Assembly (NCBI GenBank): GCA_049700315.1
Contig: JBNAVN010000005.1
Coordinates: forward strand, 4,305 to 68,304
Direction: 5' to 3'
Source of the DNA: a bacterium
GTDB taxonomy: Bacteria > Hydrothermota > Tepidihabitantia > SM23-42 > JAOAFX01
Length of the DNA stretch: 64,000 nt
Part shown: positions 1 to 64,000 of the stretch, piece by piece
Position numbering within the stretch: position 1 is the first letter of the stretch
Layout of the letters: each line of letters starts with the position of its first letter
Position numbers and translations under genes: made by a program
The notes under the pieces: generated by a model
Told to the model about the DNA's origin: nothing
The model's input: only the letters and a program-made list of their open reading frames with translations
The model's database searches: none

Positions 1-1
1 G

Positions 2-454
2 TATCCAGTCTATGTGGTGTATCCAACGGCAAAGCAGGTATTTGTAGGTGGAGAATTTGCTACTTATAGATTTGACCGAGCAGGTGGGAAATGGTACAAA
101 GTCTTTCCCCGGGGGGTAAAAGATATTTGTGAAGTTGCTCATTCGTTATATTTTTTGACCACCGACAATCAGTTGATACAATATTCTCCTTCTTATGATT
201 CAGTTTTGAATGAGAATAGTGAGTTACCTATTGTTTTGCCTTATTTCAATATTTATGATATTGATTCAGACGGCGAAATATTATACTGTGCAACTGGTTC
301 TGGGATTAACTATTTTGATCCCAAAACGCAACTTTACAATCCCATATACAATCTGCCAAGGATAAAATTCAATTATGTAGCAGTAATTGATGAATACATT
401 ATTGCAATCTCAGATCAGAATATTTATCGCCTTGGAGTGAGATTCAGGGATTGA
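2..454 (+). CDS. 3' part of a hypothetical, probably beta-propeller-like protein (open at window start)
   Basis: Frame is open from position 2 and is rich in short beta-strand-like segments. The stop at 454 abuts tatC. Confidence 0.55.
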   Translation, partial: YPVYVVYPTAKQVFVGGEFATYRFDRAGGKWYKVFPRGVKDICEVAHSLYFLTTDNQLIQYSPSYDSVLNENSELPIVLPYFNIYDIDSDGEILYCATGSGINYFDPKTQLYNPIYNLPRIKFNYVAVIDEYIIAISDQNIYRLGVRFRD

Positions 455-455
455 G

Positions 456-1172
456 GTGCTCCTGAAAGAAAAGCAGGCTTCTTTTGTTGACCATCTTGAA
501 GAATTAAGAAAAAGAATACTTGTTTCAATCGCATTTGTATTGATTTTCTCAGTGATTTGCTTTGCCTTTGCCCAACATATTTTGAATTTTATTATCAAAC
601 GGACCAATATCAGTACTGCTTACTTTTTCTCACCCACTGAAGCATTTTTGGTAAATATAAAGGTCGCCATTTTTGTAGGAATTTTTGTTTCTTTTCCGAT
701 AATTTTATATCAAATCTGGGCTTTTATTGGGCCGGGCCTGACAAAAAAAGAGCAGCGAGTTTCATTGCCATTTTTGTTTTCCGGGATAGTGCTATTTTTG
801 GTTGGTTGTTGTTTTGCATATTTCATACTGATCCCGGTTGGTTTGAAATTTTTCTTTTCTTTTGGTACCGAGAATATCAAGCCACTGATGAATATAAACA
901 AGGTCCTTGAATTTATTTTCTGGTGTATCCTCGGCAGCGGATTTCTTTTTCAATTGCCTTTGATAGTTTTCTTCTTAATAAAAATAGGTGTTGTGCAGGC
1001 TTCAACCCTGACTAAACACAGACCGGAATTTATTGTTGCCATTTTAATTATTTCCGCGGTAATCACACCAACCGGAGATATGTTTACACTCCTTTTGATA
1101 TCTGTTCCTTTGGTAGTATTGATTGAAATCAGCATTCTTTTGGCAAGAATAACAACACATAGGAAAGAGTAA
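456..1172 (+). CDS. tatC: Twin-arginine translocase subunit TatC
   Basis: HLEELRKRI, SPTEAF, YQIWAFIGPGL, FQLP and AVITPTGD motifs; about 6 hydrophobic segments. Confidence 0.95.
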   Translation: MLLKEKQASFVDHLEELRKRILVSIAFVLIFSVICFAFAQHILNFIIKRTNISTAYFFSPTEAFLVNIKVAIFVGIFVSFPIILYQIWAFIGPGLTKKEQRVSLPFLFSGIVLFLVGCCFAYFILIPVGLKFFFSFGTENIKPLMNINKVLEFIFWCILGSGFLFQLPLIVFFLIKIGVVQASTLTKHRPEFIVAILIISAVITPTGDMFTLLLISVPLVVLIEISILLARITTHRKE

Positions 1173-1252
1173 ATACCTCATCGGGGATTTTACTTCATCC
1201 AGAGTGCAAGAGTTCTGTTCTGATGAAGGTCGGTGTTGTTGTTACGATTATT

Positions 1253-1279
1253 GTCGCGGTTAGGAAACCGCTCCCACAG
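1253..1279 (-). repeat. REP-like palindrome, class 1 (GTRG-GA-stem), copy 1
   Basis: Minus strand reads CTGTGGGAGCGGTTTCCTAACCGCGAC: GTGG tetranucleotide followed by a GCGGTT/AACCGC stem. Confidence 0.7.
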
Positions 1280-1375
1280 AATTATCGTGGAAGGTGAAAC
1301 GTGTAACGCGAAACGGATAAAACAAAAAACTACGATTAACGAAACTGTAGAACAAAACGGGCTGCAAAACCGTAT
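1280..1375 (+). repeat. 96-bp direct repeat, left copy
   Basis: Manual ungapped alignment to 10341-10436 gives 88/96 identical positions. Confidence 0.9.
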
Positions 1376-1421
1376 AACGACGAACCATTTTTTAACGGCA
1401 ATAAATTGTCTACTCCATTAA

Positions 1422-1510
1422 TAACCATCCAACCATAAAACCATCCAACTATCCAACCATCAAACCAGGCTATAAGACAATACGACAATAAGACTATCAG
1501 ACGATAAGAC
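1422..1510. repeat. Two adjacent degenerate 8-bp-period tandem arrays
   Basis: TAACCATC CAACCATA AAACCATC CAACTATC CAACCATC AAACCAGG, then TATAAGAC AATACGAC AATAAGAC TATCAGAC GATAAGAC. Confidence 0.8.
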
Positions 1511-3716
1511 TACCCAACAATGTCTCTACTTCTTCAGAATCCGGGATTACCCTCAATACCTTTTCTAAGACCTTTTTTGCATCGTGCTTATTGCGATGTT
1601 CTAAACAACTCTTGGCGAAATTTATTGATTCATTCTCAAACTCGGTCAAAATCTTGAATCTCATATTCACCGACCAATCATCAAAGTTCTTCTTAAATGG
1701 CTCACCACGAAATAGATTGATTGCCTCTGTGAACTTTTTCATCGCGAGTTCATATTCGTTTGCTAAAATCAATGCCCTTGCCTGGGCAGTTAATTCATTA
1801 AACTTTGCCCAATCAGTGATAAACCGGAATTTGAGTTCAATATCACCACCCTTGATTATCAACGCATATTTGGGTAAATTTAAAGCCTTTCTGATTTTAG
1901 ATATTGTTTGATAAAGATAATGTTTTGCATTCTTTTTATTTGGCCAGAAATTACTGTTTATTTCATCAATACTCAAATTCCATTTTTCCTTCAGACATAA
2001 ATAAATGAAAAGTGCTTCTTCTTTAGGTCTCAGTCCAAGCGATTTTAAAGGAATATTGTTTTTTAATACCTTTAATGGCCCTAAAAAAGAAATCTCATAA
2101 TAGGGGATGGATTCATTAAAAATGGGAAGGGGAAAATATCGGTGCGGAAACTCTAATTTCTTTCCTTTTTTGAGATAAATATTTATCAAATCAGAAAAGA
2201 ATAAGGAATAGAGTAAGAAGTTACCCCATATTCTATTTTTTATAGCAAATTCTGTTGCTCTTTTTAATAAATAATATTTTTTCTCCTGATAAGCCCTACA
2301 TAAGAGCAAAAGAAGTCTGAGTGGCGGTGTTAGGAAAGGCGTAGAAGAATAGAAATTCTTTTCCATCAAACTGTTGAAAGTTAAAACCTGCATTGCCATT
2401 TTATGTTTTTTAAATAGAGATAAATAATCGCTTATTGATAGTTTGACTTCTTCTTCCTGACGCAAGGCATATTTTGCTCCAAAGATAATGAGTAAACAAC
2501 GGGATAGGTAATTAAGAATATTTTCTCTCTTTGCCAATTTTAAACCCTGGCTTGCATACTCAATTGCCATTTCAGGGTTGCCACTTGTCAGTTCCTTTTG
2601 AGCCATTATCAGATACTTCCTTGACTCATAACCCCACACATGTCTCGTCCTTTCGTTCATTCTTAGTGCCTCAGCAAATTCTCCATTTGCCAGTTTACTG
2701 GCCATGGTTGCCATGTAAAAACTACCGAGCTGTGTGTGTTCTTCTGACTTTTGCATAATATTTAGCCATTTTTCAGCATCTAATATAAATCCAGAAGAGG
2801 TCCCAAATGCTGCCATATCTGCCAGTAGGGCAAGGGGTTTCTTTGTAAAATTTTTCAGAATGGCTTTGCATATACTTATTGCATTTTTCGCTTCTTCAAA
2901 TTTTAAAAGTGATACACAAAATAAAGCTTTGCACAAGAAAAATACAAAGCAAAGGCCTTTGTCCTGGAGTCCCAAATAAAATCTTTCTGTATTTTTAACC
3001 TTCTGATATCCTTCATTAAAGCGTCCCATCCAGTGGAGAATAAAAATTTCAGCGTAATTTGCCCTTAAAAAGGAGTAGATCAATTTCTTTTTTAAAAATT
3101 TTAGTTTTAAATATCTGGCATCGCAGAGGAGTTCGTCAAGCGGTTTCTTTCCGAAGTTCAAATACAACTGCGCAAGGCGATGGTGAAGGGGAAGGATTTT
3201 GGGGTCTAACTGGAGCAAGAAATCCTCATCACTAAGCACCGGAAGGCTGGCAAGCAAGCATTGAATATTCCGTGAGGATAGAATGTGCTTCTGTCCTTTT
3301 AGAAATTCTGTTGCCCATTCTGAATATTTTGGAATATAAACAGATTTAATATACATATTTGAAATATATTTTTTGTTAAATCCCGCATAACCCCAGACAC
3401 GCCAGGCATTCCATATCTTTTTTGAAGACAGATAAATTCCTTCCTTTTTTAACACATCTTTTGTTTCTTTCACTGTGAGATTAGGATTTTCTTCCTTTAT
3501 TTTCACTAATATCTTTAATATTTTTGGAGAAATCCCCATATCTTTGTAAAATCTCTTTTTTAAATCTTCATAAGGATTTTTTATTTCATTCAGCCACCGC
3601 TGGATGGTGGTGAAATGGATTGATTTTTCTCTGGCGATTTTGCGCAGAGAAGTCTTGCCATTTAAATATTCCTGGATACATTTATACTTAAAGAGTGGGT
3701 CATATCTTGTATGCAT
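1497..3716 (-). CDS. Large transcriptional regulator: N-terminal transposase-like tandem HTH, TPR-like helical middle, C-terminal SARP-type winged helix + BTAD
   Basis: N-term YLNGKTSLRKIAREKSIHFTTIQRW and KEENPNLT..LKKEGIYLS. C-term EISFLGPLKV..LFIYLCL..SIDEINSNFWP..LYQTISKIRKAL..TDWAKF..AINLFRGEPF..DDW. Confidence 0.75.
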   Translation of the reverse strand: MHTRYDPLFKYKCIQEYLNGKTSLRKIAREKSIHFTTIQRWLNEIKNPYEDLKKRFYKDMGISPKILKILVKIKEENPNLTVKETKDVLKKEGIYLSSKKIWNAWRVWGYAGFNKKYISNMYIKSVYIPKYSEWATEFLKGQKHILSSRNIQCLLASLPVLSDEDFLLQLDPKILPLHHRLAQLYLNFGKKPLDELLCDARYLKLKFLKKKLIYSFLRANYAEIFILHWMGRFNEGYQKVKNTERFYLGLQDKGLCFVFFLCKALFCVSLLKFEEAKNAISICKAILKNFTKKPLALLADMAAFGTSSGFILDAEKWLNIMQKSEEHTQLGSFYMATMASKLANGEFAEALRMNERTRHVWGYESRKYLIMAQKELTSGNPEMAIEYASQGLKLAKRENILNYLSRCLLIIFGAKYALRQEEEVKLSISDYLSLFKKHKMAMQVLTFNSLMEKNFYSSTPFLTPPLRLLLLLCRAYQEKKYYLLKRATEFAIKNRIWGNFLLYSLFFSDLINIYLKKGKKLEFPHRYFPLPIFNESIPYYEISFLGPLKVLKNNIPLKSLGLRPKEEALFIYLCLKEKWNLSIDEINSNFWPNKKNAKHYLYQTISKIRKALNLPKYALIIKGGDIELKFRFITDWAKFNELTAQARALILANEYELAMKKFTEAINLFRGEPFKKNFDDWSVNMRFKILTEFENESINFAKSCLEHRNKHDAKKVLEKVLRVIPDSEEVETLLGSLIV

Positions 3717-3725
3717 AGTTTGAAA

Positions 3726-3753
3726 ATTTTATCTAATTCAGAGCAAAAGTCAA
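3726..3753 (-). promoter_or_regulatory. sigma70-like promoter of the regulator gene
   Basis: TTGACT-16 bp-TAAAAT, ending 9 nt before the ATG at 3716. Confidence 0.65.
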
Positions 3754-3836
3754 GTTCTATCTTGAAAACTGCCCAAAACCCAATGAAATTTAATGAATTT
3801 TAAGCGACATAGGTCCTATATTTTTCTCATATTTTT

Positions 3837-3845
3837 TGATATAAT
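3837..3845 (+). promoter_or_regulatory. Extended -10 promoter (no -35) for the secreted-protein cluster
   Basis: TGATATAAT, no TTGAC at the -35 position; GGAGG RBS before ATG 3866. Confidence 0.45.
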
Positions 3846-3865
3846 TATATCTGAAGGGAGGATTT

Positions 3866-6391
3866 ATGAGACGTGCACTTATCATTGGTTCAATGCTGGT
3901 AAATATCCTATTTTGCCAGCAGGGATGGGTCTCATTACAGGGACCAGAAGGCGGGGCAATGCGGTATATGCTCTGGTTACCGCCTGACTACAACAATATA
4001 ATCGGATGTGCCTCAAATGGAGAATGGTTTCAATTAGAACATTCTGAAGGGTTATACTATTCCCGAAATTGTGGAAATAGATGGTATCTCTGTGAAAATG
4101 GGATTGACTGGTCTAAAGGAGGAATTCAACAGATAGATTACAACTATCTCAATCCTGATATTATTTATGCAGCACAAGGAGATTTACACACCGGTGCAGC
4201 CTATAAAACTACAGATGGCGGATTGACTTGGGTAAATATTGCACCTATTGAGGCGGACTTTAGAGCGATATACTGCTCCCGTAAAGACCCCAATGTTCTT
4301 TTAATTGGTTCAAGATGGCCGGGTATTGGGATATTTAGGAGCACTGATGGAGGAAATAGTTGGACGAATGTTAACTCAAGCATTAGATGTTATGAATTTG
4401 CTTATGACCCGAAATGTCCAGATACTGTCTATGTGGGTGGGCCGAGTAGCTATATATGGCGGTCAGTAGATGGAGGACAAACCTGGTCTCAGATAACGAA
4501 TCTTCCTATTTCAGATATTGTGTCAGTGGCAGTTGACCCCCAGAACGGCAACATAATATATTGTATTCCTGATAATGGTACAGACCATTATGGTGTTTAT
4601 CGTAGTTCAAATTTTGGCGCGACCTGGCAACAGGTACTTGCTCCTCCTGCTTCGTATGTGTTGTTTGTTCAAGTAAGGATCTCTCCGGTAAATCCGAATA
4701 TTGTCTGGGCGGTTGGTTTGAGCGGTTTATATAGAAGCACTAACCGGGGGCTAAATTTTACACGAATTGCGACCTTCCCAGGAACAGGGTGGGGGATATT
4801 ACCACATCCTGCAAAGGATAGCACTGTAATTATCTCATCGGGTAATAAATTATGGCTTACAACTGACCTTGGAAACACCTGGCATGACAAGAATTTCCGG
4901 CTCCATGCCTTGTGGGCATACCCAAAACCCTTTAATACGAATCTGATTTATGCCCTTGCATATGGTGCATATTATTCAGCATTAGTTAAAACCACCAACA
5001 GAGGCAAAACCTGGACTACATTATTAGAGAAATATTGTAATCTCCCGTACAATCCAGGAACGATCTATAGTTGTTCTGATGTCCACCCTGTTGATTCAAA
5101 TTGCGTAATTGTTGGGAGTAGGGCCGGTGTTCTTAGAACTACTGATGGTGGAGTTACTTGGAATTCACCAGCGGGTCTTACTAAAATGTGTGATGTCCAT
5201 TTTTCTCATGCCAATTACAATCATGTCTGGGCTGCTGCAATAGATTCAGGTATTTACAAATCAATGAATAAGGGAAGTGTATTTGTGCGCACAAATGCGC
5301 CCTACGGCGCGGATAAACCCTATGTATCACTTGCACTCCATCCTGCTGATAGTAATATCGCCCTTGCCGGGACAGCGAAGGCTAGTCAGTACGTGAATGC
5401 TATGATGATTCGTACCTCAGACGGTGGCACAACCTGGCAAATAGTGTTCAACGCACCACCCTCTTTCTATAATTTTCAGGATATTGAATTCTCTCCATCA
5501 TCGCCAACAATTGCTTATTTTTGTGAGACCAGGAATGTATATAAGAGCACAGATGAAGGATTAACATGGAGTCTTGCTGGCTCTGTCCCTGATTATATAT
5601 ATGACCTTGAAATTGACCCGAGCAATCCGAATATATTATACGCGGGAACGAAGGAATCAGGAATCTTCCAGAGCACCGATCAGGGTGCTTCTTGGACTTC
5701 ATTTAATTTTAATTTACCCAACAATGAAGTTGTATTTGGAATCAAAATTCTTCAAGCAGGAGCCACTTCCTATATTTACTGCGGAGATACACGAGGAGTT
5801 CATGTATTAGGATCTCTTGATACATTAAAACCCTCTGTCTCCGTTATCCAGCCCAATGGGGGTGAAGTCCTGTGGAGTGGTCAGAGCTACAATATTCTCT
5901 GGAGTGCCAGTGATAATTTAAATGTTGATGGGATAGATATCTTTTACTCCACTGATGCTGGCAGTACTTATCAAGGTGTCTCATACAATGAATTGAATGA
6001 CGGTGTTTACTCCTGGACTGTGCCCAATACTCCATCAAATCAGTGTTATGTCAGGATTGATGCCTATGATTTTGCTGGAAATATGGCAACCGACCGTAGC
6101 AACAATTACTTTACCATTGGCCAGGTTGGTATTAACGAATTGAAGGGCAAGAATTTAGTCTTGAATTTAAAGGGCACAATCAATCCGATTCTGATTTTAC
6201 ACTCAGAAAATCCAATGGATATAGCCCTTGCCCTTTATGATTGCACCGGTGCCCGAGTTTATAGCCTAACTGAATCCAACTTCTGTGGAAAGAAAGAGAT
6301 AAAATTTAATAGCCTTCCTGGTGGAGTCTATTTTTATGTGCTGACTGAAAATGGTGTTTCTCATCAGGGGAAGATTGTAGTAATAAGATAG
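3866..6391 (+). CDS. Secreted BNR/Asp-box (VPS10/sialidase-like) beta-propeller protein with an Ig-like domain and a T9SS type A-like C-terminal domain
   Basis: Signal peptide; many S/TxDGGxTW Asp-box motifs; QPNGGEV..YNILW..YSWTVP Ig-like module; C-term LYDCTGARV..LPGGVYFYVL..GKIVVIR. Confidence 0.8.
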   Translation: MRRALIIGSMLVNILFCQQGWVSLQGPEGGAMRYMLWLPPDYNNIIGCASNGEWFQLEHSEGLYYSRNCGNRWYLCENGIDWSKGGIQQIDYNYLNPDIIYAAQGDLHTGAAYKTTDGGLTWVNIAPIEADFRAIYCSRKDPNVLLIGSRWPGIGIFRSTDGGNSWTNVNSSIRCYEFAYDPKCPDTVYVGGPSSYIWRSVDGGQTWSQITNLPISDIVSVAVDPQNGNIIYCIPDNGTDHYGVYRSSNFGATWQQVLAPPASYVLFVQVRISPVNPNIVWAVGLSGLYRSTNRGLNFTRIATFPGTGWGILPHPAKDSTVIISSGNKLWLTTDLGNTWHDKNFRLHALWAYPKPFNTNLIYALAYGAYYSALVKTTNRGKTWTTLLEKYCNLPYNPGTIYSCSDVHPVDSNCVIVGSRAGVLRTTDGGVTWNSPAGLTKMCDVHFSHANYNHVWAAAIDSGIYKSMNKGSVFVRTNAPYGADKPYVSLALHPADSNIALAGTAKASQYVNAMMIRTSDGGTTWQIVFNAPPSFYNFQDIEFSPSSPTIAYFCETRNVYKSTDEGLTWSLAGSVPDYIYDLEIDPSNPNILYAGTKESGIFQSTDQGASWTSFNFNLPNNEVVFGIKILQAGATSYIYCGDTRGVHVLGSLDTLKPSVSVIQPNGGEVLWSGQSYNILWSASDNLNVDGIDIFYSTDAGSTYQGVSYNELNDGVYSWTVPNTPSNQCYVRIDAYDFAGNMATDRSNNYFTIGQVGINELKGKNLVLNLKGTINPILILHSENPMDIALALYDCTGARVYSLTESNFCGKKEIKFNSLPGGVYFYVLTENGVSHQGKIVVIR

Positions 6392-6453
6392 AGCGTATCA
6401 ACCCTCTCCCCGATAACGTGTTATCTTGGGGAGAGGAAAGGATAGGAGGTTAT

Positions 6454-8643
6454 GTGGTCATAATATTTATTGCTCTGGTTTCTTTTCAGGGCTTTGATTC
6501 ACTGAATGTTAAGTTCCTTGGCAACTGGCCATTTGGAGATGCATGGGCAGTTGCGATTGATTCTGCAAGGAATTTGACATATCTTGGTTCAGGAGGCGGG
6601 ATTTATATTCTTGATGTCTCAGACCTCTCAAATCCAACAAAGACTTCAGAAAGGATTCATACCCGGGGAATTGTCCGGGGAGTATTTTATGAACCAGAAA
6701 CCAATATCCTGTATGCAGGTTATGATAAGAGAATTTCGTGTAGTGGCGGAGGTGCGGATGATACTATTTCCGGCATTGAACTATGGAATATTCAAGACCC
6801 GCTAAATCCTACAAAATTGAGTTCCTGCTTTATATCCGGGAATGTTTATGCAATTTCTGTGGCAAATATCCCCGCGCGCGGCAAATTTGCATTTGTTGCC
6901 TCTGGAAAGAATGGGTTGCGAATAATTGATGTTACCAATCCACTTTCACCAATAGAAGTTGGATATTTTGATACACATGGAGCACTGGATGTTTTCGTTT
7001 CAGACAGCACTGCTTATCTGGCTGATGCGGACTCGGGTTTAAGGATTATAGATATCTCTATTCCTCAAAACCCGGTAGAAATCGGACGATATCAGACCGC
7101 AAGTGCTGCGTATGGTGTTTATGTGGCGGGTATTTACGCTTATGTCGCCGCATCCACATCAGGGCTGCGAATAATCAAAGTTTCCCAACCTAATCATCCG
7201 ATAGAAGTCGGCTATTATGATACACCGGGTTATGCAGTTCGGGTAAGTGTTGCTGACAACATTGCCTGCGTTGCAGATGAAATTGCTGGATTACGGATAG
7301 TAGATATTTCAGCACCATTCAATCCTGTTGAAGTTGGTTATTATGTTACCCCTGATACTGTGCCGGGAATGGCAGAGGGAGTAACTATTTTTAATTCCCG
7401 TAGTTGTGCAATGGTTGCCTTTGCCAGAGCAGGATTGCGGATAATAGATATCTCAAGCCCTAACCGATATGGCGAAGAACTTGGGCACTTTCTAACCCCA
7501 TCACCTACATCCCAGATTCATGTTGCGAACAATTTTGCATATTTGGCAACAGGTAATTCCGGGTTAAAAATAATTGATGTTTCAGACCCATTTAATCCTT
7601 TTGAAGTTGGTTCTTGTAATACCCCAAATTATGCGCTTGATGTCTTTGTTGCAAATGGATTTGCTTATATTGCGGACAATGCCTCGGGTCTCAGAATAAT
7701 TGACATTACAGATCCCTATAATCCAATTGAAGTTGGTTACTATGATACACCAAATTGGACTACAGGGGTCTTTGTAAAAGATACCTTTGCCTACCTTGCA
7801 GATGGAAATGGAGGTGGCTTGAGGATAATCAATATTTCAGACCCCCATAATCCTTATGAGATTGGAAATTGTCCAACCCACTCCTGTGCAGGGGCTGTAT
7901 TTGTTTTAGATACTCTTGCCTATATTGCAGATGGGTCTGCTGGATTGACGATAATAGATATTTCAAATCCCGGTTCCCCACTTGAGATTAGCAACTGTCC
8001 TATAATGGGTTGGACGAATGATGTGGCGGTTTCAGGAGATCATGCCTATGTTGGAGTAATGGATTTTGCCCCTGGTTTCAGGATAGTTGATGTTTCTGAT
8101 CCAACAAATCCTCACGAGGTTGGTTCCTATCCGACCACCGGTTTCACCTATGGTGTCGCAATTTCCAATCGCATCGCCTATGTTGCGGATGGGTATTTTG
8201 GACTCAGGCTGATAGATATTACCAACCCATTGAATCCATATGAAATCGGGTATTATGGGACATCGGCTTGTGCAGTGGGGATCTTTGTGAACGAGTCTTC
8301 TTCAGTCTACTATCTCGCTGACCTTGATGATGGATTGCAAATTTATGGTCCCTTATCTTATATCAAAGAGAATAAAGAAAAGATTTTAAGAAGAACCCCT
8401 CTCTCAATTTCTACTATCTTCAGAAAGAATATCAGGATAAGACTTGGAAAATCAGTCTCTTCTCCGGTGAAGGTTAATCTTTATAATATCTGTGGGCAGT
8501 GCGTATTTGAAAAAAATTATTCTATCCAGGGTTCAGAGATAATAATTAACGAGACAGATATCTCAAACCTCGGTTCGGGCATTTATTTTGTTAGATTGAG
8601 TACAGTGCTACAAAATACAATAAAGATTATAAAAATAAAATAA
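6454..8643 (+). CDS. Secreted LVIVD-repeat protein with a T9SS type A-like C-terminal domain
   Basis: About 12 repeats of AYxADxxxGLRIIDISxPxNPxEVGYYDT; C-term LYNICGQCV..LGSGIYFVRL..KIIKIK. Start set at the GTG after GGAGG (ORF track starts at 6418). Confidence 0.85.
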   Translation: MVIIFIALVSFQGFDSLNVKFLGNWPFGDAWAVAIDSARNLTYLGSGGGIYILDVSDLSNPTKTSERIHTRGIVRGVFYEPETNILYAGYDKRISCSGGGADDTISGIELWNIQDPLNPTKLSSCFISGNVYAISVANIPARGKFAFVASGKNGLRIIDVTNPLSPIEVGYFDTHGALDVFVSDSTAYLADADSGLRIIDISIPQNPVEIGRYQTASAAYGVYVAGIYAYVAASTSGLRIIKVSQPNHPIEVGYYDTPGYAVRVSVADNIACVADEIAGLRIVDISAPFNPVEVGYYVTPDTVPGMAEGVTIFNSRSCAMVAFARAGLRIIDISSPNRYGEELGHFLTPSPTSQIHVANNFAYLATGNSGLKIIDVSDPFNPFEVGSCNTPNYALDVFVANGFAYIADNASGLRIIDITDPYNPIEVGYYDTPNWTTGVFVKDTFAYLADGNGGGLRIINISDPHNPYEIGNCPTHSCAGAVFVLDTLAYIADGSAGLTIIDISNPGSPLEISNCPIMGWTNDVAVSGDHAYVGVMDFAPGFRIVDVSDPTNPHEVGSYPTTGFTYGVAISNRIAYVADGYFGLRLIDITNPLNPYEIGYYGTSACAVGIFVNESSSVYYLADLDDGLQIYGPLSYIKENKEKILRRTPLSISTIFRKNIRIRLGKSVSSPVKVNLYNICGQCVFEKNYSIQGSEIIINETDISNLGSGIYFVRLSTVLQNTIKIIKIK

Positions 8644-8659
8644 CTAAAAAGGGGTTATA

Positions 8660-10099
8660 ATGATTGAATTATTAATAAATTTTGTAGTATTGTTCGCATA
8701 CACGCAGTTTCCTCCTGATACCATGTGGACACGAACATATGGAGGAGAATATAGTGATGGTGCATATCAGGTGCAGCCAACTATAGACAGTGGATTTATT
8801 GTTACCGGCTGGACATCCCTCACGCCTTTTGATAGAGATGTTTATTTGATAAAGACGGATGACGAAGGTATACTCCAGTGGATAAGGACAATTGGTGGAG
8901 GTGGTCATGATATTGGACGGTCAGTTGCGCAGACTTCAGATAAGGGTTATGTCATAGCTGGGGAGACCAGTTCTTACGGGGCAGGGTCTTTTGATGTCTA
9001 TCTGATAAAGTTTGATTCTGCTGGAAATCTATTATGGGAAAAGACTTTTGGCAGGAGTTTTCAGGATGGTGCCCGATCAATCCAGGAACTTCCCGATGGT
9101 GGTTTCATAATTGCTGGACTTACTGATTCTTTAGGATTTGGTGCCTTCAAAGTATATTTGTTAAAAACAGATGCACAGGGAGAAATAATATGGGAGAAGA
9201 CCTATGGTGGTCAGGGCGCGTGCTGGGCCGAGGAGGTACGGCAGACCAATGATGGAGGTTATATAATCATTGGCAGGAACTACTCAAGTGGTAGCGGTGA
9301 TATCTATCTGGTGAAGTGTGATTTCAATGGTGATACATTGTGGACAAAGATTTTTGGGAACAATGGTGAAGATTATGGATTTTCAGTTAGACAGACTCCA
9401 GACAATGGGTATATAATTTGCGGTTGCACATCATCATTGGGTGCTGGTGGTTATGATATTTACTTGATTAAAACCGATTCGGCAGGCGTAAGAATTTGGG
9501 AAAAGACATTTGGTGGAGCAAATGATGATTATGGATATTCAGTAGCACTTGCTAATGATGGTTTTCTTGTTTCTGGTGCAAGTAACTCCTTGGGGCAGGG
9601 TGCATTTGATATATATCTCATTAAAACGGATAATTCTGGCAATACTTTATGGTATAAAACAATTGGTGGAATTGAGGACGAAATATCTTATTCAGCTCAG
9701 CATACCTTGGATGATGGGTGGATTATTGCTGGAACTACCCGTTCTTTTGGGTCAGGAACCCCAGGGCAACCCAATCTCTATCTCGTAAAACTTGGTTCAG
9801 AGGTTGTAGTTACAGAAGTAAAACGAGAAGAAAAAGGAGTTCTTTTATCCCTTTCACCAACATTATTTAGGGATAAACTTACACTAAAATTAACAACAAC
9901 CTTGAGAAGTCCATTACAGATAGTTCTCTATGATGCTGTTGGTAATAAGGTTTATGAGAAATACAATAATCCGGCCCCCACAATTGAATTGACGGGAAGA
10001 GGAATATCTTTACTTAAAAGTGGGATTTATTTCCTGAGTGTTTATTCAAATGGTAAAAAAATAGGAATGTTTAAGGTAATTCATCTTTCTGCTAAATAA
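8660..10099 (+). CDS. Secreted beta-propeller protein (WxKTYGG repeats) with a T9SS type A-like C-terminal domain
   Basis: Repeated WEKTFGG..D.GYSV.QT.DGGYII.G..DIYLIKTD; C-term LYDAVGNKV..LKSGIYFL. Confidence 0.85.
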   Translation: MIELLINFVVLFAYTQFPPDTMWTRTYGGEYSDGAYQVQPTIDSGFIVTGWTSLTPFDRDVYLIKTDDEGILQWIRTIGGGGHDIGRSVAQTSDKGYVIAGETSSYGAGSFDVYLIKFDSAGNLLWEKTFGRSFQDGARSIQELPDGGFIIAGLTDSLGFGAFKVYLLKTDAQGEIIWEKTYGGQGACWAEEVRQTNDGGYIIIGRNYSSGSGDIYLVKCDFNGDTLWTKIFGNNGEDYGFSVRQTPDNGYIICGCTSSLGAGGYDIYLIKTDSAGVRIWEKTFGGANDDYGYSVALANDGFLVSGASNSLGQGAFDIYLIKTDNSGNTLWYKTIGGIEDEISYSAQHTLDDGWIIAGTTRSFGSGTPGQPNLYLVKLGSEVVVTEVKREEKGVLLSLSPTLFRDKLTLKLTTTLRSPLQIVLYDAVGNKVYEKYNNPAPTIELTGRGISLLKSGIYFLSVYSNGKKIGMFKVIHLSAK

Positions 10100-10274
10100 A
10101 TCTCTCATGGTTCAGCGAAGATATGATATCTTGGCTGGCGATACATAGTCAATAGCGCTATGCAACCTTCAAGTGCTCGGCATTACAAGAGAGTAAATAT
10201 AAGTTTTTAATCTGATGATTTTTTGAAGTAGTATAATCATAAAATTGCTGGGTGAACGCGGACACTTGATTTTT

Positions 10275-10301
10275 GTCGCGATTGGAAAATCGCTCCTACA
10301 G
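10275..10301 (-). repeat. REP-like palindrome, class 1, copy 2
   Basis: Minus strand CTGTAGGAGCGATTTTCCAATCGCGAC: GTAG followed by a GCGATT/AATCGC stem. Confidence 0.7.
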
Positions 10302-10340
10302 GTATGGTTATTGGGCATGAGATTAAAATCCCTACTCCTT

Positions 10341-10436
10341 AATTATTGTGAAAGGTGAAACGTGTAACGTGAAACGGATAAAACAAAAAACTACGATTAA
10401 CGAAACTGTAAAACGATATGGGCTGCGAAACCGTAT
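10341..10436 (+). repeat. 96-bp direct repeat, right copy
   Basis: 88/96 identical to 1280-1375. Confidence 0.9.
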
Positions 10437-10534
10437 GACCCTTAACGATATTCGGGGCGGGATACACTTTTTGATAATCAATCCTGCCGAATGAACTTAT
10501 CCATTAAAATTTTGAATTGAAATTTAAATATAAA

Positions 10535-10606
10535 AGGCGGCAGCCGGATTTGCACCGGCGAATAGCGGTTTTGCAGACCGCCGCCTTGCTACTTGGCTAT
10601 GCCGCC
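10535..10606 (-). tRNA. tRNA-Cys(GCA)
   Basis: Cloverleaf with acceptor stem GGCGGCA/TGCCGCC, anticodon arm GCGGT-CTGCAAA-ACCGC and U73 discriminator; CCA not encoded. Confidence 0.95.
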
Positions 10607-10618
10607 TTAGATATGTTT

Positions 10619-10646
10619 AGTATATTTAAAAATAGAGTGATGTCAA
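10619..10646 (-). promoter_or_regulatory. Promoter of tRNA-Cys
   Basis: TTGACA-16-TATACT, 12 nt upstream of the tRNA. Confidence 0.7.
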
Positions 10647-10657
10647 GTCAACAATTA

Positions 10658-10685
10658 TTGACATTTTTTAAAAAATAACTATAAT
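10658..10685 (+). promoter_or_regulatory. Promoter of the murA operon (likely leaderless)
   Basis: TTGACA-16-TATAAT, 6 nt before the ATG; no SD. Confidence 0.8.
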
Positions 10686-10691
10686 CCATTT

Positions 10692-11954
10692 ATGGATAGA
10701 TTTGTTATAGAGGGTGGTAAAAGACTTTCTGGCGTTGTTGAAATTTCAGGTGCAAAGAATTCAGCATTACCGATCATCGCTGCATCAATACTTACTGACA
10801 AACGAGTAATCATTGAGAATGTTCCGGATGTAGTAGATGTCCATACAATGATTGAACTTATCAGGCATCTTGGTTCATCTGTTAGTTTTAAGAAAAATAT
10901 CCTTGAGATTTATACTCCGAAGATTAGAAATATTGTAGCACCATATAATATTGTCAGGAAAATGAGGGCCTCCTATTATGCACTTGGCGCGCTCATTGCT
11001 CGTGAAAAGAAGGCAAAGGTTTCTTTGCCTGGTGGTTGTGCGATAGGTCCAAGACCTGTTGATCTGCATATCAAGGGATTAAAGGCACTTAATTGCAACA
11101 TTACAATTGACCACGGTTATATACACGCCAATTGTAAGAAACTGAAAGGTAATGAAGTCAATCTTCAGGGTGCAAAAGGAACTTCGGTCGGTGCAACAAT
11201 CAATGTGATGCTTGCAGCTACTGGTGGACAGGGCACAACCATTATAAATTCTGCTGCCTGTGAACCCGAAGTTGTGGATGTAGCGAATTTTTTGAAGAAA
11301 TTGGGTGTCAATATTAAGGGTGCAGGAACAAATCAGATAACAATAAGGGGCAACTGGTGCCCGTTTGAAGGGCATTACAGAATCATTCCCGACCGAATTG
11401 AGACCGGGACATTTGTCGTAGCATCAGCAATTACTGCAGGGAATGTTACAATCAGGAATTGTCAGCCTGAACACCTTACTGCAGTGATTGATAAGATTAA
11501 AGAAGTTGGCGCAGATGTTCAATTAAGGAATAATGAGATTGTAGTAAAAGGGAGAAAGCGGATTCTGCCAACAGATATCTTTGTTGCTCCATATCCGGGT
11601 TTTCCCACAGATATGCAGGCACAATTTATGGCATTGCTATCCATGTGCAAAGGGACAAGTACGATAAAGGAGACAATTTTTGAAAATAGGTTTATGCAGG
11701 CAGTGGAATTGAGTAGAATGGGCGCGAATATTACCCTTGAGGGTGACACTGCAGTGATCAAAGGTGTCAAGGAATTGACCGGGACTTATGTAATGGCTTC
11801 GGATTTAAGGGCTTCGGCATGTCTGGTTCTTGCTGGCTTGGCAGCCAAGGGGAAGACTTATGTTCGTCGTATATATCACCTTGATAGGGGATATGAACAA
11901 TTTGAGAGAAAATTGAGACAACTCGGTGCGCGTATAAAAAGAGAGAAAGAATGA
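10692..11954 (+). CDS. murA: UDP-N-acetylglucosamine 1-carboxyvinyltransferase
   Basis: SGAKNSALP, LPGGCAIGPRPVDLH (catalytic Cys), PGFPTDMQAQ, DLRASA. Confidence 0.97.
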   Translation: MDRFVIEGGKRLSGVVEISGAKNSALPIIAASILTDKRVIIENVPDVVDVHTMIELIRHLGSSVSFKKNILEIYTPKIRNIVAPYNIVRKMRASYYALGALIAREKKAKVSLPGGCAIGPRPVDLHIKGLKALNCNITIDHGYIHANCKKLKGNEVNLQGAKGTSVGATINVMLAATGGQGTTIINSAACEPEVVDVANFLKKLGVNIKGAGTNQITIRGNWCPFEGHYRIIPDRIETGTFVVASAITAGNVTIRNCQPEHLTAVIDKIKEVGADVQLRNNEIVVKGRKRILPTDIFVAPYPGFPTDMQAQFMALLSMCKGTSTIKETIFENRFMQAVELSRMGANITLEGDTAVIKGVKELTGTYVMASDLRASACLVLAGLAAKGKTYVRRIYHLDRGYEQFERKLRQLGARIKREKE

Positions 11955-13006
11955 GAAAGATAAAAAGGGTTGTTAGAATCGGTAACATAAAGATTGGAGG
12001 CAAGAATCCAATTGTTGTCCAATCAATGACCAAGACCAGGACTTCAGATATCAAAAGGTCCGTTAATCAAATCAAAAGAATGGAGAAAAAGGGTTGCGAA
12101 CTGGTGCGCCTTGCAGTAGTTAACAAGAGTGATGCAAATGCATTAAAGGAAATAAAAAAACAGATTGCTATTCCAATGGTTGCTGATATTCACTTTGATT
12201 ACCGACTTGCACTAATGGCAATAGATGCAGGAGTAGATAAACTCCGCATCAATCCTGGCAACATAGGTGATGAATGGAAGGTGAGTGAAATAATCAAAAA
12301 GGCATCAGATTATAAAATCCCGATTCGTATTGGCATAAATACCGGTTCTCTGCCCAAAAAAATACTGTCAAAATACAAACACCCCACTTCAGACGCAGTA
12401 ATTGAAACCCTTAATTCCAGTCTTGAGATCTTTTATAAAAACAACTTTTCGGATATTGTTATTTCAGCAAAATCTCCTGATGTCTGTGAAACAATTGAGG
12501 TATATGAGGCGATTCATAAGAAATTTGATTACCCTCTACATCTTGGAATAACAGAATCAGGACTTGTTTTTTCTGGTGGGATCAGAAGTGCAATTGGAAT
12601 TGGTATTCTTCTGCATCAGGGTATTGGAGATACCATTCGTGTATCACTTGCTGGTGAACCAGAAAAAGAAGTTGTGGCAGGCTATGAGATTTTGAAGTCT
12701 CTGCATTTGAGAGAATATGGCCCAAAATTGATTGTCTGTCCAACCTGTGGAAGATGTGAAGTCAATTTGTTGAAGATTGCGCGTCTTGTAGAAAAACGAT
12801 TGGACCATAAGAAATATCCTCTGACCATAGCAGTAATGGGTTGTGTGGTGAATGGACCTGGTGAGGCAAAGGAGGCAGATTTTGGCATTGCCTGTGGCAA
12901 GAGAGTTGGTGCGATTTTTGCCCGGGGCAGAGAAATAAAAAGAGTAGCAGAAAAAAAACTCGTTGAAGAACTGTTTGAGGTGATAAATGAGAACATTAAT
13001 CATTGA
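11951..13006 (+). CDS. ispG: 4-hydroxy-3-methylbut-2-en-1-yl diphosphate synthase
   Basis: VQSMT, VADIHF, RINPGN, GDTIRVSL, CPTCGRC, MGCVVNGPGE. Confidence 0.97.
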   Translation: MRKIKRVVRIGNIKIGGKNPIVVQSMTKTRTSDIKRSVNQIKRMEKKGCELVRLAVVNKSDANALKEIKKQIAIPMVADIHFDYRLALMAIDAGVDKLRINPGNIGDEWKVSEIIKKASDYKIPIRIGINTGSLPKKILSKYKHPTSDAVIETLNSSLEIFYKNNFSDIVISAKSPDVCETIEVYEAIHKKFDYPLHLGITESGLVFSGGIRSAIGIGILLHQGIGDTIRVSLAGEPEKEVVAGYEILKSLHLREYGPKLIVCPTCGRCEVNLLKIARLVEKRLDHKKYPLTIAVMGCVVNGPGEAKEADFGIACGKRVGAIFARGREIKRVAEKKLVEELFEVINENINH

Positions 13007-13592
13007 TTGTTATCTACCAAATTCACCCCAGATAGAACATCTTTACAAAGTAATCAGTGATGTTACTACAGATATTGTTGAAATAAAAGACTCTTCAACT
13101 ATCGGGGTTCAGGAAGATGTGAGACTATATAATGCTATTATCATATCCGGTTCACAAAGGAAACTTGCGGAGATTGGTACATTTGAACTTTATTCCAATC
13201 TTGCTGAATTGATAAAACACTGCGAAAAACCAATATTGGGCATTTGTTTCGGACATCAGTTGATTTCAATGGCATTCTATGAAGATGTTGTTTCAATGGG
13301 AAACAGGATAGAAGGCTATTATATGGTTAAAAAGGTAAATCATGATGATCTTTTTGATGGATTGGCTGAAAAATTTCTCGTAATGGAATCACACGAAGAA
13401 ATGGTGGTCAATGTACCTTATGAATTCATAAAACTTGCCGAATCTCCAAATTGTCCGATTGAGGCGATAAAACACAGGATTCTGCCGATCTATGGGGTGC
13501 AATTTCATCCTGAAAGATTTGACGACAAACATCCGGCAGGTGTTATAATTCTTGAAAATTTCTTCAGGATCGCAAGTTTTTATATAAAATAG
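12987..13592 (+). CDS. Class I glutamine amidotransferase (GMP synthase subunit A-like)
   Basis: PILGICFGHQL nucleophile elbow and GVQFHPE (His-Glu). Confidence 0.88.
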   Translation: MRTLIIDCYLPNSPQIEHLYKVISDVTTDIVEIKDSSTIGVQEDVRLYNAIIISGSQRKLAEIGTFELYSNLAELIKHCEKPILGICFGHQLISMAFYEDVVSMGNRIEGYYMVKKVNHDDLFDGLAEKFLVMESHEEMVVNVPYEFIKLAESPNCPIEAIKHRILPIYGVQFHPERFDDKHPAGVIILENFFRIASFYIK

Positions 13593-13645
13593 ATTTGTTT
13601 GAACAGTTTGTCACGAGGTTTAAGGAGTAAAAAAGGAGAAAATGA

Positions 13646-14866
13646 ATGAAGAAAGAAATTGATTTTTATATGAAGAAAAATGGTGCGAATGCAATCGTCG
13701 CAATGGGCAGTGTACATAATGATTCAATTATGTATTATCTCTTAAATGGTGTTAATATAACTGCCTGTTATGTCAAAAAATATAAACAGCCTGCGCGTAT
13801 AATTCATTCGGCAATTGAACGCGAAGAGGCAATGAAGACTAAGTTGAAGAGGATTGGATGGGAGAAATTCGGAATCAATGAAATCTATAGTAAATACAGA
13901 GATCGTATAAAGGCGAATGCAATCTTGCTTGATGCAGTCCTGAGGAATTTCAAGATAAAAGGCAGGATCGCATTCTATGGCAATGCATCTTTTGCATATG
14001 GTTATAATCTTCTCAAGCAATTAAAAAGGATCAATAACAAGATAGAAATCCTTTATGAACCAGAAAGAAGCCTTATTACAGAATTACGAATGACAAAGGA
14101 TGAACAGGAGATAAAGAGAATAAAAAAAGTTAGAAATGGAGTGATCAGAGCGTTTGACAAGACCATTGATTGGGTACGGAAGATGAAAGTTAAGGATGGG
14201 TTTATTTACAAAGAGAAGAATCGCAAACTATTGATTAGAGATTTAAAAAGACATATTTCTGATGAATTATTCAAAGATGGGTTTGTCAACTCAAGTGGTT
14301 TGATTATTTCTCAGGCAAGGGACGCAGGTGTTCCTCATAATTCTGGTAAAGATGCCGAGCCGGTAAAAACAGGTAAAACGGTTGTTTTTGATATATTCCC
14401 CCAGGAAATTGGTGGTGGTTACTATTTTGATTTTACAAGGACAGTCTGTTTTGGTTTTGCACCTGACAATATCAAAAGAGAATATGAACAGGTAAAGCAG
14501 GCCCAGAATATTGCCTTTGATAATCTGCGCATTGGTAGAAGGACAAGGGATGTTGAAAAGGCAGTTTGCCAGTATTTTGAAAAAAATGGACATCCAACAT
14601 TTCTTAGTTATCCTGGTGTTCAGAAAGGATATTGTCATTCTTTAGGACATGGTCTGGGTCTAAATGTCCATGAAAACCCGGGGTTTGGATTGCTGAAAAC
14701 AAATCTGGATCGTCTGGAAAAAGGTATGGTCTTCACAATTGAGCCCGGTTTATATTATCCGGAAAAAGCGTATGGAATAAGGCTTGAGGATGTTATCTAT
14801 CTTGATCAGAAAGCAAGGGTGGTCAATCTTACGAATTACCCGAGAAAACTTGTGGTTGAAATGTGA
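13646..14866 (+). CDS. M24 family Xaa-Pro aminopeptidase
   Basis: YYFDFTRT, HSLGHGLGLNVHE, TIEPGLY, GIRLED metal-binding motifs. Confidence 0.9.
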   Translation: MKKEIDFYMKKNGANAIVAMGSVHNDSIMYYLLNGVNITACYVKKYKQPARIIHSAIEREEAMKTKLKRIGWEKFGINEIYSKYRDRIKANAILLDAVLRNFKIKGRIAFYGNASFAYGYNLLKQLKRINNKIEILYEPERSLITELRMTKDEQEIKRIKKVRNGVIRAFDKTIDWVRKMKVKDGFIYKEKNRKLLIRDLKRHISDELFKDGFVNSSGLIISQARDAGVPHNSGKDAEPVKTGKTVVFDIFPQEIGGGYYFDFTRTVCFGFAPDNIKREYEQVKQAQNIAFDNLRIGRRTRDVEKAVCQYFEKNGHPTFLSYPGVQKGYCHSLGHGLGLNVHENPGFGLLKTNLDRLEKGMVFTIEPGLYYPEKAYGIRLEDVIYLDQKARVVNLTNYPRKLVVEM

Positions 14867-14880
14867 GGTGTACTTAAGTA

Positions 14881-14908
14881 TTGACTTTTGCCATTTTTTG
14901 AATATAAT
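14881..14908 (+). promoter_or_regulatory. Orphan consensus promoter
   Basis: TTGACT-16-TATAAT with no + strand CDS downstream. Confidence 0.6.
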
Positions 14909-14951
14909 AAACCATTAAACTATTTAGGGTGTCTAATAAATAGATCATCTT

Positions 14952-15002
14952 TCCCCTCCCGGTCGTGGCCCTCGGGCCGCGGCCGGAGGGGATTTTATGT
15001 TT
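14952..15002 (+). terminator. GC-rich intrinsic terminator
   Basis: TCCCCTCC(C)GGTCGTGGCC-CTCG-GGCCGCGGCCGGAGGGGA followed by TTTTATGTTT. Confidence 0.75.
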
Positions 15003-15737
15003 TTAGAGGAATTTTAGCGCATTCAAAGCCATGCCATTGAGGTGGTAAAACACATAAGATTCAAATACTTTTTTTAATAATGGACACACTTCAGGAGTGA
15101 TGTCAAAGGGATATAGGTTCTTTTTTGCATTCTTAATAGCCTCAATTGCCTCTTTTCCCAGTTTGATCACTGATTCATCAAAATGTGTATCGCACACAAG
15201 CCCGCCTGCTGAAATGCTGAAATTGAATACTGGATTGTCATAGACCGGTTTATGACAACGTACACAATCCAGTGTATGAGGGTCAAGCCCTGCAAACTTC
15301 AGCGTTCTAAAAAGCATTATCAGTGTCCATAATCTTGTGATTTCATCATTTATCTTAGAGATCTTCTGGAAAAATGATAAGGTTAGATTGTAAAGTGCTG
15401 GATTTGGTTCTTCAAATACCTGAATTCTGTCAATAAACTCACAGATTGTCTCACAGGCAGTGACCTTAACAGTAGATTGCCTGATATCCGAAAAATCATC
15501 AATAATCAGTGCATCAGAAAGGGTATAGACATCCTTGAATTCTCTTCTATAAAAGATTATTTCAGAATGATTAAAAGGCTCAAGGGTGCCACACAGTTTG
15601 CTTCTGGGTCTGCGTGCACCTTTGGCAAGGAGATTCAATTTGCCAAAGTCTTTACTCAAAACCGAGCAGAAAAGGCTTGATTCTTTGAATGGAAATGTAC
15701 GCAGGATAATGCCTCTGGTTTTCTGGATATCAGGCAT
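15003..15737 (-). CDS. recO: DNA repair protein RecO
   Basis: GIILRT.PFKESS, GKLNLLAKGARRP, C4 Zn module CVRC..GGLVCDTH. Confidence 0.93.
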   Translation of the reverse strand: MPDIQKTRGIILRTFPFKESSLFCSVLSKDFGKLNLLAKGARRPRSKLCGTLEPFNHSEIIFYRREFKDVYTLSDALIIDDFSDIRQSTVKVTACETICEFIDRIQVFEEPNPALYNLTLSFFQKISKINDEITRLWTLIMLFRTLKFAGLDPHTLDCVRCHKPVYDNPVFNFSISAGGLVCDTHFDESVIKLGKEAIEAIKNAKKNLYPFDITPEVCPLLKKVFESYVFYHLNGMALNALKFL

Positions 15738-15757
15738 TTCAAATCAAATCGTCTTAT

Positions 15758-17482
15758 TTACTCTTCAATTCTTAGATGTAGTTCTTTCAATTGCTCTGGC
15801 TCAACAACATCAGGAATATTTTCAAGTAAGCCCTGTGCCTGGGTTGTCTTGGGAAATGCTATGACGTCCCTGATTGATTTTACACCGGTAAGGAGCATTA
15901 CTATTCTTTCAATGCCCGGAGCAATACCACCATGGGGTGGTGCACCATAATCAAGTGCCTCAAGTAAAAGTCCAAATTTTTTTCCTGCAGTCTCCTTATC
16001 CACCCCTAATATTTCAAATATCTTTTCCTGCAGTTGTCGGTTATTATTTCTGATACTGCCTGAGGCAAGTTCATTGCCATTCAGCACAAGGTCATACTGT
16101 CTGCCCCTTACTTTTAGCGGGTCTGAATCAAGATATTCCAGATCTTCTGGTTTTGGCTGGGTAAATGGGTGATGGCAGGGACTAAATCTGCCTGTTTTTT
16201 CATCTATTTCAAACAGGGGAAAATCATAGACCCATAGAAAATGGAAATTCGTGCCTCGCAAATTGAGCTCATCAGCAATGCGGTTCCTCAATGAACCAAG
16301 AAAAGAGAGTATTTTTCTGTCTCCTGCAGCTGTTATCAATAGGGCACCATCTTTGAGTCCAATCTGGTTTGTGATCTCTTCATTGAGATATTTAGCAATG
16401 CTTCCGCTCAGGTTTGCCTCTTTCCTTACCCAGTATATTCCGCCTAATCCTGCATTTTTTGCGTCTTCATTATACTCATCAAGCAATTTTCGTGAAATTG
16501 CCTTCCCATTTGGGACTATTATTCCGCTTATCTTTTCTTTATCAAAAAACGGGGGAAACTGCAATTTGCTAAAATTTTGCTTTAAGTCAATAATTTCCAA
16601 ACCAAAACTCATATCCGGCTTGTCTGTGCCATATTTGTTCATTACCTGTTCAAATGTAAATCTTGGAAAAGGTATTTTTAGTTCCTTGTTGAGCACTTTT
16701 TTGAAAATATACTTAAACATTCCTTCAATCAATTGATAAATGTCTTCTTCATTTACAAATGACATCTCAAGGTCTAACTGTGTGAATTCTGGCTGTCTAT
16801 CATGTCTTGGGTCTTCGTCCCGCATACATCTTGCGATCTGATAGTATCTTTCAAATCCTGCAACCATAAGAAGTTGCTTGTACATCTGAGGAGATTGCGC
16901 AAGTGCATAAAACTTGCCAGGATACAATCGTGAAGGAACAAGATAATCCCTTGCACCCTCAGGCATACTCCTGGTAAGAATTGGTGTTTCAATTTCAATA
17001 AAACCGTTGGTGTTGAGATATTCACGGATTGCAGTTACTATGTAATGTCTGAAAATAATTATTTTTTGCATTGAGAGTCGTCTTAGATCAAGATAGCGAT
17101 ATTTCAAACGCAATTCTTCACTTGCCTTGAGTTCTTCTTCAACAACAAATGGTGGTGTCTTTGACCGGGCAAGCACAGTTAACTGTCTGACATCAAGTTC
17201 AATCTCACCTGCTGGAACATCTTTGTTTTTTTGATTTTCAGGTCGTTCACGAACAAATCCATTCACCATTATGCAATCCTGAAGATTTAATTTGTTTGCC
17301 TCAGGAATCTTTTTTGGGTCTAATACAAGCTGTAGTATTCCGGTGCGGTCTTTGAGGTCAATAAAGACAAGGCCACCCAGATTTCTAATCTTGAATACCC
17401 AACCGGCAATCTGAAGTTCCTTGCTTGCATAGGATTTATCAATCTGGGCATTGAAAATCTGTTTAATTGGACCCCCTGACAC
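15758..17482 (-). CDS. aspS: Aspartate--tRNA ligase
   Basis: PEGARDYLVPSR, QSPQMYKQLLM, RDED..RQPEFTQ, PPHGGIAPGIER. Confidence 0.96.
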   Translation of the reverse strand: MSGGPIKQIFNAQIDKSYASKELQIAGWVFKIRNLGGLVFIDLKDRTGILQLVLDPKKIPEANKLNLQDCIMVNGFVRERPENQKNKDVPAGEIELDVRQLTVLARSKTPPFVVEEELKASEELRLKYRYLDLRRLSMQKIIIFRHYIVTAIREYLNTNGFIEIETPILTRSMPEGARDYLVPSRLYPGKFYALAQSPQMYKQLLMVAGFERYYQIARCMRDEDPRHDRQPEFTQLDLEMSFVNEEDIYQLIEGMFKYIFKKVLNKELKIPFPRFTFEQVMNKYGTDKPDMSFGLEIIDLKQNFSKLQFPPFFDKEKISGIIVPNGKAISRKLLDEYNEDAKNAGLGGIYWVRKEANLSGSIAKYLNEEITNQIGLKDGALLITAAGDRKILSFLGSLRNRIADELNLRGTNFHFLWVYDFPLFEIDEKTGRFSPCHHPFTQPKPEDLEYLDSDPLKVRGRQYDLVLNGNELASGSIRNNNRQLQEKIFEILGVDKETAGKKFGLLLEALDYGAPPHGGIAPGIERIVMLLTGVKSIRDVIAFPKTTQAQGLLENIPDVVEPEQLKELHLRIEE

Positions 17483-17499
17483 CGTATGCTTTATTATAG

Positions 17500-19569
17500 T
17501 TATTGTTTTTCATTGTCTGTTTCTTTTTCACCTTCTATAACAATTTTTGACAAATTGGCAAATTTCAAAAACAACTGATGAATATAATTAACAAGTGAAA
17601 GACGATTTTTCTGTAGTTTTTTGTCATCACACATTACCAGAACTTCATCAAAAAATTTATCAATGTCTTTGCGTAGTCCTAACAAGAGTTTCATTATTTC
17701 CGTATATTTCTTCTCCGGAAACAAAGGTTCCATTCTTTCTTCGGTCTCTTTACCTCTCTGATAAAGATTCTTTTCTGCAGGCTCCCTGAACAGGGAGATA
17801 TCAATTGAATTGTGGTTTTCAATATTTCTCAGAATATTACGCACTCTTTCCTGACCAATAACCAACTGCAAGAATTCCTGTTTGTCTCTGAAAGCTTTTA
17901 ATGCTTCGCACCGGAGTTTTGCATCATAAATATTGAAATCCGTATTATGGGTAACTGCATTGACTTCATCGTATCGGTATCCAGAGTCAACAAGATATCG
18001 GGCAAATCTTTCTTTGAGAAAATCTTTGATCGGATTTTCACTTATATTGCTCTTGTAAAGTTTAATATGATTCTGGATGATGGGTAACAGTGCAATATCA
18101 AAATTCTGGGCATCTGCAATATTGAAGAGGGCATAGGCATTTCTTCTTACGCCAAAAGGATCATATGAACCGCTTGGTTTTTGTCCGGAAATAAATGCAC
18201 CGAGTATGTTATCTATCTTATCAACCATTGAAAGCACTGCACCTTCTCTGGTTTGTGGTTGGCTGTCTCCGCTGAACCCTGGAAGATAGTGTTCTTTTAT
18301 TGCGATTGCTACTCTTTCATCTTCACCTGCTGATTTTGCATAATAATATCCCATTATGCCCTGCAGCGAGGTGAATTCCTTTTCCCTTATCATATTGGAA
18401 AGCAAATCTGCCTTGCACAGCGCAGCTGACCTTTTCAAAATTTCAATATCTATGTCTTTCACGCCTTCAAAATTTTTCATAGATTTGACCAGTCGCATTG
18501 ACTTATCATAGACTGTGCCCAGCCCTTCTAACCAGACCATATCTTTAGTCGCTTCCTGCATTTTTGCAATGCCCATTTTCAAATCGTTCTGATAATAAAA
18601 CAGCGCATCCTGTAACCGGGCTTTCAAAACCCGTGCATACCCAGCGGCCACATTTTCTGCAGCCTTTCTTCTACCATTGAAAACACCGATAAATCTGTTT
18701 GTTCCTTTAACCCAGACAAGATTACCCAGCGACTTTAATGTAGTCTTTAATATCTCTTCGGGGAGTTTCAAAAATTCTGAATCAAATTCTGCACTTGCAA
18801 CATCAGGATATTCTATTGTGGAGTTTATTTCTTCAAGCATATTATCATCATATACAGGTTCACCCTTGAGTTCTCTTGCTGCTTCATTGATACGGTTTTT
18901 TATTATCTTTCTACGTTCATTAGGATCAACCACCACTCCACCATGTCTTAAATGGTTCATATATTCCCTTGGTTTTTCCATGCGAATTGGCTCAAAAGAA
19001 AAATGGAAATTGGGCATACTATATCTTTCTGCCTCAAGCCCGGCATATTTGAATCTCAAGGGTTTTCTATCAAGCAATCCCACAATCCATCTAATTGGTC
19101 TTGGAAATCTTATCTTTTCTTCATTCCAGATCATTGTTTTGGGAAATTCCAGACTGGCAATTATCTTGGGAATTTCATAATAAAGAATGTCTTCGGTGTC
19201 CTTGGCAGGGACCTGTTTTACAGCACTGATATACTCACCTTTCTGGGTTTTGACAGTTTTTACCTCACTCAATTTCAAATTATGGGCATTTAAGAATCCT
19301 TCAAGCATCTTGGTTGGTTTCCCATTTTCATCATAAGCAAATTTCTTTGGCGGACCCTGGACTTCTACTGCCTGAGCTTTTTGTTTACGAGCGACCCCCA
19401 AGACCAATACGCCAATTCTTCGGCTCGTATATATCTTTCTTATGGTTCTATAAAATATCCGTTCTCTTCTAAACAGTGCTTCAACCATTTCAGTCAAATC
19501 GGTTGCAGCCTTCACAAGAAAACCAGGCGGAAACTCTTCAAATCCTATTTCTAACAAAAAATCAATCAT
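17500..19569 (-). CDS. glyS: Glycine--tRNA ligase beta subunit
   Basis: [39 protein letters not shown]. Confidence 0.95.
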
Positions 19570-20428
19570 TCTTCTCCTGTTTCTTTAAAAACAGTCTTGC
19601 TGCTTCAGATGTGAGTGCCCTGACCCGGGCAATCATTTTTGCCCGTTCAGAAACACTTATTGAACCTCTTGCCTCAATCAGATTAAAAATATGTGAGCAT
19701 TTTACTGAATAATCATATCCAGGATACACAAGTCCCTTGTCAAAAAGACTCTTTGCTTCGCTTTCAAATTCATTGAACAGCAACAGGAGCCTTTTCGGAT
19801 CTGACTCTTCAAAATTGTATCGGGAAAATTCCTTTTCATTTTCTTTATATATATCACCCCAGGTCAGTTTTTCGTTCCATTTAATATCAAATATGGATGA
19901 AACTTCCTGAATATTCATACAGATTCTTTCCAGCCCATAGGTGATTTCAACCGGTATGATATCCAGGTCAACACCACCTGCCTGCTGGAAATATGTGAAT
20001 TGGGTTATTTCAAGACCGTCAAGCCAGACTTCCCAGCCAATTCCCCAGGCACCCAATGTCGGGCTTTCCCAGTCATCCTCAACAAATCTCACTTCGTGTT
20101 CTTTTAATTTAAATCCAAGTGCTTCAAGTGATTCAAGATATATCTGCTGGATATTATCAGGAGTTGGCTTCATAATCACCTGGAATTGATAGTATTGCTG
20201 GACGCGGTTTGGATTTTCCGCATATCTACCATCCCTTGGCCTTCTGCAGATTTCAACATATGCAACATTCCAGGGTTTTTTATCAAGAATTTTCAAAAAT
20301 GTTGCAGGATTAAATGTTCCTGCACCTACTTCAGAATTATAAGGTTCAAAAATAAGACAGCCTTTTTCCTGCCAGTATTTTTTTAGACTGAGTATCAAAT
20401 CTTCAAAGGTAGTTAACTTACGACTCAT
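19562..20428 (-). CDS. glyQ: Glycine--tRNA ligase alpha subunit
   Basis: [48 protein letters not shown]. Confidence 0.97.
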
Positions 20429-20970
20429 AGACCCAGGTCATTACTAATGCCTGTCATGCCCTTGAGGCAGAGTTCAATGAATTTTTCAAGTTCCAGTCCG
20501 AGGTTTTTACAGGCAAGAATCTGCTCCCGATTTGCGCCTGCAGCAAACCTTTTTTCCTTAAATCTTCTGAGGACAAAATCTGTATCAAGGGATGAGAGTT
20601 TTTTGTCTGGATGCATCAGTGCGGATGCGACAATCAATCCGGTCAAGGGGTCAGTTGCGAACAACGCCCAATCCAGTCGTGATTTCGGCGTAAAGTGCCC
20701 AGCATGCACTTTAATCGCATAGACAATCTCTGGTGCTATTCCCTGTTTTTCAAGCAATTCGCCCCCGATAATGCCGTGGTGCGCAGGGTCATTGAGTGTT
20801 TCTTCGTAGTCAATATCATGCAATAGTCCAGCCAAACCCCAGGTTTCCTCGTCCTCCCCAAAATGATGGGCAAGTTCTCGCAAACAGGCTTCAGCAGCCA
20901 GGCAGTGCTTTACTAAGTTCTTATTCTTTAGTTTTCCAGATATTAAGTTCAGGGCATCAGTCCTATTCAT
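20425..20970 (-). CDS. HDIG/HD-domain metal-dependent phosphohydrolase
   Basis: [20 protein letters not shown] motifs. Start set at the ATG downstream of the promoter. Confidence 0.88.
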
Positions 20971-20979
20971 AAGTACAAT

Positions 20980-21007
20980 ATTATCCACATTTTTGAAAAA
21001 AAGTCAA
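20980..21007 (-). promoter_or_regulatory. Promoter of the HD-glyQ-glyS-aspS-recO operon, overlapped by one perfect DnaA box (TTATCCACA, 20981-20989)
   Basis: TTGACT-16-GATAAT, 9 nt before the ATG. Confidence 0.6.
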
Positions 21008-21066
21008 GAGAAAAGATTCATCGGATAACTACTACCCACCAATTACTACCTACTGCTTCTATTTCT

Positions 21067-22503
21067 TCATCTCTCCATCAATACGATATTCTGGGTCTTT
21101 TGCCAGTTTTTTGTTTTGATTTGTACAAAATATACTCCGGCAGGAAGTTTGCATCCAGAATTGTCATCACCCTGCCATTTAACCCTGCCGATATTCAGGT
21201 GCGCATTTTTGAATTGAACAAAATCCTTTACGAGTCTTCCTGAGGCATTATATATCTTCAATTGAAAATCTTCAGGAATAGCAAAAGAAATCGTAAATTC
21301 TGTTCCGGATAAAGTAGGATAAACTCTGAAATTTGTCTTGTTTGTAAGTTGCTGACTTCTTGATTCTTCAACTCCTGTTGATGCCACAAATTTATAATAA
21401 GTGCTTTCAGGTGCGCATATCGGGTCTGTGTGCCATAAGTCAACACCATTTGCTACGCAAAAAGAATCCTCAGCCCATATAAAATAACCAAGTGTGCAAC
21501 TCTGTGCAACTTCAGGAATATGAAAGTAATAAACATTTCCAGCAATACTGTCATGACCAACACCTATAAAGTCTCCACCATTGATCTTATAAAAAAGTGA
21601 GTCAGTGCCGATTCCTGTTGAATCAGTAATAGTTGACTGGACAATAAACGGACCTGCAAAACTCGTATCTTGCCAGATTGTAGTATTGGCAAATTCCGGC
21701 CCATGAACATCCCAGCCTGGTACATAGAGTTCACTTAATTTCAGAAAATTATCTACAATCATAAAATTCTGACTTGCACCGTTTGTGCTCTGTGCAGCAG
21801 CAACTCCATTAGCACCGCCAAATCTGCCAGGTACTACCCACTCATAAATCCAGCGTGTATCCACGGTTCCAAAATTATCTGTAAACTCCATATAATCCCT
21901 TATCACGAGACAGGGCCAGAAATGATTACCGCTGAATGGAACCCTGACTTTGCCTTTCGCTACAACAACTTTTTGATGGGTCTCATTGGCAGTATAGGGT
22001 AGCCAGCCATCAATATAATATGTCCAGGTCCAGGCAGTATTCCAGCCACCGCCATCATAAATAGGATAGAAGTAGCATTTATAATCCGGCTGATAGTTTC
22101 CAATAAATCTGATTCCTCCAGTTTCAAAATCTATGCCCTGAACATACAGGTATATCTGGTTTTCAGAGAGATATGACCATACTGCACTATTATCACCAAG
22201 TGTATCCAGTTCAATGACCTGGGCATTAGGAAATGTGTCCGGGGCAGGGGGGATACCCTGCGATGGATTAAGCAACTTGACACGGGCATATCCACCACCT
22301 GGATATACGGTCAAATCCCACCAGGTGCGCATAGAATCAAATGGAGTCCATTCAAACAGATCAGCGTTCTGTTCGTATCTTGCACTTGTTCCAATGACAA
22401 ATGGAACATCGTTCTGCCGGATCTGGACTTCTGGTATTGCTGCTAAAAGAACCGGCATTAAAATCACGCTTATTAAAAAACATTTTTCACTTCTCGTAAG
22501 CAT
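21067..22503 (-). CDS. Secreted protein with a FlgD-Ig/T9SS-like C-terminal domain
   Basis: Signal peptide; C-term LKIYNASGRLVK..WQGDDNSG.KLPAGVYFV; AAGGAGG RBS; TTGTCA-16-TATAAT promoter at 22526-22553. Confidence 0.8.
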   Translation of the reverse strand: MLTRSEKCFLISVILMPVLLAAIPEVQIRQNDVPFVIGTSARYEQNADLFEWTPFDSMRTWWDLTVYPGGGYARVKLLNPSQGIPPAPDTFPNAQVIELDTLGDNSAVWSYLSENQIYLYVQGIDFETGGIRFIGNYQPDYKCYFYPIYDGGGWNTAWTWTYYIDGWLPYTANETHQKVVVAKGKVRVPFSGNHFWPCLVIRDYMEFTDNFGTVDTRWIYEWVVPGRFGGANGVAAAQSTNGASQNFMIVDNFLKLSELYVPGWDVHGPEFANTTIWQDTSFAGPFIVQSTITDSTGIGTDSLFYKINGGDFIGVGHDSIAGNVYYFHIPEVAQSCTLGYFIWAEDSFCVANGVDLWHTDPICAPESTYYKFVASTGVEESRSQQLTNKTNFRVYPTLSGTEFTISFAIPEDFQLKIYNASGRLVKDFVQFKNAHLNIGRVKWQGDDNSGCKLPAGVYFVQIKTKNWQKTQNIVLMER

Positions 22504-22811
22504 AAAGCCTCCTTAGCTCTACTATATTATAATTAGAAATTGGAATTTGACAATACCGAGAATCAAAGCGCATCTTGAGGAGTAGTGCCCTGCCTTTTTA
22601 CTCAAGACATGTTTTGCCGCCATAATTTTACAAAATTTTTCATATTGTCATCTCAACCTGATTCAATAGAATTTTAACGAAAACCGAAATTGCCCAACAT
22701 AACGCATTTCGTAACCGTATAATGTTAGACCATCAATTAAGGAATACAACGGCTTGTTATTATGTCGTTTGAAATAATTGGTGGTCTCACAGAATCACAG
22801 AAATTGCAGGG

Positions 22812-22839
22812 TTGACTTTTTATTATTTTTGCGTATAAT
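22812..22839 (+). promoter_or_regulatory. Promoter of the rpmH operon (likely leaderless)
   Basis: TTGACT-16-TATAAT, 5 nt before ATG 22845. Confidence 0.8.
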
Positions 22840-22844
22840 TGATT

Positions 22845-22979
22845 ATGAAGAGAACTTATCAACCAAGCAATAGAAAGAGAAAAAAAACCCATGGTTTCAG
22901 GGCAAGAATGAAGACCAAAGACGGAAGAAAGGTTCTAAGCCGGCGAAGAAAAAAAGGCAGGAAACGTTTGGTTGTTTAA
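22845..22979 (+). CDS. rpmH: 50S ribosomal protein L34 (not in the ORF track)
   Basis: Translates to [44 protein letters not shown]. Confidence 0.98.
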
Positions 22980-22987
22980 AGGTAAAA

Positions 22988-23329
22988 TTGCTTGAAAAAA
23001 AAGGTCATTCTGGACTTGATAAAAGAAGGATAATCCGTAATAAAAAGGAGATAATAGATTTATTAGCAAAGGGAACAAGATTTTCTTGCAATGAGTTTGT
23101 TATAATCTACAAACCCGACAGCGAACCTAAGGTTGGTTTTTTTGCCTCCGGGAAGATCAGAAGTGCGGTAAAACGGAACCGGGTAAAAAGAATTTTAAGG
23201 GAGGCATATAGAATGAATAAGGAAATATTTGAAGGGTTGAAGGTGATTTTTTACGCACATAATTTGCTTGATGCGGAAAATGTGCTTAATGGTTTTGCAT
23301 CATTCAGAAAGGAGCGCTCAAATGGCTAA
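22988..23329 (+). CDS. rnpA: Ribonuclease P protein component
   Basis: RNR motif [14 protein letters not shown]; follows rpmH. Confidence 0.92.
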
Positions 23330-23591
23330 TCTGTTTTTCAGCGTCAAGCAATCAATTCTGCATTTTCTGATTTTTGTAATAAGGGTTTACCAGCATACAT
23401 TTGGACTTGTTCTTCCGAATGCCTGCAGATTCACTCCGACTTGCTCCGAGTATTCAATTGAAGCCCTGAAACGTTTTGGAATCCTCAAAGGTGGATTAAT
23501 GGGTATTAGCCGTATTATGCGGTGTAATCCATTTTCCCCTGGCGGCTATGACCCGGTCTGTGCAAAAAGGATAGGCGACAATGGAAAATGA
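23322..23591 (+). CDS. yidD: Membrane protein insertion efficiency factor
   Basis: [31 protein letters not shown]; AGGAG RBS. Confidence 0.95.
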
Positions 23592-25077
23592 CCAGAAGCG
23601 TACCCTTGTTGCTTTTTTGCTGATCATTGTAATTCTGTTGATCTGGAGTTTTCTGGCAAAACCACCGGCGAGAAAAGCGGTTGTTGAACAACGAACCGAG
23701 ATAACAGATACTACAAAAGTACAGAAAAATGTTTCGGAAAATGTCCAGGTGTCAGGTGATACAATAATCATTGAACGCGAATATTTTCGCGCTGTTTTTT
23801 CAACAATTGGTGCGGGCGTAAAGAGTTTCTATATCAAAAAATATAATGTTGATATTGTACCGGAATCAGGAATACTTTTTCTGACAAAGATCGCTGATTC
23901 CATTTTTGACTTCAATTATGAATTATACGATGATTCTCTGGTGTTCTTCAGAGAAGTCAAAAACAAAAAACTCGTTAAGGTTTATCGATTTAATGAGAAA
24001 CAGGGATTCACATTAAGCATAAATTACCCTGATGCAGTCAATCAGACTCTGAGTCTGAAATCGGGAATAAGAATTACTGAGAAAAAGAATCAAACCGATG
24101 ACCTCAGGCATTTCAATGCCTATGTGCAAAGTAATAAATTTAACAATATCACTAAAAATATAAAAGACCGATTTGTATATAAAGATAACTGGGAATGGTT
24201 CGCGCTGAGGAATAAGTATTTTGTTTTGATTGTCAATAACTTGAATACACATGGCTATTCTGAATTTTACAAACTCACAAAATGTTCAAACAAAGATGAA
24301 ATAAGCTTAGGCTATCTTGGTTGTGCAATGGGTGGTAATACAGGCCGCTACGGAATGGAGATATTTGCTGATTCTGTTTTGAATATTTCCGCTTTATTCC
24401 TGCCAATTATACATTCAGAACTTGCAAAATATAACAAAGGTTATGAACAGATTGCCAGTGGTGGTATCTGGGGACCAATTGCAAGGATTATCATTTTGGT
24501 CCTGAACATTTTCTATTCGTTGTTTAAGAATTATGGAGTTGCGATTATTGTCTTTGCAATTTTGTTCAAGATAATATTCTTTCCTTTATCTCGCCAAATG
24601 CTGATTTCTCAACAGAAGATGCAGATGGTCCAGCCCGAATTGAAGAAATTGCAAGACAAATATAAGAACGACCCACAGGCATTGAATCGGGAAATGATGC
24701 ATCTTTATAAGACCTACAAGGTCAATCCATTTTCTGGATGTTTGCCACTTTTGATTCAGTTTCCGATATTCATTGCCCTTTATCAGGTGCTTTCCACATC
24801 TTTTGAATTTCGCGGTGCGCCTTTTATTCTCTGGATTACAGATCTGTCAATCAAGGATCCGTATTATGTTTTGCCGATCAGCATGGGTGTATTGATGTTT
24901 GTACAATCTTTAATGACTACTGTTGACCCAAGACAGAGATTAATGGTCATTATGATGCCAGTGGTGATGATTTTTGTGTTTTTGAACTTTCCATCAGGCT
25001 TGCAACTATATTGGTTCACTTATAATATTCTGTCCATTATTGAGCAGTTTGTGATAAAAAAGAAAGTTATTCGTTAG
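23581..25077 (+). CDS. yidC: Membrane protein insertase YidC
   Basis: [46 protein letters not shown]. Confidence 0.95.
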
Positions 25078-25141
25078 TTGTTGAATTTTTTGTCCTGCAT
25101 TATGCAGGCATTGGTCTTTAATAAAAAAAGAGGAGGCATAA

Positions 25142-25756
25142 ATGAAAACGATTGAGGCTACAGGAAAAGACCTGAATGAAGCGATCGCTCAGGGAATCAA
25201 GATATTAGGGGTTATCCAGGATGAGATAACCTATGAAATTCTTTCTCAAAGTGAAACAGAAACCAAGGTCAAGATAACAATAAAAGAGCCTCGTCAGTAT
25301 CTGCAAACTCTTACAAATTATGTGTTGACGAGTATGGGGTTCAAGGTTGGCATTACAGTAACCAAAGATGAACAGGGATTTAATATTAGTATCAAAACAA
25401 GGCATGCTGATTCGTTGCTTATCGGTAAAAACGGAGAGAATCTCTGGGCTTTACAGTATATCATTTCAAGACTTGTGAAAAGATTTTATTCTAATATTAA
25501 AATTCTGGTTGATGTTAATGGTTATCGCCAGCACCGTAATAATTTCCTGAGAAAAAAGGCTGAAGCAATTGCGCGCATTGTCTTGCAGACCGGCCGGGAG
25601 ATGGCTCTGGATCCAATGACACCCCGAGAAGAAAGGATAGTAACCAACAAAATAAATGAACTGAAAGGTGTAAAACTATATTCAATCGGTAGAGGCAGTA
25701 ATAGAACTATCATCATTGCACCTACCGTGGAAAATAGTGAAGAGTCAAAAGAGTAG
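25142..25756 (+). CDS. jag: Jag/EloR (KhpB) RNA-binding protein
   Basis: Jag N-term, KH LLIGKNGENLWALQ, R3H-like LDPMTPREER. Confidence 0.88.
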   Translation: MKTIEATGKDLNEAIAQGIKILGVIQDEITYEILSQSETETKVKITIKEPRQYLQTLTNYVLTSMGFKVGITVTKDEQGFNISIKTRHADSLLIGKNGENLWALQYIISRLVKRFYSNIKILVDVNGYRQHRNNFLRKKAEAIARIVLQTGREMALDPMTPREERIVTNKINELKGVKLYSIGRGSNRTIIIAPTVENSEESKE

Positions 25757-25761
25757 AAAAT

Positions 25762-27102
25762 GTGAATGATACGATTGTTGCATGTGCAACACCTGCCGGC
25801 TATTCAAGCATTGCTGTAATCAGGTTCAGCGGTGATGAGGCGATAAATCTTCTAAGAAAGATTTTTGTTTCTTCACAGAATATCTCAGTCTTCTTAGCTG
25901 GTCATGTTTATTATGGCAAAATCGTAAATCCGTCAAATCAAGAAATCATTGATTATGGATTAGCCACTGTGTTCTTTGCACCCAATTCTTACACAGGCGA
26001 AAATGTTGTGGAAATTTCTTGTCATGGAAATCCCATGATCGTTGACCGTATCGTCAAAATTGCGCTGAAACTTGGTGCACGGATTGCCCAGCGTGGCGAA
26101 TTTACAAAGCGGGCTTTTTTGAATAACAGGATTGACCTGATTCAGGCTGAGGCAGTGCTGGATACGGTCTATGCCAATTGTGACACGGTTAGAAAACTTG
26201 CTATCTATCAACTTGAAGGGAAACTTTCAGAATTCATTGAGAGAATAAAAACTGAGATAGTTTCCTTTCTAACCAGAATTGAGGCAAATATTGATTTTCC
26301 CGAGGAAGAGGAAACCGGCTTTGACAGAAATGAATTCAGGAGAGAAATCAGTGAGATACAGAAAAAAATACTAAGTCTATTAGAGTCAGCAGAACAGGGA
26401 ATAAAATTAAAACAGGGTTATAAAGTTGTCATTGCTGGAAGGACGAATGTTGGAAAATCCACGCTCTTTAATAGATTACTTGGCTATGACCGGGCAATTG
26501 TTCATGAAACACCAGGGACCACAAGAGATTATCTTGAAGAACCGGTGGAGATAGAAGGAATTCTGGTCAGATTGATTGATACCGCAGGAATCTTTCTGGA
26601 GGCAGGCGGTCCTGATGATATTGCGAGTAAACGAAGTGAAGAATTGTTGAAGAATGCTGATTTGATACTACAGATTTTTGATGGTGCTGAAGCAATGAAT
26701 GAACAAGACGCTTATCTTTATAATTTAATGAAAGACCTCAATAAAATTTATATCATTAACAAGATTGATTTGAATATTGCGCTGAAGGAAAGTGAGATAT
26801 TAGGTGATGCGATAAAAATTTCCGCAAAAAATGGCGAAAATATTGATATCTTAAAAAGGGCTATTAAAGAACATTTGTTCCCTGAAATGCCCAACGAAAA
26901 TATTCTGATAACAAGAACGCGTCAGATTGAAGCGCTAAAAGCGCTGTACAAATGTCTTTCAAATACCGGGGAATCTCAAACATTGGAGACGGTCGCATTT
27001 GAGTTGCATAATGCACTTGATATCATTGGTGAACTCACAGGAAGGGTATTCCGTGAGGATATCCTCAACAAGATATTTGAAGAATTCTGTGTCGGCAAAT
27101 AA
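25762..27102 (+). CDS. mnmE: tRNA modification GTPase MnmE
   Basis: SYTGENVVEISCHG, GEFTKRAF, GRTNVGKS, PGTTRD, DTAG, FCVGK. Confidence 0.96.
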   Translation: MNDTIVACATPAGYSSIAVIRFSGDEAINLLRKIFVSSQNISVFLAGHVYYGKIVNPSNQEIIDYGLATVFFAPNSYTGENVVEISCHGNPMIVDRIVKIALKLGARIAQRGEFTKRAFLNNRIDLIQAEAVLDTVYANCDTVRKLAIYQLEGKLSEFIERIKTEIVSFLTRIEANIDFPEEEETGFDRNEFRREISEIQKKILSLLESAEQGIKLKQGYKVVIAGRTNVGKSTLFNRLLGYDRAIVHETPGTTRDYLEEPVEIEGILVRLIDTAGIFLEAGGPDDIASKRSEELLKNADLILQIFDGAEAMNEQDAYLYNLMKDLNKIYIINKIDLNIALKESEILGDAIKISAKNGENIDILKRAIKEHLFPEMPNENILITRTRQIEALKALYKCLSNTGESQTLETVAFELHNALDIIGELTGRVFREDILNKIFEEFCVGK

Positions 27103-28569
27103 TCAGTCTTTTATTACAGTCATACCGGGTTCAAACGCCATTTTCCAGAGATTAGTCAAAGTAAGCGTATCAAGTTTTTCAATTGATACAGCGTATATTT
27201 CATATATTTGTTTTTTCGTTCGCAGACTATTGAAAATGTCTTTGTAGTAAATCGGGGCATCAATAAATTCTATTGAATCTTTTTCTATCGCCCTCTCTCT
27301 GATTGACTTGAATTTTTCGCTGAAATCTTCAAATATTGAAGAGTAAATAAGCAAAAGATACTTTTCCTTTCTGAGCAAGTTTTCGTCTTTCTTTATGATT
27401 TCACGAATCTGCAAATTTTTGATGTTTCTCAATGCTGTGGGAATGTTAGATTCAGATTGCAGAATGGTTCCATCAAAATAGAAAACAATGTTCGGCGGAA
27501 CAAGGGCAAATAGATATGTATTATTGTATTTCTTTTTTAGAGATTCAACCCTCTGCGCAATCAATAACGGAAACTTTGAATTATAAATAAGGGTATTATG
27601 ACCAATTAGAATATTGAAGAAAAAAATCAGTGCCAGCAGATAATAGCGAATTTTCTTGAGTTTATACAGGAGTGCAGCTGAAAAAAGTGAAAGGAACGGT
27701 ATCAAAGGATAGGCAAGCCGCAGATACGGATAGTAAAATCCTAGCACAATGAAAAAGATTATTATTATTGCGAGAATGAAATAGTCTGTTTTCTCCTTCA
27801 TACGATAGAAAATTCCAGAAAGAAAAATGAGCGGTGCAAAACGGATTATATAATACAAGAATTTAAGGTGGTTTATACCAAGGAGTTTTCCATGACGTTG
27901 GGTTATATTTGTGATTGATACAATCTTAATGAATATAATAATATAGGGGAGAAGTAGTAAAATTGGAATAATAATAGCGAATATAAACCAGGATTTATTG
28001 AGTTCTTTTCGGCGGGTAGTGCCAATGAATAAGAAAATCAAGAAAAGCACAGGTCCGGTGTATTTTGTATAACAAGCGAAAACAGTGAATAAACAACAAA
28101 AAAGATAATAAACAATTTGATTTGCTTTGATTGATTGATAAAAAAAATAAACTGCTCCAACAAAAAACAAAAGAAAAAATGCATCACTCAGCCCGGACTT
28201 GGAGAAAAAAAAGAAAAATTCTGTGGAGATAAACAATATAACTGCAATAAGCCCGGTGATTTCATTGTACAGACTCTTTCCAAAAGAGAAAAGAAAATAT
28301 ATAGTAACTGCAGAAGAAATGATTGAGATTAGGGGCATTAGCCAGGCGTGTTCACCAAAAATCTTGAATAGCAGTGCAATAATCATCTGATATAGGGGTG
28401 GGGTCTGAAAGTTAAAGGGTTTGCCTTGCGCACCCATTGTTGCCAGGTATTTTGCCTGCAGGACAAAGGCACCTTCATCCCAGTCAATCAATGAAAGATT
28501 TTTGAGGTTCAGTATGTTTGCAATAACAAATATTAGGACAATAATGTGGATTAGATATATTTTCTTCAC
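27103..28569 (-). CDS. ArnT/PMT-like (GT39/GT83) membrane glycosyltransferase
   Basis: DWDEG, PPLY, multiple TM segments, TKYTG motif. Confidence 0.8.
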   Translation of the reverse strand: MKKIYLIHIIVLIFVIANILNLKNLSLIDWDEGAFVLQAKYLATMGAQGKPFNFQTPPLYQMIIALLFKIFGEHAWLMPLISIISSAVTIYFLFSFGKSLYNEITGLIAVILFISTEFFFFFSKSGLSDAFFLLFFVGAVYFFYQSIKANQIVYYLFCCLFTVFACYTKYTGPVLFLIFLFIGTTRRKELNKSWFIFAIIIPILLLLPYIIIFIKIVSITNITQRHGKLLGINHLKFLYYIIRFAPLIFLSGIFYRMKEKTDYFILAIIIIFFIVLGFYYPYLRLAYPLIPFLSLFSAALLYKLKKIRYYLLALIFFFNILIGHNTLIYNSKFPLLIAQRVESLKKKYNNTYLFALVPPNIVFYFDGTILQSESNIPTALRNIKNLQIREIIKKDENLLRKEKYLLLIYSSIFEDFSEKFKSIRERAIEKDSIEFIDAPIYYKDIFNSLRTKKQIYEIYAVSIEKLDTLTLTNLWKMAFEPGMTVIKD

Positions 28570-28645
28570 GATTTTGACTTACTTACAATCATATGTATTG
28601 CAATAGTGAATATGTATTAGCCCAACACCTAATTCAAAGTCTCTT

Positions 28646-28996
28646 TCATTCCTCACGCCAGAACAAAATTCTGCCACAATTTGGGCAGGTCACAATTTCA
28701 TTGCTTTTTGTTAACATTTCAGTTGGCAATTGCTGGAAGCAGCCAAAACAGAATCCATTTTTTACTTCCGCGATCGCGAGCGGATAACGTTTTCTTATCC
28801 GCTCATAGACCTCTGCATACTCTTTTGGGATTTGTTTCAGTAAGCCGCTTCTTTCTCTTTTCAAACTCAATAACCCTACTTCTTCATCAATCCTAAAACC
28901 TATTTTCTTATCTGCTTCTTTGTCCGCAATAAGATTATCCAAATCAAAAAGTCTTTTCAAAAGACGCATAATATCTATTTCTTCATTCATAATCAC
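28646..28996 (-). CDS. Short C4 zinc-ribbon (DUF164-like) protein
   Basis: CFGCFQQLP...CPNCGRIL after a short helical region. Confidence 0.8.
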   Translation of the reverse strand: MIMNEEIDIMRLLKRLFDLDNLIADKEADKKIGFRIDEEVGLLSLKRERSGLLKQIPKEYAEVYERIRKRYPLAIAEVKNGFCFGCFQQLPTEMLTKSNEIVTCPNCGRILFWREE

Positions 28997-29460
28997 CTCT
29001 TCTTGGAGATTGCCTTTTCTATTTCATTTATTAGGGCAATGAATTCATCCGGGGTTGTTGGTTTGTTCATCAGACTGCCTTTGGTCATTTCCTTTGATAT
29101 TTGGACAACCCTTCCTAATGTTATCAAGTATTGATTTCCAGGATCCTGAGGTGGCGCAATAATCAGGAAAAATAATGATACCGGTTTTTTATCAATGGCA
29201 TTGAAATTTATTGGTTTTACTGTTCTACCAACCGCGATTTCTAATTTGCTTACCGCAAGTGAACGGCAATGAGGAATTGCAATACCCTTGCCAATGCCAG
29301 TAGAACCAAGTTCTTCCCTTTTCAAAAGCGTTGAATAGATCAATTCAGCATCAGTTTTGCTTTTTATCATATACACAAGATCTTTCAATACCTCTTCTTT
29401 TTTTGTTGATTTCAATTCCAGATTTATTCTTTCTCTGGACAAAAGACTTGCAAGATTCAT
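28993..29460 (-). CDS. ptsN: PTS EIIA (Ntr/Fru-like) protein
   Basis: REELGSTGIGKGIAIPHCR phospho-His motif. Confidence 0.85.
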   Translation of the reverse strand: MNLASLLSRERINLELKSTKKEEVLKDLVYMIKSKTDAELIYSTLLKREELGSTGIGKGIAIPHCRSLAVSKLEIAVGRTVKPINFNAIDKKPVSLFFLIIAPPQDPGNQYLITLGRVVQISKEMTKGSLMNKPTTPDEFIALINEIEKAISKKR

Positions 29461-29528
29461 TTAACCTCCCTATTGTTAAATGTTAAGATCCAAACACCAA
29501 ATTCCAAACAAAATTGGGAATTTTTTCA

Positions 29529-31100
29529 TCACATCCTTTCCGGACAAGAACAGCCGAGTAATTCCATACCTGTTCTTATTGTTTGGGCGGTCCGGGCAAT
29601 AAGATATAGTCGTGCCTGACTTAGAACTTTGTCATCGCTGACCACGCGATGTTTTTGATAAAAATGGTGGAACATTCTTGATAGTTCAATCAAGTAATAT
29701 GTAAGCATAAATGGTTCAAGGTTTTTCACAGCATCTTCCACCAACTCTTCAAATCTCAGCACATATTTTATAAGTGCCAGTTCTTCATTCTCTTTGATCA
29801 AATGCAAGTCTTCGTTTTCATTAAGAGTAATGTTGTGTTCCTGGGCATATTTCAAGATACTCATAATTCTCGCATACGCATACTGCACATAATATACAGG
29901 ATTGTCTTCTGATACAGTGCGTGCCAAATCCAGGTCAAAGTCAAGGTGCTGGGAACTTGAACGCATCAGGAAAAAAAATCTGATGACATCAACTGGAATT
30001 TCTTTAAGCAAATCTTCAAGCGGTGTAAAGGTGCCCGCCCTTTTTGACATTGAAACATAGACGTCATCTTTCTTCAGTTTCACTTGTTGAACAATGATAA
30101 TTCTAAGAATATTTTCAGAAAAGTCAAGTGCCTTAAGTCCTGCATACAAACTATCCACCTGCCCAAGATGGTCGGGTCCAAGTATCGTAATCAAATTTTG
30201 ATAATTTCGTTCAATCTTATTGAGATGATATGCAATATCAGGCAGTAAATAGGTATATCTCCCATCCTTCGTGATTATGACGCGGTCCCGGCTATCATTG
30301 TAAGAAGTTGTCTTCAAATATGTTGCCCCATCCTGTTCAAATATCAGATTTTTATGCTCATAGGTCTTCAATACCTTTTCTACATAGCCCTTGTTTCGTA
30401 TTTCAGATTCCCGTATCCAATTCTTGAATATGACACGGAAGTTTTCCAACATTGACCGATGTTGTTCTACAAAATAATTGACCGCATTGATTTTAATATC
30501 TTCTATATCAGTTATTTTCTTCTGCAGGAAATGTTGGGCAACTGAGATAAGATATTCACCATGATAACCATCCTCCGGGATAGAAAATTCTTTACCTTCA
30601 ATCTGGTTCATTCTTTGTTTGATGCTTTCAGCGAGTAACTCAATCTGTCGTCCGGAATCGTTTACATAGTATTCTGCATCAGCATAGAATCCTGCATAGT
30701 TCAATAACCTGACCAGTGAATCACCGAATGCAGCGGCCCTGCCATTGACAATATTTATCGGACCTGTGGGATTGACACTCACAAACTCAACATTCACTTT
30801 CAAACCTTTGCCGATATTGCATTTCTCTTTGTTTTTGAATTTTTCCTTGATATATTCAGGATTAAGCACGAAATTAACAAAACCCGGAGGATAAATTACT
30901 GCTTCATTGATGATAGGTGATTTTGTCTTACTTGCGATATCTTCAGCAATCTTTAATGGACTTAAGGATTTGCCGGCAGCAAGCCGCATTGCCAGGTTTG
31001 TTGTATAATCACCTTTTTTTCCTGCAGGAACATAATCAATCACAATTTTTTGCTCAGGAAACAAGTCCTCCAAGAGCTTTTTTAGATCATCGCGGACCAT
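29529..31100 (-). CDS. argS: Arginine--tRNA ligase
   Basis: EFVSVNPTGP HIGH-like region, MSKRAG, YYVQYAYARI, FHHFY, PERM C-terminus. Confidence 0.95.
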   Translation of the reverse strand: MVRDDLKKLLEDLFPEQKIVIDYVPAGKKGDYTTNLAMRLAAGKSLSPLKIAEDIASKTKSPIINEAVIYPPGFVNFVLNPEYIKEKFKNKEKCNIGKGLKVNVEFVSVNPTGPINIVNGRAAAFGDSLVRLLNYAGFYADAEYYVNDSGRQIELLAESIKQRMNQIEGKEFSIPEDGYHGEYLISVAQHFLQKKITDIEDIKINAVNYFVEQHRSMLENFRVIFKNWIRESEIRNKGYVEKVLKTYEHKNLIFEQDGATYLKTTSYNDSRDRVIITKDGRYTYLLPDIAYHLNKIERNYQNLITILGPDHLGQVDSLYAGLKALDFSENILRIIIVQQVKLKKDDVYVSMSKRAGTFTPLEDLLKEIPVDVIRFFFLMRSSSQHLDFDLDLARTVSEDNPVYYVQYAYARIMSILKYAQEHNITLNENEDLHLIKENEELALIKYVLRFEELVEDAVKNLEPFMLTYYLIELSRMFHHFYQKHRVVSDDKVLSQARLYLIARTAQTIRTGMELLGCSCPERM

Positions 31101-31101
31101 T

Positions 31102-31446
31102 CTAAATCTTCACCTGTGGGGCATCACCCCATAATCTTTCGAGTCCATAGAACTCTCGCGCTTCTTTTGAAAATATGTGAACAATCACATCTATGTAATC
31201 AAGTAAAATCCAACCTCCTTCCTCAACGCCCTCAATGTGGTCAGGTCTTTCATATTCAGATAGACAGTTAGCAAGTGTCTTATTGTGGATGTCTGATAAA
31301 CCAGTCGCAATCACAAAAAAGTCTGTTATCGGTGAGATATCCCGTAAATCAAAGATTATAATATCTTCACCCTTCTTGTCACTTATGATACGGGCAAGTT
31401 CTCTTGCCAATTCAACGGGTTGTTTTTCAGAATCTTTTTTCTGCAT
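31102..31446 (-). CDS. rsfS: Ribosome silencing factor
   Basis: DKKGEDI, DFFVIATG, WILLDYIDVIVHIF..REFYGLERLWGDA. Confidence 0.93.
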   Translation of the reverse strand: MQKKDSEKQPVELARELARIISDKKGEDIIIFDLRDISPITDFFVIATGLSDIHNKTLANCLSEYERPDHIEGVEEGGWILLDYIDVIVHIFSKEAREFYGLERLWGDAPQVKI

Positions 31447-31909
31447 CGGGAAATATCTTTGTATAATCTTCACCAACTATCAGCGTGATATCAATGTATA
31501 GTGCAGGGTCAACATCCTTCCCAATATTCTTGCAACCAATCCGCTGAGCAAAATACTTGCCATTTTTCATATCATCATCAGCCCTTTCAATTACGATTGT
31601 TTCTTTGTATAATGCCTCAGTAGTTCCAATTTTGACAACATTAAATCCTTTTTCACGCAAGATGTCACTGACCCTGATTGCAAGGCGGTTCACTTTACAT
31701 CCATTCAAGACTTCTACGCGTAGATTGCTATTTTTCTTATATATTTGCTCAGGATCTTCTCTCGTGCGCATATAGATGACTGAAGCACCAAATAGAAAGA
31801 CAATAATTATCAAAATAATCAAGAGCACTCTGCCCGCACTGGGTTTTTGCAAGGGGATGTGTGAGTGTGACATCGCGGAATTTAGAAATGCTGGATTTTC
31901 TTCAGTCAT
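31427..31909 (-). CDS. Membrane-anchored LytR C-terminal domain protein
   Basis: One TM segment, then VEVLNGC..LA..L..KGF and DITLIVGED. Confidence 0.85.
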   Translation of the reverse strand: MTEENPAFLNSAMSHSHIPLQKPSAGRVLLIILIIIVFLFGASVIYMRTREDPEQIYKKNSNLRVEVLNGCKVNRLAIRVSDILREKGFNVVKIGTTEALYKETIVIERADDDMKNGKYFAQRIGCKNIGKDVDPALYIDITLIVGEDYTKIFPDAEKRF

Positions 31910-32847
31910 ATCTTTAGTGATTTCTTTTTCCCATCCCTGATCCAGACAAACGGTCCGACTGTGCTATTGTCTTTTATGAATGTTCTCCCTTCAATCAGTG
32001 TGAATGGATGTATATGAACAAATTTCCCAATTCTGACAGTTAAATCAATATTTGTAGTCATTGGGTCTTCAATATAGACACCGCGGAGCATGAGTTCATT
32101 TAGAAAATTCTTCTTTATTATCGCTCTGACTCGGGCAAGATCTGACTTGGTGTTAATACCCAAGATTTCTTCTTCATTGCTTATTTTTAAACCAATGACC
32201 TTTTTCTTTTCTCTTATTAATTCATGAACGATATCAGTTAAATAGAACTCATTTTGTTTGTTGTTCGTTTTAATATTGGTGAGTGCTTCCGTGATCAGTT
32301 CCCGGGAACCGAAATATATACCAGTATTTATCTCTCTTATCATTAATTCTCTTTTACTGGCATCAATATGCTCCACGATTCTCAGGATGTTTCCGTTTTT
32401 ATCTCTTACGATTCTACCATATCCAGAGGGATCAGATAGTTCACACGTCAGGATGGAGAGGTCAGCCATTTGCCTGAAATGATTCTCTATCATTCCGTTT
32501 ATTGTCTCTTTTCGTAAAAGCGGAACATCTCCATACAAGATCAGGACATTATGACCTGTAGCAAGTGCAATCCCCTTTTTCGCAGCGTCTCCGGTGCCTC
32601 GAGGGATTTTCTGGATTGCGTATTTAACCGTATTGCCAAGAATTTTTCTAATTTCTTCGGTTTTGTTGCCAACTACTACAATTATCTCATTGGATTTCAG
32701 TTCATAAGCAAGGTCCACTACAAACTGAATCATCGTTTTCCCCAATATTTTGTATAGAATTTTGGGCGTCTGAGTGTGCATTCTTTTGCTAATGCCTGCC
32801 GCAAGGATTATGCTTGAAAAAGAATGAAGATTGGTTTTTAATGGCAC
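31906..32847 (-). CDS. glmU: GlmU-like N-acetylglucosamine-1-phosphate uridyltransferase (C-terminally short)
   Basis: ILAAGISKRM..PK, RGTGDA, YGDVP, GYGRI, EINTGIY, NEFYLTD. Only the start of the left-handed beta helix is present. Confidence 0.8.
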   Translation of the reverse strand: MPLKTNLHSFSSIILAAGISKRMHTQTPKILYKILGKTMIQFVVDLAYELKSNEIIVVVGNKTEEIRKILGNTVKYAIQKIPRGTGDAAKKGIALATGHNVLILYGDVPLLRKETINGMIENHFRQMADLSILTCELSDPSGYGRIVRDKNGNILRIVEHIDASKRELMIREINTGIYFGSRELITEALTNIKTNNKQNEFYLTDIVHELIREKKKVIGLKISNEEEILGINTKSDLARVRAIIKKNFLNELMLRGVYIEDPMTTNIDLTVRIGKFVHIHPFTLIEGRTFIKDNSTVGPFVWIRDGKKKSLKI

Positions 32848-32852
32848 ACCTA

Positions 32853-32880
32853 AATATATTCAAAATTTGAATTATGTCAA
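32853..32880 (-). promoter_or_regulatory. Promoter of the glmU operon (likely leaderless)
   Basis: TTGACA-16-TATATT, 5 nt before the GTG. Confidence 0.65.
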
Positions 32881-32980
32881 GTCCGGAAACTCAAGTGCCA
32901 ATTTTGTAATTAATCTTTTCTTTCTGACAGGATCATTTGAACAGTTTTCATTTCATAATCATTTGACCAAATCTGAGGGG

Positions 32981-33008
32981 TTGATTTTACGAAATTTTTT
33001 TATATAAT
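32981..33008 (+). promoter_or_regulatory. Promoter of the liv operon
   Basis: TTGATT-16-TATAAT, 7 nt before the ATG. Confidence 0.65.
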
Positions 33009-33015
33009 AGGCTCA

Positions 33016-33900
33016 ATGTCATATTTTCTCCAGCAAGTGATAAATGGCCTTCAATTAGGTTTTGTTTATGCACTGATTGCCCTTGGCTATACCATGGTCT
33101 ATGGTATTGTCCGTTTGATAAATTTTGCCCACGGTGATGTATTTATGGTTGGTGCGTATCTCGGGTTTTATGGTCTGGCATTATATCACTTGCCTTTTCC
33201 TTTTGCTATTCTGTTTGCCATGGCAGGTTGTGCAATAATTGGCATCACAATTGAAAGATTTGCGTACAAGCCATTGAGAAGTGCACCGCGAATATCCGCA
33301 TTGATCACGGCAATGGGTGTTTCATTGTTCCTGGAATATTTTACCAGTCTGAAATTTGTGTTTGGTCCAAATTACCTTGCTTATCCCAGACCTTTTGAAG
33401 TATGTACATATCAAATTGGTCCTGTATGCATATCCAATATCCAGATACTTGTATTCAGTGTGGCGATTTTTTTGTTAATTCTTCTGCAGTTCATTGTTCA
33501 AAAAACAAAAATTGGCATGGCAATGAGGGCCGTATCTTATGATAAAGATACTGCAAAATTGATGGGAATAGATGTGAATTTTATCATTTCCATCACCTTC
33601 GGGATTGGTTCAGCACTTGCTGGTGCTGGTGGAGTGCTTTACGGAATTGCCTATCCCCAGATACATCCATTTATGGGAATAATGCCCGGGTTGAAGGCAT
33701 TTGTTGCTGCTGTGCTTGGTGGTATTGGTTCAATTCCTGGTGCAATGCTCGGTGCTCTGATCATGGGCACTGTTGAGACAATGTCTTCAGCATATATTTC
33801 TTCTACAATGCGCGATGCCATTGCCTTTTCAATTTTGATAATTGTTCTTCTGGTAAAACCCACCGGAATATTGGGAAAGACAGAAACAGAGAAAGTATGA
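33016..33900 (+). CDS. livH: Branched-chain amino acid ABC permease
   Basis: ALGYTMVYGI..INFAHG, GMAMRAVS, KAFVAAVLGGIGS. Confidence 0.92.
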   Translation: MSYFLQQVINGLQLGFVYALIALGYTMVYGIVRLINFAHGDVFMVGAYLGFYGLALYHLPFPFAILFAMAGCAIIGITIERFAYKPLRSAPRISALITAMGVSLFLEYFTSLKFVFGPNYLAYPRPFEVCTYQIGPVCISNIQILVFSVAIFLLILLQFIVQKTKIGMAMRAVSYDKDTAKLMGIDVNFIISITFGIGSALAGAGGVLYGIAYPQIHPFMGIMPGLKAFVAAVLGGIGSIPGAMLGALIMGTVETMSSAYISSTMRDAIAFSILIIVLLVKPTGILGKTETEKV

Positions 33901-34000
33901 CCGGTAAATTTCAAATTCCAAATAGAGAAAAATGTAAATATTGGCACTTAACAATTTTGCCAGATTTGGAATCTATAGTCCGGTCTATTGAGAGAAAGAA

Positions 34001-34978
34001 ATGAGAATGAGAAGCAATCTTTATTCAATTGTAATCGTCTTCGCTATCTATGTATTCGTAACAGTGCTTATTTCTCTTGGCATTCTTAATCCATATTGGG
34101 TTCAGATAATTCAGTTTGCTGGAATTATAACAATTTCTGCCCTGGGGCTAAATCTTATCTATGGTTATACAGGGCAGTTTTCCTTAGGACACGCTGCTTT
34201 TTTTGGACTGGGTGCATACTCTTCAGCACTGATAACGAAAACCCTGTATAATCTTGGGTTCTTCTCATTCATTATCGGTCTGATTGTTGCGATAGGGATT
34301 GTTGCCATAATCGCATTTCTCATTGGCTTGCCGATTCTCCGGTTGAAATCAGATTATCTGGGTATTGCAACACTTGGTTTTGGAATCATTGTTAAGGTAC
34401 TGTTTGACAATGCAGATGCGGTCATTCCTATCTTGGGTGGTTCACGCGGAATGCTGGGAATTTCAAAATACACAGTTTTCCCTTTGACCTACCTGTTCGT
34501 GATTGCTGCTGTTATTGTCATAAGAAACTATGTATTTTCTGATATTGGCAGGGCTTGCATTTCCATAAGAGAAGATGATGTTGCTTCAGAATCTGTAGGT
34601 GTTGATACAACAAAATACAGAACTATGGGTTTTGTATTCGGTTCGGTGTTTGCTGGTGTTGCAGGAGTGCTCTACGCCCATTTGTATTCTTTTTTACACC
34701 CTTCTAATTTTGATTTTCTCAAATCAATTGATGTTCTTTTGATTGTAGTACTTGGTGGTCTGGGCAGTATTTCCGGCACAATAATTGCGGCAATTGCCTG
34801 GACATTTCTTCTGGAAGGACTCAGGGTTGTTCTGCCTGCACAGATTCTTGATTGGCGACTTGTTATCTATCCTTTAGTGCTGATAATTGTTATGCTTATC
34901 AAACCAATGGGAATTGGAAGTGGAATGGAATTCAAATTTTTGAGAATGGAAAGTCATTATACTGATAAAAAAGGGTGA
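34001..34978 (+). CDS. livM: Branched-chain amino acid ABC permease
   Basis: GYTGQFSLGHAAF, LRLKSDYL, AIREDD-like, LGGLGS. Confidence 0.92.
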   Translation: MRMRSNLYSIVIVFAIYVFVTVLISLGILNPYWVQIIQFAGIITISALGLNLIYGYTGQFSLGHAAFFGLGAYSSALITKTLYNLGFFSFIIGLIVAIGIVAIIAFLIGLPILRLKSDYLGIATLGFGIIVKVLFDNADAVIPILGGSRGMLGISKYTVFPLTYLFVIAAVIVIRNYVFSDIGRACISIREDDVASESVGVDTTKYRTMGFVFGSVFAGVAGVLYAHLYSFLHPSNFDFLKSIDVLLIVVLGGLGSISGTIIAAIAWTFLLEGLRVVLPAQILDWRLVIYPLVLIIVMLIKPMGIGSGMEFKFLRMESHYTDKKG

Positions 34979-34990
34979 AAAGATATCATT

Positions 34991-35791
34991 ATGCAAAAAA
35001 ATATTGATAATACAGATATGGCTAATAGTCCTGTACTGAAGATCTGGAAGTTGACCAAGTATTTTGGTGGATTAAGGGCAGTATCAAATTTTGACCTTGT
35101 TGTAAATAAATATGAACTGGTCGGTTTGATCGGTCCCAATGGCGCGGGTAAGACCACAGTGTTTAATTTGGTCACTGGCATATATCAATCTGATTCTGGA
35201 AAGATTATGCTAAACAATGAAACAATTAATAATTTAAAACCCTTCCAAATTGCCCATCGTGGCATTGCCCGGACATTCCAGAATATCAGGCTTTTCAGTA
35301 ATCTTACAGTTCTTGATAATGTAAAAATCGCTTGCCACAAGGATGTGAAATACGGCGTATTATCAGCAATTTTCAGAGACAAGAAATTCACTAATGAAGA
35401 AAAGAAAATTGAGCAAAAGGCTTATGATATTCTTTCTATCTTTGGTCTGAATGGACGTGCACACGAATTGGCAAAGAATCTACCTTACGGCGAACAGCGA
35501 AAGTTGGAAATTGTTCGTGCCCTTGCTACAAACCCTGAGGTTTTGTTACTTGATGAACCGGCAGCAGGGATGAATCCGCAGGAGACGATTAAACTTATGG
35601 ATTTGATCAATTTTATTCGGGAAAAATTTAGACTGACAATCTTATTGATTGAACACCAGATGAGGGTGGTAATGTCTATCTGCGAGAGAGTGAGTGTAAT
35701 GGATTTTGGTGAGAAGATTGCTGAAGGCAATCCCAAGGAAATCCAGAACGATCCCAGAGTCATTGAGGCATATCTTGGAAAAGATAGTTAG
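34991..35791 (+). CDS. livG: Branched-chain amino acid ABC ATPase
   Basis: GPNGAGKTT, RTFQN, LPYGEQR, LDEPAAG, YLG. Confidence 0.93.
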   Translation: MQKNIDNTDMANSPVLKIWKLTKYFGGLRAVSNFDLVVNKYELVGLIGPNGAGKTTVFNLVTGIYQSDSGKIMLNNETINNLKPFQIAHRGIARTFQNIRLFSNLTVLDNVKIACHKDVKYGVLSAIFRDKKFTNEEKKIEQKAYDILSIFGLNGRAHELAKNLPYGEQRKLEIVRALATNPEVLLLDEPAAGMNPQETIKLMDLINFIREKFRLTILLIEHQMRVVMSICERVSVMDFGEKIAEGNPKEIQNDPRVIEAYLGKDS

Positions 35792-35794
35792 TTT

Positions 35795-36538
35795 ATGCAA
35801 AATATGGAGAACAAACCCGAAAGAAACAACCTAATCCTGGATGTAAGAAATTTAAGCGTTCACTATGGCGCAATTCATGCACTGCATGAGATCGTCTTTA
35901 AAGTATGTGCCGGCGAAATTGTTGCCTTGATCGGTGCGAATGGTGCAGGAAAAAGCACAACCTTGAGGACAATTTCTGGACTGGTAAAGGCAAAATCCGG
36001 CAGTATTTACTTTGAAGACAAAGATATTACAAATCTTCCGGGACATAAGATCACTGGGCTTGGTATTGGACATGTGCCCGAAGGAAGAAAACCCTTTGCC
36101 AATCTCTCGGTCTATGAGAATCTAAGACTTGGTGCCTATTTGATCAATGACCAAAAGTTAATTGGCAATACAATGGAGCGTATATTTAAATCTTTTCCGC
36201 GATTGAAAGAAAGGCTTTCTCAGCCTTCTGGAACACTTTCTGGTGGTGAATTGCAGATGCTGGCAATAGCAAGGGCTTTGATGTCCAGACCTAAACTCTT
36301 GATGCTTGATGAACCATCAATGGGTTTGTCACCCATATTGGTTAATGAGATTTTCAGTATAATCAAAGAGATCAACAAACAGGGCACAAGCATTTTGCTT
36401 GTTGAACAGAACGCACATAAGGCATTGTCAATATGCAATTATGCTTATGTGCTTGAAACAGGAAGAGTAACAATACAGGGGAAGGGCAGAGATTTGCATG
36501 ACAATCCTGTTGTAAAAGCAGCATACCTGGGTGCATAG
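35795..36538 (+). CDS. livF: Branched-chain amino acid ABC ATPase
   Basis: GANGAGKST, VPEGR, LSGGELQM, LDEPSMG, LVEQN. Confidence 0.93.
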   Translation: MQNMENKPERNNLILDVRNLSVHYGAIHALHEIVFKVCAGEIVALIGANGAGKSTTLRTISGLVKAKSGSIYFEDKDITNLPGHKITGLGIGHVPEGRKPFANLSVYENLRLGAYLINDQKLIGNTMERIFKSFPRLKERLSQPSGTLSGGELQMLAIARALMSRPKLLMLDEPSMGLSPILVNEIFSIIKEINKQGTSILLVEQNAHKALSICNYAYVLETGRVTIQGKGRDLHDNPVVKAAYLGA

Positions 36539-36624
36539 AAACTGTATATACAAACTCCAGGGTCAAAATACTAAAAGACCGTTTACAAAAAAGTCCTCTG
36601 ACATAAATGGGATAGGTCGTTCTA

Positions 36625-36652
36625 TTGACTTTTCTCGTATTCTGGATATAAT
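36625..36652 (+). promoter_or_regulatory. Promoter followed by a ~170-nt 5' leader
   Basis: TTGACT-16-TATAAT; AAGGAGG RBS before ATG 36825. Confidence 0.7.
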
Positions 36653-36824
36653 AGAGTGAAATATAGGAACTTTTTAAGCATTCTCAAGTGCCCTTTTCAA
36701 TATTTTCCTTTATTCAATCTATGGCAAAAAGGGCTGAAATTAGGTGAAATTTTGCATAAATATGGAACATGCAAATGGCATTTTTGAGTGAATCTGAGGT
36801 ACTGAGGTTTCTCAAGGAGGTTTA

Positions 36825-38141
36825 ATGAGAAGGGTCATTATTATGGGCGCAGCAGGTCGGGATTTTCATAATTTTAATACTTTTTTCAGACAAAATCGTG
36901 ACTACAAAGTCATTTGTTTTACTGCTACCCAGATACCGAATATTGAGGGTAGAAAATACCCGACAGAACTTGCTGGAAAATATTATCCATCTGGTATTCC
37001 CATTTATTCTGAGAGGGAATTAGCAAATCTGATCAGGCGATATGATATTGATATTGTCGTTTTTTCATATTCTGATATTTCCCATAATTATGTAATGCAC
37101 AAGGCTTCTGAAGTGATTGCTGCAGGTGCTGATTTCTGGTTGCTCGGTCCCAAATCTTCAATTTTGACTTCCAGAAAGAAGATAATATCTATCTGCGCCG
37201 CACGCACTGGCGCTGGAAAAAGCCAGACTACAAGAAAGGTGTGCGAAATACTAAACAAATATGGTATAAGATTTTCCGTTGTTAGGCATCCCATGCCCTA
37301 TGGAGATTTGAAAAAACAAGAAGTGCAGCGATTTTCTTCATTGAAAGACCTGGATAAATATAACTGCACGATTGAAGAAAGGGAAGAATATGAGCCTCAT
37401 ATAAAGAAAGGCAATACAGTGTTTGCTGGGGTTGACTACTTGAAGATCTTAAGGTCTGCAGAGAGAATCTCAGATGTTGTTGTATGGGACGGTGGAAATA
37501 ATGATTTGCCATTTTACAAACCTGATTTGCATATTGTCGTTGTTGATCCATTAAGACCAGGTAATGAATCCACATACCATCCAGGAGAGGCAAATGTCAG
37601 AATGGCAGATCTGATAATAATTAATAAAGTAGATTCAGCAAAGGCAAAAGTCGTTGAAAAATTGAAACAAAATTTAAGAATATTAAACAAAAATGCTAAG
37701 ATAGTTGAAGCCTTTTCGCCAATCATTGTTGATAAACCAGAAAAAATAAGAAACAAGCGTGTTGTCGTGATTGAAGATGGTCCTACCCTAACTCATGGTG
37801 AAATGAGTTTTGGTGCAGGTATTATCGCCGCAAAGAATTACCACGCCAGAACCATTGTCAATCCAAAACCCTATGCGGTCGGTACAATAAAAAGGACATA
37901 TGAAAAATATCCGCAGATTGGTCCATTAATTCCTGCGCTTGGTTATTCAAAAAGGCAAATCCAGGAACTTAATCAAAGCATAAATAATACCCCTGCTGAT
38001 GTGGTAATAATAGGAACACCGGTAGATTTGAGAAAATTCTTGAAAATAAACAAGCCAGCAGTTAAGGTGAGCTATGAACTGAAAGAAAAACACGGCAATG
38101 TTCTGGAAAGACTTATCAAAAAGTGTCTGAGTATAAAGTAA
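36825..38141 (+). CDS. COG2403 P-loop NTPase (cyclic 2,3-diphosphoglycerate synthetase-like)
   Basis: MGAAGRDFHNFN, RTGAGKSQT, RHPMPYG, WDGGNND, EDGPT family motifs. Confidence 0.8.
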   Translation: MRRVIIMGAAGRDFHNFNTFFRQNRDYKVICFTATQIPNIEGRKYPTELAGKYYPSGIPIYSERELANLIRRYDIDIVVFSYSDISHNYVMHKASEVIAAGADFWLLGPKSSILTSRKKIISICAARTGAGKSQTTRKVCEILNKYGIRFSVVRHPMPYGDLKKQEVQRFSSLKDLDKYNCTIEEREEYEPHIKKGNTVFAGVDYLKILRSAERISDVVVWDGGNNDLPFYKPDLHIVVVDPLRPGNESTYHPGEANVRMADLIIINKVDSAKAKVVEKLKQNLRILNKNAKIVEAFSPIIVDKPEKIRNKRVVVIEDGPTLTHGEMSFGAGIIAAKNYHARTIVNPKPYAVGTIKRTYEKYPQIGPLIPALGYSKRQIQELNQSINNTPADVVIIGTPVDLRKFLKINKPAVKVSYELKEKHGNVLERLIKKCLSIK

Positions 38142-38200
38142 TTATCATTTTGCTTCAAATGAATTTTATGAAACAATGTTATTAGAAAGAAAGGAGTAGA

Positions 38201-40954
38201 ATGAAGAAATTGGTTTATAATTTTGGTGGGAAAAAGGCTGATGGTTCAGCCAGGGATAAGAATCTACTTGGCGGCAAGGGTGCAAATCTTGCTGAGATGA
38301 CAAATCTTGGTGTCCGGGTACCACCTGGTTTTACTATTACCACTGAGGTTTGTAACTATTACTACAAAAACAAAAAACAATTGCCAAAGGCATTGAAGAC
38401 ATACGTGAATCAGGCAATAAAAAGGATTGAAGGCATTATCGGCAAGAAATTTGGCGATCCAGGAAATCCCCTTCTCGTTTCAGTTCGATCTGGTGCACGC
38501 GCATCAATGCCCGGAATGATGGAGACTGTCTTGAACATTGGTCTGACTGAAAAAACCATATCTGGATTGATAAAACAGAGCGGCGGAAATGAAAGGTTCG
38601 CTTATGATTCATACAGAAGATTGATAATGATGTATTCAGATGTTGTGATGGAAAAGGCGGCCGGCATAGAACCAAAGGATGAAAATTCAGGGATTAGAAG
38701 ACAGCTTGAAGAAATAATGGATGAAATGAAAAAGAAAAAAGGATATAAGAATGATACGGAGCTGACTACAGAAGACCTGAAAGAACTCTGCAAATTGTTC
38801 AAGGAAAAGGTCAAAGAAATATTAGGAAAAGAATTTCCTGATGACCATAATGAACAACTCTGGGGTGGAATTAAGGCGGTATTTGCTTCCTGGAATGGAA
38901 AGAGGGCGATTGCATACAGAAGGATAGAAGGAATTCCTGAAGACTGGGGCACTGCTTGTAATGTTCAGGCAATGGTTTTTGGCAATATGGGTGAGGATTC
39001 AGCAACCGGTGTGGGATTCACAAGAAATCCAGGTAATGGAGAAAACCAATTCTATGGTGAATATCTAATAAATGCCCAGGGTGAGGATGTGGTTGCAGGA
39101 ATAAGAACCCCTGCTCCAGTGAATGAATATTCAAAGAGTGAACATAACAAAAACTTGGTTTCGTTGGAAAAGGCAATGCCAGAAGTCTACAATGAACTTT
39201 TCCAATATCAGAAAAAACTTGAGCGTCATTATCGGGATATGCTTGATATTGAATTTACGATTGAACGTGGAATATTGTATATGCTACAATGCAGGGTTGG
39301 TAAACGTAATGGCCCTGCCGCTGTGAAGATGGCAGTTGATATGATGAAGGAAAAGCTGATTACAAAGGAAGAGGCAGTAATGCGGGTTACTCCTTCGCAG
39401 CTTGATGAACTGTTGCACCCGATGATTGATCCAAAGGCTGAAATCAATGCCCGACCAATTGCGCGCGGCTTACCCGCTGGTCCAGGTGGAGCGAATGGCC
39501 AGATTGTATTCGCATCTAAGGATGCGGTTGAATGGTCAAAGCAGGGTAAAAAAGTGATTCTGGTGCGTGAGGAGACAAATCCTGAAGATGTGGACGGTAT
39601 GCGTGCTGCGCAGGCAATCCTTACTGCCCGTGGTGGTATGACTTCACATGCTGCACTTGTTGCCCGGGGCTGGGGTAAATGCTGTATAGTAGGTTGTGGC
39701 GCATTACAGGTTGACTATGATGAAAAATTACTAAGAATTGGTTCCAGGGTTTTTAAAGAGGGTGATTGGCTAACACTCAATGGCACAAAGGGTAATGTGT
39801 ATGAAGGGCAATTGCCTATGCTTGCATCCGCAGAAGAGAATGTTTTGCTTCAGAAATTCTTGAAAATATGTGACTCAGTCAAACGCTTGGGTATCAGGGC
39901 AAATGCGGATACCCCAACAGATGCGCAAAGGGCAAGAAAATTTGGTGCCCATGGTATTGGACTTATGCGTACTGAGCATATGTTTTATGGAAAAGGATCA
40001 GACCAACCTCTTTTCCTGTTGCGCAAAATGATTGTATCAAAGAATGAGCAAGAAAGACGTACTGCCCTTGATGAATTGTTTCCTTATGTGAAAAAGGATA
40101 TGAAGGGAGTGCTTGAGGCAATGGATGGTTATCCAGTTGTTATCAGACTCCTTGACCCACCGCTTCATGAATTTGTTCCAAATGAAGCTGAAAAAAGAGA
40201 GAAACTTGCCAGGGAATTGAATATTACGCTGGAAGAACTGAACGAACGTGCTGATAACTTGCATGAATCAAACCCAATGATGGGACACCGTGGAGTAAGA
40301 CTTGGAATTACCTATCCAGAGGTTAGTGAAATGCAGATTAGGGCAATATTTGAGGCGGCCGCAGAATTGATAAAAGAAGGTAAAAATCCCTATCCTGAAA
40401 TAATGGTGCCGGTGGTTTGTGAGGTTAATGAACTAAGAGACCAGGTTGTGATTGTTGAGCGTGTTTACAAAGAAGTTCTCCAGAAATTTGGATTGAAGAA
40501 GATAAAGTATATGTATGGAACGATGATTGAGATTCCGCGTGCCTGCTTTGTTGCCAATGAAATTGCCCAGGTTGCCCAGTTCTTTTCTTATGGCACAAAT
40601 GACCTGACACAGATGGGATTTGGATTTTCCCGTGATGATATTGGTGGATTTTTGCCCGATTATCTAAAGAAAAAGATTCTGCCTGGTGATCCATTCCAGT
40701 CTGTTGATGTAAAAGGAATTGGTGAATTGATAAAGATAGGAATTGAGCGTGGTAGGAAAACAAGGGTTGACTTAGAAGTTGGAATCTGCGGCGAACATGG
40801 TGGAGAACCGAATTCAATTCATTTCTGCCATAAGGTTGGTATGGATTATGTTTCCTGTTCACCATTCAGGGTTCCGATTGCCCGTCTTTCAGCAGCCCAG
40901 GCAAATGTGATGTTCAAAGCTGAAAAAACAAAGAAATCCAGAAAGAAAAAATAA
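38201..40954 (+). CDS. ppdK: Pyruvate, phosphate dikinase
   Basis: LLGGKGANL, SVRSGA, GGMTSHAA phospho-His, NPMMGHRG, GTNDLTQ, GEHGG. Confidence 0.97.
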   Translation: MKKLVYNFGGKKADGSARDKNLLGGKGANLAEMTNLGVRVPPGFTITTEVCNYYYKNKKQLPKALKTYVNQAIKRIEGIIGKKFGDPGNPLLVSVRSGARASMPGMMETVLNIGLTEKTISGLIKQSGGNERFAYDSYRRLIMMYSDVVMEKAAGIEPKDENSGIRRQLEEIMDEMKKKKGYKNDTELTTEDLKELCKLFKEKVKEILGKEFPDDHNEQLWGGIKAVFASWNGKRAIAYRRIEGIPEDWGTACNVQAMVFGNMGEDSATGVGFTRNPGNGENQFYGEYLINAQGEDVVAGIRTPAPVNEYSKSEHNKNLVSLEKAMPEVYNELFQYQKKLERHYRDMLDIEFTIERGILYMLQCRVGKRNGPAAVKMAVDMMKEKLITKEEAVMRVTPSQLDELLHPMIDPKAEINARPIARGLPAGPGGANGQIVFASKDAVEWSKQGKKVILVREETNPEDVDGMRAAQAILTARGGMTSHAALVARGWGKCCIVGCGALQVDYDEKLLRIGSRVFKEGDWLTLNGTKGNVYEGQLPMLASAEENVLLQKFLKICDSVKRLGIRANADTPTDAQRARKFGAHGIGLMRTEHMFYGKGSDQPLFLLRKMIVSKNEQERRTALDELFPYVKKDMKGVLEAMDGYPVVIRLLDPPLHEFVPNEAEKREKLARELNITLEELNERADNLHESNPMMGHRGVRLGITYPEVSEMQIRAIFEAAAELIKEGKNPYPEIMVPVVCEVNELRDQVVIVERVYKEVLQKFGLKKIKYMYGTMIEIPRACFVANEIAQVAQFFSYGTNDLTQMGFGFSRDDIGGFLPDYLKKKILPGDPFQSVDVKGIGELIKIGIERGRKTRVDLEVGICGEHGGEPNSIHFCHKVGMDYVSCSPFRVPIARLSAAQANVMFKAEKTKKSRKKK

Positions 40955-40959
40955 GAATT

Positions 40960-41017
40960 GTAGTGCCTGATTTATCAGGCAAAAATCCTTTTTTGTAGTT
41001 GCCCAATTTATTGGGCA
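40960..41017 (+). repeat. Tandem pair of REP-like palindromes, class 2
   Basis: GTAG-TGCCTGA-TTTA-TCAGGCA (40960-40981) and GTAG-TTGCCCAA-TTTA-TTGGGCA (40995-41017). Confidence 0.7.
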
Positions 41018-41036
41018 GATTAATGGAAAAGAATTA

Positions 41037-41678
41037 TTAGAATCCCAGGATATCGTTTACGAGTAGGACAGTGATATTTGTGTGCCAGGGTCTAAATTGA
41101 ACAATTGATATCACCCTGCAGATCCTGCCTTTAACATTACAATCTATGCACACACCGGTATTAACACAGGGTGTTTTCGCACTCACCCTCTTTGCGTTCA
41201 TCACTGCTGCAATCTCTTTGCTCCTTTTAATACCGTCATGGATGGATGGAACAATTTTGTTATATCCTGCGATTATGTAAACATTATCAGGTCCATAAAT
41301 CATTGCAGCGATGCGATTTCCTATCCCATCAATATTTATTATATCACCATTCTTCGTGATTGCATTTGCACTCGTCAAATAATAATCCGCAAGCATCTCT
41401 TTCTTTCTCACTTCCTTATCAGTCTCTTCAGTCAATCCTTTCTGCCAGTGGTGAACCACTTTATTACCACGCTGTTCCAATCTTTCTATAATTCCAATCT
41501 CCCTTATCGTCATTGAACCACCGATGCCAATGCTTGCTTCGGGAGGTATTGATTTTAATAGGTATTCATTAAGCTTATCAATTGTTTGAAAATACTCGGC
41601 ATTAAAATCTCTTTTTTTCAAGGCGTCAACCACCCTTAATAAAATTTTTTCCTGATGCCACTTCTTCACTTCATCCAT
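41037..41678 (-). CDS. LUD domain (LutC/YkgG-like) protein
   Basis: GIGGSMT, SANAIT..G..NIDGIGNR, GYNKIV, TPC..TG.C.DC; TTGACT-16-TATAAT promoter at 41684-41711, 5 nt before the ATG. Confidence 0.85.
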   Translation of the reverse strand: MDEVKKWHQEKILLRVVDALKKRDFNAEYFQTIDKLNEYLLKSIPPEASIGIGGSMTIREIGIIERLEQRGNKVVHHWQKGLTEETDKEVRKKEMLADYYLTSANAITKNGDIINIDGIGNRIAAMIYGPDNVYIIAGYNKIVPSIHDGIKRSKEIAAVMNAKRVSAKTPCVNTGVCIDCNVKGRICRVISIVQFRPWHTNITVLLVNDILGF

Positions 41679-41735
41679 GGTGAATTATACATAATTTGGT
41701 TTTAAAGTCAATCATTCAGGTATGTGTTTGTTTTT

Positions 41736-41761
41736 CTGTGTGAGCGGTTTTCAACCGCGAT
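41736..41761 (+). repeat. REP-like palindrome, class 1, copy 3
   Basis: CTGTGTGAGCGGTT-TTC-AACCGCGAT. Confidence 0.6.
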
Positions 41762-41876
41762 AGTAGTCAACGGGTGTTGCACTCCAACAATAAGAAAGCG
41801 CATGGTCATAAGGTAATTGGCATAATTCGACGAAAGCGCATTAAGACTGAGGAAAAGGGGGTATTTTTTCTTTCAG

Positions 41877-41904
41877 TTGACACCGCATAATAATTGGATA
41901 TAAT
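41877..41904 (+). promoter_or_regulatory. Promoter of pdxJ-secDF-pgpA (likely leaderless)
   Basis: TTGACA-16-TATAAT, 5 nt before the ATG. Confidence 0.8.
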
Positions 41905-41909
41905 ACCCA

Positions 41910-42620
41910 ATGGAACTTTCGGTTAATATTGACCATATTGCGACACTTCGTGAAGCAAGAAAAGAGAAATTTCCTGACCCGGTTTTTGCCGCTGTGGAAG
42001 CAGAACTGGGTGGTGCAGATGGTATTACAGTCCATTTAAGAGGTGATAGAAGACACATTAAAGAAAGAGATTTGAGATTACTGAGAGAAATCATAAAAAC
42101 CGAATTAAATCTTGAAATGGCGGGTACTGATGAAATGCTAAAGATTGCTTGTTCATTAAAACCTGATCGCGTTACATTGGTGCCTGAATCACCAGGGGAA
42201 GTGACGACCCAGGGTGGATTGAACTTGATAAGCTTCAAAGGTAATCTGGCTGGTTTTATCAAGAAGCTAAATGACACCGGCATCAGGGCAGGTGTATTTA
42301 TTGATCCTGATATTGCTCAAATCAATGAAGCATTAAAAGTCGGTGCAGAATACATTGAGATAAATACAAACGAATATTCAAAAAATCCCCAGAATAAAAA
42401 TGAGATTGAAAAAATATATGAGATAGCAGAGAAGGCAAAAGAATCAAACCTTTTGGTCCATGCAGGCCATGGCATTGATTACAAAAATATTGTTAAGTTG
42501 CTTGAGATAAAAGAAATAACCGGGTACTCAATTGGTTTTTCAATTGTTGCTCGTGCAGTGTTTGTTGGTTTGCGTCAGGCAACTGAAGAAATGGTGAAGA
42601 TAATAAAAGGAGTGAAATGA
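41910..42620 (+). CDS. pdxJ: Pyridoxine 5'-phosphate synthase
   Basis: VNIDHIATLREAR, HLRGDRRHI, NLEMA, TTQGG, HAGHG. Confidence 0.95.
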   Translation: MELSVNIDHIATLREARKEKFPDPVFAAVEAELGGADGITVHLRGDRRHIKERDLRLLREIIKTELNLEMAGTDEMLKIACSLKPDRVTLVPESPGEVTTQGGLNLISFKGNLAGFIKKLNDTGIRAGVFIDPDIAQINEALKVGAEYIEINTNEYSKNPQNKNEIEKIYEIAEKAKESNLLVHAGHGIDYKNIVKLLEIKEITGYSIGFSIVARAVFVGLRQATEEMVKIIKGVK

Positions 42621-44128
42621 AGAATATAGGATTGAAAATGGCGATTGTCATCATCCTTATTGCGGTTGGACTTTATACACTATATCCGAGTCTCAGACTT
42701 TATACTACAAAAGACCTATCCAAAGAAGAAGAAAATAGTTTGATGAGACGGGCAATCCACCTTGGACTTGATTTAAAAGGTGGAATGCATCTTGTGCTTG
42801 AGGTTGATACAACTGGTTTGAAGGAAAAACCATCAGACCTTCGGGATAGGGCATTGGAAATTGTTAAGAATCGTATTGATGAGTTTGGTGTATTTGAGCC
42901 AACCATAGAGAAACAGGGTAATTCGCGGATACTTGTACAATTGCCCGGTGTGGATAGAGAAAGGGCACTTAATCTTATTCGCAAGGTTGCCCATCTTGAG
43001 TTCAAGATTGTCAGTGATAAGACTCAGGATGTGATAAAGAATATTGACAAATATCTTGCCAAGAGTGATACACTTGGTTTTGAAGAACCCTTCAGTTCAT
43101 ACCTGTTTGGTGTGGAAGGAGACATTGGTTTTGATATTAGAGATGAAGATTCATTAAGAGCATTGATTGCTCAGGCAGAGGCAGTGATACCTCAGGATTT
43201 GCAGTTTCTTTTTGGTTCTAAGGAACTGTATCAAGGCAAAGAGGTGAAGCGCCTTTACCTTCTTAAAAGGGAACCTGAGTTGACCGGTGAGACAATTCGT
43301 GATGCTACACATAGGCCATACCAGGGGGCTGAACTTCAATATACAGGGGCCTGGATGATTGAACTTGAATTCAAGAGAGAAGCGGCTCGGCTTTTTGCTT
43401 CTGTCACGGGCAAAAACATTGGTAAGAGACTGGCAATTGTGCTGGATGATATTGTTCAGTCCGCACCATACATAAGAGAAAGAATTCCCCAGGGCAAGGC
43501 AGTTATTACTGGCAATTTTAAGGCTGAAGAAGCAAGAGACCTCGCAATTGTTTTGAGGGCAGGTGCATTGCCTGCACCACTTAAGATCGCCGAGGAACGT
43601 TCTGTGGGTCCCTCACTTGGAAAGGATTCAATCATCAGTGGAATCCGCGCATCACTCATTGGTGCACTCTTTGTGGTTTTATTCATGCTTATCTATTACT
43701 CTCTGACCGGCCTGGTTGCAAATTTTACCCTTATCCTGAATGTCATACTGCTCGTTGGTGTTCTATCTGCATTTGGTGGAACCCTAACAATGCCTGGTAT
43801 TGCAGGCATAGCCCTTACCATTGCTATGTCAGTTGATGCGAATATTCTTATCTTTGAAAGAATAAGAGAAGAATTGCATATTGGCAAAACTGTGCGGACT
43901 GCAATTGATCAAGGATTCAGTCGTGCATGGCTTGCAATATTTGATTCCAATGTTACAACGATCATTACTGGCATTGTGCTATACATATTTGGTACGGGTC
44001 CAATAAGGGGCTTCGCCCTAACCCTTATCATCGGTTTGATTGCAAATCTGATCTGTGCGGTGTTTGTGACGAAAGCTATACTTGACTATTTTACATTGAA
44101 ATTTGAAGTAACAAAGTTGAGGATATAA
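42617..44128 (+). CDS. secD: Protein translocase subunit SecD
   Basis: LGLDLKGG, RIDEFGV.EP, LRAGALPAP, VGPSLG, VDANILIFERIREE. Confidence 0.96.
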   Translation: MKNIGLKMAIVIILIAVGLYTLYPSLRLYTTKDLSKEEENSLMRRAIHLGLDLKGGMHLVLEVDTTGLKEKPSDLRDRALEIVKNRIDEFGVFEPTIEKQGNSRILVQLPGVDRERALNLIRKVAHLEFKIVSDKTQDVIKNIDKYLAKSDTLGFEEPFSSYLFGVEGDIGFDIRDEDSLRALIAQAEAVIPQDLQFLFGSKELYQGKEVKRLYLLKREPELTGETIRDATHRPYQGAELQYTGAWMIELEFKREAARLFASVTGKNIGKRLAIVLDDIVQSAPYIRERIPQGKAVITGNFKAEEARDLAIVLRAGALPAPLKIAEERSVGPSLGKDSIISGIRASLIGALFVVLFMLIYYSLTGLVANFTLILNVILLVGVLSAFGGTLTMPGIAGIALTIAMSVDANILIFERIREELHIGKTVRTAIDQGFSRAWLAIFDSNVTTIITGIVLYIFGTGPIRGFALTLIIGLIANLICAVFVTKAILDYFTLKFEVTKLRI

Positions 44129-44130
44129 AT

Positions 44131-45027
44131 ATGGAACTGATAAAAAATCCTAATCTACCTTTCATGTCCTGGCGAAAATATGGCTTCATTTTCTCAGGTG
44201 TGCTTGTGGTTATTGCACTTTTGTTGATCTTTGTAAAAGGACCGAAACTTGGTGTTGATTTTTCAGGCGGCGCTCTTGTCTGGGTGAAATTTGAAAGATC
44301 AATAGAGGTGAGTGATGTTCGTTCTTCCCTTGCAAGGATTGGGCAGGAACAGGCATCAATCCAGAGGTTGTCTGGCACAAACGAATTTGTTGTCCGTTCA
44401 GTGACCAGGACTGATCCCGATGCATTCGCCAATGCTATCATTGCTCAACTGCGGAAAGATTTTGCTGACAATCCATTGGATCTACGGGCGAAGGAAACTG
44501 TGGAACCAAAGATCAGTCAGGAGCTTACAAGAAATACAATAATCGGCGTCCTTGTAGCGCTCTTTCTAATGGGTATATATATCTGGTTCAGATTTGATTT
44601 CCGTTTTGGCGTTGCCTCAGTGATTTCAATATTTCACGATGTGCTGATTACGACTGGTGCACTGATTCTTACTGGCAGAGAATTTACCATTGTTGTTGTT
44701 GGTGCGCTTCTAACAATCGTGGGGTATTCAATAAATGATACAATTGTTATATCAGACCGGGTTCGTGAGAATCGCAAAAAAGTGAGAGGTATACCTTTCA
44801 TTGATTTGATTAATACGAGTATCAATGAAACATTCTCACGAACAATCCTCACAGGCTCGTTTGTCATTGTGACTCTTTTCTGTCTGTTATTTCTTGGTGG
44901 ACCAGTGATTGCAGATTTCGCCTTTACTCTTATCGTGGGTCTAATATTTGGGACTTACTCATCTACATTTGTTGTCTGTGCCCTTGTTTCTGAGTGGGAA
45001 ACAAAAATTCCCCAGAAACGAAAATAG
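44131..45027 (+). CDS. secF: Protein translocase subunit SecF
   Basis: GVDFSGG, HDV, GYSINDTIVISDRVRE, TFSRT, GTYSS. Confidence 0.96.
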   Translation: MELIKNPNLPFMSWRKYGFIFSGVLVVIALLLIFVKGPKLGVDFSGGALVWVKFERSIEVSDVRSSLARIGQEQASIQRLSGTNEFVVRSVTRTDPDAFANAIIAQLRKDFADNPLDLRAKETVEPKISQELTRNTIIGVLVALFLMGIYIWFRFDFRFGVASVISIFHDVLITTGALILTGREFTIVVVGALLTIVGYSINDTIVISDRVRENRKKVRGIPFIDLINTSINETFSRTILTGSFVIVTLFCLLFLGGPVIADFAFTLIVGLIFGTYSSTFVVCALVSEWETKIPQKRK

Positions 45028-45052
45028 AGCAGCCTGAATAGAATTATCAGGA

Positions 45053-45538
45053 GTGCATCAGCTTGCTGATGCATTTTATCAGAATTATATGATCAGAATA
45101 CTAAAAATGGGGTTCATAACTGGTTTAGGTACAGGTTATGTACCCATCGCGCCCGCTACATTTGCCTGTTTTATCGGCATCGTGCTATGGTACTTTTTGG
45201 TTGATTTTCCATTTATCTATTGGGCAGTTTTTCTAACGCTGTTTATCTGGGGTCTGACAATCAGCCAGGAATTTGTGAAAGAGTGGGGTAAAGATCCGAG
45301 AAAAATTGTTGTTGATGAATATGCTGCAATCCTTATTCCACTTTATTTTGTTCCTAAAAAGATATTGCCGCTTTGCATTGCATTTGTTTTGTTCAGGGTT
45401 TTTGATGTGATAAAACCACCGCCATTAAGGCAATTAGAAAAACTTTCCGGTGCCTGGGGTATTATGTTTGATGACGTAGGAGCAGCGGTATATACGACAA
45501 TAATAGTAATCATAATACGGTTCTTCTTTATTATTTAA
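45053..45538 (+). CDS. pgpA: Phosphatidylglycerophosphatase A
   Basis: KDPRKIVVDE, FRVFDVIKP, GIMFDD; the start may be ATG 45089. Confidence 0.9.
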   Translation: MHQLADAFYQNYMIRILKMGFITGLGTGYVPIAPATFACFIGIVLWYFLVDFPFIYWAVFLTLFIWGLTISQEFVKEWGKDPRKIVVDEYAAILIPLYFVPKKILPLCIAFVLFRVFDVIKPPPLRQLEKLSGAWGIMFDDVGAAVYTTIIVIIIRFFFII

Positions 45539-45567
45539 CTGTATTTACTCATTTCATTAAGTGAATT

Positions 45568-46734
45568 TTATTCAAAGTTGCCTGATAAACATTTTCTCAT
45601 TATCTCAAAAACCTTCTCAATCTCCTCTTCTGTATTATAAAAATGTGGTGAAAACCTCAGACAATTGTTACGCAATGATATAATGATCTGATTCTTAACC
45701 AAATATTGATATATCTTTCTGGGGTTTTCTGGTTTTACAGTAATAATGCCTGACTGTGGTTCTTTTTCTGGTGTAATTATGGGAATTTTTAATTTTTTGA
45801 ACCCTTCCCTCAATTCTCTCTTTAATTTCAATATTCTTTTTTCAACATTTTTCATTCCTAATTCAAGCAGAATTTTTATATTTTCCGTGAGCGCGCTTAT
45901 GCCAATCACATTTCTTGTCCCCATTTCAAACATCCGCGCATCATCAAAGAGCGGGGGAGAGACTTCAAAATTTTCAAAGCTCTTCCAATCAACACCAAGC
46001 CAACCAGTATGAAGTTTTTTCAGATTTTTGAAATTCTTTTTATTTATATACAAAAATCCTGTACCTCCTGGACCAAACAGCCACTTGCCCCCGCCTGTAG
46101 AGAGAAAATCTACTTGTGTCATTTTTGTATCAAATGCTACAGCACCGATTGACTGAATAGCATCAACGATGAGATAAATTCCTTTGCTACTTAGAAACTT
46201 TGATAAAATTGCCAAATCAATCATTTCGCCAGTAAAGAATTGTGTATGATCAAGAACTACAGCGCGGGTTCTTTTGTTTAAGTATCTTTTGATTGCCATA
46301 ACCGGATTCTTGCCACAGAGTTTAACATAGATTTTCTTAACTTCCGGAAGGTTATATTGAACAACATAATGGACAGCAGGGAAGACCTCTGACATTACAA
46401 TTATTTCATCGCCTCTTGTGAATGGTAGATTGATAAGGGCGATGTAAATACCCTCAGAGGTATTATGAGTAAAGACAATTTCTTCAGGTCCAGCATTTAT
46501 CAGGTCTGCAAATGCTTTACGGCTTTTTCTTAATTTTTCAAAATAAGATTTGAAATCGTATTCTGCCTGGCTCTGGTATGTCATTATACATTGTTCAATT
46601 GCCATTTTTGCCCGCATACTCATCGGACCTGTTCCTGCATGATTCAAATAAATTGTTCTATTCGTAATCGGAAACAGCTTTCTGAATTCCTTTATTTTCT
46701 TGTCTTCATCTGTATAAGGTTGCAAAGACTTCAT
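45568..46734 (-). CDS. Class V PLP-dependent aminotransferase / desulfurase-like enzyme
   Basis: YLNHAG, NTSEG, DAIQSIG, GKWLFGP (PLP lysine), FEMGT, RFSPHFYN. Confidence 0.88.
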   Translation of the reverse strand: MKSLQPYTDEDKKIKEFRKLFPITNRTIYLNHAGTGPMSMRAKMAIEQCIMTYQSQAEYDFKSYFEKLRKSRKAFADLINAGPEEIVFTHNTSEGIYIALINLPFTRGDEIIVMSEVFPAVHYVVQYNLPEVKKIYVKLCGKNPVMAIKRYLNKRTRAVVLDHTQFFTGEMIDLAILSKFLSSKGIYLIVDAIQSIGAVAFDTKMTQVDFLSTGGGKWLFGPGGTGFLYINKKNFKNLKKLHTGWLGVDWKSFENFEVSPPLFDDARMFEMGTRNVIGISALTENIKILLELGMKNVEKRILKLKRELREGFKKLKIPIITPEKEPQSGIITVKPENPRKIYQYLVKNQIIISLRNNCLRFSPHFYNTEEEIEKVFEIMRKCLSGNFE

Positions 46735-48640
46735 GAGGTATCTCCTTTAAGAATGGGGAAGGTGTTGTAAAAATAAAATTACCCTGGTAGGTCTTGCGCC
46801 TGCTTGCAGTGGTAATAAACAATTTTCTTTTTGCCCTTGTTATACCTACATACAGCAATCTTCTTTCTTCTTCATACCTTCCTTCTTCTCGGGATCTGTA
46901 ATGGGGTATTATTCCATCCTCAAGTCCGGTTATAAACACCGCTTCAAACTCCAGTCCTTTTGCATTGTGGAGTGTCATCAGGGAAACCTTTTCATTTGAC
47001 CAATCATCAATATCACTACGCAAAGATACACCTTCCAGATAATCCTGGATTGAGGCATTTGGATTATTTTTTACATAATCATTGATAGAAATCAGCAACT
47101 CTTCCACATTTTTACGACGGTCAATTTCTTCTTCGGTCTGTTTTCTTCTGAGTAGTTCAAGATATCCGGATTCATGGGCAATGCGCAGGGCAAGATCGTA
47201 GAGATTTAACTTTTTGTTCATTTTCATGAATCCTTCAAGCATTTTCACAAATGATTTTATGCCTTCTGCACTCCGTGCTACCAATCCCTTAATCTCTGAG
47301 ATTCTTCTTAACGCCTCAAAAAGCGTGATGTTCTGCTCTTTTTGAAAACTTACTATCTTATCAAGAGTTTCCTTGCCAATACTTCGGGCAGGAAGGTTTA
47401 CTATTCTTCTCAGGCTTATTGAATCATTGGGATTATTGATCACCCTGAGATACGCAAGCATATTCTTTATCTCTGCCCGTTCATAAAATTTTAGTGCGCC
47501 AACCACTTCATAAGGAATTTTGTTTCGCGCCAGACATTCTTCAAAAATTCTTGATTGGTAATTTAACCGATAGAAAACAGCAATATTATTGTATTCCCTG
47601 CCTTGATAATGTTCCTCATAAATTTTCTGAGCAACATATTCTGCCTCTTCTTTATCGTTCTCTGCATCATAATATTCTATTGGCTCACCTGTTTCATTTT
47701 CACACCAGAGTACCTTTTTCTTGCGTTCCCGATTGTTCTTGACAACCTCAGATGCTGCCTGTAATATGATTTTCGTTGAACGATAGTTCTGTTCAAGTTT
47801 TATTACCTTGGCCTCAGGGTAATCTTTTTCAAAATCAAGAATATTTCTTATTTCCGCACCGCGCCAGGAATAGATAGACTGGTCGTCATCGCCGACTACG
47901 CACAGATTGCGGTATTTCCCCGCAAGCAATTTTGTGAATTCATACTGGGCGCGATTTGTATCCTGATATTCATCAACCATAATATACCTAAATTTTTCCT
48001 GATAATGTTCAAGAATTTCTGGTTTTTTTCTGAAGAGTTCAACAGTCTTTAAAATCAAGTCATCAAAATCGAGGGCATTGAATTCTTTCAATCGTTGATT
48101 ATACAATTTATAGACGGTCTTAATTATATTTGCATAGGGATTATAACTACTGGTTCGGTATTCATCAGGAGAAATCAAATTCTCCTTTGCACGATTTATG
48201 CACTGAAGGATGAAATCAGGTTTCAATTCTCTGATGTCCAGTTGCAATTCTTTCAAACACTCTTTTGTTAAAGATAACTGGTCTGCTTCATCATAGATTG
48301 TAAAATTTGAAGGAATTGCCAGATGGTGTGATTCTTTACGAAGAATTCTTGCACATGTTGAATGGTATGTTCTTACCCAGACATCTGGTTCTTCACTGTT
48401 CAGAAGGTTGCACACCCTTTGTTTCATTTCATCCGCAGCTTTGTTTGTAAATGTAACAGCAAGGATGTTTCTGGGATTTATTCCTTTTGAAATTAGATAT
48501 GCTATGCGATAGGTGATGACACGGGTCTTACCACTACCTGCACCGGCAAGAATGAGTATGGGACCATCAATTATCTGTACTGCCTTCCATTGTTCAGGAT
48601 TGAGTTCTTCTTCAAAATTAGTTATTCTGCTTGTTAACAT
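46706..48640 (-). CDS. pcrA: UvrD/PcrA superfamily 1 DNA helicase
   Basis: AGAGSGKT, VDEYQD, VGDDDQSIY, LEQNYRS, TLHNAKGLEF, EERRLLYVGITRA. Confidence 0.93.
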   Translation of the reverse strand: MLTSRITNFEEELNPEQWKAVQIIDGPILILAGAGSGKTRVITYRIAYLISKGINPRNILAVTFTNKAADEMKQRVCNLLNSEEPDVWVRTYHSTCARILRKESHHLAIPSNFTIYDEADQLSLTKECLKELQLDIRELKPDFILQCINRAKENLISPDEYRTSSYNPYANIIKTVYKLYNQRLKEFNALDFDDLILKTVELFRKKPEILEHYQEKFRYIMVDEYQDTNRAQYEFTKLLAGKYRNLCVVGDDDQSIYSWRGAEIRNILDFEKDYPEAKVIKLEQNYRSTKIILQAASEVVKNNRERKKKVLWCENETGEPIEYYDAENDKEEAEYVAQKIYEEHYQGREYNNIAVFYRLNYQSRIFEECLARNKIPYEVVGALKFYERAEIKNMLAYLRVINNPNDSISLRRIVNLPARSIGKETLDKIVSFQKEQNITLFEALRRISEIKGLVARSAEGIKSFVKMLEGFMKMNKKLNLYDLALRIAHESGYLELLRRKQTEEEIDRRKNVEELLISINDYVKNNPNASIQDYLEGVSLRSDIDDWSNEKVSLMTLHNAKGLEFEAVFITGLEDGIIPHYRSREEGRYEEERRLLYVGITRAKRKLFITTASRRKTYQGNFIFTTPSPFLKEIPHEVFATLYR

Positions 48641-48646
48641 AGAACT

Positions 48647-49225
48647 TTATCTCAAGCCGGTTATGCTCAAAAAAACCAGACTTATCAGTGCGAGAATTGA
48701 CAATTCCATAAACAATCGCCATGGTCTGGATATTTTTTTGATTAGATAGATCCGTTCTTTAATTGTCATAAAAATCAATATCACAACAAGATAACCCAAA
48801 CCTGACGCCAAAACAGATATTGTGGTATCTAAAAATACAAGTTTGCGATTGATGTTCAGAAATACTGTACCATAAATTGCATAATTTGTATAGAAAAATT
48901 CAGGATATTTATCAAATAATATTGCAAGGTAAGGATAGGATTGATTCATTGCAAATCTTATATAATGAATTGTAAGCCAGGTGATAAGAATAAACAGGAC
49001 AATTGCTACATGTGTGAAGTTCAGCGGTCGCAATAAGAAATAAAAAATAAACAGATTTAACCAGGCGCTGATGAGCATAATAACGATTAGAATGATACCT
49101 ATCATAAGGCATTCTTTAAGATTTACTGCATACAATATGAGGGGGCAAATACCAAGCAAAGTGTAAAGAACGATATTACTGCCGATAATATGATCTACGA
49201 GTATTGCAAGAAGGTTATTTGCCAT
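48647..49225 (-). CDS. rnfA: RnfA-like membrane subunit (second cluster Cys replaced by Tyr)
   Basis: LLGICP and TNYAIYG at the canonical 88-aa spacing; IKERI; position in the rnf operon. Confidence 0.8.
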   Translation of the reverse strand: MANNLLAILVDHIIGSNIVLYTLLGICPLILYAVNLKECLMIGIILIVIMLISAWLNLFIFYFLLRPLNFTHVAIVLFILITWLTIHYIRFAMNQSYPYLAILFDKYPEFFYTNYAIYGTVFLNINRKLVFLDTTISVLASGLGYLVVILIFMTIKERIYLIKKISRPWRLFMELSILALISLVFLSITGLR

Positions 49226-49796
49226 CGGTCTTTTTCTTTACCAATTCAAAACCTAATAATACAAGTGCGGTCATCAGAAATGCACCAGCAGGGGCATTTA
49301 TAAACAACAAAGCTTTCGATGCCATATCAGGACTCAGTATGGGTTTGTTAACTAATGTGCCCTGTCCCAAAATTTCTCTCAAAATGCCTATAACGAAAAC
49401 AATACAGACAACACCAAGCCATTTCTTTGCAGCGGCAAGCACAAATCTTAATCCTGAATTCTGAGTATTGTTGTATCTTAAACTATACAGCACAAAACTA
49501 TTGATAGCTATCAAAGATATAAATACATCTAAATTGTTGCAGAGTTCAGGAAGATGATATGATAATACCTGCTTAATAATAGTAGTAATCGTACCAGTAA
49601 TAATTATCAGAACAAATGTTCTTGAAGGTTCATTCAAGAATTTAGCAAACAATAAGAAAACTATTCCTGACAAAAATAGTACAATCAATGTCACAATACC
49701 GATGCCCAGGGCATTCAATGCTGTATCAGTTAGGGCAATTATGGGCATAACACCAAGAATAATCAAGAATCCATTTTCTCTTTGATTTTGGATCAT
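49215..49796 (-). CDS. rnfE: RnfE-like membrane subunit (both cluster Cys absent)
   Basis: LGVMP, NALGIG, INS, LREILGQG, PAGAF; ATGA overlap with rnfG. Confidence 0.82.
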   Translation of the reverse strand: MIQNQRENGFLIILGVMPIIALTDTALNALGIGIVTLIVLFLSGIVFLLFAKFLNEPSRTFVLIIITGTITTIIKQVLSYHLPELCNNLDVFISLIAINSFVLYSLRYNNTQNSGLRFVLAAAKKWLGVVCIVFVIGILREILGQGTLVNKPILSPDMASKALLFINAPAGAFLMTALVLLGFELVKKKTDGK

Positions 49797-50698
49797 TTCA
49801 GATAATCTTTGAATTTTTTGATATTTTTTTGAACGCTTTTGATCAAGGCACATGATGAAATTGTCGCGCCAGTTATTGCGTCAGGTATACCAGTTTTGAA
49901 TTTATCAAGAAATTCATGTTCTCTTATTTGTTCACCAATGCCTTCGGTTTCTTTTGAATAGGTAATGATAATCCGTTCAATTGAACCATCCTTTCGTAAT
50001 CCAAGAAGGTATTTGATTGTGTCAAGATAGCCAAATGTCTCACCTGAAAACACTATTCCCAGTGTATCAGAATAGGCAATTGCATACCACAGTGTATCTT
50101 TTATTACTTCAGCGAAATTTCTGGCATCAGCAAAGATTTCCTTTTTTATGTCCTGGATTTTGCCCTGATTTAACACCGATCTGTATCTTTCCATTCCTTT
50201 CTTGATTCCTTCACAAACTGCCTTTGAAGAAATAGTCGCACCGGTTATTGCATCAATTTCACCGCCTTCGCTCTTTAATGAAATATGTGATATTTCTTTA
50301 CCGACAAATTGATTTGTAAAAGCCGCGTCTCTGACCTTTGAACCAAGTCCCTGGGTTTCTTTGAATCCTTCTCTCTTCCCGCCGATTCTTATTCCAGTAA
50401 TCTTGCCATTCACATCAACACCTGCAGTTATCGGAATGACACCGGCATAGGCCCTTGTCCAGACTTTGAAGACGATTCCTTCTAAGTTCTTCAATGAATC
50501 ATATGCCTGCCACAGAGTTTCAGGAAGAACCGGCACAAATTCAACAGCCTTGATCACTGATTTCAGTTTGCTGAGATTAGTGTTATCTTCAGTCTGCGCA
50601 ATCAACGGCTTCGTTTGAATATCTGCTATTGTGAGTATCAAGATACTACATATTATGCTAAACAACACAGGGGCTGTTTGATTCAAAAAATTTTTCAT
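49793..50698 (-). CDS. rnfG: RnfG-like membrane-anchored flavoprotein with two FMN-binding domains
   Basis: N-terminal TM segment; two copies each of ETxGxG and DAITGATISS. Confidence 0.88.
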   Translation of the reverse strand: MKNFLNQTAPVLFSIICSILILTIADIQTKPLIAQTEDNTNLSKLKSVIKAVEFVPVLPETLWQAYDSLKNLEGIVFKVWTRAYAGVIPITAGVDVNGKITGIRIGGKREGFKETQGLGSKVRDAAFTNQFVGKEISHISLKSEGGEIDAITGATISSKAVCEGIKKGMERYRSVLNQGKIQDIKKEIFADARNFAEVIKDTLWYAIAYSDTLGIVFSGETFGYLDTIKYLLGLRKDGSIERIIITYSKETEGIGEQIREHEFLDKFKTGIPDAITGATISSCALIKSVQKNIKKFKDYLK

Positions 50699-50709
50699 TG
50701 AAACCTCCC

Positions 50710-51696
50710 TTATTTAATTTTTGGTTGCCACAATCTTCTATTAGTGAGTTTGTCAATCAGTGGCGTTATGAGATTCATCAGGAGTATCGCAGGTGTCACC
50801 CCTTCAGGATAATGTGAGTAATGTCTGAAAATTGTTGTGAGTATACCGCAGCCAACTCCAAATATCCATCTGCCGTTCTTCGTTATTGGAGTAGTAACCC
50901 AATCCGTTGCCATAAAAAAGATCGCGATCAGGACACCGCCAGTAAATAATTGAAAGATTGGATTAATACTATTGGGCATAACGAAATTTAATAATAGAAA
51001 ACCAACAATATAACCTGATACAATTCTGTAGTCAATGATTTTCAGAAAAAGCAATGCCAGGCCACCAATGATCAAGGCAATTTTGCAGGTTTCTCCTATT
51101 GAGCCTCCAATCATGCCTGAAAACAAGGTTCTCAAGAAGTCGGGTGAATTGAATCTGTTAATTATGGTCTCGGTATTACCATAATACGCAGGATTTTTCA
51201 AGATTGTCAGTGGTGTTGCCTGACTGATCGTATCAATTCCTGAAAAAGAGCCATAGGATGGTGTACGCCATGCTGTGTTCATTATCTGTGGAAAACTTAG
51301 AGTCAAAAACGCCCTTGCAGCAAGTGCGGGATTGAGATAATTAAAACCAAGACCGCCAAATACCTGTTTCACCAGTATGATTGCAAAGCCCGAACCAATG
51401 ATTGGCACCCATAACGGAACCCCCGGCGGCAGGCTCATTGCCAATAATAGTCCAGTCAAAATCGCAGTGCCATCACTTATTGTTATCTTCTTTCCGGCAA
51501 GATATTCAAAAACTGCCTCAGATGTTGTGCTTGATATAACACTGAGAAAGACAATCAAGAAAGCATATGTTCCGAAATTCAATATGCCGAAAACCATTGA
51601 TGGAACGAGTCCAAGACATACTGCATAAACTGCTCTATTTGTACTTAGATTTGAATGAATATGGGGGGGAGCAGATACTACAAGGAGCTCATCCAT
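50710..51696 (-). CDS. rnfD: RnfD membrane subunit
   Basis: KQVFGGLG..NPAL, SQATPL FMNylation motif, GGSIGET, FFMATD..TTP, YPEGV. Confidence 0.92.
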   Translation of the reverse strand: MDELLVVSAPPHIHSNLSTNRAVYAVCLGLVPSMVFGILNFGTYAFLIVFLSVISSTTSEAVFEYLAGKKITISDGTAILTGLLLAMSLPPGVPLWVPIIGSGFAIILVKQVFGGLGFNYLNPALAARAFLTLSFPQIMNTAWRTPSYGSFSGIDTISQATPLTILKNPAYYGNTETIINRFNSPDFLRTLFSGMIGGSIGETCKIALIIGGLALLFLKIIDYRIVSGYIVGFLLLNFVMPNSINPIFQLFTGGVLIAIFFMATDWVTTPITKNGRWIFGVGCGILTTIFRHYSHYPEGVTPAILLMNLITPLIDKLTNRRLWQPKIK

Positions 51697-52969
51697 TTGA
51701 AAATCTCATTTTTGCATATTTAAAGTAGTGAACAAGAGGAATATAAGAAGGGCAGACATAGGCGCAGGAACCACATTCAATACACTCATTCAATCCTTGT
51801 CCAAAGGCATCATCATAATTGCTCTGCGTTATCCTGGCAAAAATTGTCTGGGGTATGAGATGCATTGGACAGGCATCAACACATTTTCCGCATCTTACAC
51901 ACCCCTTTTCTTCTCCATCGTTTATTGAATCTTGAAATACAATACCATTGATAGTCTTTATGACAGGTGTGCTCATAGAAAATTGAGCAATACCGGTCAT
52001 AACACCGCCAAAAATAATTTTTTTTACATTGCTTTTCAAACCGCCACAAAACTGGACGATATCACTTATTGGAGTTCCAATTTTCACCAGGATATTTTTT
52101 GGTTGTTTTATTCCATTTCCGCTTACTGTTATTACCCTTTCAATCAGTGGTTTGCCATACTTTACCGCCTGGAAAATAGCATAGCATGTGCTAACATTCT
52201 GTACAAAAACACCAATATCCATTGGCAATCCATTTGCCGGAACATTTTTCTTTAATATTTTTTTTGTCAATAAACTTTCAGCACCCTGGGGAAATCTATC
52301 CGGCATTATTTTTACTTCTGCACCTTCTTTTTTTAAGAGTCTTGCTGCACCTTCATAGTTTTCTGAAATCGCAAAAACAACTCTGGGGACATTAAGAATC
52401 TTTTGAACAATTTTCGCACCTTCAATCACACAGACCGGATATTCAAGGATGATGTGATAATCCGTGGAAATATTGGGCTCTGATTCACAGCCATTGACTA
52501 CCAATATATCCAGTTTTTTTTCTACAGCATAAGAGATTTTTGAATGCGTAGGAAAACCACCACCTCCTAAACCGACAATACCTGCCTCTTTTATTTTTTC
52601 AAGAAGTTCCTTTCTATCAAAAGACTGGTAATCAACATTGATAAGTGCCTGGTCCCAATCCTCGGAATAATCAGTTTCAATAATACAACACAATGCCCTG
52701 CCAAGCGTGGGATGGGTATAGGATCTTATATCTATTACTTTGCCTGCAACACATGAATGAATACAGGCAGATTGATTTCCGTTTGAATCTCCAATCTTTG
52801 TGCCTATTTTTACGATATCACCAGGCTCTACGACAGGAGTAGCGGGTTTGCCCTTGTGCTGACAAAAAGGAATATATACTCGTTCCGGAATAGGCATTAC
52901 TTCAACGGGAAGATCAAGAATATTTTTTTGTTTTCTCAGGTGAACTCCGTCGCAAAAATTTCCAAACAT
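51689..52969 (-). CDS. rnfC: RnfC NADH/FMN-binding 2x[4Fe-4S] subunit
   Basis: GIVGLGGGGFPT, NGCESEP, PQGAE, CVRCGKCVDACP, CIECGSCAYVCP. Start set at ATG 52969, 7 nt after a TTGACT-16-TATAAT promoter (52977-53004). Confidence 0.92.
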   Translation of the reverse strand: MFGNFCDGVHLRKQKNILDLPVEVMPIPERVYIPFCQHKGKPATPVVEPGDIVKIGTKIGDSNGNQSACIHSCVAGKVIDIRSYTHPTLGRALCCIIETDYSEDWDQALINVDYQSFDRKELLEKIKEAGIVGLGGGGFPTHSKISYAVEKKLDILVVNGCESEPNISTDYHIILEYPVCVIEGAKIVQKILNVPRVVFAISENYEGAARLLKKEGAEVKIMPDRFPQGAESLLTKKILKKNVPANGLPMDIGVFVQNVSTCYAIFQAVKYGKPLIERVITVSGNGIKQPKNILVKIGTPISDIVQFCGGLKSNVKKIIFGGVMTGIAQFSMSTPVIKTINGIVFQDSINDGEEKGCVRCGKCVDACPMHLIPQTIFARITQSNYDDAFGQGLNECIECGSCAYVCPSYIPLVHYFKYAKMRFSNG

Positions 52970-53019
52970 TATTGGTATTATACATGATTTTGGCACCAAG
53001 TCAAGTTTCACATTTCCTC

Positions 53020-53047
53020 TTGACTTTTATCAAAATATGTATATCAT
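53020..53047 (+). promoter_or_regulatory. Promoter divergent from the rnf operon
   Basis: TTGACT-16-TATCAT. Confidence 0.6.
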
Positions 53048-53079
53048 ATATTATGCTCACGAGAAGAGGAGGTGGCATT

Positions 53080-53340
53080 ATGCAAAAGACAGTTGGAGTT
53101 CTTCTGCTTGCCCTGATATTCATTGGTTGTGGTCCAAAATGGGCAAAGAAGGAGACGATGGATGCGCTTAATGAGGCGCGCGCTGCCCTTCAGGCAGCTG
53201 AGGCAAAAATAGGTGAACTTGAGACTGAAAAGGCACAATTGCTCTCTCAAAAGAATGCCCTTGAACAGGAAATTGCAAATCTTTCTGCTGAGGTTGATGC
53301 ACTTCAGACCAAGATAGATACTCGCTGCAAGAAGAAATAG
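53080..53340 (+). CDS. Small coiled-coil lipoprotein (86 aa precursor)
   Basis: Lipobox LIFIG-C, Ala/Leu heptads, C-term RCKKK; AGGAGG RBS. An in-frame leaderless ATG at 53053 is also possible. Confidence 0.8.
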   Translation: MQKTVGVLLLALIFIGCGPKWAKKETMDALNEARAALQAAEAKIGELETEKAQLLSQKNALEQEIANLSAEVDALQTKIDTRCKKK

Positions 53341-53349
53341 GAGGTAAAA

Positions 53350-53946
53350 ATGAAAAGGATACTTGCCATTCTATTTGTTTTGTTCCTGATTCCCACAGCA
53401 ACGGGCTTTGCCCAGGAAAAATTGACTGAGGAACAGGCGCAGGCTGAACTGCAAAATGTAAGAGAAAAACTTCAGCAGGCAGAGGCAAAAATTGCTTCAC
53501 TCCAGTCTGAGATTGCAAACTTGAAGAATGAGATTGCCAATCTTGAGACAAGGCGTGAAGAACTGAAAAGTAAACTCGCTGAATTACAGGAAGCCTGGAA
53601 AAGATGCCAGTATGGAAGATATAAAGTTAATGAAGGCGACTGGCTTTCAAAGATTGCGAGTATGCGTAATGTATATTGCGATGGCAAAAAATGGCCAATG
53701 ATATATGAAGTTAACAAAGATAAAATTAAGAATCCAAATCTCATATATCCGGGCTGGGTCTTATTGATTCCCACGCTTGACGCATATACTGTAGTGCCTG
53801 GCGATTGTCTTGGCCTTATCGCATCCTATCTATCAATTTACTCTGATGCCAAAAAATGGCCAGAGATCTATGAAGCAAATAAAGGCAAGATCAAAGACCC
53901 GGACCTGATTTTTCCGAAGCAGGTTCTTACTATCCCGCACGACTAA
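53350..53946 (+). CDS. Secreted coiled-coil protein with two LysM domains
   Basis: Signal peptide, heptad region, YKVNEGDWLSKIA..W..IYEVN..I.NPNLIYPG and YTVVPGDCL..IA..IYEAN..DPDLIFP. Confidence 0.88.
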   Translation: MKRILAILFVLFLIPTATGFAQEKLTEEQAQAELQNVREKLQQAEAKIASLQSEIANLKNEIANLETRREELKSKLAELQEAWKRCQYGRYKVNEGDWLSKIASMRNVYCDGKKWPMIYEVNKDKIKNPNLIYPGWVLLIPTLDAYTVVPGDCLGLIASYLSIYSDAKKWPEIYEANKGKIKDPDLIFPKQVLTIPHD

Positions 53947-53953
53947 TTGATCT

Positions 53954-53978
53954 GGGAGGGGTCATTCTGACCCCTCCC
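53954..53978. terminator. Perfect GC-rich hairpin (terminator or stabiliser; no U-tract)
   Basis: GGGAGGGGTCA-TTC-TGACCCCTCCC. Confidence 0.5.
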
Positions 53979-53999
53979 CAAAATGCTCAAAAATAATCC

Positions 54000-54902
54000 T
54001 TGAAGGCAGAGATTTCGCTTGTTGGTTATGATCCTGCATATGTATTGGGTATGCAGGACGAGTTATTAAAATTTGTACAGAGTGAATATGGAATCACTGT
54101 AGTAATGAGAAATGAAACAATATTCTTGAAGGGACCAAGTGAGAAGGTGAGAGAGGCGAAGATTTTTGTTCAGGAAGTGCTCAAGGCGTATCCCAAACCT
54201 TTCATATTTGACAAACATTCTGAAGACATTAAACCGGAGAGTCCCGGTGTGATAATCACACCTAAAAGAAAGATTCGTGCGAAAAGTCCTGGACAGGTAG
54301 AATATGTGAAATCAATTGATGAATACGACATTGTTGTCAGTATCGGTCCAGCAGGAACTGGTAAGACCTATCTTGGTGTGGCAAAGGCAGTTTCTTATCT
54401 AATGGAAAAGAAGGTGGAACGTATTATCCTTACTCGTCCAGCAGTTGAAGCAGGTGAATCCCTCGGTTTTCTACCAGGAGCAATTGAGGAAAAAGTGGAT
54501 CCCTATTTAAGGCCGCTTTTTGATGCTCTGAATGATTTTTTGCCTTTTGACCGTATTAGAAAGTATCTTGATATGAAGGTTATTGAAGTTGCGCCATTAG
54601 CATATATGAGAGGAAGGACATTGAATGACTCTTTCATTATACTAGATGAAGCCCAGAACACAACTGGAATGCAGATGAAAATGTTTCTCACAAGGATGGG
54701 CTGGAGATCAAAAGTAGTAGTTACCGGAGACATTACCCAGATTGACCTTCCAGCAAATGTTCTTTCAGGACTTGTTGAAATTCAACAACTTCTCGCCAGC
54801 ATCAGAGGGATTCAATTTGTGTACCTGGATGAAAAAGATGTGGTGCGACATAGACTTGTCCAGGACATAATTAAGGCTTATGAAAACAAAAATTCCTTAT
54901 AA
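54000..54902 (+). CDS. phoH: PhoH-like ATPase
   Basis: GPAGTGKTY, RPAVEAGE.LGFLPG, PLAYMRGRTL, DEAQN, GDITQIDL. Confidence 0.93.
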   Translation: MKAEISLVGYDPAYVLGMQDELLKFVQSEYGITVVMRNETIFLKGPSEKVREAKIFVQEVLKAYPKPFIFDKHSEDIKPESPGVIITPKRKIRAKSPGQVEYVKSIDEYDIVVSIGPAGTGKTYLGVAKAVSYLMEKKVERIILTRPAVEAGESLGFLPGAIEEKVDPYLRPLFDALNDFLPFDRIRKYLDMKVIEVAPLAYMRGRTLNDSFIILDEAQNTTGMQMKMFLTRMGWRSKVVVTGDITQIDLPANVLSGLVEIQQLLASIRGIQFVYLDEKDVVRHRLVQDIIKAYENKNSL

Positions 54903-56952
54903 GTATCTCATACTAATTGGTATAATTGTTTTTTTGAACATTGTTTTTCTACCCCACTTTGGTGGCAAGAGATTCAATTTTAAAGAAGGGGAAATTGCAA
55001 CTGAGGATGTTATTGCACCTTATGATTTTGTGATTCCTAAAACCGAACAGGAATTAACCGAAGAAAAAGATGAAATTGCCCGGCGTTTGCCACCAATTTA
55101 TGATTACAATACTGATATTGCTAAGAATCTGGAAAATGATATTGCCCGACTTGAGGCATTGATTGATACATTGAAAGGCAAATATCCCAGGGATACATTG
55201 ATTTATCTGATTCAAAGGGATTATGGGATACCGAAAGATGTTGTTAATTTTTTGCTAAAGAACAACTACAAATACACATTAAGAAGGCTTATGAAAGACA
55301 TCGGTTTCTATTTTTCAAAAGGTATTGTGACAAACAAATCGGTGCCTTATAGAATTATTATTGTTGCGCGTGGAAATAAAGAGACATTGATCTCTGTTGA
55401 TGAGGTCTATTCAATTGCCGACGCTGAAAATCTGATCACGAAGAATTCTACACCCGAATATAAGCAACTCGTCAAATTTTTCATAAAACCTAATATTCTT
55501 TTTAATGAGGCAAAAACCCAGGAACGTATAGATGAGGTCTTTGCCAATGTTAAGAAGACAAAGGGCGAGGTTTTGAAAGGAGAGATAATCATAGAGAAAC
55601 ATAAAAGAATTAGCCGGGAAGCCCTTGAGAAAATCGCAGCACTTGAACAAACATATGTATCATACGGAACCTGGCAGATATTGAAGACACTGCTTTTCCG
55701 TAATATTCTTTTCTTTAGTTTATTATTCTTTCTCGCTACTTTCAACCGTCAAACAAATTTTAATCTTATGGAAAATAAGAATTTGATATTTTCTTTTCTC
55801 TTGTTTGTTGTGTATATAGGCATTGGAAAGATAAGCCAGGAGACCAATACCATTTATCTTCTACCAATTTCTTTCTTTATTGCGCTATTTGCATTATACT
55901 TCAATGCGTATGCTGGTTTTGTCTTTACCCTCATCTGCAGTACAATCTTTGGTGTTATTTATAATTCACTGCCCGGGTTCTTATTCCTGCTGGTCAGTGG
56001 TGTGAGTGCCTGTTTCTCAATTCATACAATAAGGAGTAGATATCTGCTGCTCAGACCAATGGTGTATATAGGTGTTGCGAATATCGTTACTATACTATTC
56101 ATAGATAGCTATTTGTTAAGATCAGGCATTAATCTCCTGCATATTGGCGCTGGACTATTGAATGGAGTGGTGAGTGTTGTGGCACTGGCAATATTCTTAC
56201 CCGTTTTTGAACGTCTTTTTGATTTTACAACTGATTTCACCCTGCTGGAGTTAGGAAATCTAAATTTACCGATTTTCAAAGAAATGTCCATGCGTGCTTC
56301 TGGAACATATCATCATTCTGTAGTGGTCGGAAACCTGGCTGAGGCTGGTGCAGGTGCAATCGGCGCAGATCCCGTGCTTGCCCGGGTTGGCGCATATTAT
56401 CATGATATTGGGAAGTTGAAAAAACCTGAATACTTCATTGAGAATCAAATTGGTCAAAAAAATCCACACGATAATCTAAAACCCCAGATGAGTGCGCTGG
56501 TCATAATTTCACATGTAAAAGAAGGCTATGATATGGGAAAAGATATGAAGTTGCCAAAGAATTTGCTTTCCATCATTGCTGAGCATCATGGAACCTCCCG
56601 TATTGAGAGTTTTTATCGCAAGGCACTGCATTCCACAGAAAAGATCAGCGAAGATGTGTTCAATTATCCTGGTCCTAAACCAAAAACAAGGGAGGCAGCA
56701 CTGGTGATGCTTGCGGATTCTGTAGAGGCGACCGCACGTGCTGAAAAGAATATTACAGTAAGCAAGTTGCAGAAGATTCTAAAGGAGAATTTTGATAAGA
56801 AGTTCAACGAAGGACAACTTGATGACTGTCCAATAAACCGCGTTGAACTTGAACAAATAAAAACTGCATTTTTACCCATATTAATGGGTATTTTCCATCC
56901 ACGCGTAGACTATGAAGAAGAAAATCAGCCAACTCAAAATAAACATATTTAA
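54880..56952 (+). CDS. 7TM-7TMR_HD (PgpH-like) phosphodiesterase
   Basis: Extracellular domain, 7 TM segments, GTYHHS, YYHDIGK, HV..G, HHGT, MLADSVEA. Confidence 0.88.
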   Translation: MKTKIPYKYLILIGIIVFLNIVFLPHFGGKRFNFKEGEIATEDVIAPYDFVIPKTEQELTEEKDEIARRLPPIYDYNTDIAKNLENDIARLEALIDTLKGKYPRDTLIYLIQRDYGIPKDVVNFLLKNNYKYTLRRLMKDIGFYFSKGIVTNKSVPYRIIIVARGNKETLISVDEVYSIADAENLITKNSTPEYKQLVKFFIKPNILFNEAKTQERIDEVFANVKKTKGEVLKGEIIIEKHKRISREALEKIAALEQTYVSYGTWQILKTLLFRNILFFSLLFFLATFNRQTNFNLMENKNLIFSFLLFVVYIGIGKISQETNTIYLLPISFFIALFALYFNAYAGFVFTLICSTIFGVIYNSLPGFLFLLVSGVSACFSIHTIRSRYLLLRPMVYIGVANIVTILFIDSYLLRSGINLLHIGAGLLNGVVSVVALAIFLPVFERLFDFTTDFTLLELGNLNLPIFKEMSMRASGTYHHSVVVGNLAEAGAGAIGADPVLARVGAYYHDIGKLKKPEYFIENQIGQKNPHDNLKPQMSALVIISHVKEGYDMGKDMKLPKNLLSIIAEHHGTSRIESFYRKALHSTEKISEDVFNYPGPKPKTREAALVMLADSVEATARAEKNITVSKLQKILKENFDKKFNEGQLDDCPINRVELEQIKTAFLPILMGIFHPRVDYEEENQPTQNKHI

Positions 56953-57316
56953 TTTCGCCAATAAAGTGACTTTCGAAAAGGTGGATGTAGAAAGGTTGAT
57001 TCGTTATATTCTCAAGAATGAGTGCTATCAAGATCTCGAAGTACTTAATATAATTGTCGCAAATGCGCAATATTTAAAAAATTTGAATCGAAAATTCTTT
57101 CACAGGAATAGAACAACAAATGTTATTTCTTTCAATCTTGATAGCACCGGTGAGATATATGTTTCAAGTGACGAAGTTAATTCACCGAGTGATCTGTATT
57201 ACTATTTTGTTCATGGTCTACTACATATTATTGGCTATGAACATAGAGACAAGGAAACCGAAGACCTGATGCACAGAAGGTGCCGAGAGTATTTGAAGAA
57301 GTTTTCTCTTCTGTAA
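56912..57316 (+). CDS. ybeY: Endoribonuclease YbeY
   Basis: TNVISF, GEIY, VHGLLHIIGYEH metal motif. Confidence 0.92.
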   Translation: MKKKISQLKINIFNFANKVTFEKVDVERLIRYILKNECYQDLEVLNIIVANAQYLKNLNRKFFHRNRTTNVISFNLDSTGEIYVSSDEVNSPSDLYYYFVHGLLHIIGYEHRDKETEDLMHRRCREYLKKFSLL

Positions 57317-57329
57317 ATTTTCACCTAAT

Positions 57330-58301
57330 ATGATATTCTACATTTTCTTGGTATTGATACTTATGATATTCAGCGCTTTTTTCTCGGGGATGGAAGCTGC
57401 CATATTCTCAATAAGCAAATTCCGTGTAAAAACGTTATTGTTTGAGAATGTCAGGGGTGCAAAAAACCTTTCGCGCATAAAAGAAGACCCGGGCAGGACT
57501 CTTTCCACATTGCTTTTGTTGAATGATGTGGTTAATATAGGTGCTTCTTCGGTTGCGACCATTATAATAAGCCAATTATTATTACAATATCAGTTATCTC
57601 CGGCATTCTTTTATGTTTTTGAAATATTTTTAATGACATTTGTTCTTTTATTACTTGGTGAAATCACACCCAAGACTATTTTTCTAAATAATGCGGAGTT
57701 CTTCAGTCTGAACTTGAGTCTTGTTGTGGAATTTTTTAACAAACTTACAATACCTTTCACGAGAATGGCGAGCAAAATTATTCACTTAATTTTTCCTGTC
57801 AAGAAAAACATTGAGGTTTCCGAAGAAGATGTTAGAAAGATGTTGACCGAAGCAAGAAAATTAAAAATTCTTGATGAGACCGAAGAACAACTGGGATATA
57901 GAATGCTCAAATTCGGTCAAGTATTGGTCAAGGAAATTATGGTATCAGCGTGCAATGTTGTGAGCCTGAATTTAGACAAAACCGTTGAAGATGCAATGGA
58001 ATTATTGAAAAGATACGGGCATTCACGCATCTGCGTCTTAAACAATGCGAACCAGGTAGTTGGTGTGTTGTATGCGAAAGATTTGATTCTGCACAACTTA
58101 TCAAAAAGCCGGCCGATTTCAGAATTTATGCGAAAACCTTTTTTTATTTTGAATACAAAGCCTATTGATGAGTTGCTTGTTGAATTTAGAAAGAAAGGTG
58201 TGCATTTTGCAGTGGTGCACGATTTAAATGGAAATTTCGTGGGTATTGCAACTTTGAATGATGTTCTAAAATATCTTTTTGGTGATATACCCGAAGTGTG
58301 A
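57330..58301 (+). CDS. CNNM (DUF21) + CBS-pair protein, paralogue 1
   Basis: FFSGMEAA, GEITPK, HSRI, GIATLNDVL. Confidence 0.88.
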   Translation: MIFYIFLVLILMIFSAFFSGMEAAIFSISKFRVKTLLFENVRGAKNLSRIKEDPGRTLSTLLLLNDVVNIGASSVATIIISQLLLQYQLSPAFFYVFEIFLMTFVLLLLGEITPKTIFLNNAEFFSLNLSLVVEFFNKLTIPFTRMASKIIHLIFPVKKNIEVSEEDVRKMLTEARKLKILDETEEQLGYRMLKFGQVLVKEIMVSACNVVSLNLDKTVEDAMELLKRYGHSRICVLNNANQVVGVLYAKDLILHNLSKSRPISEFMRKPFFILNTKPIDELLVEFRKKGVHFAVVHDLNGNFVGIATLNDVLKYLFGDIPEV

Positions 58302-58302
58302 T

Positions 58303-59229
58303 ATGATGTTGATTTTTGTTTCACTTGTACTGGTATTACTGATAGGAATTTTTACTTCTTCTGAGACTGCATTCTTGTGTGTGGATAAAACAAAAGTACT
58401 TTATGCCGCTGAAGAGAAAAAAGCCTGGGCAATGATAACCAGAAAATTTACCCAAAAGCCAGCAGAGTTCTTTTCTACAATTCTTACTTGCGAGGATTTT
58501 CTCATTGTTGCCGCATCTAATCTCTTAACAATCTACTTTATCAGGAACTACAGCGAAAACTGGGTCTTTCTTTCAACAATATTCCTCTCTTTTTTCTCTC
58601 TAATATTTGGTCAACTGATTCCAAAATCCATTGCCTTGTTGTATCCAGAGAAAATACTTATGGTTAATACAAGAATTATTGTATTTTTCAAAACTGTTCT
58701 TCTGCCAATTGTTGCATTGTTTGCAGGGATCAGCCAGGGTCTTGCCAATCTATTCAGAATGCATTCAGGTAATGCAATTATTCGGCATCAGGATATCGTC
58801 TTTGCGATAAGTGAATATGAAAAAGATACGAGTTTGCTTGCTGCACGTTTGTTTGATTTTTCAAAAAGAAGAGTTTCGGAGAGTATGGTTCCAATCAGTA
58901 TCGCGCTGGTCTGCAGAAATACTGAAGATTTCAAAGAATTTTGCCTTGAATCAGGACGCTTATTCAGATATGTTCCTATCATGGATAGCCAGAAAAATGA
59001 AATTGTTGGCGTAATCAACACTAAAGACTATTTTATCAATGATTCGGTTGAAATAAAACCTCCTTTCTTCATTAAAGAAAACGAGAGATGTATGGAGGCG
59101 TTTTTGAAAATGAAGGAAAAAGGCGAACACATTGCAGTTGTTCAAGATGGGGATGGACAAGTAGTTGGAATAATTACGATTTATGATTTGATTGAAGAAC
59201 TGGTAGGAGCAATAAGAGAAGAGAAGTAG
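58303..59229 (+). CDS. CNNM (DUF21) + CBS-pair protein, paralogue 2
   Basis: TSSETAF, GQLIPKS, GIITIYDLIEELVG. Confidence 0.85.
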   Translation: MMLIFVSLVLVLLIGIFTSSETAFLCVDKTKVLYAAEEKKAWAMITRKFTQKPAEFFSTILTCEDFLIVAASNLLTIYFIRNYSENWVFLSTIFLSFFSLIFGQLIPKSIALLYPEKILMVNTRIIVFFKTVLLPIVALFAGISQGLANLFRMHSGNAIIRHQDIVFAISEYEKDTSLLAARLFDFSKRRVSESMVPISIALVCRNTEDFKEFCLESGRLFRYVPIMDSQKNEIVGVINTKDYFINDSVEIKPPFFIKENERCMEAFLKMKEKGEHIAVVQDGDGQVVGIITIYDLIEELVGAIREEK

Positions 59230-59244
59230 AGATAGTATGTGCTA

Positions 59245-59272
59245 TTGACTTTTTTCTGAAATTTAATATAAT
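59245..59272 (+). promoter_or_regulatory. Promoter of tRNA-Phe
   Basis: TTGACT-16-TATAAT. Confidence 0.75.
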
Positions 59273-59282
59273 CAATTACTTA

Positions 59283-59355
59283 GCCAGGGTAGCTCAGTTG
59301 GTAGAGCACCGGACTGAAAATCCGGGTGTCCGCAGTTCGATTCTGCGCCCTGGCA
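59283..59355 (+). tRNA. tRNA-Phe(GAA)
   Basis: GCCAGGG/CCCTGGC acceptor stem, anticodon arm CCGGA-CTGAAAA-TCCGG, GTTCGATTC T-loop; CCA not encoded. Confidence 0.96.
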
Positions 59356-59375
59356 TATTTTGTTGACATATTTTT

Positions 59376-60272
59376 ATGGAAAAATATTTTGGCGAACTTG
59401 CCGCATTAGGAACTTCTTTTTGCTGGTCTTTTGGTTCGGTATTGTTCACTATGGCATCGCGCTTGGTAGGCTCAACCGAAGTAAATCGCATCCGGTTGGT
59501 TGTGGGAATGATGCTTCTGATGTTTACTCATTGGATACTATATGGAATGTTATTTCCAGTAAATGCTACTGCACATCACTGGTTCTGGTTTGGCATTTCA
59601 GGTATAATTGGCTTTACAATTGGAGACACATTCTTGTTTCGCGGATATCTACTGATTGGACCTCGTTTGACGATGCTGTTAATGTCTCTCTCGCCAATTT
59701 TCGGCGCAATATTAGCCTGGTTATTTCTCAAGGAATCGTTAAGGTCTCTTGAAATTCTTGCGATAATAATAACACTCTTGGGTATTAGTTTGGTCCTTTA
59801 TGACAAAAGGAATGAGGGATTAGATGAGAAAAATTTCCTTACTGGTATTATCTGTGGTATTTGCGCATCGCTCTGCCAGGCACTTGGTTATTATGCATCA
59901 AAGAAAGGGCTTTTGTGTTGTGATTTTCCTGCTATTTCAGGGAATGTTATACGGGTCACATTTGGCGCAGTTTTCATCTGGCTAATAGCTGGAATCCAGG
60001 GGCAAATAAAAGAGACTTTGGGTAAACTGACAAATAGAAGAGCAGATATGTCCATCTTAGGAGGTGCATTTTTCGGTCCTTTTGTGGGTGTATGGCTATC
60101 ATTGGTTGCAATTCAATATACCAATATCGGGATTGCCTCCACGCTAATGGCGTTACCGCCAGTCATTCTCATCCCAATTTCGCACCTGCTTTTCAAAGAA
60201 CATATCACTCACATTTCAATATTTGGTACGATCATCGCTCTAATTGGCGTTGCTTTGATATTCCTCACTTGA
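59376..60272 (+). CDS. EamA/DMT family transporter
   Basis: 10 TM segments in two repeats; GFTIGDTFLF, GPRL, GIAST..ALPPV. Confidence 0.9.
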   Translation: MEKYFGELAALGTSFCWSFGSVLFTMASRLVGSTEVNRIRLVVGMMLLMFTHWILYGMLFPVNATAHHWFWFGISGIIGFTIGDTFLFRGYLLIGPRLTMLLMSLSPIFGAILAWLFLKESLRSLEILAIIITLLGISLVLYDKRNEGLDEKNFLTGIICGICASLCQALGYYASKKGLLCCDFPAISGNVIRVTFGAVFIWLIAGIQGQIKETLGKLTNRRADMSILGGAFFGPFVGVWLSLVAIQYTNIGIASTLMALPPVILIPISHLLFKEHITHISIFGTIIALIGVALIFLT

Positions 60273-60280
60273 TTCCATCA

Positions 60281-60308
60281 TTGACAAATGACAAATTTTT
60301 GATAAAAT
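60281..60308 (+). promoter_or_regulatory. Promoter of the chemoreceptor-cheW pair
   Basis: TTGACA-16-TAAAAT, 8 nt before ATG 60317. Confidence 0.7.
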
Positions 60309-60316
60309 ATATACAT

Positions 60317-63300
60317 ATGGCTGAAGAAGTCGTTCAGAAATTGCTGGAAAGGCTTAAGCCTTTACTGAGCCAGTACGATTCCAACTTTCAAAATTTTCTT
60401 AATATCGGACAGAGAATAGATAATGCGCTTCAAATCAATACTGATCTTCTGGGAGAAATACGTCAAAGATTCTATAGTTTATCTGCAACCGTGGAACTGG
60501 TGCTTGAAGGTGTTGCGGTGTTTGATGGTGAAATAAAAAAGACCCACGAGTTATTGAAAAAAAGCATTGAAAATTTCAGAGATTCGCTTGCGATTTCCGA
60601 TAAGATAAGTTTTGATCTTACGAATATTGCGAGCATTTTAAAGGAGATACACGAACAGACAGGAAAACTTGCTGATACTATTCAGAATATAGATATGGTT
60701 TCTGAGTCAATAGAAGTTGCGTCTCGCAATGCGGGGATTACCGCTTATCACGCTGGGAGGCAAGGGCGTGGTTTTGAAGTGATTGCACGAGAGATGACCG
60801 GTTTGGTTCGTAGCTCACAGAAACCCACCAGCGCAATCCCCACAATTTCTTTTGAATTGCTCAAAGGTGTTGATGAACTTCATCAAGATTTGAAAAGAAT
60901 TCAGGATGTTATAGTATTTTTGAAGGAAATCGCAAACAAATTCTTGAACATCAATAATGAATTGCTCAATTTGATTCCTTATCTTGAAGACTCCATAAAA
61001 GATATTTCCAACAGCGTTTTGGTTCAGAAAGATTTGCATACTGCCCTGCACAGCGAAAGTGAAAAACTGCCCGCATATTTGAATGAAATATACAGTGTTA
61101 CTCGCACTACCGCAATAACTGAGATGTTTTTGTCCGCATTTTTTCAGCATTTGAACAATACCAAGAATAGTCTGATTTCAGCGAAAAATGATAATAACTT
61201 CTATTATTTTTTTAATACCTTCAATAGAATATTAGAAAACGAGCCCCGTTTAGAGGAAGGCATTGAACAATTAGGTCGTGCCAGCCTAAAAAGACTTGAA
61301 ATTCATTCCTTAGAACGTCTGGCACTGCAGTTTGTATCAGAAGCCAAACACCTGAATGAAATCATAACTCAGATTACAGAAAAAATAAGATCGTGGATAA
61401 ATACCCACAAGTTTGCCAATGAAACGCTTTCTCGTGCTAAAGTTTTCTATGAGGATATTGGAGAATTAGTCAATTCCCTGAGTGTTAAGGCTCACGAGTT
61501 AAAGGAACTTATTAATAAGATAGATAAACCATTGCAGGAATTAAAAAGGATCACTGAACGTTCGCGATTACTTGGATTGTATGCTGGTATTGAAAGTGCG
61601 CGGAGTGGCGAATACTCAAGCGCACTCGGTGTGGTTACATCTGAAATAAAAACGCTATCAGTCAAGTCCACCGAATTTGTGGCTGCAATTGACAAGATTG
61701 AGGGTGAAATGCTGGCAGATTTCAGAAATTTGATTTCCTGTTTCATACGTGCTTCAGGAGACGTGGAATTAGGGCTTGATGCACTAAATGACTCTTTAGT
61801 GGCAATAAATGAAAGTTCCAAAGTATTAGACAATCTTTCTTCTCTTTCTCAAGAGATGCTCAGTTCCACGCGTGAAATGACAAATCAATGCGGGTTGCTC
61901 AGTGACCATCACAGGATCTTTGAATCTGAGTACCAGAAGATCAATGAGGATTTTGCTTCGTACGGGAATACGATAAAAACAGGCGAAACATTGACCAGGG
62001 AAATAAAGTCAATCATCGCTGAATTCAAGAAAGATGTCTTTGTCATTACAACTTCACGAAAAACAATCGTTTTTCGTGCAACAGAAGATCCTATTGTTCT
62101 GGATCCCGCTATCAAGACTGATACTACAAGTCACCAGATAATTGAACAGATGTTCACAGGGCTCTATACCTTTGATCAGTTGAATCATTTGATTCCCGGT
62201 GTAGCAAAGTCTTTTTCGGTTTCAGCAGATGGTAAGATCTGGGATTTCTTTATCAAAAAGGGAGTCAAATTTCACAATGGAGTAGAAGTTCAGGCAAAGG
62301 ACGTAGTTAATTCACTAAATAGAGTAAGAAAAGGTCCGAATGCATCTTTTATTGAGTATGTCTCAGATATGATAGTCATTGACCCTTATCATATTAGGTT
62401 CACCCTCAAGTTTCCTTATGTGCCATTTTTGGCGAACATTTCCTGTGGTATTGGTGATATTGTTCCATCTGATTTTGATCAAGAACACCCAATAGGTTGC
62501 GGTCCGTACAAACTCATTTCCTACGAAAAGAAAAGACAGATCATCCTGGAGGCATTTGAAGATTTTTTTGACGGTAGACCACCTGTAGACAGTTGTGTCG
62601 TTTTGAATATCACAGATGACAATGAAGCCATAGACCTTTTCAAAAAGGGCCAGATTTCAATCTTGAGTCTAACCTCAAATATGCTAAGAGATTTTTCCCC
62701 TGAAACTATCTATTCTGGTTCAGCACTTTCTACCCAATACCTGGCGATCAATTTTTCAAAGAAATCACCTTTCTTAGATTTGCGCGTGCGTCAGGCAATG
62801 AATTATGCAATTGATAGAGATCTTTATTGCCGGGAACTGCTCGGAGGAAAAGCAATTCCTGCGTATGGCGTTTACCCGCCAGGATTGCCAGGATACAACA
62901 AGGGTCTAATAAGTTATAACTATGACCTGAAAAAAGCTCGAGATTTGATGAAAGAAGCAGGCTTTGGAACCGGCATATCAGATGTATTTCAGCTTGATGT
63001 ACGGTCAGGCGTTGACAATATAAGAAGAGCAAAATTTATTAAAGATTCATTTGCAAAAATTGGGATATATTTGGAGGTCAATGCATTGCCCTGGGAGGAA
63101 TTTCTGAATAAGACCTATAGTGGTAACAGCATTCTTTGTTTACGAGGCTGGGTTTCAGACAACGGTGATCCTGATAATTTTGTTTCACTATTTCACTCCA
63201 AAAATTTTGGGGCAAGTGGCAATACTTCTTTCTACGGCAATGAAGAACTTGACAGGATGATTGAATCGGCTCGCGCAGAGCAAATAATAAGACGCCGAAT

Positions 63301-63457
63301 GGAATTGTACCAGAAAATAGAAAAATTCATTGTTGATAATGCACTCTGGGTTTTTGTTTCACACGGTGTTGACTGTTATGCTGTTCAGAAAAATATAAAA
63401 GGTTTTGTGGTTGATCCATTTGGTTTGGTTCGTTTCAGAAACCTTTATTGCGAGTAA
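60317..63457 (+). CDS. Soluble chemoreceptor-like protein with two MCP signalling domains fused to a C-terminal ABC solute-binding family 5 (OppA/DppA-like) domain
   Basis: RNAGITAYHAGRQGRGFEVIAREM and RLLGLYAGIESARSGEYSSALGVVTSEI hairpin motifs; LDP..IIEQMFTGL..A.S..S.DG..W.F.IKKGVKFHNG family 5 signature; no TM segment seen. Confidence 0.85.
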   Translation: MAEEVVQKLLERLKPLLSQYDSNFQNFLNIGQRIDNALQINTDLLGEIRQRFYSLSATVELVLEGVAVFDGEIKKTHELLKKSIENFRDSLAISDKISFDLTNIASILKEIHEQTGKLADTIQNIDMVSESIEVASRNAGITAYHAGRQGRGFEVIAREMTGLVRSSQKPTSAIPTISFELLKGVDELHQDLKRIQDVIVFLKEIANKFLNINNELLNLIPYLEDSIKDISNSVLVQKDLHTALHSESEKLPAYLNEIYSVTRTTAITEMFLSAFFQHLNNTKNSLISAKNDNNFYYFFNTFNRILENEPRLEEGIEQLGRASLKRLEIHSLERLALQFVSEAKHLNEIITQITEKIRSWINTHKFANETLSRAKVFYEDIGELVNSLSVKAHELKELINKIDKPLQELKRITERSRLLGLYAGIESARSGEYSSALGVVTSEIKTLSVKSTEFVAAIDKIEGEMLADFRNLISCFIRASGDVELGLDALNDSLVAINESSKVLDNLSSLSQEMLSSTREMTNQCGLLSDHHRIFESEYQKINEDFASYGNTIKTGETLTREIKSIIAEFKKDVFVITTSRKTIVFRATEDPIVLDPAIKTDTTSHQIIEQMFTGLYTFDQLNHLIPGVAKSFSVSADGKIWDFFIKKGVKFHNGVEVQAKDVVNSLNRVRKGPNASFIEYVSDMIVIDPYHIRFTLKFPYVPFLANISCGIGDIVPSDFDQEHPIGCGPYKLISYEKKRQIILEAFEDFFDGRPPVDSCVVLNITDDNEAIDLFKKGQISILSLTSNMLRDFSPETIYSGSALSTQYLAINFSKKSPFLDLRVRQAMNYAIDRDLYCRELLGGKAIPAYGVYPPGLPGYNKGLISYNYDLKKARDLMKEAGFGTGISDVFQLDVRSGVDNIRRAKFIKDSFAKIGIYLEVNALPWEEFLNKTYSGNSILCLRGWVSDNGDPDNFVSLFHSKNFGASGNTSFYGNEELDRMIESARAEQIIRRRMELYQKIEKFIVDNALWVFVSHGVDCYAVQKNIKGFVVDPFGLVRFRNLYCE

Positions 63458-63459
63458 CT

Positions 63460-63879
63460 ATGGAAACATTAATAATATTTAAGATAGCCGAGGAGGTGAT
63501 TGGTATGGACATCAGAAAGGTGCGTGAAGTGACTGAATTACCGGCAGTGGTGCCTGTACCTAAATCTCCGGATTTTCTGTTTGGGCTGGCAAATATACGC
63601 GGTGAGATCGTGCCGGTCATCTCATTGCGAAGACGTCTGGGAATTGGTGGTGATGAATTGTGTAATCTATTGCTCGTGGTTGAAGATGGAGAGCGGATTG
63701 CTGGGTTGCGTGTTGACAATCTTCTTGGCACAAAGAAAATCAATGAGAGAAATATCAACACAAAATCCGATATGCTTGCAACAAAGAAAAAGAAGGATTT
63801 TTTCTTCGGTGTATATGAAACTGAAGAAAAACCTATTCTCATCTTAGACCTTAACAAGACTTTGGCAGAAGATGAATGA
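63460..63879 (+). CDS. cheW: Chemotaxis adaptor CheW
   Basis: VREV..VVPVP..P.FLFGLANIRGEIVPVISLRRRLG, GLRVD. Confidence 0.92.
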   Translation: METLIIFKIAEEVIGMDIRKVREVTELPAVVPVPKSPDFLFGLANIRGEIVPVISLRRRLGIGGDELCNLLLVVEDGERIAGLRVDNLLGTKKINERNINTKSDMLATKKKKDFFFGVYETEEKPILILDLNKTLAEDE

Positions 63880-63952
63880 ACAGGGTTCGTTCTTAGTAAA
63901 ATAATATTAGAATCTTGACTTTTTTCAAAATTGTGATAAAATTATTATCTTA

Positions 63953-64000
63953 ATGATTGGTGGTTTGATTACCAAACTATTTTTGCAGATTAGGATGAAT
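63953..64000 (+). CDS. 5' start of a gene running off the window (unknown product)
   Basis: ATG 10 nt after TTGACT-16-TAAAAT (63915-63942); frame stays open to the end. Confidence 0.4.
   Translation, partial: MIGGLITKLFLQIRMN

Follow-up and report, generated by a model that had tools for sequence, protein, structure and literature searches.

Between tatC and the gene for tRNA-Cys in an uncultured bacterium of the candidate division WOR-3 lies a block made up of a regulator gene and three genes for secreted proteins, bracketed by directly repeated sequences. Is this a cassette that was moved by its repeats, as a first-pass annotation of the locus had proposed, or are the repeats something that the block's borders have in common with other intergenic DNA of the group? 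We examined the window (the whole stretch of DNA analysed, 64 kb) together with related WOR-3-like contigs from metagenomes.

The block and its insertion site

The gene content is as had been claimed: the repeats enclose a single HTH/TPR/BTAD regulator and three proteins with a T9SS CTD, the whole located between tatC and tRNA-Cys, and a domain search of the block finds neither integrase nor transposase. Coordinates below are those of the window.

456-1172, plus strand: tatC (Pfam TatC, E=5e-64), conserved left neighbour
1173-10509, no strand: inserted islet, which relatives lack in their tatC/tRNA-Cys spacer; holds both repeat copies
1497-3716, minus strand: regulator gene, 739 aa (profile matches)
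3866-6391, plus strand: BNR/sortilin beta-propeller protein with T9SS C-terminal sorting domain (profile search)
6418-8643, plus strand: LVIVD-repeat protein (LVIVD E=1e-98) with T9SS C-terminal sorting domain
8660-10099, plus strand: protein of 479 aa, T9SS C-terminal sorting domain (Por_Secre_tail 22 bits, below cutoff), no assignment for its N-terminal part
10534-10607, minus strand: tRNA-Cys(GCA), intact, 97 nt from the right-hand repeat
10692-11954, plus strand: murA, conserved right neighbour

The regulator has an N-terminal transposase-type HTH, a TPR-like middle, and a C-terminal winged helix plus BTAD (SARP-like), with TPR_14 and BTAD scoring barely over threshold and Trans_reg_C and the transposase-type HTH scoring weakly. 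The Por_Secre_tail assignment for the 479-aa protein was confirmed with a local jackhmmer search.

The relatives examined have tatC immediately upstream of tRNA-Cys/murA. The three genes are kept together without the block in seven related lineages (L081, L088, L082-84, L085-87, L089/90, L091/92, and L174), with MurA 84-90% identical, which bears out the view of the block as an insertion relative to relatives; this much is observed directly. The site is empty in five of the seven, with a spacer of 80-130 bp; these closest relatives are different species, and their empty sites say little on the state just before insertion. Alignment to the empty sites picks up again at ~10510-10532, giving an islet of ~9.3 kb, which has native-like GC content. 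L085 and L174 carry other, different inserts in the same tatC/tRNA-Cys spacer. The ~9.3 kb is thus a lineage-specific insertion, and the tatC/tRNA-Cys/murA spacer is an insertion hot spot.

The setting, by the 3' side of tRNA-Cys with direct repeats at both ends, recalls a classical tRNA-targeted island, for which a tyrosine integrase would be responsible and the repeats would be attL and attR; moreover, the left copy contains a 15-mer (GGGCTGCAAAACCGT) that agrees with the tRNA-Cys anticodon arm at 13 of 15 positions. However, an integrase was not found in the window, and 97 nt separate the repeat from the tRNA gene, which is intact and oppositely oriented; nor is the repeat derived from the tRNA. 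The repeats are dispersed elements, as described below, and their family consensus has GCG rather than GCA at the place of the 15-mer, so that the resemblance is coincidental. This explanation is effectively refuted.

Makeup of the borders

The segments 1280-1375 and 10341-10436 do match at 88 of 96 positions, ungapped and in direct orientation (blastn E=9e-31), and are the sole such repeat pair within the window. Their similarity extends, more weakly, to ~117 nt (97/117), and a 59-nt run (1291-1349) has a single mismatch between the copies. Both copies fall within the inserted DNA. Each consists of two halves, ACG/AAC heptads and a core, CGGGCWGCGAAACCGT...ACGATTTTT; the two window copies are 92% identical, as compared to a median of 28% for random pairs of the family. 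The hairpins that had been described at 1253-1279 and 10275-10301 are likewise there, in the same orientation, as is a 39-nt insert at 10302-10340. The repeats of the window are as follows.

1253-1279, minus strand: REP1 (GTCGCGGTTAGGAAACCGCTCCCACAG; minus strand CTGTGGGAGCGGTTTCCTAACCGCGAC), GTGG head plus 6-bp hairpin, same family in other WOR-3 contigs
1280-1375, plus strand: left 96-mer; ACG/AAC heptad module 1293-1316, core motif 1358-1379, family-conserved tail to ~1393
1397-1413, minus strand: decayed REP-A (second REP family, GTAG hairpin), 25/33 against the intact REP-A of L171 (hand-counted alignment columns)
1419-1467, plus strand: an 8-nt unit (CATCCAAC) repeated ~6 times in tandem, next to the regulator gene on its downstream side, conserved in the L171 orthologous flank
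10275-10301, minus strand: REP2 (GTCGCGATTGGAAAATCGCTCCTACAG; minus strand CTGTAGGAGCGATTTTCCAATCGCGAC), GTAG head
10319-10335, minus strand: REP-A' (GTAGGGATTTTAATCTC), likewise second REP family, GTAG hairpin, directly before the right 96-mer
10341-10436, plus strand: right 96-mer; heptad module 10354-10377, core motif 10419-10440, tail to ~10455
40960-41017, plus strand: a tandem pair of GTAG hairpins from another REP family (GTAGTGCCTGATTTATCAGGCA, GTAGTTGCCCAATTTATTGGGCA), same family at the L171 end and in L174
41735-41760, plus strand: REP3, the third REP1/2-family copy, oppositely oriented, head GTGT, without 96-mer

The REP-like nature of the GT(A/G)G hairpins proves bona fide, and they come near Pseudomonas and Xanthomonas REPs such as TGTGGGAGCGGGTTtACCCGCGAA (PMC2817692 Table 1). 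The unit is an imperfect palindrome of 27 nt, within the 20-40 bp customary for REPs, with a 6-bp stem and a 4-nt loop; REP1 and REP2 are identical at 22 of 27 positions, and one of their stem pairs changes from G:C to A:T, a compensatory substitution. An unpaired GTAG head is present on REP-A, REP-A', and both hairpins at 40960 and 40995, and REP-A' is ~94% identical to the L171 REP-A (blastn 17/18). Every REP copy lies in intergenic DNA, and five of the seven separate convergent gene ends. GTAG-type REPs usually number tens to hundreds per genome; in the window, three REP1/2-family copies and four other GTAG hairpins share the 5.9 kb of intergenic DNA.

The architecture departs from the single REP+96 unit, with an insert on the right, that had been proposed. 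What was taken for a remnant in the 39-nt insert is in fact REP-A', and a decayed homologue of REP-A follows the left 96-mer; the two sides are therefore not one unit copied with an insert. Each 96-mer abuts a REP head directly, REP1 on the left and REP-A' on the right. As these are different REPs of a homologous REP doublet, the 96-mers are not two ends of one composite repeat, and the arrangement points to two arrivals or local conversion rather than to transposon ends. Neither inverted arms nor duplicated flanks, as in a MITE or composite transposon, were found around either 96-mer or the block.

Dispersal of the repeats and movement of the module

The core motif has 78 metagenome matches, ~57 of them on low-GC WOR-3-like contigs, all intergenic and beside all kinds of genes, operon-internal gaps included. 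The other 21, high-GC matches within ORFs, are close to the ~15 expected by chance (estimated from the pattern information content and the collection size). Bases beyond the searched core pattern are also conserved, and the heptad half was found again in >10 loci. The REP1/2 family occurs in 10 places in other WOR-3-like contigs, and eight of these copies lie 13-56 nt from a core motif. Far from being confined to the cassette, the repeats belong to an intergenic family that is common in the WOR-3 group. With an element density of ~1 per 30-45 kb, the two copies of the 64-kb window amount to no more than background. The first-pass annotation had named two findings that would count against its cassette, namely, scattered intergenic copies and the same genes at this site in relatives without the repeats. 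We observe the former directly, with both 96-mer halves and the REP at many scattered intergenic sites unrelated to cassettes; the latter was not found.

Orthologues of the module are present in L171, L172, and L173, at other loci. The regulator is 64.5% identical in L171 and 60.7% in L173, and the BNR protein 66-68% and 48% (by cassette, 64% and 68% for L171 and 61% and 48% for L173); the LVIVD protein is 49% identical to an L171 gene, and regulator paralogues in L085 and L152 are ~30% identical. The different loci across WOR-3 genomes indicate that the regulator+BNR module has moved during evolution. Its flanks differ as well, an observation as direct as that of the loci: in L171 the orthologous flank has a REP1-like copy and REP-A, sharing the left REPs only, with no 96-mer, and the L173 module has neither flanking repeats nor border hairpins. 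By this comparison, the 96-mer/REP repeats are not an obligate part of the cassette. In L152, near-identical direct repeats containing the element (>700 nt, 93-98% identity) bracket two regulator+CTD units.

Movement in trans, as had been suggested, would make the module the cargo of a transposon with the REP hairpins as IS200/IS605-type ends, a Y1/RAYT enzyme encoded elsewhere moving 9 kb of single-stranded DNA. The same-strand hairpins of REP1 and REP2 near both ends, with their compensatory stem change, and the module's different loci are consistent with this, and REPs of such form are RAYT-associated in Proteobacteria (PMC2817692, PMC3733652). We nevertheless consider it very improbable. 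No RAYT/Y1 gene is found among window ORFs of at least 150 aa, nor in 590 kb of related contigs searched with a hand-written probe sequence; integrases and other transposases are likewise absent from the window. The end hairpins do not recur at every insertion, as those of an IS200/IS605-like element would: the L173 module borders have none, and L171 has the left REPs only. At unrelated sites, REPs also occur singly or in tandem; an element ending at REP1 and REP2 would include one 96-mer and leave out the other; and RAYTs are described as flanked by inverted REPs, with no cargo known for them (PMC2817692).

In a repeat-mediated translocation, the block would have been excised elsewhere by homologous recombination between flanking mosaic repeats, with re-integration of the circle at a resident copy, or duplicated by unequal exchange, one repeat remaining at each end. 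It is a possible but doubtful route. It agrees with the direct orientation of the 96-mers, their identity and nearly unbroken 59-nt stretch, the position of both inside inserted DNA, the same geometry in L152, and the differing loci of modules across genomes. The empty sites of the closest relatives, however, where a single repeat copy had been predicted, hold neither 96-mer nor REP, and thus no resident copy. In addition, the placement of the 96-mer relative to the REP doublet differs between the sides and is not the product of a single crossover, the L171 and L173 modules have no 96-mer, and 8% divergence speaks against a recent event. Were it true, the end repeats would be both scars and a substrate for future deletion.

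The repeated element might instead be a cis-element selected at both ends: it could terminate or insulate transcription, serve at mRNA 3' ends, or offer the SARP-like regulator a binding array, in which case it would owe its spread to more than selfish or neutral copying. SARP-like regulators in other systems bind heptameric direct repeats, and the heptad periodicity is consistent with such an array. Different genomes show strong conservation of core and tail; the orientation favours the downstream gene, in 23 of 32 unique loci; neighbouring CTD genes are at ~2x the expectation from gene share by our own estimate; and the minus strand has a weak hairpin and then a T-run on the downstream side of the regulator gene and of tRNA-Cys alike. 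Against this, a 55-sequence alignment has no covariation, only an invariant 4-bp stem (four invariant pairs, no compensatory change), folding is no better than for shuffled sequences (z-scores -0.8 to +1.1), and Rfam yields no match. Distances to genes range over 8-690 nt, the element is missing from the orthologous modules of L171 and L173, and no copy lies in the divergent promoter region (3717-3865). We think selection of this kind unlikely.

We favor, with a probability of roughly 0.55, the reading that the 9.3-kb segment is a lineage-specific islet, one member of a recurrent WOR-3 module in which a SARP-like regulator gene is divergent from genes for T9SS-secreted beta-propeller proteins. 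The islet is real, and its repeats are probably border decoration rather than moving machinery. The decoration comes from clade-common repeats, at least two families of GT(A/G)G REP hairpins and a ~115-nt element (the ACG/AAC heptads and core), of which the 96-mers are closely related copies that would have arrived separately at REP clusters or been homogenized by local conversion. The module itself may have arrived by ordinary recombination, not via the repeats. Convergent gene ends are where REPs generally accumulate, and both such ends here bear REP clusters; the REPs may act here, as REPs do elsewhere, as transcribed 3'-end hairpins, terminators or mRNA stabilizers, of the convergent transcripts. 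It is possible that the two 96-mer copies are a substrate for islet deletion. Counting against mere decoration, the only two 115-nt elements in the window sit exactly at the ends of its only large insertion and in the same orientation, a placement that by our own estimate has a chance of ~1 in 231 pairs if random among 22 intergenic gaps, but ~1 in 6 if the element lands only in the four REP-bearing gaps. The 92% identity of the pair, set beside the 28% family median, and the bracketing repeats of L152 count against it too.

Likeness to known repeat systems and islets

Like islets at tRNA-adjacent hot spots, the block is lineage-specific, lies at a tRNA gene, and is replaced by other inserts in other lineages; unlike them, it lacks both an integrase and an att repeat derived from the tRNA, its GC content is native, and its cargo is a clade-native paralogous module rather than foreign DNA. 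With IS200/IS605 elements and their non-autonomous derivatives (PATEs), which depend on Y1 HUH transposases, it shares same-strand subterminal hairpins at both ends and the lack of terminal inverted repeats and of target duplication, but it has neither transposase nor defined ends, and orthologous modules lack the hairpins. We know of no cargo of islet size for REP/RAYT systems.

The STRR repeats of heterocystous cyanobacteria are clade-conserved heptanucleotide tandem repeats that fill intergenic DNA, with no function known to us. The WOR-3 heptads resemble them as short 7-nt tandem units in intergenic DNA, but differ in sequence and phylum and occur coupled with REPs and a fixed core motif. 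Enterobacterial BIMEs are closer in being mosaics of REPs and short motifs, modular, shuffled, dispersed in intergenic and intercistronic gaps, and transcribed with their neighbours. BIMEs alternate inverted REPs with defined linkers, whereas the WOR-3 REP doublets are direct, and their partner modules are ACG/AAC heptad arrays and the 40-nt core motif.

GTAG-type REPs have been catalogued for RAYT-bearing Proteobacteria and eight phyla (Nunvar 2010, PMC2817692; Di Nocera 2013, PMC3733652). The present hairpins may differ in their WOR-3 host, and they do differ in having no cognate RAYT in the window or the 590 kb of related contigs and in being direct rather than alternating where clustered. 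With the catalogued REPs they share a unit of ~27 nt in which a GT(A/G)G head accompanies an imperfect hairpin whose stem changes are compensatory, an extragenic location chiefly between convergent or co-directional genes, several often clustered families per genome, and a form, TGT(G/A)GGAGCG...CGCGA, that parallels the REPs of Pseudomonas and Xanthomonas.

The inserted block and its empty site

The first-pass annotation had placed a regulator and three CTD-bearing secreted proteins between tatC and tRNA-Cys, with no integrase or transposase among them. Gene annotation agrees on the content, the CTDs being T9SS C-terminal sorting domains, and neither mobility domain is present in the block.

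Genes of the block and its borders
456-1172: tatC, left of the block
Within the block, minus strand: regulator, 739 aa; weak transposase-type HTH (N-terminal), TPR (middle), weak Trans_reg_C and BTAD (C-terminal)
Within the block: three T9SS CTD proteins (BNR/sortilin, LVIVD, and one without assignment)
10534-10607, minus strand: tRNA-Cys, followed by murA

A PDB sequence search with the regulator gave no match. The GC content of the islet (33-44%) is similar to that of the surrounding DNA, and on this native-like composition a foreign origin was ruled out.

By its MurA, for which the best public relatives are 90% identical, the window, part of a 76-kb contig, falls in candidate division WOR-3. 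Look-ups for proteins identical to its TatC and MurA gave no record. Around the MurA orthologues of seven other lineages the order yjeF, unknown gene, tatC, tRNA-Cys (minus strand), murA, gcpE, GATase, M24 is kept. The distance from tatC to tRNA-Cys is 80-130 bp in five lineages, and all five spacers hold neither the REP nor the 96-mer found at the borders of the block, contrary to the single repeat copy that had been predicted for empty sites. Because these spacers are short and repeat-free, and homology to them restarts only at 10510-10532, just 3' of the tRNA, the ~9.3 kb from 1173 to 10509, both repeat copies included, is an insertion in the window's lineage. The site is filled differently in two further lineages: contigs L085-87 have a small ORF separating tatC from the tRNA, and contig L174 has a HEAT-repeat gene (651 aa) with REP hairpins between the tRNA and murA. 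The tatC/tRNA-Cys/murA spacer is an insertion hot spot. In the L174 record, tRNA-Cys begins 3 nt past tatC (features at 7469-7542 and 7560-7680), and a run of N occupies 7747-7845.

Regulator homologues were identified by direct comparison, and orthologues of the BNR protein were found in other WOR-3 assemblies. GCA_965649095.1 (contig L171) encodes a regulator 64.5% identical and a BNR protein 68% identical to those of the window; two LVIVD-like genes (49% and 38%) and an additional beta-propeller CTD gene are also there. The set in GCA_965648915.1 (contig L173), located between an M28 peptidase gene and lplA, consists of the regulator (60.7%) and BNR protein (48%) only, and GCA_039802265.1 (contig L172) has the BNR (66%) and an LVIVD-like gene adjoining a beta-lactamase-family gene. 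More distant paralogous units (~30% identical) occur on L085/86, L152 (two units), L160, and L118. Since orthologues and paralogous units are thus spread over several contigs, a regulator divergent from CTD-protein genes is a recurrent module, and its orthologues occupy different loci in different genomes. Such modules are a mobile, fast-diversifying component of WOR-3 genomes, with borders that gather REPs and mosaic repeats. In GCA_965648915.1, a Cas3-like helicase and a DevR (Cas7) gene (18712-22517) lie ~6 kb downstream of the module, and an XerC/D-like recombinase gene is at 16307-17173.

Three other features of the window were recorded. A 478-aa ORF at 21067-22503 (minus strand), between an HD-domain gene and rnpA/yidD/yidC, has a T9SS CTD (local jackhmmer E=5e-19; no Pfam match); L085 and L174 have no gene there, and the ORF is a second lineage-specific CTD-gene insertion within the window. 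Near-consensus TTGAC(A/T)-N16/17-TATAAT promoters with similar spacers are found at 10658-10695 (upstream of murA), 59245-59282 (upstream of tRNA-Phe), and 63915-63952 (at the window end), suggesting that the organism uses sigma-70-type promoters. At 60092-63457 (plus strand), a predicted ORF of 1121 aa combines an MCP-signalling and an SBP_bac_5 solute-binding domain and shares 180 nt with the EamA gene before it; the prediction may reflect a genuine fusion, two genes, or a wrong start.

Border repeats and the dispersed element

Ungapped alignment confirms that the 96-mers at 1280-1375 and 10341-10436 match at 88 of 96 positions in direct orientation (blastn E=9e-31). They are the sole such pair in the 64-kb window, and their similarity extends, more weakly, to ~117 nt (97/117). 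The reported REP-like hairpins at 1253-1279 (REP1) and 10275-10301 (REP2) are likewise present, both of 27 nt, identical at 22/27 positions, and with one compensatory stem change (G:C to A:T). Read on the minus strand, REP1 (CTGTGGGAGCGGTTTCCTAACCGCGAC) and REP2 (CTGTAGGAGCGATTTTCCAATCGCGAC) each consist of a GT(A/G)G head and a hairpin.

We aligned three flanks: the window left flank, the orthologous left flank of L171, and the window right flank. Common to all is a REP doublet, the REP1/2 type followed by a second family, REP-A (GGGATTAAAATCCCTRCTCC). The L171 flank, downstream of the regulator gene, has this doublet and (CATCCAAC)n repeats, without the 96-mer, in the 235 nt that this contig covers past the gene. 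In the window, the left 96-mer sits between REP1 and a decayed REP-A (1397-1413), and the right one after REP-A' (10319-10335). The 39 nt described as an insert with a remnant before the right 96-mer do exist; since the right 96-mer follows REP-A', they are instead the spacer plus the second REP. On both sides the 96-mer meets a REP head directly with its 5' end (AATTATYGTG), and the REP abutted is a different member of the doublet each time. This geometry does not match one composite REP+96 unit duplicated on integration; it fits either local conversion or the separate arrival, at two REP clusters, of copies from a single element subfamily. Tandem units of 8 nt (CATCCAAC with variants) fill window 1419-1467, just beyond the 3' end of the regulator gene, and are kept in the L171 cassette (150-235); WOR-3 intergenic DNA is dense in short tandem units, as in L152 at 450-930 (7-10 nt) and 128-225 (14 nt).

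Several identities for the 96-mer were considered and rejected. It has no Rfam match at the gathering threshold or at E<=10, folds as a single sequence no better than shuffles, and belongs to a family in which 55 aligned members display no covariation, ruling out a known or structured RNA; its minus strand has a weak hairpin and a T-run. Both strands are open in both copies, yet changed codons (synonymous/non-synonymous) number 0/7 in the plus frame and 2/5 in the minus frame, against a conserved small protein. As to a tRNA-derived att site, the tRNA-Cys anticodon arm is matched at 13/15 positions but in the wrong orientation, and at the anticodon the consensus of the family departs from it. 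No terminal inverted repeats, target duplications, or integron attC were seen.

The 3' part of the 96-mer matches intergenic DNA in relatives L089 and L091/92, and a degenerate 22-nt pattern built from the four copies retrieved 78 metagenome loci. The 21 high-GC matches lie inside ORFs and are near the ~15 expected by chance, as estimated from pattern information content and collection size. The other ~57 matches, in low-GC DNA (0.36-0.46), all fall between genes, several to a contig and several to a dataset. Their conservation extends beyond the searched pattern, with the consensus (GATA/TTGG/ATGG)CGGGCWGCGAAACCGT(ATAA/CCAA/ATGA)CGAWWRACGATTTTT, and a GTAG hairpin often follows this core after 0-20 nt. 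The 5' part, made of ACG/AAC heptads (GTGAAACGTGTAACG...), is found again at over ten of the loci, at a usual distance of 80-470 nt upstream from the core, with six heptad copies in L152 alone. Gene surroundings vary (co-directional, divergent, convergent, and operon-internal gaps); the next gene is 8-690 nt away, and in 23 of 32 unique loci the element faces the downstream gene. CTD genes are its neighbours about twice as often as we would expect from their gene share. With a density in relatives of ~1 per 30-45 kb, two copies in 64 kb correspond to the background rate. Neither the 96-mer nor the REP is specific to such cassettes: both 96-mer halves and the REP recur clade-wide at scattered intergenic sites. 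Viral contigs gave no match to the motif, and an exact 24-mer of the 96-mer gave none in GTDB genomes or JGI metagenomes, collections that lack the source genome. The mosaic repeat, built of ACG/AAC heptads and a 40-nt core, is tied to the REPs, occurs at many intergenic WOR-3 sites, and is previously undescribed.

Two variant arrangements were seen. One subfamily (L091/L092 at 5860-5960, L110, L116, L117/L154, L124) has a conserved ~75-nt upstream module (GGATTTAAACTAACATCTCATTTCTAACTTCC...CCTTGATA), 81-95% identical among apparently different loci and datasets; this module is the clearest sign of mosaic parts spreading as a unit. In L095, L097, L105, L126, L132, and L170, the core-motif halves are found reverse-complemented and in swapped order (GCTGCCCG-TTTCG-TTATACGG) ~75 nt upstream of the core, as neither a simple inverted repeat nor a nested hairpin partner.

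Routes by which the block may have moved

We slightly favor, with a probability of about 0.55, a lineage-specific islet in which one clade-native regulator and T9SS-cargo module would have inserted at the tRNA-adjacent hot spot, its REP-rich borders each gaining a copy of the dispersed 115-nt mosaic. The two copies, of one subfamily, would have reached the REP clusters separately, or local conversion would have been at work.

That recombination between the flanking repeats produced the present arrangement is unlikely, though several observations speak for it. The two copies are 92% identical over the 75 nt upstream of the core, against a median of 28% for 1953 family pairs; no other same-contig element pairs are alike except in L152; and the two 96-mers bracket the window's only large insertion. 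In L152 (Ga0207433_10011119), moreover, direct repeats of >700 nt, 93-98% identical, bracket two regulator+CTD units. These repeats (243-978 and 12963-13471, 12.5 kb apart) take in the 3' end of a sequence encoding a CTD and 550 nt of mosaic, in which heptads, 9-10-nt repeats, and the core motif occur with a GC-rich hairpin. Given repeats of the L152 type and those of the window, recombination is a credible route to module duplication, movement, or loss. A single crossover between two copies does not, however, agree with the border geometry, in which a different REP of the doublet is abutted on each side. Future deletion of the islet through its repeats is possible under any model.

Very improbable, in our judgment, is that a Y1/RAYT-type enzyme (RAYT, REP-associated tyrosine transposase) encoded elsewhere recognised the same-orientation REP hairpins as left and right termini and moved the whole module. 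If true, this would explain the different loci of orthologous modules, make the 115-nt heptad/core element a REP-head-seeking passenger of the same system, and represent the first REP/RAYT system with multi-gene cargo, found moreover in a candidate phylum. No mobility gene is present among window ORFs of >=150 aa, and a search of 590 kb of related contigs (1605 ORFs) with an approximate RAYT probe (an E. coli YafM-like sequence) and an HUH...Y regular expression found none, a weak negative. The proposed movement of the cassette in trans by a REP-acting enzyme finds no positive support here. Should a RAYT turn up in these genomes, the 115-nt element adjoining REP heads would lend itself well as a substrate for tests on the spread of REP-linked sequences. 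What is new is not a transposition mechanism but the presence in WOR-3 of GTAG REPs and of a mosaic repeat associated with them, together with the repeat-collecting borders of secreted-protein modules.

REP families in WOR-3 and elsewhere

Away from the islet, the REP1/2 family has a third copy at window 41735-41760, between divergent genes, in opposite orientation and without a 96-mer. It is ~700 bp from two tandem GTAG hairpins of a further family (40960-41017), located where the convergent ppdK and LUD-domain genes meet. REPs of that further family, the GCCTGAT type, also occur at L171 9-30 and L174 ~7580-7605. The REP1/2 type (GTAGGAGCGGTTTCYAACCGC) was found at ten sites in other low-GC metagenome contigs. 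Candidate division WOR-3 has Pseudomonas-like GT(A/G)G-headed REPs of at least four families. The REPs here most likely act as transcribed 3'-end hairpins at convergent gene ends, as is thought elsewhere, a role suggested by the REP literature (PMC3733652) together with the weak minus-strand hairpin and T-run. In form, REP1/2 matches the RAYT-associated REPs of Pseudomonas and Xanthomonas, TGTGGGAGCGGGTTtACCCGCGAA and GTAGGAGCGCACCtGGGCGCGAC (Nunvar et al., PMC2817692), and the family fits the GTAG super-family of Di Nocera et al. (PMC3733652).

Follow-up and report, generated by a model that had tools for sequence, protein, structure and literature searches.

How could an Rnf-like complex work when its operon holds no rnfB and most ligands of its membrane [2Fe-2S] cluster are gone? 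The question is raised by five genes in the order rnfC-D-G-E-A, located by their ORF positions at 52969-48647 on the minus strand of the window, the 64-kb stretch of DNA analyzed here. The genes overlap or are separated by gaps of 6-11 nt. They are preceded by a sigma-70-like promoter, TTGACT-16-TATAAT (52977..53004, minus strand), with 11 of 12 consensus matches and the top score in an 8-kb scan; because promoter-like sites overall showed no enrichment (31 found versus 27.6 expected from shuffles), this site is judged on its position and quality alone. Its −10 box ends 7 nt from the rnfC ATG (52969), so the rnfC mRNA may be leaderless. On the other side, the ATG of a pcrA helicase gene (46706..48640, minus strand; Pfam/NCBIfam) lies 6 nt past the rnfA stop, and no terminator was found between the rnfA stop and pcrA. 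A class V aminotransferase gene (45418..46734, minus strand; Pfam family taken from syntenic relatives) overlaps the end of pcrA. After it comes, on the minus strand, a terminator-like hairpin (45434-45418), the first one past the rnf genes and the probable end of the rnf transcription unit. The helicase gene pcrA occupies the same position after rnfA in all 12 cysteine-less relatives described below; it is a neighbor of the rnf genes and not a functional part. With pcrA and the aminotransferase as neighbors, no conserved acceptor, donor or partner gene adjoins the operon.

The subunits of the NAD(H)-side arm retain their cofactor sites. RnfC (426 aa; 51689..52969, minus strand), whose start agrees with those of its relatives, scored 449.7 bits against TIGR01945 (cutoff 245.95) and contains the GLGGGGFPT NADH/FMN loop and two CxxCxxCxxxCP 4Fe-4S motifs. 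RnfD (328 aa; 50710..51696, minus strand) scored 276.3 against TIGR01946 (cutoff 207.05); with residue roles assigned from PMC11889175, it retains the FMN-attachment Thr in DTISQATPL and the riboflavin ligands Asn (NYLNPA) and Asp (FMATD). RnfG (301 aa; 49793..50698, minus strand; TIGR01947 106.2, cutoff 102) consists of an N-terminal membrane helix followed by two tandem FMN-binding domains, seen as two FMN_bind stretches, each with the flavinylation motif DAITGAT (residues 149 and 273) and 33% identical to each other (E 5e-16). The best Foldseek matches of its AlphaFold model (mean pLDDT 85.5) were RnfG and NqrC. The cofactor sites of RnfC, RnfD and RnfG are invariant in 12/12 cysteine-less lineages and are also conserved in two canonical lineages of the uncultured phylum WOR-3.

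RnfE (193 aa; 49215..49796, minus strand), whose ATG overlaps the rnfG stop, and RnfA (192 aa; 48647..49225, minus strand) reached only 95.9 against TIGR01948 (cutoff 213.4) and 70.5 against TIGR01943 (cutoff 229.3), respectively. The membrane [2Fe-2S] cluster is bound by RnfA C25/C113 and RnfE C25/C108, and mutation of the coordinating cysteines in A. woodii abolishes activity and growth (PMC11889175). Alignment to the solved Rnf chains of A. woodii, C. tetanomorphum and A. vinelandii and to the V. cholerae Nqr chains indicated that RnfA retains the first cysteine (GICP, Cys27) and has Tyr115 in place of the second (TNCAVLG to TNYAIYG), while both RnfE cysteines are replaced, by Met (LGMCP to LGVMP) and Ser (VNCIILG to INSFVLY). 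Three of the four ligands are therefore replaced and one is left. The equivalent of the RnfE Na+-entry residue Glu115 is Arg in the window and Arg, Lys or Gln across the lineages examined. At the position of RnfA Lys32, which has been suggested to interact with the proximal cluster of RnfB (PMC11889175), the window protein has Val.

Neither rnfB nor apbE turned up when the entire window, translated in all six frames, was searched by phmmer using E. coli RsxB, a clostridial-type RnfB and E. coli Ftp/ApbE; matches were confined to the ferredoxin part of RnfC. No RnfB or ApbE homolog was found in flanks of up to 10 kb in the 12 cysteine-less lineages either; apbE is required for the three covalent FMNs of the complex. 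These analyses bear out the initial annotation, which had described an operon running from its own promoter through C, D, G, E and A straight into pcrA without rnfB, with the RnfC loop, both 4Fe-4S motifs and the RnfD FMNylation Thr in place, two FMNylation domains in RnfG, and RnfA and RnfE short of three of four cluster cysteines.

The cysteine state is not peculiar to this copy. The survey of relatives showed that it is shared, together with the order rnfC-D-G-E-A-pcrA, by 12 diverged relatives, all WOR-3 or uncultured bacteria, which rules out sequencing error as the source of the substitutions and speaks against decay. RnfA Cys27 persists in 11 of the 12 cysteine-less lineages, and L020 has lost this last cysteine too. 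At the other sites the residues vary among lineages (M/I/V/L/T at the first RnfE cysteine, Y/F at the second RnfA cysteine); these variable hydrophobic or aromatic residues, together with the L020 loss, favor a cavity that has been filled over a new metal site. Clade-specific invariant motifs have appeared (YPEFF.TN.A.YG and REI.G.G), and RnfA carries the clade-specific motif YPEFFYTNYAIYG.

Neutral decay, the outcome that the initial annotation had set against its own reading, was not seen in dN/dS. Between L006 and L019, values were 0.195 for rnfE, 0.202 for rnfA, 0.165 for rnfC, 0.160 for rnfD, 0.183 for rnfG and 0.099 for pcrA; between L021 and L022 they were 0.23 (rnfE) and 0.24 (rnfA). 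Overall, five pairs were computed; rnfA and rnfE fell at 0.10-0.24 in four of them, and one value (0.54) is noisy, with very few substitutions behind it. By these ratios, both genes are under relaxed but clear purifying selection. In the canonical WOR-3 pair L008-L012, RnfA and RnfE show higher identity (E 86%, A 92%) than the other subunits (C 77%, D 84%, G 67%); in the cysteine-less clade they rank lowest (for example, window versus L004: E 46%, A 55%, C 70%, D 67%, G 68%).

The same canonical pair bears on the order of events. L008 (family SM23-42) and L012 have a tandem RnfG, all four cysteines and very conserved RnfA and RnfE, and no rnfB was found within 10 kb of their rnf loci. In this part of WOR-3, the tandem RnfG and the unlinked rnfB are thus the ancestral condition and predate the loss of the cysteines; that loss alone is specific to the window's clade, a derived event in a hot-spring family of the WOR-3 order SM23-42. 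A tandem RnfG is then by itself no sign of new function, and multi-flavinylated RnfG has already been described (PMC8238504). All three features of the joint rewiring initially suggested are present, but they did not arise in a single step.

A similar architecture occurs outside this clade. The operon of L025 (Logan SRR30092111_165626, 56% GC) reads apbE-PF07456-rnfC-rnfD-tandem rnfG-rnfE-rnfA. Like that of the window, it combines the order rnfC-D-G-E-A and a tandem RnfG with lost A/E cysteines and intact RnfC Fe-S motifs, and no rnfB was found at the operon. It differs from the window in having apbE and a PF07456 membrane protein directly upstream and in having lost all four cluster cysteines, not three; its second RnfG motif is degenerate (ANAT). 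L026, 88% identical to L025, is also cysteine-less. As the L025 subunits resemble canonical Rnf more closely than they do the WOR-3 type, the architecture is of independent origin in this unrelated lineage.

Based on these findings, we propose, with somewhat better than even confidence, that the complex is an Rnf-derived, one-armed wire between NAD(H) and the periplasm. Electrons would pass from NAD(H) to the RnfC FMN, the two 4Fe-4S clusters, the RnfD riboflavin, the RnfD FMN, RnfG FMN-1 and RnfG FMN-2, and then to an extracytoplasmic partner. RnfA and RnfE would act as a structural core, keeping RnfD and the RnfG anchor in place, and would no longer carry electrons or drive a cluster-gated Na+ pump. 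The wire could run in either direction, oxidizing NADH to an outside acceptor or delivering electrons from a low-potential periplasmic donor to NAD+. This agrees with the flavin wire and A/E scaffold initially suggested, a reading that fits all the evidence and gains from L025 with its apbE but that is still reached by inference.

The rather unlikely alternative is that RnfA and RnfE, instead of being a passive scaffold, have a cluster-independent role of their own, for instance forming an ion or small-molecule channel or exporting flavin, with the C-D-G redox arm working alongside. RnfA has a new invariant acidic residue, Glu109, in the TM4 loop where the cluster used to sit, and the Asp (or Asn) of the RnfE ALTDS motif is nearly invariant. 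Moreover, another lineage (L023/L024) retains cysteine-less RnfA and RnfE although the protein at its RnfG position carries no flavin motif. Pairs resembling RnfA/E can therefore persist where a flavin wire is impossible, which hints at a non-redox role outside the scaffold idea. The PF07456 membrane protein and apbE that accompany the L025 operon point the same way. However, invariance of the acidic residues is incomplete, with Asn in L016 and L018, and a scaffold kept under structural constraint is compatible with these data too.

It is improbable that the complex instead resembles NQR, with NADH entering at RnfC, the RnfD riboflavin passing electrons to menaquinone, and the RnfG flavins as a side branch or regulatory element. 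RnfD is homologous to NqrB, which transfers electrons from riboflavin to quinone (PMC12174285) and for which a two-glycine quinone pocket has been described (PMC4014512). Clade MAG QZM1.Bin.155 was scored with nuo genes and so may make quinones. Yet the RnfG flavinylation motifs and the RnfD FMN Thr are invariant, and a purely cytoplasmic-side NADH-to-quinone path would need neither.

Very improbable, too, is a surviving ferredoxin route, in which a remote rnfB product docks on RnfA/E and electrons cross the membrane via a center held by Cys27 and non-Cys ligands. Since canonical WOR-3 loci (L008, L012) also have no linked rnfB and yet keep four of four cysteines, absence from the operon is no evidence of absence from the genome, and an rnfB unlinked to the rnf operon probably exists in the phylum. 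In the accessible part of a published WOR-3 survey, K03616 (rnfB) was scored in most MAGs (40/44), some with few or no other rnf genes. The near-universal Cys27 and the invariant Glu of YPEFF would also fit such a center. Against it stand the mostly hydrophobic or aromatic, lineage-variable replacements, L020 with no cluster cysteine at all, the Val at Lys32, the loss of activity in the A. woodii cysteine mutant (PMC11889175), and the much faster evolution of RnfA and RnfE than in canonical relatives. With three of the four membrane ligands gone, the complex cannot be a canonical ferredoxin:NAD+ oxidoreductase, as first argued, nor can it act as the textbook sodium pump driven by ferredoxin. 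Barely credible is a functionless remnant whose RnfA and RnfE are drifting to pseudogenes: their scores far under the NCBIfam cutoffs and their low conservation within the clade would suit it, but it is contradicted by reading frames intact in 12/12 lineages spanning roughly 60-95% RnfD identity (the sole apparent frameshift, in L015, being a run of N in the scaffold), by the dN/dS values and by the new invariant motifs.

The proposed wire departs from known systems in distinct ways. Rnf membrane cofactors are "strictly conserved" according to a 2025 review (PMC12174285). The operon shares with Rnf, the Na+/H+-translocating ferredoxin:NAD+ oxidoreductase (9ERI, A. woodii; 7ZC6, C. tetanomorphum; 8AHX, A. 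vinelandii), homologs of C, D, G, E and A arranged as in clostridia, and its RnfC, RnfD and first RnfG domain retain every cofactor residue checked. It differs in missing rnfB, three of four [2Fe-2S] ligands and RnfE Glu115, in RnfA and RnfE being far under the family cutoffs, and in the second FMN domain of RnfG. Na+-NQR, postulated to originate from an rnfB-less rnfCDGEA operon (PMC4014512), is likewise an Rnf derivative minus one electron arm, with an inactivated subunit kept for structure (NqrA there; RnfA/E here, we infer). The two are nonetheless mirror images: in NQR the A/E cluster persisted while the RnfC cofactors were lost and NqrF was then recruited, whereas the window operon has an intact RnfC, a lost A/E cluster and no NqrF-like gene.

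PplA of Listeria extracellular electron transfer has two FMN domains. Like PplA and the RNF clusters with multi-flavinylated RnfG (PMC8238504), the window operon encodes an extracytoplasmic protein with at least two ApbE-type FMN domains, and such proteins were proposed to hand electrons to outside acceptors (PMC8238504). In those clusters, however, a second path is added to a complete Rnf, and PplA is fed by the quinone pool, not by RnfC/D. "NQR/RNF-like" partial systems have an RnfD-NqrF fusion without RnfC, A or E (PMC8238504), whereas here RnfD is separate, NADH would enter via RnfC, and RnfA and RnfE are retained. As that survey required RnfB in a cluster to call it RNF, an operon like this one would have gone uncounted.

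The genes rnfC (51689-52969), rnfD (50710-51696), rnfG (49793-50698), rnfE (49215-49796) and rnfA (48647-49225), each identified with Pfam and NCBIfam models, form a set of five that overlap or are tightly packed on the window's minus strand. On the same strand, pcrA (46706-48640) starts 6 nt past rnfA and is followed by a class V aminotransferase gene. The best promoter-like site (52969-53004, minus strand) is a near-consensus TTGACT-16-TATAAT that stops 7 nt short of the rnfC ATG at 52969. Because no Shine-Dalgarno sequence fits in the 7 nt between the -10 box and the ATG, the rnfC mRNA may be leaderless. No terminator-like hairpin was found on the minus strand at the rnfA-pcrA junction; one lies at 45434-45418, and the sole minus-strand hairpin upstream of it is inside rnfD. 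The transcription unit therefore probably ends past the aminotransferase gene. One of the six Rnf subunits, RnfB, is a polyferredoxin that has a membrane helix and takes electrons from ferredoxin; it is usually co-encoded with the others. Queried with E. coli RsxB, a clostridial-type RnfB and E. coli ApbE/Ftp, phmmer matched neither rnfB nor apbE in any of the six translated frames of the 64-kb window. Gene calls, the promoter scan and phmmer bear out the initial annotation, in which rnfC-D-G-E-A ran from its own promoter into pcrA with no rnfB.

The five products differ in how well they fit their families. RnfC (TIGR01945, 449.7 bits against a cutoff of 245.95) and RnfD (TIGR01946, 276.3 bits against 207.05) score above their cutoffs, RnfG barely so (TIGR01947, 106.2 against 102). 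RnfE and RnfA satisfy Pfam PF02508 but fall far under the curated NCBIfam cutoffs (95.9 bits against 213.4 and 70.5 against 229.3, respectively). Cofactor sites were located by alignment to solved Rnf and Nqr chains, with residue roles taken from the Acetobacterium woodii complex (PMC11889175). RnfC carries GLGGGGFPT of the NADH/FMN site and the two CxxCxxCxxxCP motifs of its two 4Fe-4S clusters. In RnfD, the Thr of SQATPL, an Asn and an Asp align with A. woodii T156, N123 and D249, the covalent-FMN threonine and the riboflavin ligands. In RnfG there are two FMN_bind stretches and a pair of DAITGAT motifs; in domain 1 the FMN Thr and the Tyr, aligned to A. woodii T185 and Y113, are kept, and domain 2 (residues about 184-300) is 33% identical to domain 1 (E 5e-16). 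The AlphaFold model of an RnfG database homologue (mean pLDDT 85.5) has a membrane helix and two similar domains joined by a short low-confidence linker, and in structure comparison it resembles RnfG and NqrC most closely.

AE1, the [2Fe-2S] cluster bound between RnfA and RnfE, is ligated in A. woodii by RnfA C25/C113 and RnfE C25/C108 (PMC11889175). In the window the first RnfA cysteine (Cys27) is the sole survivor, the other three positions being Tyr, Met and Ser. Moreover, RnfE Glu115, a cytosolic Na+ contact in A. woodii, is replaced by Arg, and RnfA Lys32, a proposed contact to the proximal cluster of RnfB, by Val (PMC11889175). The alignments thus confirm the loss of three of four cluster cysteines and the intact cofactor motifs of RnfC, RnfD and the two-domain RnfG that had been read from the DNA. 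At the level of sequence, the entry point on the ferredoxin side, AE1, has been taken apart, and the chain on the NADH side is preserved.

Relatives of RnfD at 50-70% identity number in the hundreds, and all that bear an organism name belong to candidate division WOR-3. A word-indexed search with the window RnfE returned 3 matches only, because this protein is so diverged; in a full-library HMMER search, about 10 clusters (50% identity) of window-type RnfE ranked ahead of canonical RnfE. Genomic contexts were obtained by exact-protein look-up and by running a profile of cysteine-less RnfA over a single genome from each GTDB species, a scan that found 8 species, all WOR-3 or uncultured bacteria. 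MAGs of the cysteine-less clade include those with the contig prefixes JBDRWH01, JBBINQ01, CAYQKL01, JBBILZ01, DAIRCK01, JAOAFX01, JBDRWA01, CBFGJP01 and FWPU01 (assembly GCA_900174565.1). The survey of relatives suggested at the outset found 12 diverged lineages in the same state. All 12 have the order rnfC-D-G-E-A-pcrA and conserve the cofactor motifs of RnfC, RnfD and both RnfG domains, and their fetched flanks (up to 10 kb per side) contain no RnfB or ApbE homologue. Across these lineages the first RnfE cysteine position is M/I/V/L/T, the second is Ser (Pro once), and the second RnfA position is Tyr (Phe twice); the first RnfA cysteine is kept in 11 of 12 and is Ser in the remaining one. 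A new metal site at the old cluster position was considered and rejected, since the substitutes vary (M/I/V/L/T, Y/F), the last cysteine is gone in one lineage (L020) and an RnfE Asp is Asn in two. Several isolate names among the scanned species match hot-spring sample series in a published WOR-3 survey, which places one of them, the hot-spring MAG QZM1.Bin.155, in order SM23-42, leaves its family blank and gives its GC as 37.8%; the window is about 38% GC.

In every cysteine-less lineage (the window, L004, L006, L010, L011 and L016-L022) the DNA helicase gene pcrA abuts rnfA with a gap or overlap of a few bases, and in the canonical WOR-3 relatives a nitroreductase gene follows rnfA past a gap instead.

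The canonical WOR-3 loci, L008 (complete genome CP070686.1, family SM23-42) and L012, share the rnfC-D-G-E-A order and encode a tandem RnfG of ~298 aa together with canonical RnfA and RnfE bearing all four cysteines; neither has rnfB within 10 kb. Nearly all of the best 120 RnfG homologues are 290-301 aa long, and the organism-named ones are from WOR-3. Since L008 and L012 carry both traits yet keep four cysteines, the tandem RnfG and the unlinked (or absent) rnfB predate the cysteine loss. By this comparison, the window clade is marked only by cysteine loss and by acceleration of RnfA and RnfE. The initial annotation had combined the three features into one rewiring: the cysteine loss is indeed specific to the clade, but the other two are older, and a single event is not borne out.

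Cysteine-less proteins also occur elsewhere. In the set of 150 cluster representatives of RnfE/NqrD type that rank closest to the window RnfE, one or both RnfE cysteines are missing from 42 (19 both, 17 the second only, 6 the first only). The ranking favours such sequences and gives no estimate of frequency; the counts take in the window RnfE itself and about ten entries of the WOR-3 type. Cluster-less RnfE-like proteins are thus predicted across many lineages, within a query-biased sample. Two of the 42 were set in their genomic context. The first, contig L025, has 56% GC and encodes Rnf proteins nearer to canonical Rnf than to the WOR-3 type. Its cluster (3142-9231) comprises apbE, a PF07456 membrane protein gene, rnfC, rnfD, rnfG, rnfE and rnfA, followed by an Smr gene, with no rnfB in the cluster. 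The Fe-S motifs of its RnfC are intact, RnfG (309 aa) has two FMN_bind stretches, and the cluster-cysteine positions are Thr and Tyr in RnfE and Tyr and Ser in RnfA. L026 (20-986), an 88%-identical relative, is cysteine-less too; a metagenome scan for L025-type RnfE relatives found two short contigs only. L025 represents an independent origin of the window-like architecture, here adjoining a flavin transferase gene.

The second, a 33%-GC contig (L023, 1-2035; L024, 33-2259), carries an Rnf-like cluster without rnfB, in which rnfD has the FMN threonine. The protein at the RnfG position (166 aa) has a membrane anchor, no flavinylation motif, and no match to FMN_bind or another Pfam family, and the cysteine positions are Ser and Ser in rnfE and Asp and Ser in rnfA, so that no redox site is left in G, E or A. 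The next genes encode a glycosyltransferase and then an SLH-domain protein. Separately, the 5-kb contig L003 carries a lone 229-aa PF02508 (Rnf-Nqr family) gene (3797-4486), adjoining an intein-bearing dCTP deaminase gene and unaccompanied by further rnf or nqr genes.

In Rnf, electrons pass from RnfB to AE1, RnfG-FMN, RnfD-FMN, riboflavin, the Fe-S clusters of RnfC, FMN and finally NAD+; reduction of AE1 triggers Na+ pumping, and AE1 cysteine mutants are inactive (PMC11889175, PMC12174285). The proposal that the window complex is not a ferredoxin:NAD+ enzyme is supported by the loss of the AE1 ligands, and the accompanying idea of a flavin wire is plausible; the single-event part does not stand against L008 and L012. 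The remaining chain would be able to connect only NAD(H) with the periplasmic RnfG flavins, and the second FMN domain on its flexible linker would lengthen the reach toward an outside partner. Outward flow would regenerate NAD+ at the cost of an external acceptor, with no pumping by the known mechanism, and inward flow from a donor more reducing than NAD+ would form a charge-separating loop. RnfA and RnfE would most simply be a retained structural core. We modestly favour this one-arm wire from NAD(H) to periplasmic flavin.

An independent function of RnfA and RnfE, which could exist beside the wire, is unlikely overall; an invariant Glu at the old cluster site speaks for it, as does the retention of both proteins in L023/L024 without redox sites in G, E and A. 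An NQR-like quinone reductase is improbable. A canonical Rnf completed by a remote RnfB is very doubtful given the missing AE1 ligands. In its favour, an unlinked rnfB is ancestral here, so its absence from the operon is a poor guide to the genome, and in the accessible part of the published WOR-3 survey rnfB (K03616) is scored in 40 of 44 MAGs, some of which have hardly any further rnf genes or none; those 44 columns are headed Subgroup4, and the window clade is subgroup 2, order SM23-42.

Neutral decay into pseudogenes, which the initial annotation had named as a refuting outcome, was rejected on dN/dS mostly at 0.10-0.24 and is hardly credible beside new invariant motifs in RnfA and RnfE. 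In the unsaturated pair L006-L019 (Nei-Gojobori), rnfE and rnfA give 0.195 and 0.202, compared with 0.16-0.18 for rnfC, rnfD and rnfG and 0.10 for pcrA. The remaining pairs fall at 0.10-0.24, apart from a noisy 0.54 that rests on very few substitutions. The clade-wide motifs include Y(P/T)EFF.TN(Y/F)A.YG in RnfA and REI.G.G in RnfE. An apparent rnfE frameshift in the closest relative (L015, 470-1070) coincides with a scaffold run of N and was dismissed as an assembly gap. In the canonical pair L008-L012, RnfA (92% identity) and RnfE (86%) are the most conserved subunits, with C, D and G at 67-84%; within the cysteine-less clade the two rank lowest, at 55% and 46% in one example where C, D and G stand at 67-70%. 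This reversal of rank indicates that constraint on RnfA and RnfE was relaxed, though not abolished, when the cluster was lost.

Putting these lines together, we tentatively propose, with slightly less assurance than for the wire itself, that Rnf complexes lacking both RnfB and the AE1 cluster form a genuine enzyme class which has arisen on at least two occasions, one in a WOR-3 family from hot springs and the other in an unrelated lineage of 56% GC. Its members would be one-armed NAD(H):extracytoplasmic flavin conduits that mirror the path taken by NQR, with RnfA and RnfE either reduced to scaffolding or turned to an ion- or flavin-related function that does not need the cluster. If true, the equation of an Rnf annotation with sodium-pumping, ferredoxin-dependent anaerobes would be wrong for this clade. 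The complex is also a candidate entry point for extracytoplasmic electron transfer powered by NADH in uncultured bacteria of hot springs, with a convergent counterpart beside apbE in another lineage. The membrane core of Rnf and NQR is viewed as strictly conserved, with AE1 reduction driving Na+ pumping (PMC11889175, PMC12174285). A clade in which the whole core has long been under selection minus its cluster is a natural knock-out that could reveal roles of RnfA and RnfE other than carrying the cluster, tell whether the RnfC-RnfD-RnfG arm works alone, and show how subunits stay on as scaffolds once an arm is lost, a step that the hypothesis on how NQR arose also assumes. Surveys that score an Rnf complex as present derive ferredoxin-linked sodium energetics for WOR-3 (PMC12542636), an assignment that is probably wrong for the window clade.

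The window complex is homologous to Rnf and shares with the family its RnfC, RnfD and RnfG features, the last with an extra domain, but it departs from Rnf in lacking a linked RnfB, the AE1 cysteines and RnfA/RnfE scores above the curated cutoffs. A 2025 review describes the membrane cofactors of Rnf and NQR as strictly conserved (PMC12174285), and the WOR-3 survey takes these operons as standard Na+-translocating Rnf. Na+-NQR has NqrF, an NADH dehydrogenase subunit with FAD and [2Fe-2S], and a cofactor-less NqrA, whereas the window operon has no NqrF-type gene, and in place of NqrA it has a homologous RnfC with its full set of cofactor sites; all nqr models score far under their cutoffs on the window proteins. 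The NQR/RNF-like one-way systems (PMC8238504) fuse an N-terminal PF03116 to a C-terminal NqrF-type PF00175; the window RnfD (328 aa) has PF03116 only, a similar logic in another composition. RNF clusters with multi-flavinylated RnfG have at least two FMN-binding domains in common with the window, but that flavinylation survey defined RNF by RnfB (K03616) in the cluster, which the window operon lacks, and window-type operons would therefore have been missed (PMC8238504). Our literature search on rnfB-less Rnf found nothing relevant save a hypothesis on the origin of NQR (PMC4014512). The rnfB-less intermediate postulated there has a degenerated RnfC side and keeps the A/E cluster, and the window complex is its mirror image.

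Follow-up and report, generated by a model that had tools for sequence, protein, structure and literature searches.

Ligand positions in a divergent rnf operon

What can an Rnf complex do once its RnfA/RnfE pair has lost the ligands of the intramembrane [2Fe-2S] cluster? In Acetobacterium woodii this cluster is held by RnfA C25/C113 and RnfE C25/C108, and under the current mechanism its reduction triggers Na+ pumping (PMC11889175); according to a recent review of RNF and NQR, cofactors in the core membrane subunits are strictly conserved (PMC12174285). The question is raised by an operon in the 64 kb stretch of DNA analyzed here (the window), for which a first-pass annotation had reported the replacement of three of the four ligand cysteines. 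The operon lies on the minus strand in the order rnfC-D-G-E-A and comprises the following genes.

51689..53011, minus strand: rnfC, NAD(H)/FMN module and two [4Fe-4S] motifs
50710..51696, minus strand: rnfD, canonical, with flavinylation motif SQAT (Thr161 at 51214-51216)
49793..50698, minus strand: rnfG, 301 aa, N-terminal membrane anchor and two FMN-binding domains
49215..49796, minus strand: rnfE, 193 aa (ATG counted from 49796), divergent, without a ligand cysteine
48647..49225, minus strand: rnfA, 192 aa, divergent, one of two ligand cysteines left

The cofactor motifs of RnfC, RnfD and RnfG are intact, the flavinylation of RnfD and RnfG itself being predicted. RnfC scores 449.7 bits against TIGR01945 (cutoff 246), contains the Pfam domains RnfC_N, Complex1_51K, SLBB and Fer4, and carries two CxxCxxCxxxCP motifs, CVRCGKCVDACP (51866-51901) and CIECGSCAYVCP (51749-51784); the first start codon after a stop is the GTG at 53011, and homologs suggest the ATG at 52969 (426 aa). 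RnfD is a stand-alone 328-aa protein containing only PF03116, and scores 276 bits against TIGR01946 (cutoff 207) and 243 bits against chain D of 7ZC6, where its 'sqatpl' lies opposite 'TATPL'. In RnfG, the Pfam FMN_bind model matches two stretches that share 32.5% identity (E 5e-16), each with a DAITGATISS motif (Thr155 at 50234-50236 and Thr279 at 49862-49864). The first of these domains can be aligned to RnfG of 7ZC6 and 9ERI, and both flavinylation motifs are retained in related loci L001, L002, L003, L005 and L011. The ATG of rnfE overlaps the rnfG stop codon (ATGA). RnfE and RnfA match PF02508 with 90.7 and 60.8 bits, respectively, and fall below their NCBIfam cutoffs (RnfE, 95 bits against 213.4 for TIGR01948; RnfA, 70.5 against 229.3 for TIGR01943).

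We mapped the ligand positions through phmmer alignments of both proteins to 9ERI (A. woodii), 7ZC6 (C. tetanomorphum), 8AHX (A. vinelandii) and 7XK3 (V. cholerae NQR). These paired the window's LGICP and TNY with LGICP and TNC, and its LGVMP and INS with LGMCP and VNC, gap-free around the motifs in all four solved Rnf/Nqr structures, which bears out the earlier contention that the alignment is unambiguous. The residues first reported (RnfA C27 and TNY115, RnfE LGVM17P and INS100) proved exact to the base on translation, and they fall on the ligand cysteines; the replacement of three out of four [2Fe-2S] ligands is thereby confirmed.

49145-49147, minus strand: RnfA Cys27 codon, the sole ligand cysteine retained
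48881-48883, minus strand: RnfA Tyr115 codon TAT, at ligand Cys113 of A. woodii RnfA
49746-49748, minus strand: RnfE Met17 codon ATG, at ligand Cys25 of A. woodii RnfE
49497-49499, minus strand: RnfE Ser100 codon AGT, at ligand Cys108 of A. woodii RnfE
48869..48907, minus strand: RnfA motif YPEFFYTNYAIYG, a remodeled broken helix in place of the canonical Y(L/I)PLITTNCAVLG

The substitutions as a lineage trait

Homology searches revealed the same substitutions in at least 15 RnfA and at least 13 RnfE relatives, whose source organism, wherever named, is candidate division WOR-3. The RnfA count comprises all 11 sequences of the alignment and four further loci (L007, L009, L011 and L012), and the RnfE count 13 of 13 cluster representatives or loci; the latter were recovered by an exhaustive search of representatives, a genome scan with the RnfE protein alone having yielded no relative and a word-indexed search only one close relative. 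Within this clade, RnfE position 17 is occupied by M, I, V or T, position 100 by Ser (12/13) or Pro (1/13), and RnfA position 115 by Y, F or I. RnfA Cys27 is retained in nearly all members and is Ser in L011 (LLGISPF), so that of the four cysteines that make up the [2Fe-2S] site of Rnf the window has one and L011 none. The remodeled segment YPEFFYTNYAIYG is itself nearly invariant, with P107, L108 and T110 (A. woodii numbering) replaced by E, F and Y; L007 and L009 read YPEFFQTNF, with Gln at 112 and Phe at 115. Since the substitutions occur in every clade member, they constitute a lineage trait and not the product of chance or sequencing error. Synteny is likewise preserved in 11 related loci, which read rnfC-D-G-E-A-pcrA. 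The NCBI name for one clade member is simply 'Rnf-Nqr domain containing protein'.

The sister WOR-3 order SM23-42 (L013, and L014 in GCA_001303785.1) provides a reference for the direction of this change. Its Rnf resembles that of the window in the order rnfC-D-G-E-A, the absence of rnfB from the operon, a two-FMN-domain RnfG (298 aa) and the identity of RnfD (54%) and RnfC (49%). It differs in possessing all four cysteines, a RAEA motif and RnfA E88, in a different genomic neighborhood, and in RnfA and RnfE sequences that are only 28-31% identical to those of the window. Because the sister group has the same operon with four cysteines, ligand loss is derived in the WOR-3 clade. The cysteines have also been lost independently in three other lineages (L004, L015 and L016). 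In L016, which retains none of the four, the operon reads rnfC-D-G-E-A with a 309-aa RnfG and no rnfB, and apbE lies nearby. Neither a gene for the ApbE flavin transferase nor a candidate for the periplasmic redox partner was found within the 64 kb window.

Several residues were considered as substitutes for the lost ligands. RnfA C39 and RnfE C86, named at the outset as cysteines that might still build a cluster site, and RnfE C131 were all ruled out, as clade alignments revealed no conservation of any of them; clade RnfE has no conserved cysteine, and two of the proteins (P0028 and P0032) are wholly cysteine-free. A mononuclear or mixed-ligand metal site formed by RnfA Cys27, Glu109, Tyr112 and Tyr115 was ruled out on account of the L007/L009 motif and of Ser27 in L011.

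Fold, remodeling and constraint in RnfA and RnfE

The Rnf-Nqr (PF02508) fold, with six helices of which two are broken, is kept in both proteins. For RnfA, an AlphaFold model (pLDDT 78) superimposes on 7ZC6_A, 8AHX_A, 9ERI_A and NqrE with TM scores of 0.80-0.84 at 20-23% identity; for RnfE, whose model (pLDDT 63) is too poor for use, the assignment derives from the PF02508 score. In A. woodii, RnfE R67 and E115 form a gating ion-pair network with RnfA E88, and RnfA K32 senses the RnfB cluster (PMC11889175). In the window, RnfE E115 corresponds to Arg107 and RnfA E88 to Arg90. Across the clade, RnfA E88 is R or K in 10 of 11 sequences and RnfE E115 is K or R in 9 of 13; RnfE R67, present in the window, is retained in only 8 of 13, RnfE R113 is lost in the clade alignment, and the RnfA K32 position is hydrophobic. 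By alignment, then, the charged residues of the predicted Na+ gate are replaced, mostly by residues of opposite charge.

Together, the lack of a conserved compensating cysteine, the absence of all four ligands in L011 and the remodeling of neighboring functional residues strongly support the conclusion that the window RnfA/RnfE pair cannot hold the canonical [2Fe-2S] cluster. A stable [2Fe-2S] site is not known to form with fewer than two cysteines.

The best-conserved segments of clade RnfA and RnfE are nonetheless the two broken helices that formerly held the cluster, within which RnfA T113/N114 and RnfE N99 are invariant. This concentration of conservation suggests that the center of the A/E pair still has some role beyond scaffolding. 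Within the clade, RnfC, RnfD and RnfG are 63-65% identical, RnfA 48% and RnfE 41%; against the sister group, the values are 49-54% for C/D/G and 28-31% for E/A, and canonical RnfA and RnfE of A. woodii and C. tetanomorphum are 64-70% identical. On these comparisons, the apparent shift in constraint is confined to the A/E subunits. Estimates of dN/dS range from 0.10 to 0.27 for rnfE and from 0.16 to 0.54 for rnfA, the maximum of 0.54 belonging to two sequences separated by very few substitutions. The rnfA and rnfE genes are hence the fastest-evolving of the operon, yet remain under purifying selection.

Possible function of an Rnf complex without the cluster ligands

The reading we favor, which we judge to have an even chance of being correct, is that the operon encodes a derived but functional RnfC-D-G-E-A complex of a WOR-3 subclade that has lost the membrane [2Fe-2S] cluster and would pass electrons between NAD(H) and the di-flavin RnfG, outside the cytoplasm, by way of RnfC and RnfD. 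Without a cluster at mid-membrane, an RnfB-type donor in the cytoplasm and the RnfG FMN in the periplasm could not exchange electrons, and in the electron loop the ferredoxin/[2Fe-2S] limb would be dead. A single transmembrane path would remain, leading from NAD(H) to the FMN and Fe-S centers of RnfC, on to the flavin or flavins of RnfD, and then through RnfG FMN-1 and FMN-2 to some extracytosolic partner. The path could run in either direction, exporting electrons from NADH or delivering those of a periplasmic donor to NAD+. RnfA and RnfE would persist as the membrane core to which RnfD and RnfG attach, and may also provide a cation site independent of redox state. With its ligand cysteines lost, the complex would no longer act as a Na+-pumping ferredoxin:NAD+ oxidoreductase by the redox-gated RnfA/E mechanism, and the Rnf of the WOR-3 clade is probably not the ferredoxin-driven sodium pump of its annotation.

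More tentatively, the WOR-3 subclade, L004, L016 and L015 might represent a 'half-Rnf' class that has arisen several times. In such complexes the ferredoxin limb would have been shed, RnfC-RnfD-RnfG would form a one-way, membrane-potential-sensitive conduit between NAD(H) and an extracytosolic flavin, and the cluster-less RnfA/E pair would bind or gate cations independently of redox state. We give this generalization a good deal less credence than the reading of the operon itself. Searches of the literature for Rnf complexes without RnfB or without the cysteines returned nothing relevant.

A stronger role for the A/E pair can also be envisaged, in which RnfA and RnfE have been repurposed as a redox-independent Na+/H+ pathway, either coupled mechanically to RnfG/RnfD or autonomous, with electrons passing through C-D-G only. 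This appears unlikely, though it is the best of the alternatives. In its favor, RnfA T111/N112 and RnfE N107/L103, to which Na+ binds beside the A. woodii cluster (roles in PMC11889175), are kept; the charges at RnfA E88 and RnfE E115 have been swapped for K/R rather than deleted; an invariant RnfA Glu109 and an RnfE Asp24 are new; and conservation peaks on the two broken helices. The same pattern could, however, result from packing after the cluster cavity was filled with aromatic side chains (YPEFFYTNY).

The possibility that the complex is still a ferredoxin:NAD+ Rnf pump, with an unlinked rnfB and an A/E metal or redox center on other ligands (for instance RnfA Cys27, Glu109 and Tyr112/115, with RnfE Ser100 or Asp24), seems to us very improbable. 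The invariance or near-invariance across the clade of RnfA Cys27, Glu109, Thr113 and Asn114 and of RnfE Asn99 is in its favor, but no candidate ligand set survives clade-wide: position 27 is Ser in L011, positions 112 and 115 are Gln and Phe in L007 and L009, elsewhere in the clade RnfA 115 can be Phe or Ile, RnfE 17 is aliphatic, and two RnfE proteins are cysteine-free. As regards the donor, rnfB was not found in the operon, in the 64 kb window or in the 6-10 kb flanking each of 11 related clade loci, and RnfC is the only ORF with Fe-S motifs in the window and in all 11 of these loci. Since the sister SM23-42 group, with its cysteines intact, has the same layout and likewise lacks rnfB in the operon, the missing gene is weak evidence for loss, and an unlinked rnfB is what a surviving pump would share with that group. 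A published KO table covering WOR-3 subgroup 4 lists rnfB matches for most of its MAGs, and the clade MAGs that we sought do not appear in it; a second, canonical rnf operon may exist elsewhere in clade genomes. Two MAGs of that table, not tied to the clade, show KOs for rnfC and rnfD, in one case together with rnfG, and none for rnfA, rnfE or rnfB.

That rnfA and rnfE are decaying into pseudogenes within a functionless complex is more improbable still. Scores far under the NCBIfam cutoffs and evolution faster than that of RnfC, RnfD and RnfG would be expected of a relic, but all 12 loci carry intact reading frames that overlap at their start and stop codons, most dN/dS comparisons lie well under 1, the new motifs are invariant, and synteny is kept among members whose RnfE sequences share only 33-59% identity. 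An error of sequencing or assembly in the window, already thought unlikely in the first-pass annotation, can be set aside, as clade members in independent NCBI, JGI, ENA and Logan assemblies carry the same substitutions.

Comparison with known systems and implications

The window operon shares with canonical Rnf (9ERI, 7ZC6 and 8AHX) the rnfC-D-G-E-A order, RnfC and RnfD above their TIGR cutoffs, an RnfG FMN domain and the Rnf-Nqr fold of RnfA and RnfE. It departs from it in the three missing ligands, the replacement of the gating Glu mostly by Lys/Arg, the lack of an operon rnfB and the duplicated RnfG domain. Its RnfA and RnfE are 21-30% identical to the canonical proteins, whereas A. woodii Rnf and V. 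cholerae Nqr share 41-46%. Na+-NQR offers a parallel: NqrA is a cofactor-less descendant of RnfC, and the degeneration of RnfC to NqrA has been proposed in the origin of Na+-NQR, a precedent for one half of the loop shedding its cofactors while the protein stays on in a structural role (PMC4014512). The window would be its mirror image, with RnfC keeping its cofactors and RnfA/E losing theirs, while NQR keeps the NqrD/E cluster. The operon is not itself an NQR: the window has no gene resembling NqrF, nqr models score far under their cutoffs, and the Fe-S and NADH motifs of RnfC are kept.

One-path systems have been described as NQR/RNF-like, with an RnfD-NqrF fusion (PF00175) and no RnfC, RnfA or RnfE (Meheust et al. 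2021, PMC8238504); in the window, by contrast, RnfD is unfused and all three subunits are present. In the passages of that study on RNF and RnfG, multi-flavinylated RnfG is suggested to branch electrons off toward extracytosolic acceptors, RNF clusters are defined by the presence of RnfB (K03616), and no mention of A/E cysteine loss was found. The multi-flavinylated RNF clusters treated in those passages combine RnfB with an RnfG of more than one FMN-binding domain; in the window, RnfG has two FMN_bind domains, and no RnfB was found in the cluster.

By keeping RnfA/E under selection without the cluster, the clade provides a natural knock-out, and whether its complex moves ions bears on the dispute over passage of Na+ via RnfA/E or via RnfD/NqrB. 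It also implies that either half of the Rnf loop can be shed, mirroring the RnfC-to-NqrA proposal (PMC4014512). Reconstructions of WOR-3 metabolism, judging solely by which KOs are present, regard Rnf as a Na+-translocating enzyme that is ubiquitous in the phylum and primary to its respiration (PMC12542636); for this subclade the inference of a Na+ pump from KO presence is probably wrong. The independent origin of cysteine-less pairs in other lineages suggests that annotation pipelines label a functionally different enzyme as Rnf.

Ligand positions of the membrane [2Fe-2S] cluster

Open reading frames and domain matches define a tightly packed rnf operon in which the start and stop codons of adjacent genes overlap (ATGA at the rnfG/rnfE junction) and after which the next gene encodes a PcrA/UvrD helicase.

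48647-53011, minus strand: rnfC-rnfD-rnfG-rnfE-rnfA operon
49793-50698, minus strand: RnfG, a membrane anchor plus two FMN-binding domains (internal tandem duplication)
49746-49748, minus strand: codon of RnfE M17
49497-49499, minus strand: codon of RnfE S100
48881-48883, minus strand: TAT codon of RnfA Y115 (C27 is also present in the RnfA translation)

RnfC and RnfD are ordinary (TIGR01945, 450 bits, cutoff 246; TIGR01946, 276 bits, cutoff 207). RnfA and RnfE are members of Pfam Rnf-Nqr (PF02508) and miss their NCBIfam cutoffs by far (70.5 versus 229 and 95 versus 213, respectively). The mechanical rnfC frame (51689-53011, minus strand) starts at GTG 53011 and encodes 440 aa, while homologue lengths of 426-430 aa suggest a start at ATG 52969. 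Divergent from rnfC (52972-53946, plus strand) are genes for two small coiled-coil proteins of 86 and ~197 aa, the second with LysM domains; the pair occupies the equivalent position in the related loci L001, L002 and L005, and not in L003.

The first-pass annotation had read three of the four ligand cysteines in RnfA and RnfE as substituted, and translation reproduced its residues and codons exactly. The alignment is unambiguous, as it had claimed: phmmer against solved Rnf and Nqr structures introduced no gaps around either motif and placed the window residues at the positions of RnfA C25/C113 and RnfE C25/C108 in A. woodii, four cysteines that together ligate the membrane [2Fe-2S] cluster 'AE1' (PMC11889175). 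The cysteine observation is hence confirmed, and its interpretation as ligand substitution is supported. Neither of the cysteines named there as possible replacements, RnfA C39 and RnfE C86, is conserved in the WOR-3 subclade that includes the window (hereafter, the clade). Several members have Thr or Ser in place of RnfA C39, RnfE C86 and C131 are found in the window alone, and two clade RnfE proteins are cysteine-free. An alternative set of metal-binding residues was rejected, since none persists across the clade. In the clade locus L011 (MAG SKW300) RnfA Cys27 is replaced by Ser, so that none of the four ligands is left, and in L007 and L009 the tyrosines of YPEFFYTNY are replaced by Gln and Phe.

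A lineage trait under purifying selection

A word-indexed search identified ten RnfA relatives (46-71% identical), all carrying LG(I/L)CP and YPEFF(Y/Q)TN(Y/I/F). An exhaustive HMMER search with RnfE against 1.84 billion cluster representatives returned 11 representatives at 106-178 bits, followed by a sharp fall to 87 bits or less; none of the 11, including one fragment spanning the second ligand position only, has a cysteine at the ligand positions that it covers. The variant RnfA is present in seven GTDB species-level MAGs, five of them titled candidate division WOR-3, and the order rnfC-D-G-E-A-pcrA is retained in all 11 related loci. Nei-Gojobori dN/dS values are 0.10-0.27 for rnfE, 0.16-0.54 for rnfA and 0.11-0.18 for rnfC, rnfD and rnfG, and an AlphaFold model of RnfA (pLDDT 78) matches RnfA/NqrE chains with TM scores of 0.80-0.84 at 20-23% identity. 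From lineage-wide occurrence, dN/dS, synteny and the RnfA model, we conclude that the products of rnfA and rnfE fold and that both genes are under purifying selection.

Outside the clade, the nearest RnfD proteins are those of the WOR-3 order SM23-42, at 51-56% identity. Its operons (L013 and L014, the latter from GCA_001303785.1) share the rnfC-D-G-E-A layout, and its RnfA and RnfE are fully canonical (LGLCP/TTNC, IGLCP/VVNC, RAEA, E88), which makes the cysteine loss the derived state. No rnfB was found in the window or in any related clade locus. It is likewise missing from the SM23-42 operons, so absence from the clade loci is not readable as genome-wide absence, and for one WOR-3 subgroup a published KO table gives rnfB matches in most of the MAGs.

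At 301 aa, the window RnfG exceeds the usual ~190-210 aa; its FMN-binding domains are 32.5% identical to one another, and both contain an intact DAITGATISS flavinylation motif. The duplication is common to the clade and the SM23-42 group, whose RnfG is likewise two-domain (298 aa), and it is older than the cysteine loss. In the SM23-42 group, RnfG domain 1 (L013, 8017-8913) reads EAITAATISS (Gly to Ala, Asp to Glu), and domain 2 retains SGAT. No rnfG gene was called in L014 (about 8000-8830), where direct reading of the sequence shows a shorter open frame, seemingly without the first flavinylation motif region.

Remodelling of RnfA and RnfE beyond the cysteines

Remodelled positions in the clade (A. 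woodii numbering; the four solved Rnf/Nqr sequences share each canonical residue, except K32)
RnfA E88: K/R in 10 of 11 clade sequences
RnfA P107: E in 11 of 11
RnfA L108: F in 11 of 11
RnfA T110: Y in 10 of 11
RnfA K32 (found in three of the four solved sequences): hydrophobic
RnfE E115: K/R in 9 of 13
RnfE R113: lost
RnfE T32: D in 11 of 13

In A. woodii, RnfA K32 senses the RnfB cluster, and RnfA T111 and N112 together with RnfE N107 and L103 bind Na+ beside the A/E cluster (PMC11889175); the clade retains these last four residues. Within-clade identity is 63-65% for RnfC, RnfD and RnfG, 48% for RnfA and 41% for RnfE; between the window and the sister group, the corresponding values are 49-54%, 31% and 28%. 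The constraint has thus shifted in RnfA and RnfE alone. For scale, canonical RnfA and RnfE of two Firmicutes are 64-70% identical, and A. woodii RnfA/RnfE are 41-46% identical to V. cholerae NqrE/NqrD, while the window proteins reach only 21-30% identity with any canonical sequence.

A proposed one-path electron conduit

In canonical Rnf, electrons pass from ferredoxin through the RnfB clusters to the mid-membrane A/E [2Fe-2S] cluster, on to the periplasmic FMN of RnfG and the RnfD flavins, and through the Fe-S clusters and FMN of RnfC to NAD+; it is proposed that reducing the A/E cluster draws in Na+ and flips RnfA/E (PMC12174285, PMC11889175). Without that cluster, the gap from cytoplasmic donor to periplasmic FMN would be too long for electron transfer, judging from published structures (PMC11889175) and general electron-tunnelling distance limits, and the ferredoxin/A-E cluster limb would be dead whether or not RnfB is present. 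The other limb is complete, with RnfC, RnfD and RnfG all intact, and the second RnfG flavin would point away from the complex. Given a dead limb and these intact subunits, we propose a one-path conduit, NAD(H)-RnfC-RnfD-RnfG(FMN1)-RnfG(FMN2), to or from a putative extracytosolic partner. Because an electron would cross the membrane just once, the conduit would be electrogenic, so that the membrane potential would promote the export of electrons and hinder their import. RnfA and RnfE would be retained as membrane core at minimum, and their two broken helices, which are strongly conserved, together with the swapped charges leave room for a putative redox-independent cation site. That the complex is not a canonical Rnf pump is well founded; the conduit is what we infer it to provide instead of canonical pumping.

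Two proposals of Meheust et al. (PMC8238504) follow a similar logic, but the first, that of one-path 'NQR/RNF-like' systems, is defined by an RnfD-NqrF fusion, which the window lacks, and the second, the 'multi-flavinylated RnfG' branch, by an RnfB, which is not in the window cluster. The complex also mirrors the proposed degeneration of RnfC to a cofactor-less NqrA after rnfB loss (PMC4014512). Our literature search found no paper on Rnf without the A/E cysteines, and a 2025 review terms the A/E cofactors strictly conserved (PMC12174285); the cysteine-depleted WOR-3 Rnf is a variant of a known system for which we found no description.

Cysteine loss in other lineages

Loss of A/E cysteines occurred several times. 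In an alignment of the 150 best RnfE-like representatives, a list skewed to divergent sequences, approximately 29 non-clade sequences lack at least one ligand cysteine. Three non-clade loci were read directly.

L004 (ENA ERZ27257292), 1-2035: rnfD-?-E-A, 0 of 4 ligand cysteines
L016 (Logan SRR30092111), 2115-8204: apbE ... rnfC-D-G(309 aa)-E-A, no rnfB, 0 of 4 ligand cysteines
L015 (ENA ERZ27257345), 4086-8827: rnfC-D-G-like-E-A-B, rnfB present, 1 of 4 ligand cysteines

L016, with apbE near rnfC and the motifs LLGVYTF/LLTNS in RnfA and LGLTP/AVNY in RnfE, is an independent parallel of the WOR-3 case. L004 is a short contig, on which a 166-aa protein with no Pfam match is encoded between rnfD and the RnfE-like protein; its RnfA-like protein reads FLGIDFKD/LITMNS, and a glycosyltransferase and an SLH protein adjoin the rnf genes. 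In L015, RnfE is cysteine-free, RnfA holds one of its two ligands and RnfB has 20 cysteines; the RnfG-like protein (243 aa, with an acidic insert) shows no FMN_bind match and no flavinylation motif.

Other features of the window

22988-27102, plus strand: rnpA-yidD-yidC-jag-mnmE cluster
60092-63457, plus strand: long open reading frame (up to 1121 aa) with MCP signalling and family-5 solute-binding domains
3866-8643, plus strand: large secreted-type proteins

The rnpA-yidD-yidC-jag-mnmE cluster is usually located near the replication origin; dnaA was not seen adjoining it here. In the long frame an MCP signalling domain (residues 457-598) is followed by a family-5 solute-binding domain at the C-terminal end (700-1038). 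The frame is either a chemoreceptor of unusual architecture or the product of a fused gene call; its true start lies later, because its 5' end overlaps an EamA gene, and cheW is located downstream. One of the secreted-type proteins contains Sortilin/BNR repeats, and in a second, eight LVIVD repeats are combined with a T9SS sorting domain (Por_Secre_tail).

Follow-up and report, generated by a model that had tools for sequence, protein, structure and literature searches.

What might a second flavin do in a subunit of the Rnf complex that ordinarily carries one? The canonical RnfG is a single-domain protein with a single FMN (PMC12174285). In the window analysed here, a stretch of 64,000 nucleotides from a genome placed in WOR-3 by how close homologues are named (assembly of 2.67 Mb, 38% GC, 99.5% complete), the rnfG gene encodes a protein that carries the FMN_bind domain twice. 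The original prediction described this 301-residue protein as a transmembrane (TM) anchor followed by two RnfG-type domains and quoted the strings ETQGLG...DAITGATISS and ETEGIG...DAITGATISS. Both strings are found in RnfG, with the motifs at residues 149–158 and 273–282, and the architecture was borne out by Pfam, TIGR01947, self-alignment, AF2 and Foldseek, with the strand as the only correction: the plus-strand frame at 49793–50698 is riddled with stops, and rnfG reads on the minus strand. A ribosome-binding site with a good match (AGGGAGG) lies upstream of the ATG at 50698, and the stop codon overlaps an ATG at 49796 (ATGA), which is likely to be the true start of rnfE. The gene and its parts are as follows.

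49793..50698, minus strand: rnfG, 301 residues, two FMN_bind domains (Pfam, NCBIfam, AF2, Foldseek); stop codon at 49793–49795
50561..50698, minus strand: N-terminal TM anchor and stalk helix, residues 1–46 (AF2 helix 2–46; alignment with the TM/stalk of 7ZC6 RnfG)
50165..50551, minus strand: first domain (D1), residues 50–178, orthologue of the canonical RnfG FMN domain by identity and tree
50234..50254, minus strand: flavinylation motif 1, DAITGAT, residues 149–155, predicted acceptor Thr155 (ApbE motif definition, PMC12052999)
50144..50164, minus strand: inter-domain linker, residues 179–185 (pLDDT below 50 at 179–181; lowest conservation)
49796..50143, minus strand: second RnfG-type FMN domain (D2), residues 186–301 (half-versus-half alignment, tree, profile matches)
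49862..49882, minus strand: flavinylation motif 2, DAITGAT, residues 273–279, predicted acceptor Thr279 (ApbE motif definition, PMC12052999)

The Pfam scan that the original prediction proposed as a check found FMN_bind (PF04205) in two stretches of RnfG (E 1.7e-25; 89.9 bits against a cut-off of 22). The rnfG model TIGR01947 of NCBIfam reached 106.2 bits, summed over two stretches, against a cut-off of 102. D2 by itself scored only 41.7 bits, and its best profile matches are nonetheless RnfG models. Aligned with each other, the two halves of the protein share 32% identity over 127 columns (E 3e-15), D2 being 12 residues shorter than D1 with the gap just ahead of the motif. The AF2 model (66 homologues in the alignment, pLDDT 87) consists of a helix at residues 2–46 and two alpha/beta domains at 53–176 and 184–300, connected by a low-confidence linker at 179–181; its pTM of 0.61 leaves the placement of D1 relative to D2 uncertain. 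In a Foldseek search with this model, the RnfG chains of 7ZC6, 8RB8/8AHX and 9ERI came first (TMt 0.62–0.73), followed by NqrC and then by domain 1 of CbFMN4. Together, AF2 and Foldseek point to a single N-terminal TM helix and a periplasmic alpha/beta domain of the RnfG/NqrC fold, the latter present twice. With the canonical RnfGs (C. tetanomorphum 7ZC6_G, A. vinelandii 8AHX/8RB8_G, A. woodii 9ERI_G) and NqrC, the protein shares the TM/stalk helix, the FMN_bind fold, a covalent-FMN Thr where the C-terminal helix begins and the location of the gene between rnfD and rnfE; it differs from them by an extra complete RnfG-type domain with its own motif. By profile, predicted fold, motif and gene position, the protein thus belongs to RnfG, with FMN attachment predicted.

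Both domains match the ApbE motif, D-x-x-[S/T]-G-A-[S/T] (PMC12052999), perfectly, each ending in DAITGATISS. Among the best 120 database matches, all of 272–301 residues, the D2 site always reads [DE]-x-[IV]-[ST]-G-A-T. The D1 site in the same homologues follows D/Q-x-[IV]-[ST]-[GA]-A-T and is mostly T-A-A-T outside the genus of the window; in a model-substrate motif, the exchange of Gly for Ala lowered flavinylation to about half, with modification still present (PMC12052999). In an alignment of 66 RnfG homologues with 46–68% identity, A154, T155, G277, A278, T279 and the Ser residues after the acceptor Thr are invariant. D1 and D2 are about equally conserved in this alignment, and the linker is the least conserved part (majority fraction 0.31).

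The operon runs in the order rnfC-rnfD-rnfG-rnfE-rnfA, entirely on the minus strand, with a UvrD/PcrA-type helicase gene directly after it; rnfG sits between rnfD and rnfE as in a canonical rnf operon. Its other members are the following.

51689..53011, minus strand: rnfC, 440 residues, NADH/FMN module and two 4Fe-4S motifs (Pfam, NCBIfam)
50710..51696, minus strand: rnfD, 328 residues, covalent-FMN Thr retained in ISQATPL (Pfam, NCBIfam, alignment)
49215..49796, minus strand (start at 49796 probable): rnfE, C26 replaced by M and C109 by S, both cluster-ligand Cys gone (alignment with 7ZC6_E and 9ERI_E)
48647..49225, minus strand: rnfA, Cys25 retained, Cys113 replaced by Tyr (alignment with 9ERI_A and 7ZC6_A)

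The NADH half of the complex has what a canonical Rnf has, namely an RnfC with its NADH/FMN module and two 4Fe-4S motifs and an RnfD with its covalent-FMN Thr. RnfC scored 449.7 bits with TIGR01945 (cut-off 246) and RnfD 276 bits with TIGR01946 (cut-off 207); the only Pfam match of RnfD is PF03116, and its ISQATPL aligns with VTTATPL of 7ZC6_D. The ferredoxin half is different from the canonical one. No rnfB is present in the operon, and the sole RnfB homologue of the genome (G000:C3:62104-62823, 238 residues) matches residues 94–341 of the RnfB of a relative, G110, with Pfam matches to 4Fe-4S ferredoxin domains only (Fer4-type families and LdpA_Fe-S-bd). Because it starts at about residue 94–95, this homologue is without TM1 and the mobile 4Fe-4S shuttle domain that feeds the RnfA/E cluster, and the genome therefore has no anchored RnfB with TM1 and the mobile N-terminal 4Fe-4S (FdI/B8) domain. 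The four Cys of RnfA and RnfE have been described as invariant and as ligating the membrane iron centre (Vitt 2022), and mutations of the cluster ligands in A. woodii abolished ferredoxin-dependent NAD+ reduction and growth (Kumar 2025). Cys25 of RnfA is the only one of the four [2Fe-2S] ligands left in the window, and the losses seen in its RnfE and RnfA recur in all 12 genomes of its genus. Judged from these sequences, the Rnf of the family to which the window belongs has a degenerate ferredoxin side. The original prediction overlooked this degenerate side, which is the context in which D2 is probably to be understood.

The relatives of the window form a graded series with respect to the ferredoxin side. 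We refer to the families of its order as f1, which contains the window, f2 and f3, and to the genera of f1 as g1, that of the window, to g4.

f2 (G110, G111): all four RnfA/E Cys kept; RnfA/E genes present; RnfB full length, in the operon
f3: all four RnfA/E Cys kept; RnfA/E genes present; RnfB full length, encoded elsewhere
f1, genus g3: four Cys kept in diverging sequences; RnfA/E genes present; RnfB truncated, ~237 residues
f1, genus g1 (window, 12 genomes): three of four Cys lost in most genomes and all four in two; RnfA/E genes present; RnfB truncated, ~237 residues
f1, genus g2: RnfA/E very divergent, genes present; RnfB truncated, ~237 residues
f1, genus g4: RnfA/E deleted, Cys not applicable; RnfB truncated, ~237 residues

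At the end of this series, three assemblies of g4 have an operon of rnfC, rnfD and rnfG in this order, with the helicase and aminotransferase genes known from the window right behind it, and no Rnf-Nqr (PF02508) gene was found anywhere in the g4 genome G125. The RnfG of g4 still has 300 residues and both motifs.

We compared how fast the individual Rnf pieces evolve in the genus of the window and in f3. The median pairwise dN values are listed below.

RnfG D2: 0.18 in g1; 0.24 in f3
RnfG D1: 0.25 in g1; 0.20 in f3
RnfC: 0.21 in g1; 0.07 in f3
RnfD: 0.28 in g1; 0.15 in f3
RnfE: 0.53 in g1; 0.10 in f3
RnfA: 0.43 in g1; 0.05 in f3
RnfG TM/stalk helix: 0.61 in g1; 0.23 in f3

In g1, no Rnf piece has a lower dN than D2. 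The dN/dS ratio in g1 is about 0.10–0.15 for RnfC, RnfD and the RnfG domains and 0.22–0.27 for RnfA and RnfE; these ratios are rough because dS is saturated (about 1.5–2), and we place the weight on the dN contrasts between pieces and families. Purifying selection has clearly maintained RnfC, RnfD and both domains of RnfG in g1, with RnfA and RnfE relaxed, as far as substitution rates can tell. The anchor helix of RnfG is likewise relaxed in g1; in A. woodii, the RnfG TM helix packs on TM1 of RnfB (Kumar 2025).

Where did the second domain come from? We surveyed 272 WOR-3 genomes and found the full-length two-domain RnfG in essentially all members of the order (f1, f2 and f3). Most other WOR-3 families have a single-domain RnfG of 175–195 residues in a canonical rnfCDGEAB operon, and further two-domain RnfGs occur in families f10 (339–342 residues), f34/f35 (304–311 residues) and f4. 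In a tree of the individual domains, D1 of the order forms a clade nested within the single-domain WOR-3 RnfGs (support 95/90), with which it shares 42–54% identity, which makes D1 the orthologue of normal RnfG. The D2 domains of the order form a separate clade on a long stem (support 98/87) outside all D1 and single-domain RnfGs. The branching order inside the D2 clade repeats that seen for D1, consistent with a single ancient gain of D2 and subsequent co-evolution of the two domains. The two domains of f10 group together (support 100/99), indicating an independent and much more recent tandem duplication, and the D2 domains of f34/f35/f4 are placed elsewhere in the tree. By this topology, two-domain RnfG arose at least two times independently in WOR-3. 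The internal tandem duplication assumed by the original prediction is plausible for the window in that D2 matches RnfG models best and shares up to 37% identity with WOR-3 RnfGs, against 29% with the single Clostridium RnfG included in the comparison; what the tree does not reproduce is a position of D2 among the D1 and single-domain RnfGs. An old internal duplication with accelerated divergence would be a plausible origin of D2.

Of the two findings that the original prediction said would refute it, one, that tandem RnfG turns out to be common in rnf operons of fully canonical make-up, holds true inside WOR-3. Two-domain RnfG is encoded in complete rnfCDGEAB operons, with RnfB in the same operon, in four genomes (G110, G111, G165 and G167) and in L068, the contig of the protein P0144, and all four RnfA/E Cys are kept alongside it in the four genomes. 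These five relatives contain everything that defines a multi-flavinylated RnfG in an RNF cluster. The presence of two-domain RnfG in fully canonical operons means that the reduced complex was not what D2 evolved for. A role of D2 as compensation for the lost [2Fe-2S] cluster was considered and rejected, D2 being older than the loss. A search of representative proteins returned mostly stand-alone multi-FMN proteins, and the two that were checked, P0121 and P0141, lie outside rnf operons. Most of the two-domain matches of ~300 residues were either nameless or named as WOR-3; beyond WOR-3, two-domain RnfG is represented by the predictions reported in Meheust et al. 2021 (PMC8238504).

From the observed architecture, motif conservation, phylogeny, loss pattern and purifying selection, we propose that D2 serves as a second redox station and that the reduced complex works as an NADH:periplasmic-acceptor oxidoreductase rather than as a ferredoxin:NAD+ sodium pump, a reading that we hold to be somewhat better than evenly supported. 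RnfG would be a membrane-anchored periplasmic di-flavoprotein. D1 would act as the ordinary RnfG domain, exchanging electrons with the covalent FMN of RnfD, and D2, on its short flexible tether, would be flavinylated at Thr279 by the single ApbE of the genome and relay electrons between D1 and a periplasmic partner. Electrons could then travel from NADH to RnfC (FMN, two [4Fe-4S]), to RnfD (riboflavin, covalent FMN), to the FMN of D1, to the FMN of D2 and on to the partner. D2 would have been gained once at the base of the WOR-3 order, when Rnf was still complete, and the ferredoxin branch would have decayed afterwards in f1, beginning with the anchor and shuttle of RnfB, continuing with the RnfA/E ligands and ending, in a sister genus, with RnfA and RnfE themselves. 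The remaining chain of RnfC, RnfD, D1 and D2 would most likely be an NADH:periplasmic-acceptor oxidoreductase without ferredoxin:NAD+ sodium pumping.

The loss of the ferredoxin-side parts would leave D2 as the only possible periplasmic exit or entry, and the D2 flavin is therefore probably the sole periplasmic outlet of the reduced Rnf complex. A third FMN-holding loop has been described for RnfG of C. tetanomorphum (Vitt 2022), and we take the 12 residues missing from D2 to belong to this loop, in which case the D2 flavin is probably more exposed, as would suit a site of exit or entry. That the second flavin extends the chain away from the membrane had been inferred in the original prediction; with both predicted sites conserved, it is the best reading at hand, and the idea itself was already in print (Meheust et al. 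2021). The truncated RnfB homologue might alter this picture by docking on RnfC.

We searched the genome for partners of the proposed chain. The only FMN_bind matches in the 99.5%-complete genome are the two of RnfG, and one ApbE is encoded; the likely clients of this ApbE are therefore RnfG, with two sites, and RnfD. No other convincing protein with the ApbE motif was found genome-wide, the remaining motif matches being an HdrA-like cytoplasmic protein, an aminotransferase and a beta-propeller. A genome-wide search for a periplasmic acceptor yielded no multihaem cytochrome (no ORF with at least two CxxCH motifs) and no Tat-type redox enzyme; no redox genes adjoin the rnf operon in the window, the neighbourhood of the ApbE gene gave no hint of an acceptor, and no public sequencing run with the operon was found. 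The acceptor might, speculatively, be a small molecule, for instance a free flavin, a humic substance, a sulfur species, an iron chelate or O2. Against the proposed oxidoreductase we counted the acceptor search, the two-domain RnfGs in canonical operons and the uncertain inter-domain geometry.

Other roles of D2 were weighed as well. D2 might work inside the normal Rnf cycle, with one domain on RnfA/E and the other on RnfD, so that flavin-to-flavin transfer would replace or shorten the large swing by which a lone RnfG domain has to link the [2Fe-2S] cluster with the FMN of RnfD. The distribution of two-domain RnfG speaks for this role, because the protein arose and persists with a full RnfB and all four Cys (in f2, f10 and L068, and in f3 with RnfB encoded elsewhere) and because at least two independent origins suggest a general benefit to Rnf; a single-domain shuttle has to bring a distance of about 29 Å down to 8 Å (Vitt 2022). 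It is nevertheless an unlikely explanation for the window: the ligands are gone in g1 and RnfA/E are deleted in g4, yet D2 and its motif are kept, and D2 has the lowest dN. This pattern indicates that the function of D2 in the lineage of the window is independent of RnfA/E. A static relay between RnfA/E and RnfD may have been the original role of D2 and is a live rival for the canonical two-domain complexes.

D2 could also be an electron buffer, holding the second electron from the two-electron donor NADH, or a structural domain that steadies D1 on RnfD. Such a role would need no acceptor gene, in line with the genome-wide search, and flavins of the NqrC/RnfG type are thought, according to Meheust et al. 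2021 (PMC8238504), to stabilise the semiquinone. We consider it improbable, as the flexible, poorly conserved linker and the predicted arrangement of beads on a string suit a tethered relay better than a rigid brace, and the strongly conserved, exposed motif region fits a working redox site. That the operon is a decaying relic, with D2 devoid of current function in this lineage, is very improbable despite the truncated RnfB, the lost cofactor ligands and the evolution of RnfA and RnfE at about 5–9 times their rate in f3, because the five ORFs are intact in 12 of 12 g1 genomes, dN/dS is about 0.1–0.15 for RnfC, RnfD and the two RnfG domains, and g4 cleanly removed rnfE and rnfA while retaining rnfCDG.

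The NADH:periplasmic-acceptor reading can be set beside known systems. Multi-flavinylated RnfGs have been reported, and a second path to extracytosolic acceptors has been proposed for them (Meheust et al. 2021, PMC8238504); they resemble the RnfG of the window in carrying FMN_bind more than once and in the role proposed for them, and the cases given there are predictions. A two-flavin RnfG is therefore a kind of protein already predicted in 2021 and not new. WOR-3 has no occurrence in the main text of that study, and two-FMN RnfG is mentioned neither in a 2025 review of RNF and NQR (PMC12174285) nor in a 2025 genomics paper on WOR-3, which treats Rnf as a standard Na+ pump phylum-wide. The RNF clusters of Meheust et al., as defined there, require RnfB (K03616), whereas the cluster in the window has no rnfB and dead RnfA/E ligands and so falls outside that definition. 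The NQR/RNF-like two-subunit systems (Meheust et al. 2021; Huang et al. 2024, PMC11334425) were proposed, in the descriptions drawn on here, to work in one direction, with NAD(P)H donating electrons, an RnfD/NqrB-type membrane subunit passing them on and an FMN_bind protein outside the cytosol receiving them, as the reduced complex of the window would do. In these systems an RnfD-like domain lacking the flavinylation Thr is fused to an NqrF-type NAD-binding domain (PF00175), whereas the window has a separate RnfC for NADH, an RnfD with its Thr and, throughout g1, persisting RnfA/E genes. On these sequence features the likeness is functional only, and the complex of the window does not belong to that class. 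Listeria PplA and stand-alone multi-FMN proteins such as CbFMN4 (PDB 8P2B) likewise carry several ApbE-flavinylated FMN_bind domains on one extracytosolic chain. Flavinylation at multiple sites has been demonstrated for stand-alone multi-FMN proteins (PMC10339131), and the sites in the RnfG of the window are predicted. Proteins of the PplA/CbFMN4 type are not Rnf subunits, and the multi-FMN proteins scoring best against this RnfG lie outside rnf operons.

Taken alone, the two-FMN RnfG contributes a clade, large and well conserved, to a class that was predicted in 2021 and has never been characterised. The new part is the comparative series, in which the second predicted flavin stays tied to the NADH half as Rnf is progressively reduced, D2 being kept together with the RnfC-RnfD half of the machine. 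The series amounts to a natural experiment, in which the same two-flavin subunit occurs with a complete Rnf, with an Rnf minus its membrane Fe-S centre and without RnfA/E, and it supplies defined constructs for testing the role of multi-flavinylated RnfGs. One tentative scenario, which we rate at somewhat below even, is that f1 preserves the steps by which a ferredoxin:NAD+ ion pump that worked reversibly became a "flavin wire" of RnfC, RnfD and RnfG that runs one way. A full Rnf with a two-FMN RnfG would have come first, followed by truncation of RnfB, loss of the ligands and finally deletion of rnfE and rnfA. If this is true, the wire would be a new minimal extracytosolic electron route, leading from NADH to two covalent flavins with no cytochromes or quinones, and D2 would have been the pre-adaptation that made loss of the ferredoxin branch tolerable. 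The presence of an Rnf complex in metabolic reconstructions of WOR-3 (e.g. PMC12542636) calls for caution with regard to family f1, where it should not be taken to mean a ferredoxin-driven sodium pump.

The membrane subunits RnfA and RnfE of the window have lost most of the cysteines that ligate their shared [2Fe-2S] cluster, and related changes in the Rnf gene set are found outside the operon and in a sister genus. The loci concerned, together with the genes upstream of rnfC, are listed here.

Window 48647-49796, minus strand: rnfA and rnfE, with three of the four membrane [2Fe-2S] ligand cysteines replaced.
L051 (G125:C11), L052 (G126:C95) and L053 (G119:C17), sister genus: rnfC-rnfD-rnfG without rnfE and rnfA.
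G000:C3:62104-62823 (L005:973-1689), outside the window: the sole RnfB homologue of the window's own genome (G000), 238 aa.
Window 52972-53946, plus strand: two coiled-coil proteins, the first a small lipoprotein, encoded upstream of rnfC and opposite to it in strand.

The replaced ligands are Cys26 (to Met) and Cys109 (to Ser) in RnfE and Cys113 (to Tyr) in RnfA. The loss of all three is common to the 12 genomes of the window's genus (12/12), in which RnfA and RnfE have evolved about 5-9 times more quickly than in the sister family. The three loci of the sister genus show a clean deletion of both rnfE and rnfA; rnfG is directly followed there by a UvrD-like helicase and a class-V aminotransferase, the two genes that also occur next to the operon in the window. 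No gene of the Rnf-Nqr family was found anywhere in genome G125. Additional canonical-looking rnfE/rnfA/rnfB pieces, absent from G000, occur on other contigs of two genomes of the window's family (G116:C48:17776-18546 and G126:C261:372-2333), where they could stem either from contamination of the bin or from a further Rnf operon.

The longest open reading frame of rnfE would start at 49853, inside rnfG (overlap 49796-49853). The ATG at 49796, which overlaps the rnfG stop codon (ATGA) and agrees with the starts of homologues, is more likely to be the true start, suggesting translational coupling of rnfG and rnfE.

The RnfB homologue is a soluble polyferredoxin with six Fer4 stretches, which aligns to residues 94-341 of one full-length WOR-3 RnfB and lacks both the transmembrane helix and the N-terminal Fe-S domain, a truncation common to the entire family of the window's organism. 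Neither open reading frames with at least two CxxCH haem motifs nor Tat-signal redox enzymes were found in the whole genome G000, and the organism seems to lack cytochrome-based periplasmic electron transfer. The coiled-coil pair upstream of rnfC are not redox proteins.

A possible further RnfE with an incomplete ligand set is that of the cultured Clostridium muellerianum P21 (L013:8519-9142), which has Ala at the Cys109-aligned position (LVVVFAIILARAE) and a single Cys in the whole protein, within an otherwise canonical rnfCDGEAB operon. It may be a second such instance, or else belong to a paralogous operon.

Two-domain RnfGs of 339-342 aa occur in a separate WOR-3 family (L043 in G165, L044 in G167 and L042 in G159). 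Their two domains are mutually closest relatives, the product of an independent, recent tandem duplication. They lie within complete rnfCDGEAB operons in G165 and G167, the G159 contig stopping at rnfA. A further two-domain RnfG relative, P0241 (320 aa), is labelled 'Candidatus Woesearchaeota' at NCBI, which could reflect mis-binning or transfer to an archaeon.
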